A stretch of 64,000 nt of DNA from Candidatus Cloacimonadota bacterium (GTDB lineage Bacteria > Cloacimonadota > Cloacimonadia > G963667145), in contig OY762940.1 of assembly GCA_963667255.1 (NCBI GenBank), positions 1,088,001-1,152,000 on the forward strand. The letters run 5' to 3'. Made by a program: the position numbers and the translations under genes. The notes beneath the pieces were generated by a model. The model did no database searches and was not told the DNA's origin. It saw only the letters and a program-made list of their open reading frames with translations. This document shows, piece after piece, positions 1-64,000 of this stretch. Numbering within the stretch: the first letter of the stretch is position 1; each line of letters starts with the position of its first letter.

Positions 1-5
1 TTGTC

Positions 6-746
6 ATGCACTGTTCCGGATACAAAACAGCTGATAATATGGGAACATATTACGGTAAAATTTACCAAGCTAAATTCTTGGGCGGTATGGTAGCTGGAAT
101 GATGACAAAGTCTAACAAAATCGGTTATGTTGCTCCTATCGCTATCCCTGAGATTTATCGTCTTGTTGATGCTTTCGCTCTTGGTGTAAAATCTGTAAAC
201 AAAAAAGCCAAAGTGCAAGTTGTTTGGGTTGGTTCTTGGTTCGATCCTGCCAAAGAGATGGATGCCGCTAAATCTATGATTGAGCAAGGTTGTGATGTTA
301 TTACCCAAGGTGGAGACTCTCCAGCTCCTCAACAAGCTGCTGAAAAAGCAGGTGTTTGGGCTATCGGTCATGACAATGACATGAGTGCTTATGCTCCTAC
401 AAAGAGCCTTACTTCTGTGGTATGGCACTGGGGTGTAATTTACAAGATGGTAGCAGAAGCTGTTCATAATGGGACTTGGAAAGCTCAAGGTCCTTCTGAC
501 TTTTGGCCAGATATCAGCACTGGTGTAGCTGGTCTTACACCTTATACCAAAAATGTACCTAAGAAAGTTCAAGACAAAGTTGAAGCTATGAAGGCGAAAA
601 TTGTTAGCGGTGACTACAAAATTTTCGAAGGTCCTCTTTATGATCAAGACGGCGAACTCAGAGTTAAGAAAGGTCAAGTTATGAAACCTCAAGAACTTTT
701 GAGCATGGACTGGCTTGTTGACAACATCGTAGGGAATAAAAAATAA
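6..746 (+). CDS. BMP-family ABC transporter substrate-binding protein (5'-truncated by window edge)
   Basis: BMP/PnrA-like motifs (TKSNKIGYV, AFALG, WFDPAKE, WHWG). The frame is open from the window start. Confidence 0.85.
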   Translation: MHCSGYKTADNMGTYYGKIYQAKFLGGMVAGMMTKSNKIGYVAPIAIPEIYRLVDAFALGVKSVNKKAKVQVVWVGSWFDPAKEMDAAKSMIEQGCDVITQGGDSPAPQQAAEKAGVWAIGHDNDMSAYAPTKSLTSVVWHWGVIYKMVAEAVHNGTWKAQGPSDFWPDISTGVAGLTPYTKNVPKKVQDKVEAMKAKIVSGDYKIFEGPLYDQDGELRVKKGQVMKPQELLSMDWLVDNIVGNKK

Positions 747-761
747 TTTTATTTTTTGTTT

Positions 762-792
762 AAGCGGAAACTGAATAGTTTCCGCTTTTTTT
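762..792 (+). terminator. Rho-independent terminator
   Basis: AAGCGGAAACT-GAAT-AGTTTCCGCTT hairpin followed by a T-run, just after the BMP stop. Confidence 0.85.
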
Positions 793-838
793 TGTTCAGA
801 ATAATTGACATTTTCATTGCCTATCAATTTGTTTCGTC

Positions 839-3082
839 ATGATAAATTTTAGATTTGAAGTTTCGGGCTTCTCTTTTTGTTCCAATAAAACTTATGTTTT
901 TTCCGATGAATTTTGTTTGAAGCGAAGTCTTTATAAATTGCAGACTTCGGGGAAGATACTCGAAGGAGCTTTCATTACGCAAAGCCAATTTTTCGATAGC
1001 TTGAAGAACTCCTTGGATTTCCCCTTAATATCTCCTGAATTGAGGGAGTTAGTTTTTTGGCAAGCCTGTGCTAACGAAGATAGTTTTGAGGTCGTTTCTG
1101 AAAAAGCAAAACGGTTTTTTTCTTTTTGGAGAGAGGTTAACGGCTTGGTGTTTGAGCAAAACGAGATAGAAAAAATTTTGATTTCTAATCAGCTAAAGCG
1201 ATGGAACAGGCAATGCGGATACAGAGAGAAATATTTAGAGAAAATTAGGTCTATGGGGTTTGCAGACGATGAGGTTGAAAGCGTTGAATACAGTGCTGAG
1301 TCGCTTTATGAAACCTCGATTGTTTTTTATGATTGCTTGAATTTTACACCTAAACAAGCGAATTGGCTGAAAAATTCTGAAGAGAGAATTGAGTTCAGTT
1401 TCTCTTTTCCCGAGGCAATTTACGATAAAGAAAGATTGTGTGTTCGTGATTTTGCTGTGAAACAATTGGAGCACTTTTCTTTTCCTCGGGTCGAGATTAA
1501 GCAATACGAAGACAAATTTTTCATGGATGCTGCTTTGGTGAATGATGGAGTTAAGAGTGCTTATGGCAACTATTCTGAGCCTGCATTTAATGTTTTTGGC
1601 AGAGATTTTTTCTTAAAAAATAGGAAGAGTTTCCGCTTTTTGTCGGCTCTCAAGGGACTTATAACGGGCATCAAAAATAATAGAATCCCTTTGGAGAAGT
1701 TGTTGTCTTTGGTCTTGGTTCATTCGTGGAAAGGCGAAAGTAGTGATGCCGTTGTTATTGATAAAAACTTGGTTCTAAATCTAATAGACAGGCAGTATAA
1801 GTTTTTGTTTGGTAGTGAAATAAAGACGGAATTTCTTGCTTTTATCAAGGAGTTGAGCTCGAATTTTGATTTCTTCTTTTCATATTTGAAAAAATTGGAC
1901 GATAGCCCTATTTACCTTGAGAAAATCGATGAGTTGCTTGAGTTGACCAAAACAATTAATTTCAGTCCATTACAGGCTTTGGATTACTTCTTGTCCAAAA
2001 ATGCAAAAGAGTTGGTAGCGACTAACAAAAATAAGGTTAATATCAAACCTTTGCATATCAAGGTTTCGTTGGGAGATTTTACCGCCTATAATGCGACCGA
2101 GGGCTTCTTAAATGGCTTCTGCAAAGACGGAGATTTTTTTAGTGAAGAGCAGAAGAAAAATCTGGGACTTCTTTCCAGCGAGCAAGCTAAGAATATTCGC
2201 AAATTTTGTTTTTTATCCCTGCTTCAATCTCACAAGAATGTTACTATTTATACTTACGAAGAGCCGATTAACAGTATTCAGATAGCTTCTGTTTTAGAGG
2301 AGTTGAGGGCTTCCGATTTGGATGTTGAGTTTACCAAATATTCTGATTTGGATTTGAAAAGGTTGCTTTCTTTGATATTGCCGAGTGAAAATAGTTATGA
2401 TTTTGGGGAAGAAACCGAGTTTGTTTTCCCGTATTCTGGAGAGAAGTTGGACAATTTTTCTTATAGTGAAGCCAAGAGTTTGTTGGAAAATGCGGAGAGC
2501 TATTACCTTAATTATGTGCTGAAGATTAGAGAGTTTAATTTGCCGTCGAGGAGTATCGAAAGCAATTTGCTGGGGGAGATTGCCCACAAGATTTTCCAGG
2601 TGTATCTTCAAAAAGGGAAGCCGGAAAATATTTCCGAAATTGCTGAAAAGGTTTTGTCCAGCTATTCTGACAAATTGCCTGACAATTATCACAAGCTATT
2701 TTTTGAAAAATATACAGTTGAGACGATAATGGAAAGTTTGCAATATTTTGTTTCTGAAGTTGAACAGGCAGTCGGCGAGTGCGAAAAAAATCTCGAAAAA
2801 TATTTTCCCGATTGTGGAATAACTTTACGGGGAAGATTGGATTATTTGACTGAAAACGCTTTGTTTGACTTCAAAACTGGCAGTAAAAATAATTTAGATC
2901 CTGCACAATTGGAGTTTTACTCTTTGCTCGCCGAAAATCTGCCAGCGTGTTTCTATCTTGTTTTTGAAAAAGAGGTAGTGCCATTTTGGGAGAAAAGAAA
3001 TTACCAGCCTATTTTATCTGCTTTAAAAGAGAAGATTAGAAGAGTGAAAACGGAAGGCTTTAAGGGAAATTACGACGAGTAG
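839..3082 (+). CDS. AddB/RexB-like protein with C-terminal PD-(D/E)XK nuclease domain
   Basis: 747 aa. The C-terminus has FSYS..K, G.IAH, GRLD, DFKTG and QL..Y RecB-type nuclease motifs. The N-terminus is degenerate. Confidence 0.65.
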   Translation: MINFRFEVSGFSFCSNKTYVFSDEFCLKRSLYKLQTSGKILEGAFITQSQFFDSLKNSLDFPLISPELRELVFWQACANEDSFEVVSEKAKRFFSFWREVNGLVFEQNEIEKILISNQLKRWNRQCGYREKYLEKIRSMGFADDEVESVEYSAESLYETSIVFYDCLNFTPKQANWLKNSEERIEFSFSFPEAIYDKERLCVRDFAVKQLEHFSFPRVEIKQYEDKFFMDAALVNDGVKSAYGNYSEPAFNVFGRDFFLKNRKSFRFLSALKGLITGIKNNRIPLEKLLSLVLVHSWKGESSDAVVIDKNLVLNLIDRQYKFLFGSEIKTEFLAFIKELSSNFDFFFSYLKKLDDSPIYLEKIDELLELTKTINFSPLQALDYFLSKNAKELVATNKNKVNIKPLHIKVSLGDFTAYNATEGFLNGFCKDGDFFSEEQKKNLGLLSSEQAKNIRKFCFLSLLQSHKNVTIYTYEEPINSIQIASVLEELRASDLDVEFTKYSDLDLKRLLSLILPSENSYDFGEETEFVFPYSGEKLDNFSYSEAKSLLENAESYYLNYVLKIREFNLPSRSIESNLLGEIAHKIFQVYLQKGKPENISEIAEKVLSSYSDKLPDNYHKLFFEKYTVETIMESLQYFVSEVEQAVGECEKNLEKYFPDCGITLRGRLDYLTENALFDFKTGSKNNLDPAQLEFYSLLAENLPACFYLVFEKEVVPFWEKRNYQPILSALKEKIRRVKTEGFKGNYDE

Positions 3083-3083
3083 T

Positions 3084-3662
3084 TTATCCCATTTTTTCTT
3101 CAATGAGAGACAATTTTGTTTCACAATCTTCTTTTGTTTTGAGGTAAATAGGCTCGGAATAGTTTGCTTCAATTCTGCTGAAAGGCTTGGGAATTATCAA
3201 TCTGTCCCAAGATGATAGTCGCCAACAAGAGCTGAATCTCATCTCTATGCAGACTATGGGAATTTGTTTTTTTTGAGCAATGAAGAGAAATCCCGGTTTG
3301 CACTGTTTGGCAGGACCTCTTGGACCATCTAAGGCGGTGGCAATTGTGTTGTCAATTTTCAGCAGAGCTTTGAGTGCAGAGACTCCGTTGTTGCCGGAGG
3401 AACCGCGAACAGTCTCAAATCCAAGTGCTTCCAAGGGACCGGAGATTAGTTGACCGTCTTTGGATGAAGAGACCAAAACAGCCTCTCCTTCGTTTCTGTG
3501 GCAATAGGCAAGAGTGATTAAATTGCAATGCCAAAAGGCGAAAATTTTTTTCATCTCGATGGGAGGAACATTGGTTCGCACAATTCTGCAGGTCAAACAA
3601 AGAAGCTTGATTAGCCAAGCACCCAAGTGTTTTTCTAAAAAAATAAAAATTTTGTTTTTCAT
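3084..3662 (-). CDS. Lysophospholipid acyltransferase family protein (DUF374-like)
   Basis: FWH, S.SKDG, VRGSS, DGPRGP, WDR..IPKPFS motifs. Confidence 0.85.
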   Translation of the reverse strand: MKNKIFIFLEKHLGAWLIKLLCLTCRIVRTNVPPIEMKKIFAFWHCNLITLAYCHRNEGEAVLVSSSKDGQLISGPLEALGFETVRGSSGNNGVSALKALLKIDNTIATALDGPRGPAKQCKPGFLFIAQKKQIPIVCIEMRFSSCWRLSSWDRLIIPKPFSRIEANYSEPIYLKTKEDCETKLSLIEEKMG

Positions 3663-3768
3663 AATCTTTACTCTCTTCGAGCAATGAAATTTTGTGTCAA
3701 TGAAAATCTGTTTGATGAAATCTTCACTTTTAATTTGACAAAAAATTATTTAATTAAATTAATCGAGC

Positions 3769-3875
3769 ATGTTTCCGAGTTCACTATCTCGTAGCGATTA
3801 TCAGAACCGCCGAATACTGAACCGTTAGGGCATAATTGGAAACGATTATACCTCCCGCATTTGGAAAGGAAACAA
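3769..3875 (+). promoter_or_regulatory. Moco/Wco (molybdenum/tungsten cofactor) riboswitch
   Basis: P1 TGTTTCC(3770)/GGAAACA(3868), CCGAG, TAGGG, a GAAA-capped stem ATAATT-GGAAAC-GATTAT, CCTCCCG and GGAAAGG core motifs. It lies in the 5' leader of the AOR operon, with TTGACA at 3735. Confidence 0.8.
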
Positions 3876-3899
3876 AACCAAATTAGGGAGGATTTTAGT

Positions 3900-4382
3900 A
3901 TGTCCAAGAAAAAAGTGTTGCTTTTGCAACCTGAGAAATGTGTTGATTGTCACAATTGCCAATTGGCGTGTTCTCTCGCTCATGAGGGCGTTTTTAGCCC
4001 CACCAAATCTTGTATTTCCGTTTTAGCTTCCAAATTAAAATTTTCTGTACCTCTCACATGTTTGCAATGTAAAGAACCGGCTTGTGCGACCGTTTGCACT
4101 ACTGGAGCTTTGAGCAAAAACCAAGAAACAGGCAGAGTTGACTACGACAAGAGCAAATGTATAGGTTGCAGATTGTGTGTAGCTGCTTGTCCTTTTGGCA
4201 ATATTTCCTATTCTACCGATGCGGGTAAAGTTTACAAGTGTGATACTTGCGACGGCGATCCTTCATGTGCCAAAGTTTGCCCAACAGGAGCTATCTCTTG
4301 GGTTGATGAAAATGAAGAGACTTTGGAGAGGAAAAAAGTTATTTCGGAAAAGTTGCTTCAAGCTTTTGGGATGGAGGTGTAA
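3900..4382 (+). CDS. 4Fe-4S dicluster protein, small subunit of aldehyde oxidoreductase (WorS/AorA-like)
   Basis: Four CxxCxxCxxxC-type motifs. ATG at 3900 follows a GGAGG RBS. Confidence 0.85.
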   Translation: MSKKKVLLLQPEKCVDCHNCQLACSLAHEGVFSPTKSCISVLASKLKFSVPLTCLQCKEPACATVCTTGALSKNQETGRVDYDKSKCIGCRLCVAACPFGNISYSTDAGKVYKCDTCDGDPSCAKVCPTGAISWVDENEETLERKKVISEKLLQAFGMEV

Positions 4383-4383
4383 G

Positions 4384-6201
4384 ATGAATGCATGGACAGG
4401 AAAAGTTTTAAGAGTTAATTTGACTAAAGGCTTGGTTGAAGTCGAAAAATTGAATTTCGATTTTGCCAAAAACTACATTGGCGGTAGAGGCTTGGGTGTC
4501 AGATATTTTGTGAACGAAGTATCGCCCAAAGTTGATCCGCTTTCCGCAGAAAACAAACTGATTTTTGCTACTGGTCCGTTGACTGGATGTATGGGAGCTT
4601 CTACGGGAAGATATGAGGTTGTGACTAAATCTCCTTTGACAGGAACTATTGCTGGTTCAAACTCGGGTGGACATTTCGGCCCAGAATTGAAATATGCTGG
4701 ATACGATATGGTGATTTTCGAAGGCAAATCCCCCAAACCGGTTTATTTGAGTATTGATGATGACAAAGTTGAACTTCGCTCTGCTGAAGAACTTTGGGGG
4801 AAAGATGTCCCCACTACTACCGACACGATTGTGCAAGCTACTTCTCCAAGTGCCAAAGTTTGCTGTATAGGTCTTGCCGGAGAAAAAATGGCTTTGCTTG
4901 CTTGTATAATGAACGACAAGGACAGAGCTGCCGGAAGAACAGGTCTTGGTGCAGTGATGGGTTCTAAAAATCTCAAGGCTATTGCTGTGCACGGAACTGG
5001 CAATGTAATTCCAGCAGATGCTAAAAAAGCCCTTGATGTGACTATTGATGTTATCGGGAAATTGAAGGCTCACCCCGTTGGTGGAACAGGTCTTCCTACT
5101 TACGGGACCAACATTTTGGTCAATATCATCAATGAATCTGGTGGTTTCCCTACTCGCAACTTTACGGATGCTCAATTTGCAACCGCCAACAAAATTGGTG
5201 GAGAGTCTTTGGCGGATAAGCAATTGGTTAAGAAAAAATCTTGTTTCGGTTGTCCTATCTCTTGCGGTCGGGTTTGCAAGGTCACTAACGAAAAATATGC
5301 TGGATATGGTGAAGGACCTGAATACGAAAGTGCTTGGTCTTTCGGTGGAGAGTGCGGTGTTGACAATCTTGATGCCGTGGTTAAGGCGAATTTCATTTGT
5401 AACGAGAATGGTTTGGATACGATTTCCATCGGTTCTACTATCGGTTGTTTGATGGAGATGTATGAAGCAGGTTTGGTAAAAAAAGAGGATATAGGCTTTG
5501 AAATCGGTTTTGGCGATGAAGAAGCTATGGTTAAATTGGTAAGTATGGCAGCTAATTTGGAAGGAATTGGGAAATTGATTGCCCAAGGTTCTTACAGATT
5601 GTCCGAAAAATTTGGCGACACCAGTTATTCAATGAGTGTGAAAAAACTTGAAATGCCGGCTTACGACCCCCGAGCTATTCAAGGTATAGGTTTAAACTAT
5701 GCCACTTCGAATAACGGTGCCGCCCATGTTAGAGGCTACACTATCTCTCCTGAGGTTTTGGGTGTGCCACAAAAAATCGACCAATTTACCACCGAAGCCA
5801 AAGAGGTTTGGGTAAAAGGTTTCCAAGATTTGACTGCTTGTATAGATTCTTCAGGAATTTGCTTGTTCACTACTTTTGGTCTTGGAGCTCCTGAGATTGC
5901 CGATCAACTTGCTGCCAATACCGGCTTGGATTACACAGCCGACAGTATCGTGGCTATCGGAGAGAGAATACACAACTTGGAGAGATTGTTCAATCTCAAG
6001 GCTGGGATTACTCCTGCTGATGATACTCTTCCCAAGAGAATGTTCGAGTTGCCGGTGATAACAGGACCAGCCAAAGGCAATACCAGTAAAGTAAAGGAAA
6101 TGCTTCCTGCTTATTATAAATTACGAGGTTGGGGGAATGATGGTATTCCTTCCAAAGATAAATTGAAAGAATTGGAGTTATCAGAAATTAAATTTCTCTA
6201 A
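4384..6201 (+). CDS. aor: Tungsten-containing aldehyde ferredoxin oxidoreductase, catalytic subunit
   Basis: GGRGLG, KSPLTG, GR.G.GAVMGSKNLKA, CxxCxxxC, EGPEYE and YDPR motifs. The true start is ATG 4384 after GGAGGT; the ORF-track start at 4195 is an upstream extension. Confidence 0.92.
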   Translation: MNAWTGKVLRVNLTKGLVEVEKLNFDFAKNYIGGRGLGVRYFVNEVSPKVDPLSAENKLIFATGPLTGCMGASTGRYEVVTKSPLTGTIAGSNSGGHFGPELKYAGYDMVIFEGKSPKPVYLSIDDDKVELRSAEELWGKDVPTTTDTIVQATSPSAKVCCIGLAGEKMALLACIMNDKDRAAGRTGLGAVMGSKNLKAIAVHGTGNVIPADAKKALDVTIDVIGKLKAHPVGGTGLPTYGTNILVNIINESGGFPTRNFTDAQFATANKIGGESLADKQLVKKKSCFGCPISCGRVCKVTNEKYAGYGEGPEYESAWSFGGECGVDNLDAVVKANFICNENGLDTISIGSTIGCLMEMYEAGLVKKEDIGFEIGFGDEEAMVKLVSMAANLEGIGKLIAQGSYRLSEKFGDTSYSMSVKKLEMPAYDPRAIQGIGLNYATSNNGAAHVRGYTISPEVLGVPQKIDQFTTEAKEVWVKGFQDLTACIDSSGICLFTTFGLGAPEIADQLAANTGLDYTADSIVAIGERIHNLERLFNLKAGITPADDTLPKRMFELPVITGPAKGNTSKVKEMLPAYYKLRGWGNDGIPSKDKLKELELSEIKFL

Positions 6202-6212
6202 TTGATTTGAGA

Positions 6213-6249
6213 CGGAGCTCTGTATTAATTGCAGAGTTCCGTTTTCTTT
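6213..6249 (+). terminator. Terminator-like hairpin inside the AOR operon
   Basis: ACGGAGCTCTGTA-TTAAT-TGCAGAGTTCCGT followed by TTTCTTT. Confidence 0.65.
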
Positions 6250-6275
6250 ATTAAAAAAAGCTAAAGGATTTTTAA

Positions 6276-6728
6276 ATGGATGAAATATTATCTCGGTATA
6301 AAAAACCTTCCGATGTGATTGCGGTTCTGCAAGATACACAAGAAAAATTTTCTTATCTTTCCGAAGAAAATTTACGAAAAATCAGCCAACACTACCAAAT
6401 TTCTTATGCTTATTTGCATTCCATAGTAACCTTTTACAAAGCTTTTTCGTTGGTGAAAAAGGGCAAAAATGTTATTAGGGTGTGTGATGGCACGGCTTGT
6501 CATATAAAAGGTTCGGTCAAAATTTTGGAAGAACTTCACCGATTGCTGGGCATTAATCCTGGGCAGACAACTGCCGATGAAATGTTTTCCGTGGAAACTG
6601 TAGCTTGCCTTGGTGTGTGTGCGATTGCTCCGGTTATGCTGATAAACGACAAATATTACGGAAATTTGCAAATGGGAGAAATCAGCGGAATAGTTGAAAG
6701 CTATAAAAAGCAGGAGTCGGAAAAATGA
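6276..6728 (+). CDS. NuoE/HydC-like 2Fe-2S subunit
   Basis: CDGTACH and CLGVC thioredoxin-like 2Fe-2S ligands. Confidence 0.9.
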   Translation: MDEILSRYKKPSDVIAVLQDTQEKFSYLSEENLRKISQHYQISYAYLHSIVTFYKAFSLVKKGKNVIRVCDGTACHIKGSVKILEELHRLLGINPGQTTADEMFSVETVACLGVCAIAPVMLINDKYYGNLQMGEISGIVESYKKQESEK

Positions 6729-8497
6729 AAACTATTTATGTATGTTACGGAACAGGTTGCAAAGCCGGTGGTGGTGGTCCTATATCCGATAAATTTGCTG
6801 CTTTGTGCCGAGATAACGAAGTGCGGGTAAAGAGAACCGGTTGCCACGGTTTGTGCCAAGAAGGTCCCTTGGTTCACATCTCTCCCGACGAGATAACTTA
6901 CACCAAAGTCAAAGTGGAAGATGTTCAGGAGATTGTTGAAAAAACGATTAGGAATAACGAGGTTGTCGAGAGATTGCTTTACATCGACAAGGCTCAAAAA
7001 AAACGGGTAAAATCCAAAAATGATTGGTCTTTTTGTAGCAAGCAAAAACGAGTTGTTTTAAAAGAAGTGGGCGAGATTGACCCTCAAAAAATAGAAGACT
7101 ATTTGCAAGCTGGTGGCTACAAGGCACTCAAAAAAGCTTTGGAAATTGGTAGTCAACAGATTTTGCAAGAAGTAAACGATTCCGGTTTGCGAGGTAGAGG
7201 TGGTGGAGGTTTCCATACCGGTAGGAAGTGGAACTCTGTTGCTAAAGCCACAGGTGAACAAAAATTCGTTTTGTGCAACGGAGACGAGGGCGACCCGGGT
7301 GCTTTTATGGACAGGAGCATCATGGAGGGTAATCCTCATTTGGTTTTGGAAGGAATGGCTATCGCAGCTGTCGCCGTGGGAGCGAGTAGAGGCTATGTGT
7401 ATGTGCGAAACGAATATCCTATGGCAGTTGAGCATCTGCAAATGGCTATCGATAGTGCCGAGGGAAAAGGGTATTTGGGACAGAATATTTTGGGTAGCGG
7501 TTTCAATCTGAAAATCGAAATTAAGCGAGGTGCCGGTGCTTTTGTTTGTGGAGAGTCTTCGGCTCTGATGCGGTCAATTGAGGGTAAAATCGGTCAGCCC
7601 AACGAAAAGCACATTCATGCTTCGGACAAAGGTGTGTTTGAAAGCCCAACACTTCTGAACAATGTGGAGACTTATGCCAATGTTCCTACCATAATTTTGG
7701 GTGGAGGAAAAGCTTATGCAGCAACTGGAACGAAAAAATCCCCGGGAACAAAAGTCTTTTCACTGGTCGGCAAAGTGGTAAACACTGGTCTGATAGAAGT
7801 GGAAATGGGTGTGAGCTTGCGAGAAATTATTTTTGATATCGGAGGTGGTATAAAAAACGGCAGAAAGTTCAAGGCGGTGCAAACAGGCGGTCCTTCAGGC
7901 GGTTGCCTTACCGCTGACCATCTTGATGTGAAAATCGACTTTGACACACTCATCGAATACGGCTCAATGATGGGCTCAGGTGGAATGATTATCATGGACG
8001 AGTTTGACTGTATGGTGGAGGTTGCTCGCTATTTCACGGGATTTCTCATTGAAGAGTCTTGTGGCAGATGCACTCCATGCAGAGACGGACTTTTGCAGGT
8101 TTACAAAATTTTGGACAGGATTAGCAAAGGCGAAGGCAAAATGGAAGATTTGGACACTTTGGAAGAGTTCGGACAATACTTGGAATCTTCGGCCTTGTGT
8201 GGCTTGGGCAAATCCGCAGCCAATCCTTTTTTATCAACTTTAAAATATTTCCGCCACGAATTTGTGGAACACATTGAACAAAAATTTTGCCGAGCCGGAG
8301 TTTGTAAGGAACTTTCGACTTTTGTAATTGACGAAGAAAAGTGCAAGAGTTGCGGAATGTGTGCCAAGGTTTGTTCGTTTGGAGCAATCCAAGTTGACGG
8401 CAAAAAATACAGCATCGACCAGTCAAAATGTATGAAATGCAGGGCTTGTTTGGAAGCTTGTAAATTCGGAGCTGTGAGCATAGCAGGGAGGCAATAA
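6725..8497 (+). CDS. NuoF/HydB-like FMN/NAD-binding flavoprotein with N-terminal 2Fe-2S and C-terminal 2x4Fe-4S
   Basis: GRGGGGF, GDEGDPGAFMDR, GAGAFVCGE, GGPSGGC and ESCG.C.PCR.G motifs, plus a C-terminal ferredoxin domain. Confidence 0.92.
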   Translation: MKTIYVCYGTGCKAGGGGPISDKFAALCRDNEVRVKRTGCHGLCQEGPLVHISPDEITYTKVKVEDVQEIVEKTIRNNEVVERLLYIDKAQKKRVKSKNDWSFCSKQKRVVLKEVGEIDPQKIEDYLQAGGYKALKKALEIGSQQILQEVNDSGLRGRGGGGFHTGRKWNSVAKATGEQKFVLCNGDEGDPGAFMDRSIMEGNPHLVLEGMAIAAVAVGASRGYVYVRNEYPMAVEHLQMAIDSAEGKGYLGQNILGSGFNLKIEIKRGAGAFVCGESSALMRSIEGKIGQPNEKHIHASDKGVFESPTLLNNVETYANVPTIILGGGKAYAATGTKKSPGTKVFSLVGKVVNTGLIEVEMGVSLREIIFDIGGGIKNGRKFKAVQTGGPSGGCLTADHLDVKIDFDTLIEYGSMMGSGGMIIMDEFDCMVEVARYFTGFLIEESCGRCTPCRDGLLQVYKILDRISKGEGKMEDLDTLEEFGQYLESSALCGLGKSAANPFLSTLKYFRHEFVEHIEQKFCRAGVCKELSTFVIDEEKCKSCGMCAKVCSFGAIQVDGKKYSIDQSKCMKCRACLEACKFGAVSIAGRQ

Positions 8498-9243
8498 TGA
8501 AAATTTTTATAAACGACAAAGAATGTTCCGCTTGCAAAGGGCAAACTTTATTGCAAGTTGCTCTGGATAACGGCTTTTATATCCCGACTTTGTGCCACAA
8601 TAAAGAGCTTGGAAACTATGCGGGCTGTAGATTGTGTGTGGCTGAACTTCGCGAGGGAGATTGGAGCAAGTTGGTCGCTTCCTGTGAGTTTCCGGTCAAA
8701 GATGGACAAACTTTTTATTTGGATACAGAGAATGTTAAGAAATCGCGAGATTTGTCGGCAAGTCTGCTTTTGGCAAGGTCTCCGGAGTCCAAAAAAGTTT
8801 TAGATGAGATTATGCGAAAAGATGTGGAGATGAGATTTGAGCCGATGACACCGCATTTGGAAGGTTGTATTCTTTGCGGAAAGTGTTATAGGGCTTGTCA
8901 AAAATTGGGAACGGGAGCAATTTCCACCATCAATAGAGGTCACGAAATCACCGTGGAAACTCCGTATGAACAAGGGAATCCCGATTGTATTGGCTGTCTT
9001 GCTTGTGCCGAGGCTTGTCCTACAGGTGCGATTAAGGTTTTCAGGTCGAAAACTCAAGTTGGTATTTGGCATCTTACTCACGAATTGCTTGCTTGTCCGA
9101 TGTGTGGCAAGAGACATATCACGCAAAAATCTTTGGATTTCTTTAGTAAAAAAACAGGAATCCCAAGCGAAGAATTGATTATTTGTCCCGATTGTCGCCA
9201 GAAAAAAACCTCAATGGATCTTCTGTCAGGAATTTCCAGATGA
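8497..9243 (+). CDS. NuoG/HydA N-terminal-like Fe-S subunit (no H-cluster)
   Basis: IPTLC..CRLC..ASC 2Fe-2S motif, CILCGKC/CIGCLAC 4Fe-4S motifs and an extra CPMC..CPDC. Only 248 aa. Confidence 0.85.
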   Translation: MKIFINDKECSACKGQTLLQVALDNGFYIPTLCHNKELGNYAGCRLCVAELREGDWSKLVASCEFPVKDGQTFYLDTENVKKSRDLSASLLLARSPESKKVLDEIMRKDVEMRFEPMTPHLEGCILCGKCYRACQKLGTGAISTINRGHEITVETPYEQGNPDCIGCLACAEACPTGAIKVFRSKTQVGIWHLTHELLACPMCGKRHITQKSLDFFSKKTGIPSEELIICPDCRQKKTSMDLLSGISR

Positions 9244-9464
9244 GTATAACCCTCAAACTTTTTGCATATTTCAGGGATAATAGAGGCGAAGTTTTGCAAA
9301 TAGAATTCAGCGAAGGAATGCGACCTTCGGACTTGTGTAAGAAAATAAAGCTCGATTTAGACGAAGTCTCCATTCTTTTGGTAAATGGTGTCTATACCAA
9401 AGAAGACCCGATACTTAAAGATGGAGATTTGGTTTCTATGTTCCCCGCTGTTGGTGGCGGTTAG
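9240..9464 (+). CDS. moaD: MoaD/ThiS-family sulfur carrier
   Basis: Ubiquitin-like fold ending FPAVGGG. ATG 9240 overlaps the upstream stop. Confidence 0.85.
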   Translation: MSITLKLFAYFRDNRGEVLQIEFSEGMRPSDLCKKIKLDLDEVSILLVNGVYTKEDPILKDGDLVSMFPAVGGG

Positions 9465-9477
9465 GAAAATTTATTTG

Positions 9478-10128
9478 CTACTCTTCTTCCAAATCTATTT
9501 CAATTTTTAAAGATTTTATCTCGTCAATTTTCTTCAAGTTTTTGGCATAAGCCAAAATCACATCGGCAAAAGTTTTGCTGACATAGTCAATCATCGGCAC
9601 GACTTTTCCGTTGACACTCAAAGAGATTTTCATCTTGCTTTCTCTGTTGCCTTTGCACATCATTTTGAATATTTTCTCCGAATTTTTTGTGGCATCTATC
9701 AATTTATAGTTCCCAATCTCTTGTTTTCCACTTTGTGAGCAAACTCCCGAATAACACACAATATTGCTAAAATCAATATCTTTCAAATCGGCTTCATCTT
9801 TTAGGCAAACCACTTTTTCATAATCAGAATCTTTAAAACCTTCTAAAATCAAAAAATCTGTTTTAGCTTCGTTTACGATTTTTGATAAAGACTTTTCCTC
9901 ATTGCTTACCGAAAAACAGATTTTGGGACTGCTCCCGATTACTTTGTCCGCACCTGCTTTGAGAGCTTTATCTGTATCCGTATTTTCTTCATCAAAAGTT
10001 ATATTTTCGCAATGAATATCTTTGGCATAAGTGACCGAAAATCCTTTATTTTTCAGATTTTTAATCAAGTTGATGGAAGTTGTCGTTTTACCCGATTTAC
10101 TAAACCCGCAAACATTGATAATTTTCAT
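9478..10128 (-). CDS. mobB: Molybdopterin-guanine dinucleotide biosynthesis protein B
   Basis: GFSKSGKTT P-loop, KDIH, DT....AGA and LEGFK motifs, with a C-terminal extension domain. Confidence 0.8.
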   Translation of the reverse strand: MKIINVCGFSKSGKTTTSINLIKNLKNKGFSVTYAKDIHCENITFDEENTDTDKALKAGADKVIGSSPKICFSVSNEEKSLSKIVNEAKTDFLILEGFKDSDYEKVVCLKDEADLKDIDFSNIVCYSGVCSQSGKQEIGNYKLIDATKNSEKIFKMMCKGNRESKMKISLSVNGKVVPMIDYVSKTFADVILAYAKNLKKIDEIKSLKIEIDLEEE

Positions 10129-10279
10129 AATTTTATTCCTTTTATTCTTTGTTTAAATTCAGATTATCTCATTCAATTTCGTGAAAATACAAATTGTTTT
10201 TTCTATTATAAAAATGTAAATTTATTTCTTGACTTTAATTAGATTTTACTTGTAATTAGTTCGTTTGGGGGTCAGGTCA

Positions 10280-11440
10280 ATGAATAGAAAAATCGCTTTG
10301 GAAATTTTATTGCAAAAAGTTTCCGCTTTAAATTCTTTTAAAATTAATGTCTCAAAAAGCGAAAATTGTGTTCTTGCTTCTCCCGTTTTTTCTCAAATAG
10401 ATTTACCTTCTTTTGATAAATCCGCCATGGACGGCTTTGCCATTTGTGAAGATGAAACTCAAGAAACTTTGCAAGTGGTTGATTTTACAGCTGCTGGCGA
10501 ATCTCCTTCCTCAAAACTTAGCAAAGGGAAAGCGGTTAAAATTTTGACTGGAGCACCTGTTCCTAAAAATGCTTGGAAAATTATTCCCAAAGAATTGGTT
10601 AGTGAAAATGAGAATACTATTGTTCTTAATTGTCAGCTTAAGGAAGCTCCAAACAATATTTGCTCAAAAGGCGAGGATATCCCCCAAGGGCAACTTTTGT
10701 ATCCCAAGGGGACTTTGATTGATATCCGAAAAAAAGCGACTTTGGTTTTTGCAGGAGTAAATGAGGTTGAGGTTTTTTCCAAGCCGAGAATATCGGTGAT
10801 TACCACAGGAAGCGAGGTAGTTTCCTTTGGCGATAAAAGAGGCAAATACCAAGTTTATAATGCCAATGCAGAGTTGCTTTTCGGACTTTTAAATAAAGAG
10901 TTGGACACGGCAGATTTTTCGCATGTTGCCGACGAATACTCTTTGGTGGAAGCGGAATTTAATCAAAAATTTGAGAAGTCCGATTTGTTGATTTTTACCG
11001 GTGGAGCTTCCGTAGGCAAATTTGATTATGTGAAAAAAATGCTGAAATCTTTGGGAGCGGAGGAACTTTTTTCTGGTTTGTCCATCAGACCCGCACGACC
11101 TACAGCTTGCTATTTGTTTAAGGGCAAATTGATTTTTTCGCTTCCGGGTAATCCTGTGGCGGTTTTTTTGGCTTACCATTTGTTTGTTTTGCCTGTGATT
11201 TACAAAATGCAGTCCAAAGTTTGTAATTTATTTAGAGAAGTAGAAATTACTGGAAAATTACAAGTTAGATTAAAAGACAGAGAAAATTTTGTTCCGATAA
11301 AATATAATGACAAAAAAATCGAAATTCTTGATTATAACGGACCTGCGGATTTATATCATATCTCACTTGCAGATGGGTTTTTAGTCGTTCCGCCGGAAAC
11401 AAAAATTGTAGAAGGCAAAGCGAAAGTTTTGCTCTTTTAA
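10280..11440 (+). CDS. moeA: Molybdopterin molybdo/tungsto-transferase
   Basis: SAMDGFA, TGAPVP, TGSE, TGG.SVG..D and LPGNP motifs. Confidence 0.9.
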   Translation: MNRKIALEILLQKVSALNSFKINVSKSENCVLASPVFSQIDLPSFDKSAMDGFAICEDETQETLQVVDFTAAGESPSSKLSKGKAVKILTGAPVPKNAWKIIPKELVSENENTIVLNCQLKEAPNNICSKGEDIPQGQLLYPKGTLIDIRKKATLVFAGVNEVEVFSKPRISVITTGSEVVSFGDKRGKYQVYNANAELLFGLLNKELDTADFSHVADEYSLVEAEFNQKFEKSDLLIFTGGASVGKFDYVKKMLKSLGAEELFSGLSIRPARPTACYLFKGKLIFSLPGNPVAVFLAYHLFVLPVIYKMQSKVCNLFREVEITGKLQVRLKDRENFVPIKYNDKKIEILDYNGPADLYHISLADGFLVVPPETKIVEGKAKVLLF

Positions 11441-11464
11441 AATAACAAAAAAATTAAGGAGGAC

Positions 11465-12412
11465 ATGATTATGTTCAAAAAATTGAAATTAGTGGCTTTG
11501 ATTTGCATTTTTGCTTTTTCGTCTCTTTTGGCTAAAGAAAGTAAGTTGGTAATTTTCCATGCGGGGAGTTTGGCTATTCCTTTGCAAAAAATGAGCGAGG
11601 CTTTTAACGAGAAGTATCCAGATGTGCAAATAATGAGAGAAGCAGCCGGTTCTCGTGTATGTGCAAGAAAAATCAGTGAGTTGAATAAAAAAGCCGATAT
11701 TATGTTTTCTGCTGATTATACGGTAATTGATGAACTTTTGATTCCTAAGTTTGCCGATTGGAACATTCATTTTGTAACCAACGAAATGGCTATTATGTTT
11801 GGTCATAATGCAAAATATGCCGATGAGATTACTGTTGAAAATTGGCCTGAAATTTTACTTCGCAAAGATGTAACTTACGGACATTCAGACCCTAATGCTG
11901 ACCCATGTGGCTATAGAAGTCAACTTGTTTGGCAATTGGCTGAAAAGTATTACAAATTACCTGGTTTGTATGAAAAATTGAGAGAAAACAATCCTATCGT
12001 GAGACCAAAAGAGACTGACTTGGTGGCTTTGTTGGAAGCCGGAACTCTTAACTATTTGTTTATCTATCGTTCTGTTGCTCAGCAACATGGAGCTAAATAT
12101 TTGGTATTGCCTGATGAAATAAATTTGAAGACTGCCAAATTTGCTGATTTTTACAAACAAGCTACTTTTGATATTAGCGGCAAAAAGCCTGGGGAGTTCA
12201 TTACCAAAAAAGGTGCTCCAATGGTTTATGGATTGACTATTCCTAACAATGCGGTAAACAAAAAAATGGCTGAAAAGTTTGTAGCTTTTGTTTTGAGTGA
12301 AGAGGGAAGAAAAATTATGGAAGATTGTGGTCAACCTGCTATCGTTCCGGCAAAGATTACCGGCAAAGAAAAATCACTTCCTTCTTCTATAAAAAAATTT
12401 GTAAAAGAGTAA
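11465..12412 (+). CDS. wtpA: Tungstate ABC transporter substrate-binding protein
   Basis: Signal peptide, plus HAGSL, GSR, SADY, DPNADPCGYR, RPKE and YRSVA.QH motifs typical of WtpA. Confidence 0.85.
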   Translation: MIMFKKLKLVALICIFAFSSLLAKESKLVIFHAGSLAIPLQKMSEAFNEKYPDVQIMREAAGSRVCARKISELNKKADIMFSADYTVIDELLIPKFADWNIHFVTNEMAIMFGHNAKYADEITVENWPEILLRKDVTYGHSDPNADPCGYRSQLVWQLAEKYYKLPGLYEKLRENNPIVRPKETDLVALLEAGTLNYLFIYRSVAQQHGAKYLVLPDEINLKTAKFADFYKQATFDISGKKPGEFITKKGAPMVYGLTIPNNAVNKKMAEKFVAFVLSEEGRKIMEDCGQPAIVPAKITGKEKSLPSSIKKFVKE

Positions 12413-12427
12413 AAACAGGAAAATCAA

Positions 12428-13198
12428 GTGAAAAAAGTTTTTATTGCTTTGGGTGCGATAATCATCTTTATGATTGTTTTTCCGATTATAAAGATTTTTT
12501 GGGGAATTGACCTTACTATTCTTAGCGATACTTTGAGAGATTCTGTGGTTTTTTCGGCAGTTTTTACTTCTTTGGAATGTTCGCTCTATGCCACACTTGC
12601 AGGATTTCTTCTGGGAATTCCGCTTGCTTACATTATCGCCAGACACAATTTTTATGGTAAAGAACTGGTTTCTTCAATTATAAATATCCCTATCGTCGTG
12701 CCACATTCGGCGGCAGGGATAGCTCTTTTGTCGGCTTTTGCTTCTCATACTTTTTTGGGGAAAGGGCTTGCCGCACTTGGACTTACCATCATCGATACCA
12801 AGCTTGGTATAAGTTTGGGGATGTTTTTTTTGAGTGTGCCTTTTCTCATCAATCAAAGTATTGGGGGGTTTCTAAGCTATGACGAGAGAATAGAAAAATC
12901 TGCTAGAGTTTTAGGAGCTGGTTTTAGCAGAACTTTTTTTACCATCAGTTTGCCACTTGCTCGGCACGGCATCATCAAAGGTTTCATCATGATGTGGGCA
13001 AGAGGTATTTCGGAGTTCGGAGCTGTGGTCATTTTGGCTTATCATCCGCTTACAGCTTCCGTTTTGATTTTTGAAAGATTTGGAGCTTTCGGCTTGAGAT
13101 ATTCCAAGCCGATTGCTTCTTTATTAATTTTAATCTGCCTGTTCATTTTTATGGTAGTGCAATTGATTTCCAATGTTAAAAATAAATCAGATAACTAA
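12428..13198 (+). CDS. wtpB: Tungstate ABC transporter permease
   Basis: Hydrophobic. PH..AGIAL, EAA-like SAR.LGA and WARG.SEFGA motifs. Confidence 0.85.
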   Translation: MKKVFIALGAIIIFMIVFPIIKIFWGIDLTILSDTLRDSVVFSAVFTSLECSLYATLAGFLLGIPLAYIIARHNFYGKELVSSIINIPIVVPHSAAGIALLSAFASHTFLGKGLAALGLTIIDTKLGISLGMFFLSVPFLINQSIGGFLSYDERIEKSARVLGAGFSRTFFTISLPLARHGIIKGFIMMWARGISEFGAVVILAYHPLTASVLIFERFGAFGLRYSKPIASLLILICLFIFMVVQLISNVKNKSDN

Positions 13199-14201
13199 AA
13201 AATTTTCCCAATTTACTCTAAACGAGATAAATTTTACCATTAATAAGGGCGAATGCACCGCAATTTTGGGTCCGTCAGGTTCGGGCAAAACTATTTTGAT
13301 GGAGACGATTGTCGGCATTCACAAGCAAACTTCGGGGCAACTATTCCTAAACGGCAAAGAGATTAGCCATACCAAGCCCGAAAATCGCGATATTTCGCTT
13401 TTGTATCAAAATTATATGCTTTTCCCACATCTCAATGTTTACGAAAATATAGCTTTCCCGCTAAAATTACGAAAAATTCCTGAAATTCCGCAAAAGATAA
13501 GCAAAATTGCTCATTTATTGAAGATTGAACATCTTTTGAAAAGGTCGGTTCATAACCTTTCTGGTGGAGAAAAACAGCGGGTCGCTCTTGCCAGAGCCAT
13601 TATTTTTGAACCGCAAGTTCTTCTTTTGGACGAGCCAACTTCGGCGATTGACACTCATATGAAGCGAAAAGTTCGCAAGCTAATTCGGGAAATTCACAAA
13701 AGTCTCAATCTGACTATTCTCTTGGTCACTCATTCCATTGAGGAGGCTATCTATTTGGCGGATTCTTTTGTCTTCCTAAAAGATGGTCAGCAATTACAAC
13801 AAGGCAAAAAGTTTGAAGTTTTCAACAATCCCCAAAATCGTTATATCGCCAATTTTCTCGGCTATGACAATGTTTTTGAAGGAGAGGTTGAAGACGGCAA
13901 ATTTGCTATCAAAAACACCAATCTCAAAATATCTTTTTTTAAAGAAGAGATTCCCAAGTGTATTCATGTTTCGCCCGACAATATCATCATTTCCAAGGAA
14001 AAGCCCGAGAGTTCGGCAGTGAATGTTTTTGAAGGAACATTGCAAGATTTTGCTTTCAAAGGCAGTTTCTATCAATTGTTTTTCGACATCGGAGTGGAAA
14101 TTTTGGTAAATATCACAGATGCCTCATTCGAAAATCTCCAACCAAAACTCGGCACCAAATTTTATCTATCATTCAAAGAAAGAGGAGTGAAGGGGTTTTA
14201 G
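13173..14201 (+). CDS. wtpC: Tungstate ABC transporter ATPase
   Basis: GPSGSGKT, LSGGEKQR and LLLDEP motifs, with a C-terminal TOBE-like domain. Confidence 0.85.
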   Translation: MLKINQITKKFSQFTLNEINFTINKGECTAILGPSGSGKTILMETIVGIHKQTSGQLFLNGKEISHTKPENRDISLLYQNYMLFPHLNVYENIAFPLKLRKIPEIPQKISKIAHLLKIEHLLKRSVHNLSGGEKQRVALARAIIFEPQVLLLDEPTSAIDTHMKRKVRKLIREIHKSLNLTILLVTHSIEEAIYLADSFVFLKDGQQLQQGKKFEVFNNPQNRYIANFLGYDNVFEGEVEDGKFAIKNTNLKISFFKEEIPKCIHVSPDNIIISKEKPESSAVNVFEGTLQDFAFKGSFYQLFFDIGVEILVNITDASFENLQPKLGTKFYLSFKERGVKGF

Positions 14202-14218
14202 GAAATAAAATAATTTAA

Positions 14219-14955
14219 GGTTCAAGATAACTTGACAAGTGAATTATACTAGTTAAGTTGTTGATATGCCAATAAGAAACAAGTACGTAAAAAACTCCAA
14301 AATTTCTGAAGAAAAATTTAGAGAAATAATTAAGTTTTTTTCTTTGGATATTGAGGCTAGTAAAATAGCACTTTTGACCAAAATTAGTAGAAAAACAGTT
14401 AACAATTATTTACTTAAAATTAGAGAGAGAATTGCTGAATTTTGTTGTGAGGATTCTCATCTTTCTGGAATAATTGAAGTTGATGAATCTTACTTTGGAG
14501 CGAAAAGAGTTAAGGGGAAACGAGGACGAGGTGCTGGAGGTAAAATTAAAGTTTTCTGATTGCTCAAAAGAGGCGACAAAGTTTACACTCAAATGGTTGA
14601 TAATTGTAGCAGAAAGACATTACAAGCGATAATAAAAGAAAGGATAGAAAAGGGTAGTGAAATTCACTCTGATGGATGGAAAGCTTATAATGGATTGGTT
14701 GATTTAGGATACCAAAAACACTATAGAGTTGACCATTCGAGCAATGAATTTGCCAATAAAAATGGACATATTAATGGGATTGAGAACTTTTGGGGAATAG
14801 CAAAATTGAGACTAACAAAATTTAAAGGAATTCATAAAAATATGTTCTATTTACACTTAAAAGAATGTGAATTTAGGTTTAATCATAGAAAGCAAAATTT
14901 ATATAAAATTTTGCTAAAAATGTTCCGAAATAATCCGCTCAAGTTATCTTGAACC
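14219..14955 (+). mobile_element. IS1595-family (IS1016-like) insertion sequence, 737 bp
   Basis: Perfect 17-bp terminal inverted repeats GGTTCAAGATAACTTGA (14219-14235) and TCAAGTTATCTTGAACC (14939-14955). An 8-bp direct repeat TAATTTAA flanks it at 14211-14218 and 14956-14963. Confidence 0.92.
14266..14952 (+). pseudogene. IS1595-family DDE transposase interrupted by an in-frame TGA (14557-14559)
   Basis: EVDESYFG, HSDGWKAY, HINGIENFW and YLHLKECEFRFN motifs. The two ORF-track pieces are in the same frame, reading KVF*LLKRG where Gly is expected. Confidence 0.88.
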
Positions 14956-15039
14956 TAATTTAAATATTTTGAATTGACAGATTTTAATTTAAAGTGTTTA
15001 TAGGTATTTGTTTTTTCCAAAATTTTAATTGAGGTTTAG

Positions 15040-17283
15040 ATGAGTATAGAACAAAGTATAATTTCTAGGCGAGAAAGTGATAAGAAAGTTGAAACCCAAC
15101 AATGGTTTCAAAAACTTATACAAACAAGCGAATATGTTGGTGATTTGTATTCTATCAACTATGAAACCGCAAGAGTAATAATTCATGATTTCTATAGAGA
15201 GAAAGTCGGAGGAATTCCAAGCTTAAGTTTTTTAATTGCCTCAAGAGTTGACCCCAATAATTCAGAAATTGATTTTAAAACAGAGGATGCATCATTTATT
15301 CTTTTAAGAGTAATGGATGCTATAGCGCTTCCGCAGGATAGAGAGGCAGAAAGAATTAGAGTTGAAACAGCACAAAGAATAAGTGGTGAAACTGAAAAAA
15401 ATTGGGATGAAGCAGGTTCAATGGATTTAAGAACAAAAAATCTGTTAAGTTTTGCTGGTGTTCAGTGCAGAATAATTGGAACATTTTATCTCGAAGAAAA
15501 TGGAGAAAATGGAGAAGCACCACTTAATTTAAAATTTGGTAGTGATATTTCAAATTATTATCCAAACAGAGGATTAAAAGTTTATAAACCAAACGGGAAG
15601 GCTCTTGAGTTAATAGTAAATTATTCTGATCCTTCAAATATTCAAGCACACATTGAAAAATATGGAAACACAGAAAATGTAAAATTGGGTTTTGTAAGAT
15701 ATGCTTCAACAAATAGAAAATATCAACAAATTAGTGATGTCCCTGTTTATATTTATCCAGCAGACCTTCTATCTCAAAAATCTGCCTTGTTTGGAATGAC
15801 AAGGACAGGAAAATCCAATACGACTAAAATAATTGCAAAATCTGTTTTTGAATTACGAAATGCACAACGGTCTGGAGAAAATCCATTAAGAATTGGACAA
15901 ATAATTTTTGATCCCAACGGTGAATATGCCAATGAAAATGTTCAAGATAGGGACGGTAGCGGTAATCCAAATGCATTAAAAAATATTTGGCGAAAAGACG
16001 AAACTTTAAGAAATATTGCTGATAAGCTGAAACAACAATATATTCAAGAAACAGAAATCGAAGAAAAGAAAAGATTATGGAATGAAATAAAATCATTGGT
16101 TGAAACAGAGGTGGTTACATATGGTATTTTACCACATCCACTAGACCCATTTCGTAGATTAATGAAAATAAACTTTTATGAAGAAGACAATCTTCAAATA
16201 GGTAAAGAAATCATTGATTTTAAAATTGCGGAGCAGTCAGCTCAGTATATTAAAAATTTTCGACAAGTTGTTTTCAAAAGACCAGTAGAAGATGAATACG
16301 AGAATGAGGTTGAATTTAATGGACAATTAAGGCGTTTTGAGAGAAGAGTTCTTGTTTATTGTGCATTGCTAAATAAAGCAGGTTTTAATCCACCGTTTCG
16401 AACAGTTAATATTTCAAGAATGTTTAATGCTGACCTAAGAAATGCTATGATTAACTATTCTGAAAAAAAATTTACACGTAAACAAGGATTAATAAATGCA
16501 GCGGGTCAAACTCTGTCACAAACAAATGTAACCTGGGATAGTCTTGCACCTGCTTTTGAAGGTTTGTTCCATTTCCTTTCAACTGCTGATTACAATACAT
16601 TCAACCAAGATTACATAAATAATCATCGTGATGATGAGAATGAGGATGCTACAGGAGAAGGTTGGGCTGAAGCAGAACTTGAAAGTTTGTTGGAAATGTT
16701 TAATTATTCAAAAGCTATTAATCTAATTGGTGGTGTAAATACACAACATACAACATCAATAAGAACAGATTACGCCGAAGATATTTATAATGATTTAACT
16801 GAAGGGAAACTTGTTATTATTGACCAATCAAGTGGTGAGCCAGAACTAAACAAGTCTTCAGCAAATAGAATAATGTGGCATATTTTTAAAGCTAACCAAA
16901 GTGCATTTCGAGAGGGTGAGAAATTAATTCCCGAAATATTGGTTTATGTGGAGGAAGCTCATAATATATTACCAGCTGGTAATGATTTAGATTTAACCGA
17001 TGTTTGGGTTAGGACAGCAAAGGAAGGTTCAAAATATAGAATTGGGATGGTTTACGCAACCCAAGAAGTAAGTAGTATTCAAAGAAATATTTTAAAAAAT
17101 ACAGCGAATTGGTTTATAAGCCATTTAAACAATACTGATGAAACCAAAGAACTATGCAAGTACTATGATTTTGAAGACTTTGAGCCATCAATAAGGCGAG
17201 CACAGGATAAGGGTTTTTTAAGAGTTAAAACTTTAAGCAATCTGTTTGTAATTCCAGTTCAGGTTGACAAATTTGAAGTCTAA
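15040..17283 (+). CDS. HerA-like (DUF87) FtsK/HerA-superfamily ATPase
   Basis: N-terminal HAS-barrel-like region, Walker A GMTRTGKS, IIFDPNGEY, Walker B VYVEEAHN and KEGSKY..MVYATQ. Confidence 0.85.
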   Translation: MSIEQSIISRRESDKKVETQQWFQKLIQTSEYVGDLYSINYETARVIIHDFYREKVGGIPSLSFLIASRVDPNNSEIDFKTEDASFILLRVMDAIALPQDREAERIRVETAQRISGETEKNWDEAGSMDLRTKNLLSFAGVQCRIIGTFYLEENGENGEAPLNLKFGSDISNYYPNRGLKVYKPNGKALELIVNYSDPSNIQAHIEKYGNTENVKLGFVRYASTNRKYQQISDVPVYIYPADLLSQKSALFGMTRTGKSNTTKIIAKSVFELRNAQRSGENPLRIGQIIFDPNGEYANENVQDRDGSGNPNALKNIWRKDETLRNIADKLKQQYIQETEIEEKKRLWNEIKSLVETEVVTYGILPHPLDPFRRLMKINFYEEDNLQIGKEIIDFKIAEQSAQYIKNFRQVVFKRPVEDEYENEVEFNGQLRRFERRVLVYCALLNKAGFNPPFRTVNISRMFNADLRNAMINYSEKKFTRKQGLINAAGQTLSQTNVTWDSLAPAFEGLFHFLSTADYNTFNQDYINNHRDDENEDATGEGWAEAELESLLEMFNYSKAINLIGGVNTQHTTSIRTDYAEDIYNDLTEGKLVIIDQSSGEPELNKSSANRIMWHIFKANQSAFREGEKLIPEILVYVEEAHNILPAGNDLDLTDVWVRTAKEGSKYRIGMVYATQEVSSIQRNILKNTANWFISHLNNTDETKELCKYYDFEDFEPSIRRAQDKGFLRVKTLSNLFVIPVQVDKFEV

Positions 17284-17294
17284 ATTGAGTTAAT

Positions 17295-18662
17295 ATGGGG
17301 TTTGAAGGAGAATTTGCCAGTTATGAGCCATTAAGGCGAATGCTTGATAGTGATAAAGTTAAATCACTACAAGACAGACTGAAAATACGAAAACAAGAAG
17401 AAGAAACAGATACTTTCACTGGCTCAATTGTTAAAAAGTCAGACTTGACTGAAAGCTCAATACAACCTGATTTAGTTTTAGCAATTGATGGAAGCAATTT
17501 GGCGGCTAAAGCTGAAAGTGGATTTCCGGGTGCTGAATTTGGATATATTACAATAGCTTCTGTTTTAATAGATTTAAAACTTATTGATGATTTAGAAAAG
17601 AAACAGTTTATTGACCCCAAAAAGGTTAGAGAAACAGAAAAAGCATCGACAATAGAAAGTGTCTTCCCCGGTTGCAATGTAATTTTGGACACAGAAAAAA
17701 ATGCAAATGCTTCACTTCGAAGAGCATTATTTGAAGAATTAAAATGTAACACAATATTTGCTAACGGTGGAGAAACATTATTGGATACTTATGAATACCT
17801 CTTCAGAATAAAGAGAGAGCATTTCTCTGAAAGCCGTCTTCCAAGAAGCCCTATTGATGGTATTGATAAAGAAATGACTTATGGATACGATGAATATCCT
17901 TGTCCTCATTCAGGAGAGCCATTATATTCAACTGATGCTTTGCGTTTACATGAATTAATGAATCCTGGTGGTAGTAATGGTGAAATGTTTGGGCAAATAA
18001 TGTCAACTCTTGAAAAGGTATGGTTGGTTCATATACTCAGAGCATTTGAACAAAAAGAATGGTTATCAACCCTTCGGAGAGTAGCATTTATTATGGATGG
18101 ACCATTAGCTGTATTTAGTACTTCATCTTGGTTGACAAAAGTTATTAATTATGAATTAAATAGGCTAAATGAATTGCAGAAAGCAGTTAACGGTCAGGAT
18201 TTATTAATTATCGGTATTGAAAAATCAGGAACATTCGTAAATCATTTCGAAGAAATTGATACGACTAAAGATGGAGTTACAGATAAATTTCCAAAACAAT
18301 CAGCATTACTGCTTGACGATGGCTATATAAAAAGAAATATTATTTTTTCTGAAAGCATAAAACCATATGGTCAAGACACTTATTTTGGAAGAAAAATATT
18401 TTATAAAACTGCTTCTGGACAAAAAATAGTTCCAGTAATTGCATGTTATAATGACCAACAAAGAAATACCTCAACAGCAAATCCAAATCAATTTTCAAGG
18501 CTTTCAGATGTTATGAATTTGCTTGATAAATTGGTTTCAAGTAGATATCCAAATTCCGTTTCTCCTTTAGTATCTGCTCATGCAGAAGCAGCAATTCCTT
18601 TAAATTTAGGTAAACGGATATTTGAGGATATTGCAAGAGAAATAAGAGAAAAATCAAATTGA
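17295..18662 (+). CDS. NurA-like RNase H-fold nuclease
   Basis: LAIDGS, FIMDGPL, IGIEKSG and C-terminal AHAEA match the NurA motif pattern. It directly follows the HerA gene. Confidence 0.75.
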   Translation: MGFEGEFASYEPLRRMLDSDKVKSLQDRLKIRKQEEETDTFTGSIVKKSDLTESSIQPDLVLAIDGSNLAAKAESGFPGAEFGYITIASVLIDLKLIDDLEKKQFIDPKKVRETEKASTIESVFPGCNVILDTEKNANASLRRALFEELKCNTIFANGGETLLDTYEYLFRIKREHFSESRLPRSPIDGIDKEMTYGYDEYPCPHSGEPLYSTDALRLHELMNPGGSNGEMFGQIMSTLEKVWLVHILRAFEQKEWLSTLRRVAFIMDGPLAVFSTSSWLTKVINYELNRLNELQKAVNGQDLLIIGIEKSGTFVNHFEEIDTTKDGVTDKFPKQSALLLDDGYIKRNIIFSESIKPYGQDTYFGRKIFYKTASGQKIVPVIACYNDQQRNTSTANPNQFSRLSDVMNLLDKLVSSRYPNSVSPLVSAHAEAAIPLNLGKRIFEDIAREIREKSN

Positions 18663-19789
18663 TGATTACAAAGGAAAAGATATTAAAAGGTTATAAAACC
18701 GCGGAGGCTCGATGGGCAAGATTTGGTCCATATTATGCCATGTTTCCTTTGGATTTTGCATTTGAGGTTGTTGAGAAATACTCAAAAAAAGGTGATTACA
18801 TACTTGACCCTTTTGCAGGTAGATGTAGCAGTATCTATGCTGGTGGTGTGCTTGGTCGAGTTAGCTTAGGTATTGAAATTAATCCCGTAGGCTGGCTCTT
18901 TGGGAAAGTAAAATTAGAACCTGCAGATAAGGAAGATGTAATTGACCGTTTACTTGAAATTTATGGTAAGCGAAATTATTATAGATGCTCAACTAAAAAA
19001 TTACCAGAATTTTATAGGATATGTTATAGCGATGAAGTCCTAAAATTCCTATTAGCAGCGAGAGCAAATCTTGACTGGATAAATAATGACATTGATGCAA
19101 CTCTTATGTCAATTCTTTTGGTTTACTTACATGGTAAATTAGGAGAATGTTTGTCAAATCAAATGAGAATGACAAAGTCAATGGGAATGAACTATTCTGT
19201 TGAATGGTGGAAAAAAAATGGACTAACAAAACCACCTGAAATTAATCCCTTTGAATTCATTCTTAAAAAGATTGAATGGAGATATGAAAAAGGGACACCA
19301 AATGTTACTGAAAGTGCAGTTGTATTTGGTGATAGTTCTAATCAATTAATCAACATTTCAGAGAGAGCCATTCAAAATGATATTAAATTTTCGCTTCTGT
19401 TTACATCTCCACCATATTATTCAATCACAGATTACCATGCAGACCAGTGGCTGAGATTATGGCTGTTAGGAGGTTCAGAAAATCCGCAATCATTAAAAGA
19501 CAAACATAAAGGAAGATTTGTAAACAAAGTTGATTACTACAATTTACTTGATACTGTATTTGAACTTAGTTCACGAATGATGGACGAAAGGAGTACAATT
19601 TATGTCAGGACAGACAAGCGTGAATTTACTTTTAATTCTACTTTAGAGATTTTAAACAAGCATTTTCCAAATTATAAAACAAAGATTATTGAAAAGCCTT
19701 TAACTAAAGACACCAAGACTCAGACAAAATTATTTGGTGACAAATCAATGAAGCCTGGAGAAGTTGATATAATATTACAAATAGAATAA
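18662..19789 (+). CDS. DNA amino-methyltransferase (SPPY type, probably m4C)
   Basis: GPYYAMFP, motif I ILDPFAG, GIEINP and motif IV FTSPPY. The start overlaps the NurA stop (TGATG). Confidence 0.85.
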   Translation: MITKEKILKGYKTAEARWARFGPYYAMFPLDFAFEVVEKYSKKGDYILDPFAGRCSSIYAGGVLGRVSLGIEINPVGWLFGKVKLEPADKEDVIDRLLEIYGKRNYYRCSTKKLPEFYRICYSDEVLKFLLAARANLDWINNDIDATLMSILLVYLHGKLGECLSNQMRMTKSMGMNYSVEWWKKNGLTKPPEINPFEFILKKIEWRYEKGTPNVTESAVVFGDSSNQLINISERAIQNDIKFSLLFTSPPYYSITDYHADQWLRLWLLGGSENPQSLKDKHKGRFVNKVDYYNLLDTVFELSSRMMDERSTIYVRTDKREFTFNSTLEILNKHFPNYKTKIIEKPLTKDTKTQTKLFGDKSMKPGEVDIILQIE

Positions 19790-19826
19790 TTAGCTGTTTT
19801 TTAAGAAATAGTTGTATAATTCTTTT

Positions 19827-20489
19827 TCACTCCCCAACCACTCTCATCTCATAATTTCCCAAATCAGCGAGCAAGATTTTATTTAATAGTTTCGGCTTTC
19901 TCCAAACCACATTTATAACTTCGTCGGCTATCAAACTGCCAATAAACATCACGGATTGCGGGCAGATAGCACGGGAAATAGCATTGTCATCTTTTCTTTT
20001 GTATAGCTCGTCCAAGCTTAAAAAATCGCTTTCTCCGTGAAAAGTGGCGACTTGCCCGTATTTTTTTTCTACCGCTCCATGCACCAAGAAATTTTGTTTG
20101 CCGACCAATTTTTGAATTTGTTTTTTGGTTGCAAAGCCGTCCACACAATCCACAAAGCAATCAGATGAGTGGATTTCGCTTGTTTTGTTTATATCTTGCA
20201 AATGGCAATAAATTTGGCAGTCGGGATTTATTTGGCTCAATTTGGCAAAAGCAGTTTCCGTTTTGAGTTTGCCGATATCTTGGCTATCATACAAAAGCTG
20301 TCTGCCAATGTCGGAATCATTGATTTTGCCGTTGTCGTATAGATGGAAATTTTGCACTCCAGCACGAATTAAAACTTGCAAAACACTGCAACCAAGTCCG
20401 CCCAAGCCGAAAATGCTAATCTTACAATTTTTCAAAATTTCTTGTTTTTCTTTGCCCCAGAGCATCTCGTTTCTACTGAAAAAATTCAT
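19827..20489 (-). CDS. ThiF/MoeB-family adenylyltransferase
   Basis: FSRN, GLGGLG, D.G.I..SD..RQ and DCVD motifs. Context is the tungsten-cofactor cluster. Confidence 0.8.
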   Translation of the reverse strand: MNFFSRNEMLWGKEKQEILKNCKISIFGLGGLGCSVLQVLIRAGVQNFHLYDNGKINDSDIGRQLLYDSQDIGKLKTETAFAKLSQINPDCQIYCHLQDINKTSEIHSSDCFVDCVDGFATKKQIQKLVGKQNFLVHGAVEKKYGQVATFHGESDFLSLDELYKRKDDNAISRAICPQSVMFIGSLIADEVINVVWRKPKLLNKILLADLGNYEMRVVGE

Positions 20490-20636
20490 AAATCAACTCC
20501 TAATTGCATATTAGACAGTTTGTAATGCTATTTTATTTTAGCAAGAAAAATTTGAGATTAATGGCATCATATTTAATATTACTTGACATCAGCATAAATC
20601 AATCAGATTAGTGCCGTAGAAATAAGGAGATTTTTT

Positions 20637-21842
20637 ATGGAAGGTAAAGTTTTAGTTGCACAGGGAGGAGGTCCTACCGCTGTGATTAATCAGTCGCTGG
20701 TAGGAGTGGTTTTGGAGTCTCGCAAATTCCCTCAAGTTACCAGAGTGTATGGCTCTCTTAATGGTTTGGAAGGCATAGTAAACGAGAATTTTTTGGATTT
20801 GACTCAAGAAACTACTCACAATTTGGAACAAGTTGCCTTGACGCCTTCTTCCGCATTATTGTCCACCAGAATCAAACCTGATGCAGCTTATTGTAAGAAG
20901 ATTTTTGCAGTGCTAAAAAAATATAATATTCGCTATTTCTTCTATATCGGAGGCAACGATTCGTCTGATACCGTGAGAATAGTGAAAGAAGAGGCTGTGA
21001 AAGATGGTTACGATTTCAGGGCAATTCATATTCCCAAGACTATCGACAACGATTTGGTCGGCAATGATCATTCTCCAGGTTACGGCTCTGCTGCCCGCTT
21101 TGTTGCTCAGGCTTTTATGGGAGTCAATTTGGACAACAAGGCTTTGCCAGGAGTTTACATAGGCGTAATAATGGGTCGTCATGCGGGCTGGCTCACCGCT
21201 GCCTCCAGTTTGGCTCAAAAGTATCCCGATGATGGTCCGCACTTGATATATTTGCCGGAGAGAGCCTTTGATAAGCAAAAGTTTATTGGGGATATAAAGG
21301 CTGTTTATGCGAAATTCGGTCGCTGTGTGGTGGCTGTTTCCGAGGGCATCGTTGATAAGGATGGCATAGAGATTATTACCAAGTTGATGACAAATCAGGA
21401 GTGTGATGCACACGGCAATGTGCAGTTGTCGGGAACAGGAGCTTTGGGCGATTTGTTGGCTGAGTATGTTAGGAAAAATACGGATATTTCCCGAGTGAGA
21501 GCGGACACTTTCGGCTATCTGCAAAGGTCTTTTTATGGATGTGTTTCCGATGTTGACCAGAGTGAAGCCAGAGAAATTGCCGAGAGAGCTGTGCAATTTG
21601 CCATTTGGCACAAAGAGGATGGCTCTATGAGTATTCAGAGAACAGGGTTTTATTCTGTGGATTACAAGCTAATTCCTATCGAGGAAGTTGCTGGCAAGAC
21701 AAGAAAAGTCCCAGATTATTATATAAACGAAAAAGGGAATAATGTTACCGAAGAGCTGAAATACTATTTGCGACCTCTTGTCGGTTCAGGGTTTCAACTA
21801 CCTAATCGTTTGAGAGCTCCGAGAGTGGAAAAAATTTTATGA
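20637..21842 (+). CDS. 6-phosphofructokinase, probably PPi-dependent
   Basis: QGGGPTAVIN, GGNDS (Asp at the specificity site), PKTIDND and MGR motifs. Confidence 0.85.
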   Translation: MEGKVLVAQGGGPTAVINQSLVGVVLESRKFPQVTRVYGSLNGLEGIVNENFLDLTQETTHNLEQVALTPSSALLSTRIKPDAAYCKKIFAVLKKYNIRYFFYIGGNDSSDTVRIVKEEAVKDGYDFRAIHIPKTIDNDLVGNDHSPGYGSAARFVAQAFMGVNLDNKALPGVYIGVIMGRHAGWLTAASSLAQKYPDDGPHLIYLPERAFDKQKFIGDIKAVYAKFGRCVVAVSEGIVDKDGIEIITKLMTNQECDAHGNVQLSGTGALGDLLAEYVRKNTDISRVRADTFGYLQRSFYGCVSDVDQSEAREIAERAVQFAIWHKEDGSMSIQRTGFYSVDYKLIPIEEVAGKTRKVPDYYINEKGNNVTEELKYYLRPLVGSGFQLPNRLRAPRVEKIL

Positions 21843-21850
21843 GGCAAACC

Positions 21851-22951
21851 ATGAAAAAAAAATGTTTGGTTGTAACAGGTGGCGGTGACTGCCCGGGTTT
21901 GAATGCGGTTATCAGAGCGATAGTAAAGCGTGCCGATAGTGAGCCAGACTGGGAAATCTGGGGTAGCATGGATGCGTATAATGGTGTTTTGCAACAGCCT
22001 TGGCGGCTTATCAGATTGGACAAGAAAAAGGTTTCCGGTATTCATGTGCAGGGTGGCACTATTTTGGGAACTACCAACAAAGGTGGTCCTTTCGGATTTC
22101 CTGTGAAAAATTCCGACGGAGAGATTGTTTTGGAAGATAGGTCAGATTTGATGATTAGAGAGCTGAAAGAGGCTGGATTTGAGGCAGTTATCAGTATTGG
22201 CGGTGACGGCTCACAAACTATAAGCCAAAAGCTTTTTGAAAAAGGCTTGAATATGGTTGGTGTGCCGAAGACTATCGACAACGATTTGTCTTGCACCGAC
22301 TACACTTTTGGGTTCTCCACCGCTGTAGATGTGGCGACAGATGCGATAGACAAATTGGTAACGACCGCTGCGTCTCATCATCGTGTTTTGATTTTGGAAG
22401 TTATGGGCAGATATGCTGGTTGGATTGCTTTGCACAGTTCGTTGGCAGCCGGAGCGGAAATCTGTTTAATTCCCGAGATACCTTACGATTTGGAGATTGT
22501 GAAGAATAAAATCAAAGAGCGGACAGAGAGGAAAGGGTTCTTGATTTTGGTAGTTGCCGAGGGTGCGAAGCCCAAAGATGGCGACATTTTCAGCAAAAAA
22601 AGCGAAGAGGTTGGGCATGAACAAAATGTTTTGGGTGGAATAGGTTTGCAATTGGAAAAATTGTTTAGCTCTGACCCCACAATAACAGCGGATGTTCGCA
22701 CCTCTGTGCTTGGGCACTTGCAACGCGGAGGCAGACCGAGTGCTTTTGACCGCAATCTTGCCACACAATTTGGCGTGAAAGCGTTTGAGATGGTGCTGAA
22801 TAAAGAGTTTGGCAAAATGGTGGTGGTCAATCACAAGAAAATGGAGTCCGTGAGCCTGAAAGAAGCAATCTCAACTTACAATTTGGTGGATAAAAACTCC
22901 GATATGATTAAGACCGCTAGAGGTGTGGGGATTTGCTTCGGAGACGAATAA
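21851..22951 (+). CDS. pfkA: 6-phosphofructokinase, probably ATP-dependent (group III)
   Basis: [27 protein letters not shown] and LGHLQRGG motifs. Confidence 0.88.
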
Positions 22952-22952
22952 A

Positions 22953-23042
22953 TGGCGGAGATGTAGGGATTCGAACCCTAGATACAGGTAACCGTATACA
23001 CGCTTTCCAAGCGTGCTCCTTCAACCACTCGGACACATCTCC
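22953..23042 (-). tRNA. tRNA-Ser(GGA)
   Basis: Reverse complement GGAGATG...CACGC-TTGGAAA-GCGTG, long variable arm, GGTTCGAATCC and encoded CCA. Confidence 0.93.
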
Positions 23043-23060
23043 ATATAAATTTCAAAAAGA

Positions 23061-23438
23061 TTAGAGTTCAGCTACGACGAATGCGATTGCTGTCTCTTTT
23101 TCGTGAGAGATACTTAGATTAATTTTTTTAATTCCAAGGCTCTCACATTTTTTTTTTGTCTCGAAATGCAAAGCGATGTCAACTTTTCCGTTTTCGCTCT
23201 TCACAACTTCGACTTGATTTGGACTGACTCCATCGCTAAAGCCGGTTCCTAACGCTTTGCTAAAAGCCTCTTTAGCTGCAAATCTCGCTGCGAAGTGTAT
23301 AGCCGGATTTGGCTTGCATTGACAAAAAGAGATTTCTTCTTCCAAAAAAATCTTCTGCAAGAACTTATCACCAAATTTCTCAATCGATTTCTGTATTCTT
23401 GCTACTTCGACGATATCAACACCAATTCCGTAAATCAT
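23061..23438 (-). CDS. acpS: Holo-[acyl-carrier-protein] synthase
   Basis: GIGVDIV, FAAKEA.SKALGTG and LSISHE motifs. The start is ATG 23438; the ORF-track extension runs through the tRNA. Confidence 0.92.
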
Positions 23439-23460
23439 ATCTATATTCCAAACAAAAAAA

Positions 23461-23537
23461 TGGCACGCCCGTAGGGATTCGAACCCCAAACCTTCTGATC
23501 CGTAGTCAGATGCTCTATCCAATTGAGCCACGGGCGC
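23461..23537 (-). tRNA. tRNA-Arg(ACG)
   Basis: Reverse complement GCGCCCGTGGCTCAATTGGATAGAGCATCTGA-CTACGGA-TCAGA...GGTTCGAATCC...GCCA. Confidence 0.95.
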
Positions 23538-23796
23538 AACGACCGATACAAAGTTAAGAGGCACGATTTTCAGTCAATATTTTTCTTTGTGAAATGGCGG
23601 GAAACCTAATATGTATAGATTTGAGTTATAAATAGGGAATTTGCTTGACGGGAATATTGGGAGTTTAAAACAATTTAGAATAAGATTTCCAGGAGGGAAC
23701 AATTGAAGTATAAAATTTTAGAATTTTATCAAAAATTGTTGAAGAATATATGAAACTGTTTACTAAAAATTTAAAAAAGACAGAAGTTAATAAAAA

Positions 23797-24339
23797 ATGA
23801 GAACACTCACAATGCCTAACGAAATCAATCTAACCCAACTTAAATCATCTGACGCTGTTGCCATTTTTAATACAATCGACAGTCAAAGAGAGTATCTGGG
23901 GAAGTGGTTGCCGTTTGTGGAGTTTACCAAGGAGCTGTCCGACACGGAGGGTTTTGTAAACTCTATCGCCAACGCTCCGCAAGACAGATTTGAGTTCGTT
24001 TTCACGATAAGAAAGTCGGACGAATTTATTGGTTTGATTGGCTTTAAAGACACGGACAGAGTGAACAAAAAGACGGAAATTGGTTATTGGCTCTCTGAGA
24101 AGTATCAGAGGCAGGGAATCGTTACCAAAGCGGTGGAGAGGCTTTGTGATTTTGCCTTTGCTGAGTTGGGAATTAACAGAATCCAGATAAAATGTGCAGT
24201 CGGCAATGAGCCAAGTCGAAAGATTCCACAGCGATTGGGTTTCAAATATGAAGGAATGGAGAGACAAGGAGAATTGCTCACCGGTGGAGTTTACGCAGAT
24301 TTGGAGATTTACAGCAAGTTGAAAAGCGACTGGAGATAA
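23797..24339 (+). CDS. GNAT acetyltransferase, RimJ/RimL family
   Basis: WLPFV, EIGYWL...QGI.T and N..S..IP.RLGF..EG motifs. Confidence 0.88.
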   Translation: MRTLTMPNEINLTQLKSSDAVAIFNTIDSQREYLGKWLPFVEFTKELSDTEGFVNSIANAPQDRFEFVFTIRKSDEFIGLIGFKDTDRVNKKTEIGYWLSEKYQRQGIVTKAVERLCDFAFAELGINRIQIKCAVGNEPSRKIPQRLGFKYEGMERQGELLTGGVYADLEIYSKLKSDWR

Positions 24340-24403
24340 AATTTTCTCTAAATTTGTAAAACTGCTTGACTTGTATAGGCTTAGTTAAATTTTGGCGTGG
24401 TAA

Positions 24404-24578
24404 AAGAAATGAAACTTGAGTTTCTACCTTGCGATGCGGGTCGGTCGAGATTATCGGCTATGACTTTAGAGACATTGTCCAAGGTTTTGATTTTAGATTA
24501 TTATCTGTATTAGGATAATAATCGTAGCTACGATAAATTTTGTAGGCAAGTTGTATTCTTTACAATTTGCCTTTTTTA
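24404..24578 (+). promoter_or_regulatory. Structured leader/attenuator of infC-rpmI-rplT (L20-leader-like)
   Basis: About 200-nt leader with hairpin GATTATTATCT/GGATAATAATC and terminator AGGCAAGTTGTA-TTCTT-TACAATTTGCCT-TTTTT (24544-24577) upstream of infC. Confidence 0.55.
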
Positions 24579-24621
24579 TTGGCAAAAATTAAGTAAAAGA
24601 GAATTGAGGAGGTTAATCATC

Positions 24622-25179
24622 ATTCGAATAAGAAAGGGTAAAGCCAAGCTGAAACCCACCGTATCTAAGGAAAGAATCAATAGAGAAATAAAAGCCGAGA
24701 GTATTAGACTTATTGATGAAGTAGGCAATCAAGTAGGAGTAGTATCGTTGATGGATGGGCTCTCCAGAGCTAGAGCTGCTGAGATGGATTTGGTGGAAAT
24801 TTCTCCAAAGGCAGAGCCACCTGTGTGCAAGATTTTGGATTTTGGTAAGTATCATTATCAAAAAGAAAGAAGCATGCGTGAGTCAAGAAAAAATCAACAT
24901 ATTGTGCTGACGAAAGAGATAAAGTTTGGACCTCTTACCGACGAACATGACTATCAGTTTAAGCTGAAAAATGCGATAAAATTTTTGCAAGCTAAGGACA
25001 AGGTTAGGTTTACAGTTCGGTTCAAGGGTCGTCAATTAGCCAATAAGCAACTGGGTTTTGATTTATTGGAAAAGATTAGAATAGATATGACGGAATACGC
25101 CAAAGTTGACCAAGCTCCTTCCAACGAGGGACGCGTGGTTTACATGGTAATGTCGCCGTTGAGTAGTAAGAATTCATAG
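24622..25179 (+). CDS. infC: Translation initiation factor IF-3 (likely ATT start)
   Basis: RINREI, DLVEISP.A.PPVCKILDFGKY and KEIKF motifs. GGAGGT at 24608 lies 8 nt before the in-frame ATT at 24622. Confidence 0.92.
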   Translation: MRIRKGKAKLKPTVSKERINREIKAESIRLIDEVGNQVGVVSLMDGLSRARAAEMDLVEISPKAEPPVCKILDFGKYHYQKERSMRESRKNQHIVLTKEIKFGPLTDEHDYQFKLKNAIKFLQAKDKVRFTVRFKGRQLANKQLGFDLLEKIRIDMTEYAKVDQAPSNEGRVVYMVMSPLSSKNS

Positions 25180-25194
25180 AATAGGGAGTTTATT

Positions 25195-25386
25195 ATGCCT
25201 AAGATTAAAACTCGTAAGGGAGCGTCTAAACGATTTAAGTTAACCGCTACGGGGAAAGTAAAAAGAAATCAAGCTTTTGTAGGACACATCATGACCAAGA
25301 AAAGCCCAAAAAGAGAGAGAAACCTAAGAGGTTCTACTTTGGTGAGTAGTGCCGATGTTCCAAGAGTAAAGAGAATGTTGGGTTAG
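25195..25386 (+). CDS. rpmI: 50S ribosomal protein L35
   Basis: [15 protein letters not shown]. Confidence 0.95.
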
Positions 25387-25395
25387 GAGGATAAA

Positions 25396-25752
25396 ATGCC
25401 AAGAAGTACAAATAATGTAGCAGCTAAAAAGAGAAGAAAAAAGATTTTAGACTCCGCCAAAGGTTATTTCGGAGCTAAGAGCAAATTGTATCGCACAGCA
25501 AAGTTGGCTGTGGAAAAAAGCGGTGTGTATGCTTATCGTGACCGCAAGGCTCGTAAAAGAGAGTTCAGAAAGTTGTGGATTGTCAGAATCAACGCTGCCG
25601 CCAGAATTAATGGACTTAGTTACAGCAGATTTATAGATGGTCTTGCCAAGAGCAATATTCAATTGGATAGAAAAACTTTGGCGTATTTGGCTATGAACGA
25701 TGCCGATGCTTTTGCTAAAATTTGTGATCAAGTGAAGAGTGTGGCAAATTAA
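25396..25752 (+). CDS. rplT: 50S ribosomal protein L20
   Basis: AKGYFG and [23 protein letters not shown]. Confidence 0.95.
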
Positions 25753-25771
25753 AAAAAATAAGGACTAAATC

Positions 25772-26779
25772 ATGCAGGCAAGGTTAGAGGAAATTTACAA
25801 CGAACTGAAAGAAAAGCTCAACAAAGCCAAGAGTAGTCACGAAATTCAGAATATCAAATCTGCGTTTGTGGGCAAAAAGAGTGAGATTTCGGCTTTGCTT
25901 GCCAGAATGAAAGAGTTGCCGGACAAAGAGAGACCGGAATTTGGTAAACTTGTGAATATCATCAAATCTAAGGCTCTTGTGAAAATTGCTAACGCTTTGG
26001 AATCTCTGGAGCAGAGTAAGGAAGTTGCTGGGGTAGATTTGACTATGCCAGCTGTCCGAAGGAGTTTGGGCAGATTGCATCCTCTTACCATAGTTTCGCG
26101 TCAGATAGAGGATGTCTTTATCTCTATGGGGTTTGAGATTTCCGCTTATGGAGAGGTGGAAGACGAATATCACAATTTTGATGCTCTCAACACTCCTCCT
26201 GACCATTCTTCGCGAAATGTTACCGACACTTTTTATGTGAAAGGTGGCAAACTCTTGCGTTCGCAAACTTCTACCGAGCAGATACGGGTGATGGAAAACT
26301 TCAAGCCACCGATTAAGATTATCTCGTTGGGAAGGTGTTATCGCAAAGACAGTCCAGACGCTTCTCATTCACCGGTTTTTCATCAGGTGGAGGCTCTCGT
26401 AGTTACGGAGAATACCACTTTTACGGATTTGCGAGACACCTTGCAAATGTTCGCTACCAAGATGTTCGGAGAGGGTGTTAAGTCTCGTTTCAGACCGCAT
26501 TTTTTCCCGTTTACAGAGCCGAGTGGCGAGATAGATATTTCGTGCGTGTCTTGTGGTGGCAAGGGTTGTGCCGTCTGCAAGAATAGCGGTTGGTTGGAAA
26601 TGGGCGGTTGTGGTATGGTTGACCCGAATGTGTTGCAAAATGTTGGCATCGACCCCGAAAAATATAGTGGATTTGCCTTCGGTTTGGGGATAGACAGGAT
26701 TACGATGTTGAAATACAATATTCCCGATATTAGGATGCTTTTTGAAAACGATGTGGAGTTTTTGAAACAGTTTAAATAG
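25772..26779 (+). CDS. pheS: Phenylalanine-tRNA ligase alpha subunit
   Basis: LHPL, NFDALN, HSPVFHQVE, FPFTEPS and GFAFGLG motifs. Confidence 0.95.
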   Translation: MQARLEEIYNELKEKLNKAKSSHEIQNIKSAFVGKKSEISALLARMKELPDKERPEFGKLVNIIKSKALVKIANALESLEQSKEVAGVDLTMPAVRRSLGRLHPLTIVSRQIEDVFISMGFEISAYGEVEDEYHNFDALNTPPDHSSRNVTDTFYVKGGKLLRSQTSTEQIRVMENFKPPIKIISLGRCYRKDSPDASHSPVFHQVEALVVTENTTFTDLRDTLQMFATKMFGEGVKSRFRPHFFPFTEPSGEIDISCVSCGGKGCAVCKNSGWLEMGGCGMVDPNVLQNVGIDPEKYSGFAFGLGIDRITMLKYNIPDIRMLFENDVEFLKQFK

Positions 26780-26858
26780 AAGAAGTTAGATAGCAAAATT
26801 TATTTGCCTTACTGCTTCCATCCGCTTTTGATAGAGTTGTAGTTTTTTAGGAGACAAA

Positions 26859-29234
26859 ATGAAAATTTCTTTGAAATGGTTAAGACAGTTTATTGATTTC
26901 GACCTTACGATAGATGAGTTTACCGACAAATTAACTTTTTCTGGTATAGAGGTGGAAGAGGTTATTGATACTCAGACAACCATCAAAGATATTATTGTTG
27001 GCAAGATTGTCAAAGCGGAAAAACATCCCGATGCGGAAAAGTTAAAAGTTTGCACAGTTTTCGACGGGAAAGCTGAACATCAAGTCGTGTGTGGAGCACC
27101 CAATTGTCGTGAAGGCTTACTATCGGCTTTTGCTCCTGTCGATGCAGTAATCGGCGACATCAAGATAAAGAAGGCTAAACTCAGAGGATTGGAATCTTGC
27201 GGTATGCTTTGCAGTAGCAAAGAGCTATCCATCGACAGCGACCACAGTGGCATAATGGAATTGCCCGAAGATGCTGTTGTTGGCTCGCCTTTGTCAGCTT
27301 TAGGTTATGGAGATATTGTTGTCGATGTGGAGATTACGCCCAATAGACCGGATTTATTGGGAATGGTTGGTCTTGCACGCGATATTGCTGCTATTCTCGG
27401 CAAGCCTTACAAAAAGCCGGAAACAAGCGATGTAAAGTTTACTGCGGGGGAATTGCCGTGTGGGATTAAGCTGATTAATAATGTTCCTGAGGCTTCTCCG
27501 AGATTCATTTTGTCCGAGATTAACGGCGTGACCGTCAGCAAGAAAATGCCTTTTTGGATGAGCACCGCTCTTGATTCTAACGGGGTCAATAAGGTTAGCG
27601 ACTTGGTTGGTGTTACCAACTATCTGCTTTTGGAGCAGGGTCAGCCTATGCACGCTTACGATATGGACAAAATTGAGGGTGGAATTATTGAGGTTCGCTT
27701 TGCTAAAAAAGGCGAGAAAATCGAGGCTCTCAACGGTAAGACTTATGAACTTCGGGAGACAGATTTGGTCATTGCCGATGCCGTCAAAGTCCTCAGTATA
27801 GCCGGTGTTATCGGTGGTAAGTCGTCAGCAATTAGTTTGGAAACCAAAAATGTTCTGTTGGAGATAGGGAATTTTTCTTATCCGTTCATTCATAAAACTT
27901 CTCATCATTTCAAGATTTTTACAGATGCTTCTTACCGATGTGAGAGGGATTTGTCGCCAAAGGCTTTGGGAGAAGTTTTGCCCCGAGCAACCGAGATGAT
28001 GGCTCAAGTCGGCAAGGGCAAATTTCAGACTGTTTATGCTGATTCTTGTCCCGAGACAAAAGAGGATATTGTGGTTTCTTTGCGACCATCGAGAGTTCGC
28101 AAATTTCTCAATGTTGAAATTTCCGACAAAAAAATTATCTCTTATTTAACCGATTTGGAGATTAAACTATTGTCTGAAAAAGAAGATTTGTTGGAATTTT
28201 CCGTGCCGTATTTTAGAGGAGATATTTATCGTGAAGCGGATTTGATAGAGGAAATTATCAGACTGCACGGATATAACAATGTCCCCTCGTTTATCAATAA
28301 TCAAGTGATTGGCGATAGATTTAAGAGGGAAATTAAGCGGAAAACCGAAGATTTCCTTGTTCTGAATGGATTTTATCAAGCAATTAATACCAGTTTTGTC
28401 AGCGAAGATTTGAGTAGTGGGATAGTGGACAAACCGATTGTTGAGCTTATTAATCCTCTCGGTGCTGATATGGCTTTTATGCGTCGCGAGTTGCTCCCGC
28501 AATTGCTCAAAAATGTGGAACTCAATCTGAATAAGGGTCAAGAGATTGTTAAGCTGTTTGAGTTGAACAAGGTCTATTTTGCCAAAGAAGATGGATTTGC
28601 TCACGAGCCTTTGCAGTTGGCTATGGTTGCTTGCGGCAAAACCGAAAAAATGCATTGGATGAACAGCGGACACGATTATGGTATTTACGAATTGAAAGGG
28701 ATTTTGGAAGACTATTTGGATTTTCTCGGAGAGGACGATTACAAATATGCTATCTCTCAAAGTGAAACTGTGTTCGAGCCTTCTTGCAGTTTGGATTTGG
28801 AGATTAAGGGGCAAAAATTGGTTAGCTTGGGAAGAGTGAAGAAAGCAATTACAAAGAAATTCGGTATTAAAAAAGATGTTTTTGCTTTGATTTTTGATTT
28901 TGAGAAATCTTTGTCATTGTTTGCTGATAAGAGTTTTCAGTTTGCTTTGCCACAAAAATATCCGTCTGTGAAGAGGGATTTGTCCATTGTTATCGATTTG
29001 AAATACTCTTATGAGGAGATAAAGAAGGCGATAGAGAAAAGTTCCGCTTTTATCCAATCGGTTGAACTTTATGACAAATACGAAGGTAAGGGGATAGACC
29101 AAGAGAAGAGAAGTTTGACATTTGCTCTGAATTTCTTTTCAAAAGAAAAAACCTTGACCGATAGTTTGGTAGCGGAAGACTTTGATAAGATAGTTTGTGA
29201 GTTGCAAGAGAGTTTTGGTGCTAAACTCAGATGA
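26859..29234 (+). CDS. pheT: Phenylalanine-tRNA ligase beta subunit
   Basis: HPDAEKL, VCGAPN, TPNRPD, DLIEEI.R..GY and RDLS motifs. Confidence 0.95.
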   Translation: MKISLKWLRQFIDFDLTIDEFTDKLTFSGIEVEEVIDTQTTIKDIIVGKIVKAEKHPDAEKLKVCTVFDGKAEHQVVCGAPNCREGLLSAFAPVDAVIGDIKIKKAKLRGLESCGMLCSSKELSIDSDHSGIMELPEDAVVGSPLSALGYGDIVVDVEITPNRPDLLGMVGLARDIAAILGKPYKKPETSDVKFTAGELPCGIKLINNVPEASPRFILSEINGVTVSKKMPFWMSTALDSNGVNKVSDLVGVTNYLLLEQGQPMHAYDMDKIEGGIIEVRFAKKGEKIEALNGKTYELRETDLVIADAVKVLSIAGVIGGKSSAISLETKNVLLEIGNFSYPFIHKTSHHFKIFTDASYRCERDLSPKALGEVLPRATEMMAQVGKGKFQTVYADSCPETKEDIVVSLRPSRVRKFLNVEISDKKIISYLTDLEIKLLSEKEDLLEFSVPYFRGDIYREADLIEEIIRLHGYNNVPSFINNQVIGDRFKREIKRKTEDFLVLNGFYQAINTSFVSEDLSSGIVDKPIVELINPLGADMAFMRRELLPQLLKNVELNLNKGQEIVKLFELNKVYFAKEDGFAHEPLQLAMVACGKTEKMHWMNSGHDYGIYELKGILEDYLDFLGEDDYKYAISQSETVFEPSCSLDLEIKGQKLVSLGRVKKAITKKFGIKKDVFALIFDFEKSLSLFADKSFQFALPQKYPSVKRDLSIVIDLKYSYEEIKKAIEKSSAFIQSVELYDKYEGKGIDQEKRSLTFALNFFSKEKTLTDSLVAEDFDKIVCELQESFGAKLR

Positions 29235-29464
29235 ACAGATTATCTGCAATAGAAGAAAAAATTAGCAGGCTTGTGGAGAGGTGTAGGGAGTTGGAATTGG
29301 AGGCAAATCAAGGTGTTGTAAATTTTTCTGAACCTGACTTTGTTTCTGAGAATTTGGAAAATGAGTTAAATAATCTTAGGGAACAGTTGGGGAAGAAAGA
29401 CGATAAATTGAAAAAAATTGCTTCCAAGATGGAAAAATTAGAAAATCTTGTGAAAGATTTATGA
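29231..29464 (+). CDS. Coiled-coil protein (ZapB-like)
   Basis: Short heptad-rich ORF in the conserved pheT-zapA position. Confidence 0.55.
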   Translation: MNRLSAIEEKISRLVERCRELELEANQGVVNFSEPDFVSENLENELNNLREQLGKKDDKLKKIASKMEKLENLVKDL

Positions 29465-29727
29465 CGAGTTCCGATAATAAGGTTCCTGTACAACTTAATA
29501 TTTTTGGCATTTCTTACAAATTTATGGTGGATGCAGGGAGTGAAGACAAATTTAAAATTTGTGCAGAAAAATTAAATAAACTGATAAGTCAAGAAAGTGC
29601 GAAGAGGGGAGACGCGATGTCTCAAATCAAGATTTTAGTTTTGCTTTGCTTGGATTTTTTGTCTAATCAGATAGATAGTGAAGAAGTGATTATCAGAATA
29701 GAAAATTTATTAGATAAAAGCCTGTAA
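29461..29727 (+). CDS. zapA: Cell division protein ZapA
   Basis: V.LNIFG..Y N-terminus, and synteny pheT-zapA-6S-rny. Confidence 0.7.
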   Translation: MTSSDNKVPVQLNIFGISYKFMVDAGSEDKFKICAEKLNKLISQESAKRGDAMSQIKILVLLCLDFLSNQIDSEEVIIRIENLLDKSL

Positions 29728-29728
29728 T

Positions 29729-29897
29729 ATTTGTGATAGTTGGCTAATTATATCATTTGAACTAATTATAATTAGGGATGTAAGCTTCTACTTTTGGCTT
29801 GTGCCGAGATTGTACTCGGATTTGCGAAGTAGGTTTAGATGAATATCCCACCTTGAATTTAAGTTCAAGATAAGCTTAGCTACACGGTATTATGGGT
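29729..29897 (+). ncRNA. ssrS: 6S RNA
   Basis: Long irregular hairpin (TTGGCTAA/TTAGCTA, TTGAACT/AGTTCAA, GGGAT...ATCCCACC) with a central bubble, between zapA and rny. Confidence 0.8.
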
Positions 29898-29916
29898 TTT
29901 TGTTTTTTTTAAGGAG

Positions 29917-31470
29917 ATGTTAATGAATTTGCAAACTCTAAATTATACTTTATTTGGTGCTGCCGCATTTTTGGTGGTTTTTATTGTTTTTTTGAAGGTA
30001 AGGCTTTCCGGAAATTATAAGAAAGCTCAGTTAACCATAAAAGAGGCTCAAAAAAAAGCTGAGAAGATTATGAGCCAAAAATTAATTGAAGCTAATAATG
30101 TGATTGCCAAAAAAGAGAAGGTGAGATTAAAAAAGATTGCTGGAAGAGAAGATGAACTCAGAAGGCAGGAGTCGGCTTATAACAAGCGAATTAGCAAGTT
30201 GGATGCAAGGTTGGAGGCTTTGGACAAGAAAGAGGAGAGCTTGAAAGGTCTTGAGGATAAAGTGCAAGAGCAATCCAAAATGGTTGATGAAAAAGAGAGC
30301 AAAATTGACGAATTAATTTTGGCTCAAAACGACAAATTGTCGCAGATTTCCGGATATTCCAAGGACGAAGCTTTGGAAGTTCTTATGGGGAATTTATTGA
30401 CTGATGCCAGAGAGAAAGTTGCTCGCAAAATAAACGACATTGAGCAGGAAGTGAAAGAGAATGCCAAAGAGAAGTCGGCTAAAATTTTGGCGGAAACAGT
30501 GCAAAAATTGGCTGTTGATTATGCTTCCGATTCTGTGGTGAATGTTATTACTTTGCCTTCGGACGAGATGAAGGGTAGAGTGATAGGACGGGAAGGTCGT
30601 AACATCAGGACTTTTGAGAAAGAGACAGGTGTTGATGTGATTGTTGATGATACACCGGGTGCTATCGTTTTGTCTTGTTTTTCCGCTGTCCGCAGAGAGA
30701 TAGCTTCTTATGCGATGCAAAAGCTTATTGAAGACGGGAGAATTCACCCTGCACGAATAGAAGAGGTGGTGGCGAAGTCCAAAGAGGAAATCGAAAGAAG
30801 AATAGCTAATTATGGTAAACAGGCGTGCATAAAAATGAATATCGGAACAGTTAATAAGAATATTGTTAACTTGATAGGTAGGCTTCATTATCGCACGAGT
30901 TATGGGCAAAATGTGCTAAAACACAGCATGGAAGTGGGTTGGATAGCCGGAATGATAGCTTCTGAACTTGGCTTAAATCAAAGACTTGCTAGAAGAGCGG
31001 GATTTTTGCATGATATTGGGAAAGCTATAGATTTTGAGGTGGAGGGAACTCACGCTATTATTGGAGCGAACTTTGCCAAGAAAAATGGCGAAAAGCAAGA
31101 GATTGTTGACGCTATCAAGGCTCACCATGAGGAAGTTGAAGCGACAAATGTTTATTGCCCGATTGTTCAGTCCGCCGATGCTATCTCCGGAGCGAGACCG
31201 GGGGCAAGACGCGAAGTGCTGGAGTCTTATGTTGAGCGTTTGGACAAATTGGAAGAGATTGCCAATTCAATAGAAGGAGTAAAGCAAACTTTTGCCGTGC
31301 AAGCTGGTAGAGAGTTGCGAGTGATTGTTGACCCTGAAAAAATACAAGAAGATAATTGCGTCTTCTTGGTAGAGGATATCGTGAGTAGGATTGAGTCGGA
31401 GATGCAATATCCCGGGCAAATCAAAGTTACTGTTATCAGAGAAAATAGGATGTCAGGCATCGCCAAATAA
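29917..31470 (+). CDS. rny: Ribonuclease Y
   Basis: N-terminal TM, coiled coil, KH domain (KGR.IGREGRNIR) and HD domain (LHDIGK). Confidence 0.95.
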   Translation: MLMNLQTLNYTLFGAAAFLVVFIVFLKVRLSGNYKKAQLTIKEAQKKAEKIMSQKLIEANNVIAKKEKVRLKKIAGREDELRRQESAYNKRISKLDARLEALDKKEESLKGLEDKVQEQSKMVDEKESKIDELILAQNDKLSQISGYSKDEALEVLMGNLLTDAREKVARKINDIEQEVKENAKEKSAKILAETVQKLAVDYASDSVVNVITLPSDEMKGRVIGREGRNIRTFEKETGVDVIVDDTPGAIVLSCFSAVRREIASYAMQKLIEDGRIHPARIEEVVAKSKEEIERRIANYGKQACIKMNIGTVNKNIVNLIGRLHYRTSYGQNVLKHSMEVGWIAGMIASELGLNQRLARRAGFLHDIGKAIDFEVEGTHAIIGANFAKKNGEKQEIVDAIKAHHEEVEATNVYCPIVQSADAISGARPGARREVLESYVERLDKLEEIANSIEGVKQTFAVQAGRELRVIVDPEKIQEDNCVFLVEDIVSRIESEMQYPGQIKVTVIRENRMSGIAK

Positions 31471-32285
31471 TGAAAATTTTGTTCCTTGGGGATATCTATG
31501 GGAGTCCCGGTCGTTACTTGATGGAGAAATATCTTCCTGATATGAAACGGGAATTTGACATTGATTTGTGCATTGCCAATTGTGAAAACCTCAATCATGG
31601 GAGGGGAGTTAGCAAAATGACTATTTTGCAAATGAAAAAAGCTGGAGTAGATGTTTTTACTTCCGGTAATCATTTGTGGGATAACAAACCGAGCTTAGAT
31701 TTTATCGCTGAGAGTCCCGAGATTTTGAAGCCGATTAATGTTCCCAAGAGTGCCTTGGGTGGAGAATATTTTTTGTTTGAAGCACCTAATGGGGAAAAGT
31801 GTGCAGTGGTCAATTTGATAGGACAGATTTTTATGCCGAATGCAGATATGCCGATACCTGCTTTGGAGGAGCTTTTGCAGGCGAAATTAGCCGACTGCCA
31901 AAACATTTTCGTAGATTTCCATGCGGAAGCTACAGCGGAAAAAAGAGTTGTGGGATTTTACTTTGACGGAAAAATTTCTTGCTGTGTAGGAACGCACACT
32001 CATGTTCAGACGACCGATGAGCAAATCTTGCCCGCAGGGACAGGATATATTACTGATGTTGGGATGTGTGGCGGACACTTATCGGGAATAGGTGTAAAGA
32101 AAGAGATAGTGATACAGAAAGCTATTAGCGGTATGCCGGAGAGATATCATCCTTCGTGGGAAGGTCTGGAGATAAACGCTGTTTTTGTGGAGATAAAAGA
32201 CGGGAAGACCGTTAATATTGAGCGAATAAAACGAAAATATGAGCAAGTTAAAAGTAATATCGATTCTGCACCGTCTAAAAACTGA
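31470..32285 (+). CDS. YmdB/TIGR00282-family metallophosphoesterase
   Basis: GDI.G, N.EN, TSGNH, DFHAEAT.EK and GTHTHVQT motifs. Confidence 0.9.
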   Translation: MKILFLGDIYGSPGRYLMEKYLPDMKREFDIDLCIANCENLNHGRGVSKMTILQMKKAGVDVFTSGNHLWDNKPSLDFIAESPEILKPINVPKSALGGEYFLFEAPNGEKCAVVNLIGQIFMPNADMPIPALEELLQAKLADCQNIFVDFHAEATAEKRVVGFYFDGKISCCVGTHTHVQTTDEQILPAGTGYITDVGMCGGHLSGIGVKKEIVIQKAISGMPERYHPSWEGLEINAVFVEIKDGKTVNIERIKRKYEQVKSNIDSAPSKN

Positions 32286-33096
32286 AATAAATGCTGACTT
32301 GAAGAAGTTGGGCAGAGTTCCCACTTTGGCTGTGATTTTGGTTGATGGCGATGAAGCCTCTTCTATCTATTCCGAGAGCATCCAAAAAAAAAGTTGGGAA
32401 TTGGGTATAAATTGCGAAATTGTTAAATTGCCTTCTTCCGTTTCTCAAAAAGAGTTGGAAGGTGTTCTTATCTCAGCTGGGAATGATAGCGAAATTGACG
32501 GGATAATGATTCAGCGACCATTGCCAAAATCTATAAACATTGACTCCATTTGCTCGTATTTGCCGGCAGAGAAAGATGTTGAGGGAATTACCAACGAAAG
32601 CTTGGGAAAAATTTTGTCAGGAGATAAAGCTCCCGAGCCTTGCACAGCCAAAGCGGTTTATGAAATTATCAAGCATTATGGGTTGTTGCAATTTGGCAGT
32701 AAGATTGCGTTGATGGGCATTTCAACTTTGGTTGGCAAGCCTCTTCTCAATTTGCTGGCTTATCGTGGCGGAGTCGAGATAACGATGATTGACATCAATA
32801 CTCCCAATCCTCAAAAATATACCAAGCAAGCAGATTTGCTGGTCGTAGCCATAGGTGACCCCGAGGCAGTGACTTCCGATTATCTCAAAGAAGGTGCTGT
32901 GGTGATAGATGTGGGAATTAATCAGGTTTGCAAAAACGGCGAAGAAGTGGTGGTTGGCGATGTTGATTATGAAGATTGCTCACGGGTCGCTTCCGCTATC
33001 ACAGCAGTTCCCGGAGGAGTTGGCAGAGTTACCACTTTATGTATTTTCAAGAATCTTTTGTTTTTGTGTAACGAGAAGAAATTTTCGGTTTTGTAG
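32239..33096 (+). CDS. folD: Methylenetetrahydrofolate dehydrogenase (FolD family, atypical)
   Basis: Q.PLP, KDVEG, PCT, VGKP, IDVGIN and T.VPGGVG motifs. Confidence 0.88.
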   Translation: MSKLKVISILHRLKTEINADLKKLGRVPTLAVILVDGDEASSIYSESIQKKSWELGINCEIVKLPSSVSQKELEGVLISAGNDSEIDGIMIQRPLPKSINIDSICSYLPAEKDVEGITNESLGKILSGDKAPEPCTAKAVYEIIKHYGLLQFGSKIALMGISTLVGKPLLNLLAYRGGVEITMIDINTPNPQKYTKQADLLVVAIGDPEAVTSDYLKEGAVVIDVGINQVCKNGEEVVVGDVDYEDCSRVASAITAVPGGVGRVTTLCIFKNLLFLCNEKKFSVL

Positions 33097-33105
33097 GTAA
33101 ATCAG

Positions 33106-34446
33106 ATGTCCGCTTATAAAAATGCTCTCGGAGACAGCAATATTAATAGAGCCCTTCTGAATATGTCGATACCAGCGATTGTGGGGATGAGTGTTGTTGC
33201 GACATACAGTATGGTGGATACGATTTTTGTCGGGCATTGCGTTGGACCGCGTGGCATTGCGGGCATTTTCATCGGATTCCCCTATCAAATTTTCATTATG
33301 TCCGTAGCGATGATGTTGGGAGTTGGGGGAGGTTCTATAATTTCCAGAGCCTTGGGAGAGGGCAACATAGACAAAGCATACACTACGCTGAGCACTGTTG
33401 GCATTGGGACTGTTGTCATCGGAGTGTTAATAACCTTAATCAGCTATTTGTTACTCCCTGTATTTTTGAAATTGTCTGGTGCAAAGGGGCTGGTATTTTA
33501 CCACGCCAAGCCATATTTTGCCGTAATGATTTTGGGCACTGTGTTTTTTATGATTTCCTTAGTTGCCAACTCTCTTTTGCGTGCTGAGGGGAAGAGCAAT
33601 GCAGCTATGTGGATACTGGTTATGGCAGCCGGAATGAATATCATCTTGGATTTTTTTCTGATATATTTGTTCAATATGGGAACATTCGGAGCGTCCTTGG
33701 CTACAGTGATAGCCGAAATAACTGCAGTTATTTATGTTGGATTTCACTTTTCCAAACACGGTAGCAGGATACATTTTGAGAAAATGATTTTCAAATGGGA
33801 AATTTTTAAGGAGACACTTGTTCTTGGGTTTTCCTCTTTTATAAATCAGGTAAGTTCCTCTATTTTGTTGGTTGTGCTCAATAACCGTTTGGCTGTTTAC
33901 GGTGGCGGAATTGCCATAGGAATTTTCAGTATTTATCATCGAATGGCAATGCTGATTTGTATGCCTGTTTACGGGCTCGCTCAAGGGATGCAACCTTTGG
34001 CTGGATATCACTTTGGTTCACGAACATTCGATAAGGTCAAAGAGGTTTTTCATAAGGCGACTTTTTGGGCAACGGTAGTCACGACATTGGGATTTGTGAT
34101 TTTGGTTTTTTTCCCGTCTTTTGTCATCAGTATTTTTACCAAGAATGTGGAAATTTTGCCCAAAGGCAGTCACGCTCTAATCCTGTTGAGTTTGGCTTAT
34201 CCTTTGGTAGGCTTCCAGATGATAGGCTCTATGGGGTTTATGGCTATTGGGAAATATCGCCCTGCTTTGATACTCAATACACTCAGACAATTGATTTTCC
34301 TGATTCCCTTTGTTTACCTGTTGGCTCCTTGGCTGGGATTGTTTGGTATTTGGATTTCGTTTCCCATCTCCGATGTTTTGGCTTTTATCGTTACACTTAT
34401 TTTGTATAGACGCTACATTCACAAATTGGAAAAAGAGTATAATTAA
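33106..34446 (+). CDS. MATE-family efflux transporter (MepA-like)
   Basis: About 12 TM segments, with Y..VDT.FVG, NIILD and GMQP..GY.FG motifs. Confidence 0.88.
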   Translation: MSAYKNALGDSNINRALLNMSIPAIVGMSVVATYSMVDTIFVGHCVGPRGIAGIFIGFPYQIFIMSVAMMLGVGGGSIISRALGEGNIDKAYTTLSTVGIGTVVIGVLITLISYLLLPVFLKLSGAKGLVFYHAKPYFAVMILGTVFFMISLVANSLLRAEGKSNAAMWILVMAAGMNIILDFFLIYLFNMGTFGASLATVIAEITAVIYVGFHFSKHGSRIHFEKMIFKWEIFKETLVLGFSSFINQVSSSILLVVLNNRLAVYGGGIAIGIFSIYHRMAMLICMPVYGLAQGMQPLAGYHFGSRTFDKVKEVFHKATFWATVVTTLGFVILVFFPSFVISIFTKNVEILPKGSHALILLSLAYPLVGFQMIGSMGFMAIGKYRPALILNTLRQLIFLIPFVYLLAPWLGLFGIWISFPISDVLAFIVTLILYRRYIHKLEKEYN

Positions 34447-34448
34447 TT

Positions 34449-35183
34449 ATGAATTGTTATTTTATTTCGGACACACACCTCAAGCCTGTGCCTAAAAGCT
34501 CTGACGATAGAGAGCGACAAATTCGAGTTGTGAAATTTTTGGAAAAGATAACAGGAGAAGCCGATTATTTGATAATCGACGGAGACTTTTTCGATTTGTG
34601 GTATGATTGGTCTAATATCGTTCTTTCCGAATTTTTCCCCGTGTATTTTGCGTTAAGACAGTTGGCAAATTCAGGATGCAAAATCAAAATGTTGTCAGGG
34701 AATCACGATTTCTATTTTCGTTTTTTCTTGCAAAAATATCTTGATATAGAAATATTTGCGGACAGTTGTAGCTTGGAAATTGACAACAAGAGGGTTTTTG
34801 TAACTCATGGCGATTCTCATAGTCAAAACGATTTTAGATATAAGATTTATAAATACCTTATTCGTTCCAAAATTTTTGAGATATTTTTTGGCATTGTTCA
34901 TCCGGTTACAGCGATAAAAATCGGCTCTCTTGCTTCGAGAAGTTCTAGAAATAGAAAAACTGATACCAAAAAATTAGAAAGAAAAGAGAACGATTTTTTG
35001 CAATTTGCTGAAAACAAAATAAAAAACGAAAATTTTGATTTGGTTGTAATGGGGCACACTCACAATCCTATTTTAAAAAAAATAGAGAACGGTTTTTATG
35101 CCAATTGTGGAGATTGGCTTACACACAACTCATTTGTTCAGTTAAAAGACGGCAAAGTTTTTTTAGATAGGTTTGAGTTTTGA
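34449..35183 (+). CDS. UDP-2,3-diacylglucosamine diphosphatase (LpxH-like)
   Basis: ISD.HL, GDFFD.W, GNHD, HGD, GHTH and N.GDW motifs. Confidence 0.8.
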   Translation: MNCYFISDTHLKPVPKSSDDRERQIRVVKFLEKITGEADYLIIDGDFFDLWYDWSNIVLSEFFPVYFALRQLANSGCKIKMLSGNHDFYFRFFLQKYLDIEIFADSCSLEIDNKRVFVTHGDSHSQNDFRYKIYKYLIRSKIFEIFFGIVHPVTAIKIGSLASRSSRNRKTDTKKLERKENDFLQFAENKIKNENFDLVVMGHTHNPILKKIENGFYANCGDWLTHNSFVQLKDGKVFLDRFEF

Positions 35184-35242
35184 TAAAAAGCAACGGGATA
35201 TTTGTAAAAGTGAGTAAATGAAATTAATAAAAGGGGATTATT

Positions 35243-36001
35243 GTGGCTAAGTATAATGTTTCTTCGTCGGTTGGAAAGGCTTTTCGTCTATTGGAGTGTA
35301 TAGCCGCCAATCAACCGATGACTGCACCCGAAGTTTCTCAAAAGTTAAAATTTAACAAGACTAATACTTACAGATTGTTATCGACTTTGAGTGAAATTGG
35401 CTATATTTATAAAGGAGACAGAGGATATAATTTAACATTTAAGCTTTTGTCTTTGGGCAGAACTGCTCCGGTGACCAAAGTTATCAAAAATATTGCCGAG
35501 CCTGTTATGGAAAAATTGATGAACTTGGTGCATGAAAATGTGTATCTTACAAGTATGATAGATACAAAGGTATTTGCAATTCATACTATTAGGTCGCCTG
35601 AACACCATCTTATGCTTAATCCCGAGAAAACTTCCGTTTTCCCTATCCATTCTTGTTCTTCAGGAAAATTATTTTTGGCATATTTGCCCAAAGATAAAAG
35701 GGGAAAAATAATGAGCAAATTAAAATTTGAGAAATTAACCGAAACCACTATCACAGACAAAGATAAATTTATTAAAGAGTTGGATAAATGTAAAAAGCAA
35801 GGATATGCTATCGAGAATAGAGAATTTTCGGATGAACTTATAAGCATTAGTGCTCCTATTTTTGGTGTAGAAGATGAAGTGTTGACTTGTTTGTCTGTTT
35901 CTGGTCCGAATATTAGGATTTCGCATGAATTTTTGGAAAGATACTCGGATGATGTTGTTAGATTTGCTGATGAGATTACCAATCATCTTCGTCTAAATTA
36001 A
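35243..36001 (+). CDS. IclR-family transcriptional regulator
   Basis: N-terminal HTH, P.H.SSGK.FLA, GYA...E and SISAPI motifs. Confidence 0.9.
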   Translation: MAKYNVSSSVGKAFRLLECIAANQPMTAPEVSQKLKFNKTNTYRLLSTLSEIGYIYKGDRGYNLTFKLLSLGRTAPVTKVIKNIAEPVMEKLMNLVHENVYLTSMIDTKVFAIHTIRSPEHHLMLNPEKTSVFPIHSCSSGKLFLAYLPKDKRGKIMSKLKFEKLTETTITDKDKFIKELDKCKKQGYAIENREFSDELISISAPIFGVEDEVLTCLSVSGPNIRISHEFLERYSDDVVRFADEITNHLRLN

Positions 36002-36026
36002 TTTCTATAAAAAAGGAATATTGTTT

Positions 36027-37283
36027 ATGATAGTTTGTAAATTTGGTGGAACATCTTTGGCAGATGCCGAGAATATAAAGAAAGTTGCTTCTATAATCAA
36101 AAGCGACCCAGAGAGGTCAATGGTGGTTGTTTCAGCTCCGGGGAAAAGATTTGATAGTGATATCAAGGTAACAGATTTGTTATACAGTTTGGCTGCAAAT
36201 AAATCGGAGAAGATTAAATTTGAACAAATTTTGCATGAGATAAAATCGAGATTTGTGCAGATGATAAAAGAGCTTGAAGTTGAAGGTAAATCCGTTTTGA
36301 ATAGTTTGGATATTATTGCCGAAGAAATTTTGCAGGGAGTTAGCCAAGATTTTGTAGCATCTCGTGGGGAGTATCTCAACGCTTTGTTGATTAGTGAATA
36401 TATGGGTTTTAAGTTCGTGGATTCTACGGAATTTGTTCGCCTTTATGATGACGGCAGTATTAATCCCGAAACTTATGAATTGGGGAAGAAAGCTCTGGAT
36501 AAAAAAGTGCCGACCATAGTTCCTGGGTTTTATGGACTGGATAGTGGTGGTCATATTAAAACTTTTTCTAGAGGTGGGTCTGATATTTCAGGTGCAATTT
36601 TGGCTGTTTGCGTTGATGCCGATTTGTATCAAAACTGGACAGATGTTTCAGGTGTGTTGGCTGCCGACCCACGCATCGCACAGTCACCTGCTTTAGTCCC
36701 CGAGATTACCTATGCGGAGTTACGACAGCTTGCATGCTTTGGAGCAAATGTTTTTCATAGTGCGGCGATTGCTCCGGTTGCCAGTGCAGGCATTCCGATA
36801 CAGATAAAAAATACGCTAATTCCTGAGGCGGAAGGCACGACTATTTCCTGTGAACGACAAATTGACAAAATGCCCATTGTCGGTGTTTCTGGTTTGCAAA
36901 ATTTGAAAAGAGTTTGGGTGAACAAAGAGAATTTGAGTCAAAAAAACCTTTCCGAGTTAATTAATGAAATTAGTCATTTCGGGTTTAATCCATTCTTTTC
37001 GCGTTTGGCTACAGATTATGCTTATGTCTATGGGACTTGCCTTGAGAGCAGTTCTCCTGATTCTTTGCAATCCAAATTTAATCTTAGCGAAGAAGAGTTC
37101 AGCGTAGTCGGAATTGTAGGACAAAGATTGTCGTGGGACAGGATTTTACCTATGATTAATTCATTGAAATCTATAGATGTTATAGAGGTGAGCTTCGAGG
37201 CTTTATCTTCTACTGTTATAGTTGTAGTAAAGAATTCTGACTACAAAAAAACTTTGCAGATTTTGGCTAAGTTGATAAATTAA
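36027..37283 (+). CDS. lysC: Aspartate kinase
   Basis: KFGGTSLA, VVSAPGKR, SRGE, TFSRGGSD and WTDVSG...ADP motifs. Confidence 0.88.
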   Translation: MIVCKFGGTSLADAENIKKVASIIKSDPERSMVVVSAPGKRFDSDIKVTDLLYSLAANKSEKIKFEQILHEIKSRFVQMIKELEVEGKSVLNSLDIIAEEILQGVSQDFVASRGEYLNALLISEYMGFKFVDSTEFVRLYDDGSINPETYELGKKALDKKVPTIVPGFYGLDSGGHIKTFSRGGSDISGAILAVCVDADLYQNWTDVSGVLAADPRIAQSPALVPEITYAELRQLACFGANVFHSAAIAPVASAGIPIQIKNTLIPEAEGTTISCERQIDKMPIVGVSGLQNLKRVWVNKENLSQKNLSELINEISHFGFNPFFSRLATDYAYVYGTCLESSSPDSLQSKFNLSEEEFSVVGIVGQRLSWDRILPMINSLKSIDVIEVSFEALSSTVIVVVKNSDYKKTLQILAKLIN

Positions 37284-37475
37284 CCCAAAAAAGCCAGTAG
37301 CATAGTTGAAAAATAGAAATATAAAAATCCCCGCAATTTTGTAATAATTTTATTTTACAGTGCGTTGTGAGCTTAAAAAAGATTAAAAATTAATTGACAC
37401 GGACAAAGCTTTTCTTATCTATGCCCGTAGTGACCTGTATATACATAAACTAATTTCAAATAAGGAGAGATATAA

Positions 37476-38405
37476 TTGAGAAAGCGTTGGTTTTTTAGTT
37501 TTGGACATGTTGAGTGGACAAAGAGTTATATTTTTTCTTTTTCTAATAGATTTTTTTTGTTTCTTCTCTTTTTTGTTTCTTTATTTGCTATGCTTCTGTT
37601 ATGGAAAGGTGGTGTGGCTGTCTCTTATTTTAGCAAAGTCTCCAGACAGGACAAATTGGAAAGAGAGAACGAAATTTTGAAGAGCCAATTAGCTAAGTTT
37701 AGTGCAATTATAGATTCGGTTAAGGGAGATCTCAGCGTTATTCAATCTTGGGAAAGTGAAATCCGCAAGCAAAGAAATTTCAAGCCTGTTGATCCCCAAA
37801 TCAGAGAGATGGGTATAGGTGGTGTGCCGACATTAGATAGTGCTACTTCAGAACTTTCTTCAGATTTGAGGTTGGATTGTGCTTTTCTGAAGTTACAACT
37901 TGAGCAATTGACAGCTATGTCGGAGTTGGAGTTTGAGTTGATGGGCGAACTGCGAAAAAACAGTGAGTTTCGCCAAGATATGTATGACTATATGCCCACT
38001 ATCTATCCTGTTTATGGTTATGTTACCAGTCCTTTCGGTTATAGGATTCATCCTATTCTTGGACGGAAAATATTTCACGAGGGTATTGATATAGCCAATA
38101 AAAAAGGAACTTTAGTTCATGCTACGGCTGATGGAGTGGTTTCTGACACCAAATACTCCAGTAGTTTTGGAAACAATATTTTGATTGACCACAAGTATGG
38201 ATTTTCTACCCGTTATGCTCATTTGTCAAAACTATTGGTAAAAGATGGACAAAAGGTAAAAAAAGGCGAAGTTATAGGTTTGATGGGATCTACCGGAAGA
38301 TCTACGGGAACTCATTTGCATTATGAAGTTCGCAGGTATGGTAGCTATAGAGACCCTGAGCCTTATCTTGCTAAGTCTGCAGATTTGGATTTAGCTGTTA
38401 ATTAA
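37476..38405 (+). CDS. M23-family metallopeptidase
   Basis: N-terminal TM, coiled coil, H.G.D and STG.HLHYEV motifs. Confidence 0.88.
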   Translation: MRKRWFFSFGHVEWTKSYIFSFSNRFFLFLLFFVSLFAMLLLWKGGVAVSYFSKVSRQDKLERENEILKSQLAKFSAIIDSVKGDLSVIQSWESEIRKQRNFKPVDPQIREMGIGGVPTLDSATSELSSDLRLDCAFLKLQLEQLTAMSELEFELMGELRKNSEFRQDMYDYMPTIYPVYGYVTSPFGYRIHPILGRKIFHEGIDIANKKGTLVHATADGVVSDTKYSSSFGNNILIDHKYGFSTRYAHLSKLLVKDGQKVKKGEVIGLMGSTGRSTGTHLHYEVRRYGSYRDPEPYLAKSADLDLAVN

Positions 38406-38488
38406 GTCCGATTTATTTTACTTCAAAATCCCCATCGACGGTATAGGGATGATTTGGAGTAAATTTTTTTTATAAATTGTTGAATAAA

Positions 38489-38671
38489 ATGAAGAAAAGT
38501 TTTGAAGACGAAGTTAAAAAAATAGACGAAATTGTCCGCCAACTTGAGGAAGAGAATTTGGAATTTGACCAAATTTTGAACTTGTATAAAGAAGGGCAAA
38601 CTTTGATTAAAAGTTGTAAAAAAAGATTGGAAAGTGTAGAAAATATTTTGGTTGAGTTGGATAAGGAGTAG
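38489..38671 (+). CDS. xseB: Exodeoxyribonuclease VII small subunit
   Basis: SFE.....IV..LE....L...Y.EG..L...C...L pattern. Confidence 0.85.
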   Translation: MKKSFEDEVKKIDEIVRQLEEENLEFDQILNLYKEGQTLIKSCKKRLESVENILVELDKE

Positions 38672-38675
38672 TGTT

Positions 38676-39560
38676 GTGTACAAAGCTCTAAAGAAAGACC
38701 TCAAAAAAATACGCGAAAGTGTTAACATTCAGATTGATAGATTTTTGCCGAGAAAAGACGAATATCCGAAGAATATTCATAAGGCTATTAGACATTCGCT
38801 TTTTGCTGGTGGTAAGGGCATTAGAAGTTACATGCTGATTAAAATTTATTCTATCTTCTGTGAAAAGATTGAACCGATAATGCCGTTGGCTGTCGCTTTT
38901 GAAATGTTGCATACTTACACACTTATTCACGACGATTTGCCGTATTTGGACAATGATGATTTTCGCAGGGGAAAACCAACTTGTCATAAACTTTTTGGGG
39001 AAGATGTGGCACTTTTGGCTGGCGACACTTTGCTGATTTATGCTTTCGATATCATTTCACAAATGGAAGTGGATTACAAAATTAAAGCAGGGATATTACA
39101 AAAGTTTTCTGAAATGGCAGGTGCTCGTGGTTTGGTCGGAGGACAATGGGAAGATATCAATTGTGAAGGCAAAACTGTAGATAAAGAGAAATTGGCATAT
39201 ATTCATAACAATAAAACTGCGGGATTTATTAAATTGACTGCAACCTTGGCGTGTCTTTTGGCGGGAGCATCGGAAGAAGATACGGAGTTATTGGATGAGT
39301 ATGCCGGAAATATAGGTTTGGCTTTTCAGATTGTGGATGACATTCTTGATATTGAGGGTTCTTTTCAGGAAAGAGGGAAATCTATAGGCAAAGATATGAA
39401 ATCAAAGAAGATAACTTATCCCGCTCTATACGGATTGCAAGAGTCCAAAGATGAAGTGGAAAAACTTATGACAAGAGCTAAAGAGATTTTGGACAAATAT
39501 CATGATAAGGGTCTGATGTTGCAACGATTTACCGATTATATCTACCTTAGCAAATGGTAA
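38676..39560 (+). CDS. ispA: Polyprenyl (farnesyl) diphosphate synthase
   Basis: GGKGIR, LIHDDLP.LDNDDFRRG and FQIVDDILD motifs. GTG start after AAGGAG. Confidence 0.9.
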   Translation: MYKALKKDLKKIRESVNIQIDRFLPRKDEYPKNIHKAIRHSLFAGGKGIRSYMLIKIYSIFCEKIEPIMPLAVAFEMLHTYTLIHDDLPYLDNDDFRRGKPTCHKLFGEDVALLAGDTLLIYAFDIISQMEVDYKIKAGILQKFSEMAGARGLVGGQWEDINCEGKTVDKEKLAYIHNNKTAGFIKLTATLACLLAGASEEDTELLDEYAGNIGLAFQIVDDILDIEGSFQERGKSIGKDMKSKKITYPALYGLQESKDEVEKLMTRAKEILDKYHDKGLMLQRFTDYIYLSKW

Positions 39561-39991
39561 AAATAAAGTTTAAGTTGTTGAATAAAAACGCTCGTTTGCC
39601 CAAAATAATGAGCAATTTTGCTGCCGGAGCTGACCTTGGTGCGTGTTTGCATAAGCCTTTTGTCCTTGCTCCCGGTTCTGTTGGTCTCATTCCTTGCGGA
39701 TTTGCTATGGCGATTCCCGAAGGTTATGAGGCTCAAATAAGACCTCGCAGTGGTCTTGCCGTTAAGCATTGTATCGGAGTTCTTAATTCTCCCGGGACGA
39801 TAGATGCTGATTACAGAGGCGAAGTGAAAATAATTTTGTTTAATTTTGGTAAGGAAAGTTTTACTGTTAAAAACGGCGATAGAATTGCCCAGATGGTGTT
39901 TCAAAAATTGCCGGAAGTTAAATTTGAGTGTGTGGAAATGCTGGATACAACTGTGAGAGGTGAGGGCGGATTTGGTCACACTAAATTATAA
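39554..39991 (+). CDS. dut: dUTP diphosphatase
   Basis: AGADL, RPRSGLA, GTIDADYRGE and RG.GGFGHT motifs. Confidence 0.95.
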   Translation: MVKIKFKLLNKNARLPKIMSNFAAGADLGACLHKPFVLAPGSVGLIPCGFAMAIPEGYEAQIRPRSGLAVKHCIGVLNSPGTIDADYRGEVKIILFNFGKESFTVKNGDRIAQMVFQKLPEVKFECVEMLDTTVRGEGGFGHTKL

Positions 39992-40011
39992 TTGTTTGTA
40001 AGGAGAGAGTT

Positions 40012-41295
40012 ATGGCATCATTTAGAAAGAGAATTGAGGAAGAGGTAATAAGAATAAAAGATAAAAACGCTGAGATTTTGGCTAATTATAGGGATAAAGA
40101 GGTTTGTAAAGTTACTCCTGCGAATATTTTTGCGGGGATGAGAGGTATTGTTGAGGTTGTTTGCAACACTTCTTATGTTGACCCTGAAAATGGTCTAATG
40201 CTCAAAGGTATTCCTATCGGAGACTTGGCAGATAAATGTGCGGAAGAAATTTTTTATTTATTGTGTACCGGCAAACTTCCTCAAGATGATGAATTACAAA
40301 TGCTGCAAAAGAGTTTGACTTTGCGTTCTTCTGTGCCTCGAGAGGTTTGGAATATTCTATTTGCTTTGCCTGTAAATACTCATCCTATGACGATGTTGAG
40401 TATTGCGGTTTTGATATTGGAAAGAGAATCTATCTTCCGTGAAAAATATGAAGAGGGTTTGCGGAAAAAAGATTTTTGGAAATCAACTCTAGAAGATTCT
40501 ATGGAATTGATAGCGAAAATCCCCAGTATTGCTGCTGCGATTTATAGGATTAGTTACGAAAAAACTGATTTGATTCAAAGTTACGATCCTGACTTGGATT
40601 GGTCTGCTAATTTTGCTGCGATGTTGGGAATTGATACGCCTGACGAGGAAGTTTTTGCTGATTTAATCAGGCTTTACCTTGTTCTCCATTGTGACCACGA
40701 AGGGTGCAATGCCAGTGCTTTTACAGCAAGGATTGTCAACTCTACTTTGTCGGATGTGTATAGAGCTGTTTCTTCAGGTTTAAACGCTTTAGCCGGACCT
40801 TTGCACGGACTGGCAAATCAAAACGCTTTGAAATTTGTTTTGGACATCAAAGACGAATTTGATGGCTGTCCTACCAAAGAGCAGCTGGAAAGATATCTTG
40901 GAGGTTGGTTGGATGCCGGCAAAGTTATCCCGGGATATGGACACGCTGTTTTGCGAAAAACCGATCCGAGATTTACCGAGATTAAAAAATTTGCTGATAA
41001 ATATCTTCCCGATGATGTTCTTATTAAGATTGTTGGTTTAATGAGTGAAGTTGCTCCAATTGTCTTGAAAGAGAAAGGGAAAGCTACTTCTGTGTATCCG
41101 AATGTTGATGCTATCTCCGGAGCGGTTTTATATACGCTTGGCTTGGAGAGATTTGATTATTATACCGTTATTTTTGGAGTTTCGAGGATTTTGGGATTTT
41201 GTGCTCAATTGATTATTGCCCGAGGCGTGAATTCATCTATTATCAGACCAAAGAGTGTGACAAGTGAGATGTTGGAAGAGATGCTCTCAAAATAG
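40012..41295 (+). CDS. Citrate (Si)-synthase, eukaryotic-like type
   Basis: GMRG, DHEG.NAS, LAGPLHGLANQ, IPGYGHAVLR.TDPR and PNVDA.SG motifs. Confidence 0.85.
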   Translation: MASFRKRIEEEVIRIKDKNAEILANYRDKEVCKVTPANIFAGMRGIVEVVCNTSYVDPENGLMLKGIPIGDLADKCAEEIFYLLCTGKLPQDDELQMLQKSLTLRSSVPREVWNILFALPVNTHPMTMLSIAVLILERESIFREKYEEGLRKKDFWKSTLEDSMELIAKIPSIAAAIYRISYEKTDLIQSYDPDLDWSANFAAMLGIDTPDEEVFADLIRLYLVLHCDHEGCNASAFTARIVNSTLSDVYRAVSSGLNALAGPLHGLANQNALKFVLDIKDEFDGCPTKEQLERYLGGWLDAGKVIPGYGHAVLRKTDPRFTEIKKFADKYLPDDVLIKIVGLMSEVAPIVLKEKGKATSVYPNVDAISGAVLYTLGLERFDYYTVIFGVSRILGFCAQLIIARGVNSSIIRPKSVTSEMLEEMLSK

Positions 41296-41321
41296 AATTT
41301 GAGATTTAACGGAGAGTAATT

Positions 41322-42992
41322 ATGAACTCCAATATAGAATGTGATTTTTTGGTGATTGGCTCGGGGATTGCAGGTTTGATGGCGGCTGTTCATTTGAGCA
41401 AGGACAAAACGAATAAAGTTGTTCTTGTTTCCAAAGGCGAATTGTCGGAAAATAATTCTTATTATGCCCAGGGAGGTATAGCAGCTGTTGATGAAAAGAG
41501 AATTGCTTCGGGATTGGACAACTACGAATCTCATTGCCAAGACACTTTAATCTCGGGTGATGGTTTATGCATTGAGGAAGTGGTCAGGGACTGTATCAAA
41601 GGATTTTATTCTTCATCTATCAACTCTCTTTTGGATTTAGGAGTTAATTTTAGCAGAGAAGCAAACGGAGATTTTTTGCTACATCAGGAAGGTGGGCATG
41701 AACGCGAGAGAATTTATTGTGTTGATGACCATACCGGAAGATACATTATAGAAACGCTGGTGGACAGAGTTCAAAAAACCGACAATATTCAGTGTGTTGA
41801 TAACCATATGGCTATCAATTTAATTACACAAAATTATCTGCTCGGGAGCACAAATTTTGAAGATAAGTGCTTGGGTGCTTATGTTTTGAATATTAAGAAC
41901 GACAAAGTTTTTACCATAAAGGCGAAAAAGACTATTTTGGCGACAGGCGGTGCCGGTAGAGTTTTCAAATTCACAAGTAACCCTTCTGCCGCTACCGGAG
42001 ACGGAATTGCTATGGCGTTTAGAGCGGGAGCGAGAATTTCCAATATGGAGTTCATCCAGTTTCACCCGACTGTTTTGTATCAGCCCAAAGTCGAATTTGG
42101 CGAAAGAAGATTTTTGATAACGGAAGCGTTGAGAGGGGAAAATCTCGGTGGAATTTTGACTTTGGCAAAAAATAGTGAGGAAGATTTTGTTTTGTCTTTT
42201 GATAAACGAGGCTCTCATGCGACAAGAGACATAGTTTCCAGAGCAATTGACACCAAGATAAAAGAGCTTGGTTTGGAGCATGTTTGGCTCAACTTGACTA
42301 CAAAAGTTACCGGAAAGGACAAAGAGTTTTTCCAAAAGCATTTCCCTAATATTTATAAAAAATGTGAAGAGAACGGCTACAATTTAGAAAAAGATCCAGT
42401 GCCTGTTGTGCCTGCTGCTCACTATGTGTGCGGAGGTGTGAAGGTTGATGAAAGCGGATTGAGCGATATAAAAAATCTCTATGTTGTGGGTGAGAGTGCT
42501 TGTACAGGGCTAATGGGAGCCAATAGACTTGCTTCCAATTCGTTGCCAGAGGGATGCTATTTTGCTCAAAAAGCGGCAAAACACGCTTTGCAAACTAAGA
42601 ACGAAGATTTGTCTAATTTGTCGATTCCGGATTGGCAAAGCGTAGAGACAAGTAAGAAACTTGATTTGGCAACGATAAATCAGTTTTGGGATGTTACAAG
42701 GGAAGTTATGACCAATCTTTGCGGAATAGAGAGAAATAGGCAGAGGTTGTATTTGTCGGCGGAAATCACAGCTTCTCTGGCGAAATCGGCTCATGATATT
42801 TACAAATTGTTCCCCGCTTCCCTGCAAACTTTGGAACTTCGCAATCTTACTTTGGTGGCTCGACTTATAGCTGCGTGTGCTTTGTCTCGCAACGAATCCC
42901 GAGGGTGTCATTATCGCGGAGATTTTCCGAAGAAAGACGAAAAATTTGAAATGTGCACGGTTATCAAGAAAGATATTTTTCCTCGAATTTAA
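41322..42992 (+). CDS. nadB: L-aspartate oxidase
   Basis: GSGIAGL, AQGGIA, EGGH, QFHPT, AHY.CGG and GANRLASNSL motifs. Confidence 0.9.
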   Translation: MNSNIECDFLVIGSGIAGLMAAVHLSKDKTNKVVLVSKGELSENNSYYAQGGIAAVDEKRIASGLDNYESHCQDTLISGDGLCIEEVVRDCIKGFYSSSINSLLDLGVNFSREANGDFLLHQEGGHERERIYCVDDHTGRYIIETLVDRVQKTDNIQCVDNHMAINLITQNYLLGSTNFEDKCLGAYVLNIKNDKVFTIKAKKTILATGGAGRVFKFTSNPSAATGDGIAMAFRAGARISNMEFIQFHPTVLYQPKVEFGERRFLITEALRGENLGGILTLAKNSEEDFVLSFDKRGSHATRDIVSRAIDTKIKELGLEHVWLNLTTKVTGKDKEFFQKHFPNIYKKCEENGYNLEKDPVPVVPAAHYVCGGVKVDESGLSDIKNLYVVGESACTGLMGANRLASNSLPEGCYFAQKAAKHALQTKNEDLSNLSIPDWQSVETSKKLDLATINQFWDVTREVMTNLCGIERNRQRLYLSAEITASLAKSAHDIYKLFPASLQTLELRNLTLVARLIAACALSRNESRGCHYRGDFPKKDEKFEMCTVIKKDIFPRI

Positions 42993-43001
42993 AGTGATAT
43001 T

Positions 43002-43901
43002 ATGTCGATTTTAAAAGAAATAAACGAATTAAAAAAAAACAAAAACGCCATAGTTTTGGCACATAATTATCAGCCTGAAGAAATTTATCAGGTTGCCGAT
43101 TTTGTTGGAGATAGCTTGGAATTGGCAAAGGTCGCCAGCGAAGTTGTTGCCGATATTATTGTTTTTTGTGGTGTGCGATTTATGGCTGAAACTGCTAAGA
43201 TTTTAAATCCCAGGAAAAAAGTTTTGCTGCCGGCTGCGAATGCCGGATGTCAGATGGCTGATATGGTAAATGCGGAGAAAGTTCGAGAGCTACGCGAGAA
43301 ATTCCCGAATGCTATAGTGGCGTGCTATGTAAATACTACCGCTGAAACGAAAACCGAGTGTGATGTTTGTGTGACCAGTGCTAATGCTGTGAAAGTCATA
43401 AATTCATTAACGCAAAATCAGATTATTTTTGTTCCTGACAAAAATTTGGGTTCGTTCGTAGCAAAAAACAGCAAGAAAGAGATTATTTTAGCAGATGGAT
43501 ATTGCTATGTTCACGATTGCATTTCTATTGAGGATGTGGAAATTGTGAGAGAGCAGTATCCCGATGCTCCGATTTTGATTCATCCGGAGTCCAAACGAGA
43601 AGTTGTGGATATGTGCGACTATGTGTGCTCTACTTCTCAGATGATTTCTGTTTCCAAGGAGATAGATGCACAGACTATTGTTGTGGGAACGGAGGTGGGA
43701 ATGTTGGCTAAACTGAGGCAAGAAGTTCCTGAGAAAATTTTTGTTCCTCTGAAGTCTAATGCTCTATGTAGTGACATGAAGTTGACGACTTTAGAGATGG
43801 TTAGAGATTGTTTGGCGTTTGAAAAAAACGAGATTATTTTAGATAAAGAAGTTATGGAAAAGGCAAAGGTTTGCATTGATAGAATGCTTCTTTTGAGTTA
43901 A
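43002..43901 (+). CDS. nadA: Quinolinate synthase
   Basis: LAHNYQ, GDSLEL, CGVRFMAE, YVN, TS.NA and HPE motifs. Confidence 0.93.
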   Translation: MSILKEINELKKNKNAIVLAHNYQPEEIYQVADFVGDSLELAKVASEVVADIIVFCGVRFMAETAKILNPRKKVLLPAANAGCQMADMVNAEKVRELREKFPNAIVACYVNTTAETKTECDVCVTSANAVKVINSLTQNQIIFVPDKNLGSFVAKNSKKEIILADGYCYVHDCISIEDVEIVREQYPDAPILIHPESKREVVDMCDYVCSTSQMISVSKEIDAQTIVVGTEVGMLAKLRQEVPEKIFVPLKSNALCSDMKLTTLEMVRDCLAFEKNEIILDKEVMEKAKVCIDRMLLLS

Positions 43902-43913
43902 TATTTTTGGGAA

Positions 43914-44849
43914 ATGGATAGATTAAAAAGAGTTAACGAAGTTTATCAACAGGGGAAAAATCTCAATTTTGATAATCCGGAGTATCGTCGGCAGGTCGGA
44001 GAATTTATCAACACAGCATTGAGAGAGGATATTGGTTTCGGCGATATTACTACGCAGACCGTTATTCCGCCCGACTTGGAGATGAATGCTGTTATTGGTT
44101 GCAAAGAGGACGGGATTTTTTGTGGTGAGCAGGAGCTTAAATTTTTATACGAATCTAAAGGGATTGATACTAATTTTTTGGTGCATGACGGGCACAACAT
44201 TAAGAAAGGTCAGCGATTAGTGGAATTGTCCGGATTGGTGCAATCGTTACTCTCTTTGGAGAGAGTTGGTTTGAATGTCGTGCGGAGAATGTCGGGAATC
44301 GCTACAACTACTTCCAAATTCGTTAATCTTTTGCAGGGCTCAGGAGCGATGATAGCTGCCACACGAAAAGTAGTTACATGTGAACTAATGGAAAAGCGAG
44401 CAGTTTATGTGGGTGGTGGACTTACGCATCGCATAGGTCTTGACAAGCACATTATGATTAAGGATTGTCATTTGGATATATTGCGGAGATTTCAGGGCAA
44501 TGAAGCTATTCAATCAGTGATACAATTGTGTGAAAATGTGGAAGTTCCCGTGGAAATTGAGGTGGAAAATTTGGAAGATGGCTTCTTGGTAGCCGAGACT
44601 TTTGCGAATAGTGATTATGAGGGGATTCCTATTATTATGCTGGATAATATGAAACCGGAACAGATGTCATATTTTGTGCAAAAATTGAGAGATAAATCGC
44701 TCTATGACAAGATAATTTTGGAAGCGTCCGGAGGCGTAAATTTGAATAATTTGGCTGAATATGGTGCGTGTGGTGTAGATGTAATCTCAACTTCCGGCGT
44801 TACAGAGGGAGCTTTTAGTTTAGACTTAAATCAGAAGATAGAGGGATGA
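43914..44849 (+). CDS. nadC: Nicotinate-nucleotide diphosphorylase (carboxylating)
   Basis: ED...GDITT, ER..LN, TRK, HR.GL, EIEVE, IMLDN and EASGG motifs. Confidence 0.9.
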   Translation: MDRLKRVNEVYQQGKNLNFDNPEYRRQVGEFINTALREDIGFGDITTQTVIPPDLEMNAVIGCKEDGIFCGEQELKFLYESKGIDTNFLVHDGHNIKKGQRLVELSGLVQSLLSLERVGLNVVRRMSGIATTTSKFVNLLQGSGAMIAATRKVVTCELMEKRAVYVGGGLTHRIGLDKHIMIKDCHLDILRRFQGNEAIQSVIQLCENVEVPVEIEVENLEDGFLVAETFANSDYEGIPIIMLDNMKPEQMSYFVQKLRDKSLYDKIILEASGGVNLNNLAEYGACGVDVISTSGVTEGAFSLDLNQKIEG

Positions 44850-44885
44850 TATTGGAGTTCAAACACAAATCTAAAATATACAAAG

Positions 44886-46889
44886 CTAATTATCAAACCA
44901 AATCTTTTCTTGCTCGAATGCTTGAGCAAAAAGCATTTCATCGCCGAAAATAACGGTTGCTCCCTGCAGTTCTGATAGTTGTAGCATTGTTGTTTTTCTC
45001 GGCTGATAGACCATATCCATCACAACTTGTTCAGGTCTGAATTTTGCTACTAAACTTTTGTTTTCGTTCATTCCCACGCTGGTTGCGTTGATAACCACAT
45101 CAAAATTAACACAATTTTTTTCGGCTTCTTCGAGGGTGCAAGAGGTAAAATCGCCGATATTGGATAGCTCATCATTTTTTTGCAATGACCTTGCGGCTAT
45201 AGTGACCTTGGCGTTTTCTTTTAATAGCCCGAATAGAGCAGCTTTGGCAGCACCACCATTCCCGAGAAGCAAAACTTTCTTACCAGCAAGAGAACAATTA
45301 TAGGAGAGAGGTTTAATCGCTCCGATATAGTCGGTATTAAATCCGAGCAATTTCCCTTTTTCGTTTTTGAGGGTGTTGACGGCACCGATTTTTTGAGCGG
45401 TTTCATCCAATTTATTTAGTAAGGGCAAAACCTCTTGTTTAAAAGGCATTGTTATAGCCACACCTTTCCATCCATACGATTTGAAATTAGCCAAAAATTC
45501 TTCGAGTTCAGGTCCGCTGTCGATAGGGAAATTTACAAAACAGGCGTTGATTTGCTTGCTCAAGAATTGCTGATTGTGGTAGGCTCGAGAAAAGCTCTTC
45601 TCAATATTTTTGCCGATAAGCCCGTAAACACAGGTATTTTCGTTGGTGTTCAAGACTCCATACATATCGGTGAGAGTGCTCAAATCTATCTGTCCCGGAG
45701 CGACAGCTTTCCCAGTTGGTAAAAAAGAGTAGGTGAAAGGCGAGCCGTACTTTAGGGAAAGAATTCGCGAAAATTCCCCTTTGACTCCCATGCCGAAAGC
45801 AATAAGGTTGGGAAATTTCTTCAAGGCATTAAAGAGCAAAAAGTTGTCATTTATGTTGTTTATCAAAGTTGCAACTTTTAGGTAAGGAGTTCCCAAAATC
45901 TCCATTTTAGAGATGATTTCCACTATATTTTTAGGCGTCTCTGCAAAATTGTGATAAGATAAAACGATTTTTGAGTTCAATTCGCTGAAATCCAAATCTT
46001 TGCCCAAATCGTATTCAATATCGATAAATTCAAACCCAAGTTTGTCAATTTGCAAAATAGCTTTCTTGTATTCTTCTTCCGTAAGATTGGCTTTTCCGCC
46101 TTGTTTAACGGTTCTCAGGGTTGCTATAACGCCTCTTTTGTTCCAAGTGTCTAAATTATTGGGAATTTCGTTCAGATAGTCCAAGCGAAACTCCGCCAAA
46201 TAATGCAAACTCCTGATGTAATCTATCTCTTTTTTGGCATTTTGGACATCAGATTTGCTAACACAAACACAAATTTTTGGCAGGTAAACAGAGGAAAGAG
46301 GCTTTTTTCTTTTCGGTGTAATCTTTTTGCATAAAGCCAACAACTCATGAGCTTTTTCGCGTAGTTCCTGCAAAGAGCCGTAGTTTTCCACTATGTGGTT
46401 GCAATTTGTGATAAGAGCGTTGTTCTTTTGCGAGTTTATTCTAGAGAGAAGAGAGCTGTTTTTGATTTGCAGTCTCTGAATTTGCAAGTCCACAGAGGTT
46501 TCGACATTCACATCCAAGTCAAAACAATCGCTGATGTTGCGAGAAAAAACAGGCGGGATTTCCACGAAAATCAAATCTTCTTCTTGTTTCTTTATAATGT
46601 CTTCGATTGTTGCCAAAATCACGGGATGAGTAATCTCGTTTAGCTTATTTAGTTTTTCGCTATCCGAAAATGCTAACTTGCTCAAAGAATTTTTGTCTAT
46701 TTCGTTATCACAATTCAATATCGATTCGAAAAACTCTTTGACCAAATCGTCTTTGACCAGGGGTAAAATTTGGTGTCCGACTTCATCGGCATAAACTATT
46801 TTGCAGTCCAGTTCTTCCAAGAATTTGCAGAGCGACGACTTCCCGCAACCTATTGTTCCAGTGATGGCGACTAAGGTTTTTTGTTTCAT
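44886..46889 (-). CDS. Fusion: dephospho-CoA kinase + type I 3-dehydroquinate dehydratase + shikimate dehydrogenase
   Basis: About aa 1-190 is CoaE (ITGTIGCGKS, AD..GH, LN.ITHP). About aa 205-410 is AroD (EFRLD, IDIE, SYHNF..TP, APGQ). The C-terminus is AroE (TMPFK, GAVNT, NTD, LLG.GGAA, INATSVGM, DMVY). Confidence 0.85.
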   Translation of the reverse strand: MKQKTLVAITGTIGCGKSSLCKFLEELDCKIVYADEVGHQILPLVKDDLVKEFFESILNCDNEIDKNSLSKLAFSDSEKLNKLNEITHPVILATIEDIIKKQEEDLIFVEIPPVFSRNISDCFDLDVNVETSVDLQIQRLQIKNSSLLSRINSQKNNALITNCNHIVENYGSLQELREKAHELLALCKKITPKRKKPLSSVYLPKICVCVSKSDVQNAKKEIDYIRSLHYLAEFRLDYLNEIPNNLDTWNKRGVIATLRTVKQGGKANLTEEEYKKAILQIDKLGFEFIDIEYDLGKDLDFSELNSKIVLSYHNFAETPKNIVEIISKMEILGTPYLKVATLINNINDNFLLFNALKKFPNLIAFGMGVKGEFSRILSLKYGSPFTYSFLPTGKAVAPGQIDLSTLTDMYGVLNTNENTCVYGLIGKNIEKSFSRAYHNQQFLSKQINACFVNFPIDSGPELEEFLANFKSYGWKGVAITMPFKQEVLPLLNKLDETAQKIGAVNTLKNEKGKLLGFNTDYIGAIKPLSYNCSLAGKKVLLLGNGGAAKAALFGLLKENAKVTIAARSLQKNDELSNIGDFTSCTLEEAEKNCVNFDVVINATSVGMNENKSLVAKFRPEQVVMDMVYQPRKTTMLQLSELQGATVIFGDEMLFAQAFEQEKIWFDN

Positions 46890-47242
46890 AAGTATTTTTT
46901 GATTTCTCCGATTATTTGTGCAAATTCAAAATAGTTTTTTTGTTTTTCTAATCTTTCGACAAGTTGTGCAATCTTTCTTCTGTTTCCTATCAAAATGGCG
47001 TTGCTCCTCTCAATCTTGCCACATACACACATCTTGTGAGCGGCGACATCCATGCCGATTGCCAGAGCCTCTTGTTTCATTATATTAACGCTACCGCACA
47101 GGAGATTGTCAAGCCGGATATTCAGAGGCAACATTTTGTCCGCCATCACTTCGATGCCCGCCGAACTGCATCCGATTTCGTTCAAAAAATTCTTTGCTTC
47201 GCTGGTATTTTGCGGAGTTAGTTTACTTGATTTGATAGACAA
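46886..47242 (-). CDS. Stand-alone domain resembling the N-terminal extension of long-form dihydropteroate synthase (FolP)
   Basis: IG...GIEVM..K and NI.KQEALA.G.D.A motifs. Only 118 aa, with no pterin-binding barrel. Confidence 0.55.
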   Translation of the reverse strand: MSIKSSKLTPQNTSEAKNFLNEIGCSSAGIEVMADKMLPLNIRLDNLLCGSVNIMKQEALAIGMDVAAHKMCVCGKIERSNAILIGNRRKIAQLVERLEKQKNYFEFAQIIGEIKKYL

Positions 47243-47921
47243 AAGTGATAAATCCCGTTTGATTTTGTTCGCCCAAAATTGGGTTGAATTTCCATTGAGC
47301 GAAAGCCTCTCTGCTTGCTTTTTCCAGCAGAGGATTGGCTCTTTTTATAATGACGATATTGGAGACAGTTCCTTGCGGAGAGAGGGAAAAACGAAGTTTG
47401 ACTTTGGCATTTTTTTGTAGTCCGTCAGGATATTTAGGCAAAACTTTGCTCACAATTTTTCGGCTGACGACTTCACCTTCCAATTGAAAATCTTGCTCAT
47501 TTTCGCTTTTCTTTAGCTCTTCCGAAAATTGCTCAAAAAAATCTTGGTTGTCCGGCAAATTGTTGTTTTGGCTGAGAGTGGGAGACTTCGGCTCGGGATT
47601 TAGATTATTGATGGAGTTGCCGATTTTTTCTTGCGTAATCACTTTATTTTTAACAACAATTTTTTCGGGCGAGGAGGTAATCTTTTTGTCCAAAGATTTG
47701 GTTATACTTTTGGGTAAATTGATTTTTTTGGGAACATAGCGATTATCCAAACCTTTTTTAACGCTCTTCTGTCCACTTGCATCAGAGGAAAAAATCCCCA
47801 CAATTTGAATTGTGGGAGGAATTTTATTCAGAACGGTATCGTAACTCAAAACCAAAAATATTGCCACAAAAAACAAGTGTGTCGCAACGGAAATCAAAAA
47901 ACTCAATCGCTTGTCGTTCAT
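47223..47921 (-). CDS. tonB: TonB-family energy transducer
   Basis: S...H TM anchor, low-complexity linker and C-terminal P.YP...G.V...WKF.P. Confidence 0.8.
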   Translation of the reverse strand: MNDKRLSFLISVATHLFFVAIFLVLSYDTVLNKIPPTIQIVGIFSSDASGQKSVKKGLDNRYVPKKINLPKSITKSLDKKITSSPEKIVVKNKVITQEKIGNSINNLNPEPKSPTLSQNNNLPDNQDFFEQFSEELKKSENEQDFQLEGEVVSRKIVSKVLPKYPDGLQKNAKVKLRFSLSPQGTVSNIVIIKRANPLLEKASREAFAQWKFNPILGEQNQTGFITFVYQIK

Positions 47922-47930
47922 AACAAAAGT

Positions 47931-48335
47931 TTATTTTAAATCAACTCCGCGAGTGGCAAGGCAGAACTTGGTTGCTCCGGACAATTTGGCGACATCCATA
48001 ACTTTGACTATTTTTTGAAACTCCAAACTCTTATCCGCTTGCACCACGATAATTTTCCCTGGTTGTGAGTTGTCCAATTTCTCTTTGAGTAACCCCGGCA
48101 AATCGTCCAAATCTATCTGATTTTGGTCTAAATAAACTTGACCTTCGTGATTGATGCTGATGAAGATATTGTTTGTGTAGTCGCTTTGACTACTTGAAGC
48201 GTCCGGCAAATTGACCTTGATGCCCGAATAAGTGATGAAACTCGACGAGACAAGGATAAAAATCAGCAGAAGCATAATAATGTCGGTAAACGAAATCAAA
48301 GCTATGGAACTAATTCTTTTTTTCTTCAAAATCAT
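47931..48335 (-). CDS. exbD: ExbD/TolR protein
   Basis: DI..LLLIF, VNLP and ADK....V.VMD motifs. Confidence 0.88.
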   Translation of the reverse strand: MILKKKRISSIALISFTDIIMLLLIFILVSSSFITYSGIKVNLPDASSSQSDYTNNIFISINHEGQVYLDQNQIDLDDLPGLLKEKLDNSQPGKIIVVQADKSLEFQKIVKVMDVAKLSGATKFCLATRGVDLK

Positions 48336-48337
48336 GG

Positions 48338-48940
48338 TTAATTAAATTTCCCGATTATCATATTTGCTTTTTGTTGTAAATCAACAGCTTCGTAGTCGAG
48401 TTTGTCCAAGAGCAAATTGTAAAAACTCAAGGCAACGATACCGACGACCAAACCGGCAACCGTGGTAATTAGTGCTTCCCAAATACCTCCTGCCAAAAGA
48501 GAGATGTCAACGCCTCCAGCAGTTTGTTGGATTTTCATAAACACTTTTATCATTCCCAAAACAGTGCCCATAAAACCGAACAAAGGTCCTACGGCTGCAA
48601 TTGTGGAGAGACTTCCTAACCCTTTTTCCATAGTGAGGATTTCGCGTTGCACACAGGAAGAGATTGTTTGTTCCACATTTTCGTTTCCCATATTTGACAA
48701 AACTCCAGCATAGACTCTGGAGATGGGAATTGAATCGACAGCTTCGCACAATTGGTTAGCTCTGTTGAGGTCTTTCTCTTGTATCACTTTGCCAAACTCC
48801 AATAAGAAATCTTCTTTCTCTTTTCTGTTCTTTTTAAGGCTTAAGAATTTTTCGATAATAATAGCCAAAGCGATGATGGAAAGCATTGCCAAAATTATCA
48901 TAATGTAGCCGCCTTTGACGGCGATAGACAGATAGCTCAT
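48338..48940 (-). CDS. exbB: MotA/TolQ/ExbB proton channel
   Basis: P.FG.MGTV.GMI..F and GI..ALITT.AGL motifs. Confidence 0.88.
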   Translation of the reverse strand: MSYLSIAVKGGYIMIILAMLSIIALAIIIEKFLSLKKNRKEKEDFLLEFGKVIQEKDLNRANQLCEAVDSIPISRVYAGVLSNMGNENVEQTISSCVQREILTMEKGLGSLSTIAAVGPLFGFMGTVLGMIKVFMKIQQTAGGVDISLLAGGIWEALITTVAGLVVGIVALSFYNLLLDKLDYEAVDLQQKANMIIGKFN

Positions 48941-48954
48941 TTGTTCCTCTCGTT

Positions 48955-50415
48955 TTATTTATCAAATATTTTCGTCATTTCTCTATCGGGAGTTTTGCCT
49001 GACAAAGAAACAACAATAATTACAATGGAGGCGATAATAAATCCGGGCAATAATTCGTATAAATCAAAAAGACCACCGCTTAAATTTTTCCAAATGATGA
49101 TGGTCGCTCCTCCGCTTATCATTCCCCCAATGGCAGCATAGCGAGTCATTCTTTTCCAAAAGAGGCTAAATAAAAGCACCGGTCCGAAGGCTGCTCCAAA
49201 GCCTGCCCAAGCATAAGAAACTAAGCCGAGAACCGAAGAGTTTTGATTGGAAGCAATAATTCCCGCTAACACGGCAACGGCTACAACAGTAATTCTGCTG
49301 ACATAAACCAACTCTTTTTCGCTGACATCTCTTTTGGTAAAAAACTTGTAAAAATCTTCGGTAAAAGAAGAGGCTACTACGATGAGTTGAGAATCGGCGG
49401 TGCTCATCACGGCAGCAAGAATGGCAGCGAGCATTATTCCGGCAACAAGCGGATGGAAGAAAACTTCGATTAAGAGCATAAAAACTTTTTCGGAGTCGAA
49501 GCCCGCAGGAACGGCTGTAGAGTGAGTGTAAGCATAGCCGATAAGCCCTATCAAAGTGGCGGCTGCAAGACTGACAACAGTCCACGAAACTGCAATAACT
49601 CTGGCTGGACGGACATCTTCTTCTGATTTCAGCCCCATAAATCTGGTGAGAATATGCGGTTGCCCGAAATAGCCAAGCCCCCAAGCCATGGAAGATAAGA
49701 TTGTCAGTAGCGAAAGATTTTCTGAGGCTCCAAACTCTCTGAAAATCGATAAATGGTCGCTTATCAAAGAAAAATTGCTGGAAAATATTTTGTATCCAAA
49801 AATACAGACGAAGCAGATGGAAAACAGCATCAAGAGTCCTTGGAAAAAATCTGTCCAAGACACAGCCAAAAATCCGCCCAAAAAGGTATAGCTGATGATA
49901 ACCACTACGGAAATGAGCAGGGAGTAAATGTAGGGAATGCTGAAAACGGTGTTGAAAAGTTTGGCTCCGGCGACAAATCCCGAGGAGGTATAAATTACAA
50001 AAAAGATAATGATGAAAGCACCAGATAGGAAACGAAGAGTTTTGGATTTATCTTGAAATCTGACTTCCAAATATTCGGAAATTGTCAGAGAATCGTCGGC
50101 TGATTCGGTAAATCTACGAAGTCTTTTAGCAACGAATTTCCAGTTGCACCAAGTGCCGATAGCAAGACCTAAAGCCATCCAAAAAGCTCCGGCAAGTCCG
50201 AAAGCATAAGCTGCTCCGGGCAGTCCCATCAAAAGCCAACCGCTCATATCCGAAGCACAAGCCGACAGAGCTCCAACCCAAGGACCAAGCGACCTACCGC
50301 CCAAAACATAATCGGACAAACTTTCTGTTTTGCGATAAAAGTGCAAACCGATGAACAGCATAAACACGAAATACAAAGTAAAGGTCAAATAAATACTTCC
50401 GTTATTGACAAACAT
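48955..50415 (-). CDS. putP: Sodium/proline symporter
   Basis: ASDMSGWLLMGLPG, GYFGQPHIL.RFM and AAVMSTADSQL motifs. ATG 50415 follows AAGGAG. Confidence 0.92.
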   Translation of the reverse strand: MFVNNGSIYLTFTLYFVFMLFIGLHFYRKTESLSDYVLGGRSLGPWVGALSACASDMSGWLLMGLPGAAYAFGLAGAFWMALGLAIGTWCNWKFVAKRLRRFTESADDSLTISEYLEVRFQDKSKTLRFLSGAFIIIFFVIYTSSGFVAGAKLFNTVFSIPYIYSLLISVVVIISYTFLGGFLAVSWTDFFQGLLMLFSICFVCIFGYKIFSSNFSLISDHLSIFREFGASENLSLLTILSSMAWGLGYFGQPHILTRFMGLKSEEDVRPARVIAVSWTVVSLAAATLIGLIGYAYTHSTAVPAGFDSEKVFMLLIEVFFHPLVAGIMLAAILAAVMSTADSQLIVVASSFTEDFYKFFTKRDVSEKELVYVSRITVVAVAVLAGIIASNQNSSVLGLVSYAWAGFGAAFGPVLLFSLFWKRMTRYAAIGGMISGGATIIIWKNLSGGLFDLYELLPGFIIASIVIIVVSLSGKTPDREMTKIFDK

Positions 50416-51143
50416 TAATTCACTCCTTATAAAAAACAAATTAGGATTCTCACAATGTGTAATAATCACGATAAGTCAGTATTTTGTAACTTATTTTATT
50501 GTCAAATCTAAAAAATTAATCTTTGTTCATTCTTTGAAAGGGGAAACGAGCCAAAAAAACTTCTTTTGTTATAAGGTTGTTAAGATAGCTACTTTTCCCA
50601 TCCATCCTCATTCCAGCGAAAGCGGTAATCCAGTCGGGACAAGGTAGGGACATTAGCACTAGCTTCTTTATAAAAAACGAGTTAAGAACGGGCATGAGGA
50701 TTAGAGGAGCAGGGAACTTAAACAACAATTCCGTCAGACCCCAATCAACTAAGGCTGGACAACGATTTGGCAAGGGGCTATGTGGATTATTTGGGGGATA
50801 ATAACCTTGATAGAACAGGGAAGAAGAAGGGCAATGATACGAGTATGGCAACGCCAAAGAGAGTGGCACAACCTACTGCTCAAACTCCTGTGCAAAACTT
50901 GGCTCCACAGCCAAAGCCCGAAGAAGAAGAGGAAACAGCAAGAGACGACACAAACGGATTTTGAGAAAAGTCTTGACTTTCTCCTCGAAAAGAATGTTTT
51001 GGGTTTGTTTTAAAGGCAAAACTCTTGACAATTATCCTCACAATCGCCCATTGGATTGTAGTGGGCATAGGAGGAAACGATGGCAAAGGAAAAGTCCTCT
51101 TGGTTGACCACGGTAAAACCACAAAATTGAGGGGAAACACGAA

Positions 51144-51794
51144 ATGAAAGCTATCTTGATATCGCTTGTTGAGAGCATCTTTGCTAATCCTGCAAACTAT
51201 GGAATATTTCTTCTTTGTTGTATAGTTTTAACCGCTATTGTAACTATTAAGATTAAAGGGTTTTTGAATAAATGCAAAAATTCTAACAAAAAGTTTGGTA
51301 ATATAGATAAAAGCTTTGTTAATGTTAATGAAAAGATGGATTCTTTTGGTGGGAAGCTTGATGCTATAGGTGCAAGTTTGATGAATTTATGCACTGCATT
51401 ACACGAAAAAAAAGTGGTTGTAAAGAATTATACTCCCCAAGCTTTAATTCAGTCAAGTAGCCCCATTAATTTAACAGAAAACGGTATTAAATTTGTAGAA
51501 AAAAGCGGGGCTAAAACTGCTTATTTGTCTATGAAGCAAGAGTTAACCGATAAAGTCCTTAGCAATGCTCCTTACAAAAATTATTTAGACTTTGAACAAG
51601 CGTGTTTAAGGGCAATTGATAACACTCAAAGAGAAGAATTGAACGAGCCTAAAAACTACATATATGAAAATCCTGTTACTAATGGTATTGCTGTTACTAT
51701 CTATGACATTGTTAAAATGATAGGAATTATGCTCAGAAATGACATCTTAAAAGAACATAAAGATATTGTTACCAGTTCGTTAAAAAAGAAATAA
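51144..51794 (+). CDS. Hypothetical membrane-anchored protein (TM + coiled coil + C-terminal globular domain)
   Basis: 216-aa ORF with an RBS and a hydrophobic segment at about aa 19-37. It ends 14 nt before the antitoxin gene. Confidence 0.7.
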   Translation: MKAILISLVESIFANPANYGIFLLCCIVLTAIVTIKIKGFLNKCKNSNKKFGNIDKSFVNVNEKMDSFGGKLDAIGASLMNLCTALHEKKVVVKNYTPQALIQSSSPINLTENGIKFVEKSGAKTAYLSMKQELTDKVLSNAPYKNYLDFEQACLRAIDNTQREELNEPKNYIYENPVTNGIAVTIYDIVKMIGIMLRNDILKEHKDIVTSSLKKK

Positions 51795-51808
51795 TTTTGG
51801 AGTAAGTT

Positions 51809-52282
51809 ATGGGAAAGAAAATTGATGCTGTAGCTATTGCTAAATGGTTTTTGTGCAATATTGATTTGGCAAGTGGAGATTTAATAACTCATTTAAAGTT
51901 GCAAAAATTAGTTTACTATGCTCAAGCGTGGTATTTGGCTCTCAACGACAAAGAGTTGTTTCCCGAAGAAATAGAAGCGTGGGCTCACGGTCCGGTTGTT
52001 CCTTGTATTTTCCAAGCATTTAAAGGGAATGGATTTGACCCTATTCCTTGCCCAAGTGATTGCCCTGTTTTCGATAAGGAAATAACCTCACATCTTAGCG
52101 AAATACTGGATGTCTATGGTATTTATGAAGCAAAATATTTGGAAAGATTAACTCATCAAGAAGCTCCTTGGCTGCTTGCAAGAGGGAATTTACCTATTGA
52201 GGTTTCTTCTCACAATATTATTTCCAAAGAGAGTATGAAAGATTTTTACAAAAAAATGAACGAAGAAAACAAGAGTGCATAG
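51809..52282 (+). CDS. Panacea-domain (DUF4065/SocA/GepA-like) antitoxin
   Basis: THLKLQKLVYYAQ, LF.E.IEAWAHGPVV and L..LTH.E.PW motifs. Confidence 0.88.
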   Translation: MGKKIDAVAIAKWFLCNIDLASGDLITHLKLQKLVYYAQAWYLALNDKELFPEEIEAWAHGPVVPCIFQAFKGNGFDPIPCPSDCPVFDKEITSHLSEILDVYGIYEAKYLERLTHQEAPWLLARGNLPIEVSSHNIISKESMKDFYKKMNEENKSA

Positions 52283-52706
52283 GATAAATGCAAAGGTAAA
52301 TAACGAGAACAAAAAAGCCTTTTATGATACATCTATAAAACCAAAAGAAGATTTCCCCAATGTTAGCTTAAAATATTTTAATGATGGGTTTGAGTGTTTT
52401 AGTGAATGGGGAAAGAAAGAGTTAAAGGGGCTTACATCTTTTATAAAAAAACTAAGAAATTCGACTTGGCAAAAGATATTTAACTCTGGTGGCAAGTGTA
52501 GTAAAAACAGTAAGAATGGTTTTGCCTTAACTACTCACAAAGGCAGCAATATTATCAAGAGGCTTTCTGGGAAATTGGCTTATATAGAAAAAAAAGAAAT
52601 TATTTTTTTTGAACTTAGAACGAGTGGGAAAGCGAGAGTTCACGGATTTAAACAAGGGGAAACATTCTTTTTAATTCTTCTCGATAGAAATCACAAACTC
52701 TATTAA
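52275..52706 (+). CDS. Putative toxin partner of Panacea antitoxin (RelE-like fold suspected)
   Basis: Basic 143-aa ORF overlapping the antitoxin stop, with C-terminal FELR.S...RVHGF....FF....DRNH. Confidence 0.6.
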   Translation: MHRINAKVNNENKKAFYDTSIKPKEDFPNVSLKYFNDGFECFSEWGKKELKGLTSFIKKLRNSTWQKIFNSGGKCSKNSKNGFALTTHKGSNIIKRLSGKLAYIEKKEIIFFELRTSGKARVHGFKQGETFFLILLDRNHKLY

Positions 52707-53428
52707 TAAATTCTTGTAAAAACAGTAATAGTATAGCCTCCTTTGTAGCCTTCTTTGGGAGGGAATACAGCTTTGGTAACAAGCCTGTCTTTCGATTGTT
52801 CAATGATGGGGTCGCAAATATCTCCATCGTAAACTAACATCTTTTCGCTATAAGAATATGGAACTCTGTATGGGTCTGTGGAAACTTGGCTTGTCCCATC
52901 TAAGTAAAATGCTTCTGTTTGATTTTTGTGATAGTCTTGACCTGTCTTGTAATGATTGTATAGGTCAAACTTAGTCTTCCAAGTCCCAACCATATAGTCA
53001 TCTTTATTCAGATAGCAGGTAGCCTTGATGTAGTATGTTCTCTCTAAATCGTCATACTTTTCTTTGGTTATTCTGTAAGCGAATTTGTCGCCTTTTCCTG
53101 CGAGCAGGAGATTGATTTCTTTTTCGATAAACGATGTAACTTTGCCGTTCTTTTCGGCATCGTAGGTGGTAACACTACCAGAGACCTCGACTCCTCTGTC
53201 GATGAGAGTCTTGCCAATGAGCATTCGCACTACTTTGTCGTAGGCTTCGTTCTTGGTTTCGCCCTCTTGCAAATGATAGGTGGCTTCTTGGACTGTCTCG
53301 TGGTAGATTGACTTCTGATATTTGAACTCTACTGGGTCTCTGAAATAGTAGTCTCTTGGGTGCCACATAGCAAGCAAAGAAGTGAATATGAGTGTGAGCA
53401 AGATGAGTAGAGATATTAGCTTTTTCAT
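52703..53428 (-). CDS. Hypothetical secreted protein
   Basis: Signal peptide MKKLISLLILLTLIFTSLLA. ATG 53428 follows AAGGAG. Tyr-rich. Confidence 0.7.
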   Translation of the reverse strand: MKKLISLLILLTLIFTSLLAMWHPRDYYFRDPVEFKYQKSIYHETVQEATYHLQEGETKNEAYDKVVRMLIGKTLIDRGVEVSGSVTTYDAEKNGKVTSFIEKEINLLLAGKGDKFAYRITKEKYDDLERTYYIKATCYLNKDDYMVGTWKTKFDLYNHYKTGQDYHKNQTEAFYLDGTSQVSTDPYRVPYSYSEKMLVYDGDICDPIIEQSKDRLVTKAVFPPKEGYKGGYTITVFTRIY

Positions 53429-53606
53429 TTTACTTGGTCTCCTTTTTTGATTTATTTGAGTTTTCGGGGCATAGGTTGTCAAGAAATTTTAATCTTGTTG
53501 TTTTTATGCAAAAATTCCTTCTTTCAAATAAAAGTTGTTGACACCTGACACGATTTAATAAGTTTCAAACAAAATTTTATAGATATGTTTAACGAAAGGG
53601 GTGTAA

Positions 53607-54317
53607 ATGAACTCATCGCAAATTTTGGCTAAAATGCAAGGTATAGATGATAAGATTAGCGATTTGCTTAAAAAGTCCGCACATCTGCCGGAACAGCTCA
53701 AAGGTCTGCAAGATAAGAAGAGCGAGACAGGAACGGCGTTGGATGAACTTGTTGAGCAAATAAAAAAGTGCAAGGAGTCGCAAAGCTTGTTGGAGCTGGA
53801 AGTGCAGACTAACAAGAACTTGGTCGAGAAATACAAAGAGCAACTTAACTCTATATCTAACAACAAGGAATACAAGGCTTTAAATAGTGAAATAACGCTA
53901 ATTAAAAGCAAAAATGTGCAACTTGATGAAAAAGAGCTCGGTTTGATGGAAGAAGAGAAGTTATTGAATGAGCAGAAGAGAGTTGCCGAAGAGAACAATA
54001 TATCTGCAAAAAAAGCTCTCGAAGAGGGTGAGGCTACTATCAAGGTGCAGATTGACGAAGTGAACAAGCAGATAGAAGCTGAAAAGTCCGAGAGGAATGC
54101 ACTTGCCGGAAAATTGCCGACCTCCCTTGTAAAACAATATGTTCTCTTGATAAAGAAGAAGAATCGTAAAGCTGTTGCTTTTGCTTATAAAGACGCTTGC
54201 AGTGAATGTGGCTTTCGTTTGCGTCCACAATTGCTCTTGGAGCTTGATACTTGCAGTGAGCCGAAAGTGTGTGAGAATTGTGGCAGGTTTTTGATTAAAT
54301 TGGAAGAAAATAAATAA
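53607..54317 (+). CDS. C4-type zinc-ribbon coiled-coil protein (DUF164-like)
   Basis: Long coiled coil, N.KEY.AL..EI, and C-terminal CSEC...CENCGR.L. Confidence 0.85.
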   Translation: MNSSQILAKMQGIDDKISDLLKKSAHLPEQLKGLQDKKSETGTALDELVEQIKKCKESQSLLELEVQTNKNLVEKYKEQLNSISNNKEYKALNSEITLIKSKNVQLDEKELGLMEEEKLLNEQKRVAEENNISAKKALEEGEATIKVQIDEVNKQIEAEKSERNALAGKLPTSLVKQYVLLIKKKNRKAVAFAYKDACSECGFRLRPQLLLELDTCSEPKVCENCGRFLIKLEENK

Positions 54318-54325
54318 AGATATAT

Positions 54326-54755
54326 TTTTGAGGAGAGGATAACATCTCTGCCGAAGTCGATTTTGTTGGCTTCGAAGGAAAGTCCGAACACCGCAGAGCA
54401 GATTGCTTCTTAATACGGAAGTCTTGGCAACAAGGAATAATCCAACAGAAAGATACTCCAAGCACCTATTTTAGCTTTCAAATTTGTAGAAAATAGGTAT
54501 ATTAAAAAGGCTAAAATAGGTGCTTGATAAGGTGAAATGGTGGTGTAAGAGATCACCGGCACGGAGCGTGAGCCTCGTGGACAGGGAGTTTCAATCGGTG
54601 CAATGCCAAATAGGGGACTGATAGGTTGCTCGCCTTGCTAAGGTCTCGGGTAGGCAGCAAGAGTCGGTTAGTGATAATCGACCGAGATAAATAGAGATAG
54701 TTTGGCTGTTTAGTAGGTCAAAGACAGAATTCGGCTTAATATCTTCTCCTTAAAA
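54326..54755 (+). ncRNA. rnpB: RNase P RNA (type A)
   Basis: P1 GAGGAGAGGATA/TATCTTCTCCTT, P4 GGAAAGTCCGAAC with ACAGAATTCGGCTTA, and CAACAGAAA, GGTGAAA, GGGTAGG and AGATAAAT motifs. Confidence 0.9.
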
Positions 54756-54774
54756 TAATCAAAAGAATGTTGTT

Positions 54775-56484
54775 ATGAAATCTTCGTGGATATTGGCTGA
54801 AAACAAAGAAAATGAATCTTTGCTCGCGGAACTTGAACGGGAGCTGTCTTGTAGTAGCCGTTTTGCACAAATTTTGCTTAATTTGGATTTGAACTCTTTG
54901 CAAGAAGCAAAATCTTTTTTATCTCCTGAAATTGGAGATTTGTTAAATCCTTTTTCTTTTAAACAGATGACAAAAGCTGTCGAATTGGTGGTAAAAGCAA
55001 TTAAGAGAAAGCGAAAAATCATTATCTACGGTGATTTTGACGCTGATGGCATCACTTCGGTAACTGTTCTTTACAGGGGCTTGCGAGAGCTGGGTGCGGA
55101 TATTGACTTTTTTATTCCTGACAGGCTGAAAGATGGTTACGGGCTTAGCATGAGATGTGCGGAGAGGATTTTAGAAGAGCCTCCTTATTTGTTGATAACG
55201 GTCGATTGTGGCATCTCTGCTGCTGATGTGGTGGACAAGCTGAAGGCGGAAAGCGTCAAAGTCATTATCACAGACCACCATTTACCACAGGGCAAGATTC
55301 CGTCCGCTGATGCCGTGCTAAATCCGCAATTGGAAGACAGCGGTTATGCATGCAAATATCTGGCAGGAGTGGGAGTTGCTTTCAAATTGTTAAGCGGAGT
55401 TTGCAGTTTGCTGGAGGTTGACCCTAATCGTTATCTTTATCCGAATTTGATTTTTGTCTGCTTGGGGACTGTGGCAGATATTGTGCCTTTGACAGAGGAG
55501 AACAGGACACTGGTCAGATTGGGTATTTTGTCTATAAAAAATCGCTTTAACAAGGGACTTACTGCTCTGATAAAGTCGGGAGGTCTGAATCCCGATAGGC
55601 TTACTTCGGGGAATGTGGTGTTCAATGTTGCTCCGAAAATCAACGCTGCCGGTCGTATGGGCGATGTGAAACAGGCGGTAAACCTTTTCCTTAGTGAAGA
55701 TGAAAACGAAATCAATTCCATCGTTACTGAGTTGGAGGAGTTAAATTCGCTTCGTCGCAATCAGCAGGACGAAATTTTCGAGCTGGCTTGTCAGCAGATA
55801 GAGGAAAAATATTCAGATTTCGATAAAATGCAAACTCTAATAGTCGGAGACCCCAGTTGGCATGTGGGGATTATCGGGATAGTAGCTTCCAAGTTGGTGG
55901 AGACTTTCAATCGTCCGGCGATTGTTTATGGCGAGGAAGGTGGCAAATTACGCGGTTCAGCCAGAAGTGTCCCCGGGTTTAACATGGTAAAAGCCATTGA
56001 GAGTGGCAAAGATTTGTTGATAGCTTACGGTGGTCATAAGTATGCGGCGGGCATCAGTTTGTTGCAGGAATATTTGCCGAGATTTGAAGAGAGGGTGCAA
56101 AACTATTGTAAGGAAAATTTGACTGAAGAGATGGTGCAGCCGACATTTAGGGTGGATATGGAGCTTGATTTTGCGGAGATTGACAACGATTTCGTAAAGT
56201 TTCTAACCAAACTCTCGCCTTTTGGTCCTGGCAACCATAAACCTGTGTTTTTGTCCAAAGGTCTGAAGATAGCCAATAGTCCGCGAATTGTTGGGGCTAA
56301 TCATTTGCAGGTCAGGCTGACAAACGGGGAAAACGAGATTAACTTCATCGGCTTTGGTTTGGGCGACTATCAGAAGCAACTAAAATACGATTCCACATTG
56401 GATATAATTTACGCTTTGGATTTCAATTTTTGGCAATCCAGAGTTTATATACAAGGCTTTCTAAAAGATATTGATGTCTATTAA
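54775..56484 (+). CDS. recJ: Single-stranded DNA exonuclease RecJ
   Basis: GDFDADG, TVDCG, TDHH, GTVADI, NAAGR, GSARS and GGH..AAG motifs. Confidence 0.95.
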   Translation: MKSSWILAENKENESLLAELERELSCSSRFAQILLNLDLNSLQEAKSFLSPEIGDLLNPFSFKQMTKAVELVVKAIKRKRKIIIYGDFDADGITSVTVLYRGLRELGADIDFFIPDRLKDGYGLSMRCAERILEEPPYLLITVDCGISAADVVDKLKAESVKVIITDHHLPQGKIPSADAVLNPQLEDSGYACKYLAGVGVAFKLLSGVCSLLEVDPNRYLYPNLIFVCLGTVADIVPLTEENRTLVRLGILSIKNRFNKGLTALIKSGGLNPDRLTSGNVVFNVAPKINAAGRMGDVKQAVNLFLSEDENEINSIVTELEELNSLRRNQQDEIFELACQQIEEKYSDFDKMQTLIVGDPSWHVGIIGIVASKLVETFNRPAIVYGEEGGKLRGSARSVPGFNMVKAIESGKDLLIAYGGHKYAAGISLLQEYLPRFEERVQNYCKENLTEEMVQPTFRVDMELDFAEIDNDFVKFLTKLSPFGPGNHKPVFLSKGLKIANSPRIVGANHLQVRLTNGENEINFIGFGLGDYQKQLKYDSTLDIIYALDFNFWQSRVYIQGFLKDIDVY

Positions 56485-57946
56485 AAAACTTCCAACCTAT
56501 TGCTTGCCGATAATTTCGGCGATTTTATTGGCACTCGCTCGAATGGATGTCGGGTGCGGTTTCTTCTGCTTTTTCTGTTTAATTCCGTTGTTTTATTGGC
56601 TCGGCTCGGACAAGATAAACCTATGGCGAGGTTCGTTTTTATTCAGTATTTTCTTCAACGGGATTTACATTTATTGGATAGCTTATGTCACTTTTTGGGG
56701 ATACATCGGGATTGTCTTATTTTTCGTTTTGTATTTCCTAATCGTATTTTATTTAGTCAGAAAGTGTTGGCAATATTTCCCGAAAATCAAATTTCTTTCT
56801 TTCGCTGTTTTTTGGATAACCTTGGAATTTTATATGAATTACACGGAAATTGCTTTCCCGTGGATGTCGCTCGGCTATTCATTATCCGCTTATCTGTATC
56901 TAATCCAGTTGGTTTCTCTTGGCGGAATGAGTATTTTGTCTTTTCTGATAATCGCCATCAATTACAGTCTGTTTGTTTATTCTAAAACAAAAGATAAGAG
57001 ATTTTTGCTTTGCTCTGTGTTGATTTTATTGGTTTGGGCGATTTTCGGGTTTTACCTTTTGAACTCGGTAAAATTACGGAAGGCAGACAAAAAAATCGCA
57101 ATCTTGCAACCGAACATCTCTTTAGAGGTCAAGCACAGCATAGACGCTACACCGAGGATGCTCAAGGTTTATAACGAAGAGTTTAATTTGTTGAAAGGCA
57201 AGAAGATAGGTTTGCTTTTGTTGCCAGAGAGTGCCCTTATGGATTTTCCTCTTCACAACAAAAATTTGTATGACAAAATTTCCAAGTTGAGTAAGACAGT
57301 GAATGCCAATCTGTTTTTGGGATTTTTGGATTATCAGGTTACGGCGGAGAGAGTTAAGTATTTCAATTCTTGTTCGCAAGTTGATTCGACGGACAAATTT
57401 TACCCGAAGTATAGCAAAACCGTGCTTGTTCCGCTTGGCGAGAGGATTCCTTATTTGGATATTTTTCCGTTTTTGTGGAGTCTAAATTTGGGGCAAGCTA
57501 ATTGGGAATATGGAGAAGGAGCAAAGTTTTATTCGCTTGATGGTTATTCGTTTTCGCCAGTGATTTGCTATGAAATTGCTTTCCCAAAAGTGCTAAAAAA
57601 ACTTGCCAAAGCTGATTTTGTTGTGAATTTGACCAACGATGCTTGGTTTCGCAAATCAGTGGGTGCGACTCAACATATGCAGATGGCTGTTTTTCGGGCG
57701 ATAGAGATCAGAAAGTCTATTTATCGCTGTGCCAATACGGGGTATTCTGTTGTGGTTTTGCCAACGGGAAGAATTTTGGAAAAGCTACCGCTTTTTGAGA
57801 AAGGCATTATAATTAGTGATTTGTATATCAGCGATAGCAGTTCGCTCTATTCGACAATAAATTACGAATGGATATTTGTTGCCTTGAGTTTGATTTTTGT
57901 GGTGGCTGTTTTAGTGAAAAGGGAAAATGATATAGGAAATACTTAG
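56474..57946 (+). CDS. lnt: Apolipoprotein N-acyltransferase
   Basis: Multiple TM segments, with QPN, PES, K..LVP.GE, ICYE, TND.WF and R.ANTG motifs. Confidence 0.92.
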   Translation: MSIKKLPTYCLPIISAILLALARMDVGCGFFCFFCLIPLFYWLGSDKINLWRGSFLFSIFFNGIYIYWIAYVTFWGYIGIVLFFVLYFLIVFYLVRKCWQYFPKIKFLSFAVFWITLEFYMNYTEIAFPWMSLGYSLSAYLYLIQLVSLGGMSILSFLIIAINYSLFVYSKTKDKRFLLCSVLILLVWAIFGFYLLNSVKLRKADKKIAILQPNISLEVKHSIDATPRMLKVYNEEFNLLKGKKIGLLLLPESALMDFPLHNKNLYDKISKLSKTVNANLFLGFLDYQVTAERVKYFNSCSQVDSTDKFYPKYSKTVLVPLGERIPYLDIFPFLWSLNLGQANWEYGEGAKFYSLDGYSFSPVICYEIAFPKVLKKLAKADFVVNLTNDAWFRKSVGATQHMQMAVFRAIEIRKSIYRCANTGYSVVVLPTGRILEKLPLFEKGIIISDLYISDSSSLYSTINYEWIFVALSLIFVVAVLVKRENDIGNT

Positions 57947-57957
57947 GAGAGTAGAGA

Positions 57958-58371
57958 ATGACAAGAGAAGAAGTGCTTCAGATGATTAAAGATTACCCTT
58001 ATGCGACTCTGGGGACTGTGGATGAACAAGGGCGACCTCGTTTGAGACCGATGTTGATTACTCCGGCTGATGACAATTTTCTGTTGTGGAGTTCTACGCA
58101 TATCGAGAGCGGTAAATACAAAGAGATGAAGAATAACCCAAATGTTGAGCTTTTGTTTTGGGACAAAGCTACTGGGACTGAGATTAGAGTTTCCGCTATC
58201 GCTGATGTGAGTGGTGGCGAAAACAAAAAGTCGAAAATGTTCAAAATCAATCCAAAGATTGAGAACTGTTTTGGCAGAGTGAACAACCCGATTTTTGTTC
58301 ATCTTGAGTTCAAGCCGACAAGCGTAAGATACAAATACAAAGGTTTCTGTGGTTATACGGAAGTTTTGTAG
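57958..58371 (+). CDS. Pyridoxamine 5'-phosphate oxidase-family (split-barrel flavoprotein)
   Basis: LGTVDEQGRPRLRPM and K..EM..NPNVEL motifs. Confidence 0.8.
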   Translation: MTREEVLQMIKDYPYATLGTVDEQGRPRLRPMLITPADDNFLLWSSTHIESGKYKEMKNNPNVELLFWDKATGTEIRVSAIADVSGGENKKSKMFKINPKIENCFGRVNNPIFVHLEFKPTSVRYKYKGFCGYTEVL

Positions 58372-58395
58372 AAGAAATTTTATTGGGAGAGTTTT

Positions 58396-58743
58396 GTGAT
58401 AATTACTAAAATTTCCTGCGATGATGCGGGAAACTCTTTTTTTGAAGATGTCGAGATTGACATTATGGATAAGGGTCAAATTGGCAAATTGTCGCAAGAT
58501 TTTCCTGTGAAATCGTTGGTGTTCCGCGAGAACGAGCCGGGTTACGATTATGATTGGCATACGGCTCCGCGACGACAGTATATCGTTATTTTGGAGGGAG
58601 CTATCTCTATCGAGGTAACTTCAGGCGAGATTAGAGAGTTTCATCAGGGCGATGTTTTCATAGTTGCGGATACCACTGGAAAAGGTCATAAGTCCAAGTC
58701 TATTGACGGGAAAGCGAGAAAATCTTTGTTTATCCCGTTTTGA
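58396..58743 (+). CDS. Cupin-fold hypothetical protein
   Basis: WH.APRRQ....L.G and GD.....DTTGKGH motifs. Confidence 0.7.
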   Translation: MIITKISCDDAGNSFFEDVEIDIMDKGQIGKLSQDFPVKSLVFRENEPGYDYDWHTAPRRQYIVILEGAISIEVTSGEIREFHQGDVFIVADTTGKGHKSKSIDGKARKSLFIPF

Positions 58744-58810
58744 CAAAAAAGATTGACCGAGAAATGTGAAAATGAACAGATTAGTTCGATGAGAAATAAA
58801 GGGAAATTGA

Positions 58811-59404
58811 ATGGAAAATTTTATCAAGCAATTGGCGAGTGAATCTCCCGTTCCGGGTGGAGGTGCTGCGGGCTGTGTTTTTGGTGCGATAGGCTCTGCC
58901 GCTGCACAGATGGTGCTAAATTTGACAAAAGGCAAGAAGAAATATGCACAGTTTGAGGAAGCAAATTCCGATGCTTTGCAAGAATTGGAGTGTTTGAGCA
59001 ACGAGTTTCTGTATCTAAAGGGAATTGATGAGCAAGCGTTCGGATTGGTAAGCAAAGTGTGCTCTCTGCCCAAAGGGGAAGAACGGGACAAAGAGTTGCA
59101 AAATGCTTTGCAGACTGCTATTCAACCTCCATATTCCGCTTTGGAAATTTCTTTGAGAGGATTGGAGGTTTTGCAAGGACTGGTAAACACCACGAATGTT
59201 AATTTGATAAGTGATTTGGCAGTTGCCTGTGCAGGGCTGGAGAGTGCCGCCAAGAGTTGTTATTACAATGTGATGATAAACATAAAGTATATAAAAGACG
59301 GCGAATTTTGCAGTTTTTGGTCGGGCAAAGCCAAAGGTTGTTATGACGAAGCTTTAGCAAAAGTTGCTTTGATTGAAAAAGAGATTTTACAAAAAATCTG
59401 TTAG
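58811..59404 (+). CDS. Cyclodeaminase/cyclohydrolase family (FchA / FTCD_C-like)
   Basis: LAS.SPVPGGG.A, MV..LT.GKK.Y, D..AF, N.ISD and NV.IN motifs. Confidence 0.85.
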   Translation: MENFIKQLASESPVPGGGAAGCVFGAIGSAAAQMVLNLTKGKKKYAQFEEANSDALQELECLSNEFLYLKGIDEQAFGLVSKVCSLPKGEERDKELQNALQTAIQPPYSALEISLRGLEVLQGLVNTTNVNLISDLAVACAGLESAAKSCYYNVMINIKYIKDGEFCSFWSGKAKGCYDEALAKVALIEKEILQKIC

Positions 59405-59421
59405 TTCTAAAGAGGTAAATT

Positions 59422-60384
59422 ATGTATACTATTTTGACCGGAGGTGCCGGATTTATTGGGGCGAATATTCTGCGAGAGCTCAATAATAGAGGCGAAGAGA
59501 ACATTATAGTAGTGGATAATTTGGAGAAGAGCCAAAAGTGGAACAATTTGGTTGGGTGTAAATTTGAGAACTATTTTAACAAGCACGAATTTTACGACTT
59601 GGTTGCTGACGATTTTCACTATTTTGGCAAGATTAAGCAGGTAATTCACATGGGTGCTTGCTCGGCGACTACGGAAGAGAATATGGACTACCTAATGGAC
59701 AACAATCTCCATTATTCTCAACTTATGTTTAATCTCGCTACCGAACACAACGCTGTTTTTATTTACGCCTCGTCTGCTGCTACCTACGGAGATGGAGCGT
59801 TGGGGTTTGAAGATGATGCAAAACTGGCAACTCTGCGACCGATAAACAGGTATGGATTTTCCAAACATCTTTTTGATTTGTGGCTCGATAAAAACGATTT
59901 TTGGTCAAAAGCTATTGGATTGAAGTTTTTTAATGTGTTTGGACCTTTTGAATATCACAAAGGTTCTATGGTCTCTATGGCTTATCGTGGTTATCAGCAA
60001 ATTTTGGATTCGGGCAAAATCAAACTTTTTGCTTCCAACAGACCTGATTACGAAGACGGCGGACAAAAGAGGGATTTTGTGTATGTGAAAGATTGTGCTA
60101 GAGTTGTCTGCGATTTTCTGCAGGTCAAGGGAATAGGCGGTTTGTATAATATGGGGACAGGATTTGCACACTCTTGGAACGAACTTGCCGGAGCAATCTT
60201 TAGTGCTATGGGTCAAGAGAAGAAAATCAAGTATATTCCGATGCCGGAGAACTTATTGGGAAGCTACCAGTATTTTACCAAAGCCAATATGAATAAGCTA
60301 AGAACTGTCTTTCCCGATTTCCAAGCCACGCCTTTGCAAGAAGCAGTAAGAGACTATGTGGTTAATTATTTACGAAAAAATTGA
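59422..60384 (+). CDS. rfaD: ADP-L-glycero-D-manno-heptose 6-epimerase
   Basis: TGGAGFIG.N, HMGACS.TT, YASSAATYG, YG.SK and YQYFT.A motifs. Confidence 0.92.
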   Translation: MYTILTGGAGFIGANILRELNNRGEENIIVVDNLEKSQKWNNLVGCKFENYFNKHEFYDLVADDFHYFGKIKQVIHMGACSATTEENMDYLMDNNLHYSQLMFNLATEHNAVFIYASSAATYGDGALGFEDDAKLATLRPINRYGFSKHLFDLWLDKNDFWSKAIGLKFFNVFGPFEYHKGSMVSMAYRGYQQILDSGKIKLFASNRPDYEDGGQKRDFVYVKDCARVVCDFLQVKGIGGLYNMGTGFAHSWNELAGAIFSAMGQEKKIKYIPMPENLLGSYQYFTKANMNKLRTVFPDFQATPLQEAVRDYVVNYLRKN

Positions 60385-60506
60385 GATGTTTACGAACATT
60401 TTTACTAAATACGCAAAGGAGCCTCATCGGGTTATCCCCGATTATATCTAAATTTTTCGCCTTAAATATGTTATTTATTGGTAATAGTAAAGTTTAAGGA
60501 GAAAAA

Positions 60507-61886
60507 GTGAAAATAATACCTGAACCGTTTAAAATCAAAATGGTTGAACCTATTTCCTTGATTAGTCGTGAATTAAGGGAAAAGTATCTTGTTGAAGCGG
60601 GATATAACCCGTTTTCTTTGAAAGCCGAGCATGTTTTTATAGATTTATTGACCGACAGTGGCACTGGTGCTATGAGTGACAGGCAATGGTCGGGATTGAT
60701 GCTTGGTGATGAGTCTTATGCTGGCAGCCGTAATTTTTATCATTTGCAAGAGGCTGCACAAGACACTTTCGGCTATGAATACATCATTCCCACACATCAG
60801 GGAAGAGGAGCTGAACAGATTTTATTTCCGCAATTGTTGAAGAAAAAAGGAGACTTTTTTATCAGCAATATGCATTTCGATACCACCAAGGCTCATGTAG
60901 AACTTTGCGGAGGAGTTGCACTTAACACCATAACTCCCAAGGCTTTCGATACAGATGCTTACGACGATTGGAAAGGCAATTTCGATTTGGATAAATTGGA
61001 GAGCATAATTTCCGAGAAAGGTGCGGAAAATATTTCTGCTATCATCATCACCATCACTTGCAACTCCAGTGGTGGTCAGCCTGTTTCTATGGACAATATC
61101 AAAAGTGTGAGTAAATTGGCAAAAAAGAACAATATCGTTGTGATTTTCGATTCTGCTCGATTTGCAGAGAACGCCTATTTTATCAAAGAGAGAGACCTAA
61201 ATTACAAAAACAGCTCGATTACGGACATAGTCAAGGAGATGTATTCCTACGGAGATTGCCTCACTTGTTCGGCTAAAAAGGACGCTATAGTGAATATGGG
61301 TGGACTTATCGCCATCAAAGAGGACAGCGAACTTTATGATGCTTGCAGGTCATATCTCGTGCCGATGGAGGGTTTCCCGACTTATGGCGGTCTTAATGGC
61401 AGAGATATGGAGGCTTTGGCGATAGGTCTGCGAGAGGGCGTTAATTACGACTATCTGCATTACCGCATCGGTCAGGTCAAATTTTTGGGCGATTTGCTGA
61501 GAGAGGCTGGAGTTCCCATTCAGTATCCGACCGGAGGTCATGCCGTTTTCGTAGATTGTGCCAAGATTTGTCCTCATATTCCTTTTGACCAATTTCCCGC
61601 TCAAGCTGTGTGTAACGCAGTCTATCTGGAAGGAGGAGTGCGACCAGTGGAAATCGGTTCGTTTTTGCTTGGCAGAGACCCTATCACCAGAGAAAATCTG
61701 CAATCCGATTTGGAGCTTATGAGACTTACCATTCCGCGTAGAGTCTATACGGACAACCATATGCGGTATATAGCACAAACCGTGATAGAGGTCGCAAATA
61801 ATGCTAAAAAATTGAAAGGTTTTGAATTTGAGTATGAGCCCAAAGTGCTGAGACATTTTACCGCACGACTGAAACCGATAGTTTAA
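60507..61886 (+). CDS. tnaA: Tryptophanase
   Basis: [14 protein letters not shown] (PLP Lys), [12 protein letters not shown] and LRHFTA are TnaA-type rather than tyrosine phenol-lyase residues. Confidence 0.9.
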
Positions 61887-61898
61887 TTTTTTGAATAT

Positions 61899-61948
61899 AA
61901 AAGTTTGCTCATTTGATTTGAGAAAATCTGTGAGCAAACTTTGTTTTA
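61899..61948 (+). terminator. Terminator hairpin after tnaA
   Basis: AAAGTTTGCTCA...TGAGCAAACTTT followed by GTTTT. Confidence 0.7.
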
Positions 61949-62056
61949 TTTAGAGCAAGGAATAGAAACTATTTGACAATTATAACGACATTTCCCTTTT
62001 TACGACAGTATTGCTTTCGAGGAAACAATATTTTTTTAAGGAGAGATTGTAAGAGT

Positions 62057-62794
62057 ATGTCAGGACATAATAAATGGAGCTCTATCAAGCATAAGAAGGG
62101 AGCTGCCGATATAAAGAGAGCCAAACTTTTTACTAAGCTTATTAAGGAAATCACTGTTGCTGCTCGTCAAGGTGGTGGCGATGAATCTGCCAATCCGAGA
62201 CTGAGAACGGCAATATCTACCGCCAAAGTCGCAAATATGCCTACCAATAATATAGAAAAGGCTATTAAGCGAGGCACCGGCGAAACCGAAGGCGTTAACT
62301 ACGAAGAGATTACTTACGAAGGTTATGGACAAGCCGGAGTGGCTATCATTGTTGAGTGCCTCACGGACAATCGCAAGAGGTCTGTTGCCGAGGTAAGACA
62401 TATATTCTCCAAATATGGTGGAAACTTAGCGGAGAGTGGAGCTGTTTCTTGGGTTTTTGATTCCAAAGGGGAGATTACGGTTAAAAGCGATTTGGGCGAA
62501 GACGATTTTATGCTGAAGGCTTTGGATTGCGGTGCGGAGGATGTGGAGTTTGACGATGGAGAGTATTTGGTTTATACCGACTCCAAAGAGTTGCATGTGG
62601 TTGCGGACGCTTTGAGTTCCGAGGGTTTTGATGTGGTAAAATTTGAGTTGACCAAAATCCCGAAAAATACCGTAAATGCGGACGATGTTGCTGAGAAACT
62701 CTTGAACCTTATTGATATGTTGGAAGATTGTGATGATGTGCAGAAAGTTTATGCAAATTTTGAAATCTCGGACGAAGTTTTAGAAAAATTATAA
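62057..62794 (+). CDS. YebC/PmpR-family protein
   Basis: MSGHNKWSSIKHKK, YEGYG, TDN..R and DDVQ.VY.N motifs. Confidence 0.93.
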   Translation: MSGHNKWSSIKHKKGAADIKRAKLFTKLIKEITVAARQGGGDESANPRLRTAISTAKVANMPTNNIEKAIKRGTGETEGVNYEEITYEGYGQAGVAIIVECLTDNRKRSVAEVRHIFSKYGGNLAESGAVSWVFDSKGEITVKSDLGEDDFMLKALDCGAEDVEFDDGEYLVYTDSKELHVVADALSSEGFDVVKFELTKIPKNTVNADDVAEKLLNLIDMLEDCDDVQKVYANFEISDEVLEKL

Positions 62795-62817
62795 AAAAAG
62801 AAAAAAATAGTTGATAA

Positions 62818-64000
<1,183 letters not shown>

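Follow-up and report, generated by a model that had tools for sequence, protein, structure and literature searches.

Three adjacent genes of a Candidatus Cloacimonadota bacterium, encoding a HerA-type DNA translocase, a NurA-type nuclease and a predicted DNA amino-methyltransferase (MTase), form a conserved, stand-alone mobile cassette that has spread horizontally across many bacterial phyla. The cassette is probably a defence system of some kind. Chances are about even that it works like restriction-modification (R-M), methylation marking self DNA and HerA-NurA degrading the DNA that lacks the mark, as a methyl counterpart of TdpABC.

Gene content and catalytic motifs of the cassette

The window, a 64,000-nucleotide stretch of contig OY762940.1, contains one copy of the cassette (Table 1). 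As the preliminary description had it, the three genes are co-directional and tightly coupled, with 11 nt between herA and nurA and a TGATG overlap between nurA and the MTase gene. Starting the latter at the TTG at 18659, rather than at the ATG at 18662, gives 376 aa instead of 375. The proposed protein identities were also confirmed: every quoted motif was found, and the three products matched DUF87 (E 2.4e-12), NurA PF09376 (E 1.7e-31) and N6_N4_Mtase PF01555 (E 8.7e-11), all over the Pfam cut-offs. In database annotation these genes carry the label "DNA double-strand break repair nuclease NurA".

Table 1. Cassette features and adjoining element, numbered within the window
Feature	Position	Strand	Description
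IS1595-family element	14219..14955	+	neighbour outside the system; interrupted transposase, 17-bp perfect terminal repeats
leader	14964..15039	+	sequence between IS and herA start codon
herA	15040..17283	+	HerA/FtsK-family DNA translocase, 747 aa: HAS barrel, RecA core, helical insert
recombined tract in herA	15900..17000	+	about aa 290-650, centred on all-helical insert aa 305-575
nurA	17295..18662	+	NurA/TdpB-like RNase H-fold nuclease, 455 aa
alpha-class amino-methyltransferase gene	18662..19789	+	DPFxG before TSPPY, PF01555, 375 aa

Catalytic positions were nearly invariant among 70 complete cassettes. All 70 kept the HerA Walker A residues G252/G257/K258/S259 along with D291, E638/E639/H641 and Q675, NurA D65, and the MTase residues D49-P50-F51, G53 and T248-SPPY252; NurA D268 was kept in 68 and E309 in 69. 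A promoter scan of the leader gave 7 sites versus 5.0 +/- 3.0 in shuffled sequences, a chance level, and no promoter was assigned.

The profile matches of the MTase are DNA N4-C/N6-A methyltransferases, and its DPFxG motif (49-53) lies N-terminal to TSPPY (248-252), the alpha-class arrangement. The m4C enzyme M.DraR1 has the same motif order in the published excerpt (PMC6712171). Judged from its sequence, the cassette enzyme is likely an N4-cytosine methyltransferase. The middle region of the protein is likely its target-recognition domain; it varies no more than the remainder, hinting at a single constant site and not at a range of specificities. Compared with type II R-M systems built on such alpha-class m4C enzymes, with which the order of FxGxG then SPPY is shared as far as that excerpt on M.DraR1 goes (PMC6712171), the cassette has no conserved site-specific endonuclease and its MTase is paired with a processive motor-nuclease.

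Motif avoidance was considered as a guide to the target. Among 4-mers, GATC was the one that close cassettes avoided most (O/E 0.43), but this was rejected as evidence because the distant group gave 1.04, the host genome avoids many 4-mers, and all eight palindromes tested showed stronger depletion in cassettes than in the flanking DNA (GATC 0.30 versus 0.57; CTAG 0.31 versus 0.50).

Linkage and distribution

Two sets of loci were compared, 38 NurA-anchored loci from genomes and a set of MTase-anchored loci from metagenomes, 71 of them testable. The MTase gene lay directly 3' of nurA at 38/38 loci of the first set, with herA upstream at 37/38, and nurA adjoined the MTase gene at 69 of the 71 in the second, so that the three-gene synteny anticipated for homologues does hold. 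No conserved fourth gene, IS or other, was found beside the 38 related cassettes, and an integrase was a neighbour at one of the 35 loci with flanks.

The anticipated patchy distribution was likewise seen. Among the 232 host-phylum genomes, 4 carry this NurA; within the genus it is present in two of six. In two genomes of the same genus (G003 and G004) wtpC and the moeB/thiF-like gene, between which the cassette lies in the window, overlap directly and thus represent the empty site, and G001 holds unrelated cargo there. A search of E. coli genomes gave no match.

Enrichment in defence islands, also predicted, was borne out in part. A PADLOC neighbour at E<=1e-20 was present at 11 of the 35 loci with flanks, compared with no true match among the 53 other genes of the window. 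The other 24 loci had no strong defence neighbour, which counts against the defence reading, as does the lack of a good match between NurA and any PADLOC 2.0 model (best E 0.0086).

Both effectors resemble the Tdp pair

TdpABC is reportedly a phosphorothioate-based system of thermophiles, presented in 2025 by An et al. in Nat Chem Biol. Phosphorothioate on self DNA stops or prevents attack by TdpAB. Searched by sequence, HerA had TdpA as its best PDB match (E 2.3e-14); by fold, TdpA scored Z 10.6 (rmsd 7.1, 419 aligned), within 1 Z of 8wiv (DndH-C). For NurA, sequence searches of the PDB, single or profile, gave no meaningful match and the link is by fold alone: the best match of its model was TdpB 8wfd_G (Z 17.8, rmsd 4.2, 316 aligned), and archaeal NurA gave Z 12.2. 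As modelled, then, both effectors are closest among solved structures to TdpA and TdpB, the lead being small for HerA.

The relationship is a distant one (14-18% identity over the structural alignments) and concerns the effector pair. The third gene is not tdpC but encodes the PF01555 protein with DPFxG and TSPPY. For the PAPS-reductase family (PF01507), which we take as a stand-in for TdpC, the genome gave nothing over the cut-off and one match below it, elsewhere in the genome. The two systems thus share a three-gene design that joins a motor of HerA type and a nuclease of NurA type to a single DNA modifier (PDB 8wet, 8wfd, 8y1k), but differ in that TdpC inserts sulfur whereas the cassette modifier is a SAM-dependent base methyltransferase, in the length of the motor (586 aa in TdpA, 747 here), and in their hosts, thermophilic for TdpABC and mesophilic for the cassette. 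Excerpts of two papers class Tdp as a PT-based R-M system (PMC12914056, PMC13223576).

A defence system linked to DNA modification is supported by the conserved synteny, by the patchy distribution and horizontal spread of the cassette, by its defence-type neighbours and by the likeness of its effectors to TdpAB. The R-M-like system put forward in the preliminary description is thus partly supported; its wording "built from repair parts" is misleading, the effectors being closest to the Tdp pair.

Exchange of the HerA central domain

DNA identity between the window copy and locus L064 was 91-97% upstream of the recombined tract, 14-73% inside it and 91-98% downstream. Trees of the HerA insert and of NurA disagree (AU p 1.6e-50 and 0.0015), and the swapped domain correlates with the MTase at a Spearman coefficient of 0.27, against 0.77 for NurA. 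Recombination has thus swapped the central helical domain of HerA without regard to NurA or the MTase. The domain is helical in the predicted model (block pLDDT mostly 75-95), and ESM Atlas searches with it turned up nothing beyond unnamed or weak DUF87 clusters, the scores reaching 0.91. For HerA-NurA, cleavage of both strands of dsDNA and substrate capture by the HB domain are described in the excerpt consulted (PMC12977600). From its position and that description we infer that the insert is the HB, or DNA-entry, domain. Outside it, the window copy and loci L064, L063 and L002 are 93-97% identical, which provides natural pairs to probe the domain's role.

In runs X7 and X8, contigs span the cassette save for about 16300-16800, and none joins across this gap. 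The gap is compatible with a mosaic and was left out of the evidence.

A phage-borne MTase and relatives with other modifiers

A phage contig (L143) carries the MTase gene and the last ~60 nt of nurA, with no effector, and shares 92% DNA identity over 1188 bp with locus L065. The phage MTase appears to have been taken from such a cassette, leaving the stretch of nurA as a scar; this evidence is a single metagenomic contig, and the enzyme deviates at one nearly invariant residue. Among INPHARED phages the MTase had no close relative (best 29.5%). A more distant HerA-NurA pair in a Vibrio phage adjoins a Dam-like D12 MTase, and another, in G029, adjoins an MTase that is D12-like as judged from N-terminal sequence only. 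At L122 and L142 an MTase of the same clade follows a GmrSD_N/DUF262 gene. A deep tree of NurA with the modifier types marked on it lacked resolution for the most part.

These observations bear on an alternative that we consider unlikely: that the cassette is anti-phage and methylation is not read as a self mark. The trigger for HerA-NurA would be a phage protein, or free DNA ends, sensed at the variable helical domain; death of the phage or the cell would follow, and the MTase would serve as a recruiting or regulatory subunit. The swapped domain acts like a sensor or inhibitor target, and a HerA-NurA relative on a cyanobacterial plasmid has no adjacent methyltransferase, a point counted against self-marking. 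Sir2-HerA (Nezha) and DUF4297-HerA, which are both among the fold matches, likewise couple a HerA motor to a defence effector and, as far as the published excerpts go, have no modification enzyme. Their effectors are different, the cassette partner being NurA, and the NCBIfam anti-phage HerA models scored 27-32 bits against cut-offs of 800-850, so that the cassette belongs to neither system. Harder to accommodate for this alternative are the MTase catalytic residues, unchanged in every complete cassette, the capture of the MTase alone by a phage, and the pairing of relatives with unrelated modifier families.

Relation to the ICETh1 operon and to other roles of HerA-NurA

The 2004 work of Iyer et al., reportedly a survey of HerA gene neighbourhoods, may already mention such operons. 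The preliminary description knew of no experimentally characterised system with this three-gene architecture, but an operon with the same gene set has been studied. In Thermus thermophilus HB27, the ICETh1 operon is described, in the excerpts of two papers (PMC5365140, PMC7767461), as Tth111II/TthHB27I, nurA (TTC1878), tdtA (TTC1879) and an N4-N6 methylase (TTC1880). It is mobile and its genes are tightly spaced, and it likewise unites NurA with an ATPase of the HerA family and a methylase of PF01555. According to the same excerpts, loss of nurA lowers transjugation by 4-5 orders of magnitude, loss of tdtA abolishes it, and loss of the methylase, for which a deletion strain is listed, has minor effects on transfer; the recipient must be naturally competent (PMC5365140, PMC7767461). 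HerA is likened to TdtA at family level, by published description.

It is conceivable, if rather improbable, that the cassette is a DNA-donation module, HerA exporting chromosomal DNA to neighbours with the help of NurA while the methylase protects or tags it. The shared gene set, the strong effects of nurA and tdtA loss and the spread across phyla fit such a role. On the basis of the excerpts, however, the two differ in several respects: the order is nurA-herA-MTase in ICETh1 and herA-nurA-MTase here; NurA has 377 aa there and 455 here; a type IIG restriction enzyme is first in the ICETh1 operon and co-transcribed, whereas no such enzyme accompanies the cassette at the 38 loci; and the Thermus operon belongs to an integrative element that has an integrase and att repeats, whereas the cassette has no conserved integrase or other partner. 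The need for a competent recipient in Thermus also speaks against donation. That ICETh1, the only operon with this gene set to have been studied, serves DNA donation, with little effect of methylase loss on transfer, counts in turn against the self-marking reading.

Broken genes bear on a possible selfish addiction module, whose nuclease motor would kill cells losing the MTase and so hold the cassette in place while giving little real phage protection. In the NurA-anchored set, herA or nurA was broken and the MTase whole at four loci (L021, L026, L032, L038), the reverse at none, and one further locus was broken in all three genes. This asymmetry and the stand-alone insertions would fit addiction, but the excess (4 versus 0) is not significant (about 0.3 by gene length), and neither HerA entry-domain swapping nor phage MTase capture would be explained; we regard this reading as improbable. 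A wider tally of 79 loci, biased since these were selected on the MTase, gave 69 intact, 7 with herA split (2 of them contig ends), 2 with nurA split and 1 with all split.

Canonical HerA-NurA (archaeal herA-mre11-rad50-nurA; Deinococcus, Thermococcus) has, in the excerpt consulted, the same folds and catalytic motifs, presumably also the 6:2 ring feeding dsDNA to NurA, and differs from the cassette, which lacks Mre11/Rad50, is patchy, mobile and MTase-linked, and has lower structural scores with it than with Tdp (PMC12977600). The absence of Mre11/Rad50 noted at the outset was upheld, with no sbcD/Mre11 match in the 98.9%-complete genome and no mre11/rad50 nearby; archaeal end-resection operons are linked to these genes and vertically inherited, near-universally present. 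That the cassette serves double-strand-break repair by end resection, its MTase being a mere hitch-hiker, is thus very improbable, for although HerA-NurA is classically tied to resection and the genome may have a repair gap to fill, the cassette is sparsely distributed, its MTase linkage is obligate and its modelled NurA is nearer TdpB than repair NurA.

Proposed mechanism

The self-marking reading can be set out in four steps. The MTase would methylate one short site, probably at N4-cytosine. A HerA hexamer would capture DNA at its helical-bundle end and, powered by ATP, feed it to a dimer of NurA for cleavage of the two strands. In the third and weakest step, the methyl mark on self DNA would stop or prevent HerA-NurA, as phosphorothioate does for TdpAB; counted against it are the lack of any evident base-reading domain in either effector and the failure of the swapped HerA domain to track the MTase. 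Finally, phages may answer by acquiring the MTase and by inhibiting HerA at its DNA-entry domain; such inhibition would account for the swapping of that domain rather than of the MTase.

More tentatively, and with less than even likelihood, such systems may form a distinct R-M class, in which any of several interchangeable marks protects self DNA from a non-specific HerA-NurA shredder, diversity arises in a swappable entry domain and not in the target site, as part of an arms race with phage inhibitors, and phages steal the MTase. The marks in question are N4-methylcytosine here, Dam-type N6-methyladenine, and phosphorothioate in Tdp.

If self-marking by methylation is correct, the logic of TdpABC, a motor-nuclease restrained by a DNA mark, would apply to methylated bases as well as to sulfur in the backbone, and to a wide variety of ordinary bacteria in addition to thermophiles. 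One would then have to ask by what means a translocase-nuclease detects a methyl group when it has no known domain for reading bases, and the possibility that ICETh1 of Thermus arose by repurposing a defence system would gain interest.

Genomic site of the window copy

The cassette had been described as AT-rich, next to an IS, and splitting a tungsten-cofactor cluster. The cassette has a GC content of 32.7%, the genome one of 39.3%, but values this low are reached by 7.4% of genome segments of the same size; the AT-richness is therefore real, though moderate. It does lie between wtpC and the moeB/thiF-like gene, but these are convergent, which places it between two converging transcription units and not inside one operon. 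The IS1595-family element is present as reported, on one side only; having its own 8-bp target duplication (14211-14218 / 14956-14963) and relatives elsewhere in the genome, it inserted independently and was ruled out as the mobiliser of the cassette. No long flanking repeats other than the IS ends were found within 14150-19900.

A public contig is identical over 14817-20500 (0 differences); it is probably from the source sample and so backs the assembly only. The copy in the window stands alone, with housekeeping genes around it, which is counted against defence; other cassettes too are stand-alone insertions between such genes.

Conservation of the herA-nurA-MTase cassette

The cassette of herA, nurA and an amino-methyltransferase (MTase) gene is real and widespread. 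The three open reading frames, spacings and motifs of the preliminary description were borne out by the window sequence, with an 11-nt gap between herA and nurA and a TGATG overlap between nurA and the MTase gene, and by Pfam matches. Among the three proteins, HerA and the MTase (against type II models) gave partial PADLOC 2.0 matches only and NurA no convincing one; NCBIfam HerA models scored far under cut-off on the cassette HerA. Catalytic motifs were invariant or nearly so across 70 complete cassettes, a set without L041, L055, L188 and L189, which were repeat fetches of loci already included.

Features of the window and of related loci
Feature	Location	Coordinates	Content
herA	window	15040-17283	747 aa; Pfam DUF87 above cut-off
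nurA	window	17295-18662	455 aa; Pfam NurA above cut-off
MTase gene	window	18662-19789	375 aa; Pfam N6_N4_Mtase above cut-off
IS1595-family element	window	14219-14955	perfect terminal repeats, own 8-bp target duplication, interrupted transposase
wtpC/moeB-like junction	window	14202-19826	
Tungsten-enzyme cluster	window	4195-14201, 19827-20489	aldehyde ferredoxin oxidoreductase, MobB, MoeA, WtpABC, ThiF/MoeB-like gene; NuoEF-like iron-sulfur genes (by eye)
AT-rich patch	window	51144-52703	next two genes; likely a toxin-antitoxin pair
Panacea/SocA-like antitoxin gene	window	51809-52279	PF13274, E 5e-17
143-aa ORF	window		overlapped by Panacea/SocA-like gene; no assigned family, weak PADLOC NsnC match
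747-aa ORF	window	839-3079	C-terminal PD-(D/E)XK_1 nuclease domain, E 8.5e-12; possibly AddB-like
GmrSD_N/DUF262 gene before MTase	L122	703-2912	
GmrSD_N/DUF262 gene before MTase	L142	158-2300	
MTase fusion	L133	4297-6312	
GIY-YIG/DUF4357 gene	L018	7144-7989	PADLOC PDC-S14
GIY-YIG/DUF4357 gene	L032	341-1186	PADLOC PDC-S14
Cargo	L054 (G001)	4718-9902	FAD-dependent protein, GNAT, SnoaL-like, aldose epimerase, unassigned ORFs
dGTPase gene, 233-aa unassigned gene	L011, L015, L016	10489-12577 (L016)	directly 3' of MTase
Distant relative	haloarchaeal plasmid		herA-nurA-MTase
Distant relative	Deferribacter plasmid		MTase-herA-nurA; herA split by IS200/IS605 element
Distant relative	Vibrio phage PQ189353 (L059)	1309-5751	split herA-nurA, facing Dam-like D12 MTase
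Distant relative	Tolypothrix plasmid		HTH-herA-nurA, without MTase

The three-gene order, whose retention in homologues was to be checked, was found in a NurA-anchored set of 38 loci from the GTDB collection: the MTase gene directly followed nurA in 38/38, and herA preceded it in 37, the remaining contig beginning within nurA. These loci were mostly from Bacteroidota, with others from Ignavibacteria, Cloacimonadota, Beckwithbacteria, Caldisericales, Campylobacterota, Gammaproteobacteria and Treponema, and no fourth gene was conserved across them. Of 8000 candidates scored, 1845 were NurA relatives at E<=1e-10; MTase relatives formed 81 clusters at E<=1e-30. Metagenome matches to the MTase were confirmed in 570 cases, and in the best 80 of these NurA was present in 69 and upstream DNA too short in nine; HerA was also seen in 53 of the 69, and in the other 16 the contig began at or inside nurA. 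The available text of a 2026 review (PMC13748450) describes bacterial NurA-HerA as degrading mainly viral DNA and bacterial nurA as having no stable synteny; the cassette contradicts the latter statement.

Variants were also present. Among the same best 80, a GmrSD_N/DUF262 gene replaced nurA before a same-clade MTase in L122 and L142, a possible two-gene sister system, and in L133 a convergent MTase was fused to a DUF6088/AbiEi-like antitoxin domain. Protein P0007 combines such a domain with an MTase too, and protein P0046, in which a DUF87 HerA part is joined to the C-terminal half of an MTase, is perhaps a deletion product. In L018 and L032 the GIY-YIG/DUF4357 gene lies between herA and nurA.

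Insertion site and distribution

The AT-richness noted earlier for the cassette was confirmed (GC 32.7%, versus 39.3% for the genome), and 7.4% of the genome's 4.75-kb windows were equally low. The wtpC/moeB-like junction occupied by the cassette is an insertion hotspot, since among five same-genus genomes compared it was empty in G003 and G004, where wtpC directly overlaps the convergent moeB/thiF-like gene, and held unrelated cargo in G001. The insertion sequence described beside the cassette is present, but it is an independent insertion, as follows from its own target duplication, its perfect repeats and two partial relatives (80-84% identity) elsewhere in the same genome.

Distribution in the phylum was patchy: a NurA profile search gave 4/232 positive genomes, or 2/151 for high-quality genomes only, the window's own included in both. 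In the same genus, G005 had no match to the cassette, and G002 carried it at a different place (HerA 73%, NurA 90%, MTase 78% identity to the window). The metagenome contig L064 is nearer to the window (NurA 97%) than this same-genus copy, which points to separate acquisitions. The remaining two of the four positive genomes are G207, with a full cassette downstream of genes that resemble type I restriction-modification genes when their translations are inspected by eye, and G029, with a distant split HerA and a NurA adjoining a methylase that is D12-like, likewise by eye.

Exchange of modules

A HerA domain has been swapped. In identity comparisons, residues ~305-565 break with the pattern of the rest of the cassette: identity of L064 to the window was 96% for the HerA N-part, 97% for NurA, 93% for the MTase and 33% for this insert; L037 reached 64% for NurA and 77% for the insert, and in L019 the insert was 75% identical. 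DNA identity between the window and L064 went from 91-97% to 14-73% (~15900-17000) and back to 91-98%; L063 and L002 showed the same drop, and in L001 the change lay ~200 nt later than in L064. When 44 close cassettes were compared in pairs, N-part identity correlated at 0.91 with that of NurA; for the insert the value was 0.42 against NurA and 0.27 against the MTase, the pairs being non-independent. Of 79 pairs with NurA at least 88% identical, 10 had an insert below 65% and four an MTase below 80%. With trees built for 33 of the 70 cassettes, insert data rejected the NurA grouping (p 1.6e-50) and NurA data the insert grouping (p 0.0015), in tests that were not blind because groups were named after the identities were known.

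The insert alleles are homologous to one another, and the insert, which is helical in the HerA model, separates the Walker A part from the Walker B part. In Thermococcus HerA, the available text of PMC12977600 describes an HB domain at the corresponding position that captures DNA, and a HAS domain that binds NurA. By analogy, the insert would be a DNA-entry domain. The nurA gene seems to be another exchanged module, given that in L031, L033, L071 and L072 NurA is just 51-60% identical to the window and the MTase 69-79%.

Phage and plasmid relatives

The MTase has been captured by a phage. L143, the phage locus with METHYLTRANSFERASE, was the closest of 45 viral loci (83% to the window, 94% to the cassette locus L065), and its MTase nests among cassette MTases in the tree. 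This single metagenomic contig has tape-measure and holin-like genes, and no HerA or NurA within 7 kb on either side of the MTase. It keeps the last ~60 nt of nurA before the MTase gene and is 92% identical to L065 DNA across 1188 bp; the remnant is, judging by sequence, the scar of capture from a cassette. The enzyme deviates at one nearly invariant position. In L144 (45%) the MTase lies ahead of terminase and portal genes, the upstream side being cut, and in the distant viral loci L158 and L165 HerA stands before the MTase, L158 also having a weak NurA upstream.

More distant relatives (24-28% identity) were found on five plasmids and in two Vibrio phages, and gene order was inspected in four of the seven. 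A split herA beside a whole MTase ORF was seen in L059, the Deferribacter plasmid (L062) and G029 (L192).

Relation to known systems and possible function

TdpA, of the phosphorothioate (PT) system TdpABC, was the best PDB sequence match of HerA (E 2.3e-14) and the best fold match of its middling model (pLDDT 66, C-terminus unreliable), within 1 Z of another HerA and of DndH-C. The NurA model (pLDDT 73) clearly matched TdpB best (Z 17.8, rmsd 4.2, 316 aligned), versus Z 12.2 for Sulfolobus NurA. Motifs in the MTase follow the order of the alpha class, described in the available text of PMC6712171 for the m4C enzyme M.DraR1, and its profile matches were amino-methyltransferases. By analogy, the cassette probably works like TdpABC. 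In work by An and colleagues from 2025, TdpAB reportedly breaks down phage DNA that lacks the modification, and the mark inhibits TdpAB. Judged by gene content, the cassette falls outside TdpABC, since it has a base methyltransferase in place of the defining modifier TdpC. TdpABC is given as the third PT system, with a single gene tdpC and a GATC consensus, in the available part of PMC12914056, and appears in a table row of PMC13223576 and in PDB titles.

We give an even chance to a restriction-modification-like role, in which the MTase would methylate one conserved site and HerA-NurA would load onto DNA and shred it, sparing DNA with the methyl mark. The comparisons establish the cassette, its mobility and its intact active sites, along with the domain swap and the capture by a phage. 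Methylation, complex formation and degradation are what we infer here and, most weakly, mark-sensing, since no reader domain was found in the cassette proteins. A herA-nurA-methyltransferase defence system, named or tested, was not found in the open-access literature searched, a coverage that leaves out most subscription journals.

Defence genes were sought among neighbours (up to two ORFs per side and ORFs within the cassette; 121 from 35 loci with flanks, plus seven from G001). PADLOC matches at E<=1e-20 were obtained for 16/121, one of them, ClpB, false. The true ones, in 11/35 loci, were dGTPase (three), Avs2, Septu, PDC-S02/05/13/14, Fic and caspase; the sole match among 53 other window genes was false (the ABC ATPase wtpC). 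dGTPases can be housekeeping enzymes. Support for a defence role is modest, because of this and of the single, housekeeping-rich control window. Most copies, the window's included, stand alone. Defence independent of methylation has perhaps one chance in a handful.

DNA donation, the role of the Thermus element ICETh1, is rather unlikely here: ICETh1 has parts in common with the cassette, but its restriction enzyme is absent from the latter (available text of PMC5365140 and PMC7767461). Addiction is slightly less likely again, and repair very improbable.

Several four-bp palindromes were strongly avoided in the genome G000 (ACGT 0.01, GGCC 0.06, GTAC 0.10, GATC 0.11, CTAG 0.15, relative to codon-shuffled expectation in 250 sampled long ORFs), which suggests a heavy restriction-modification load, past or present.
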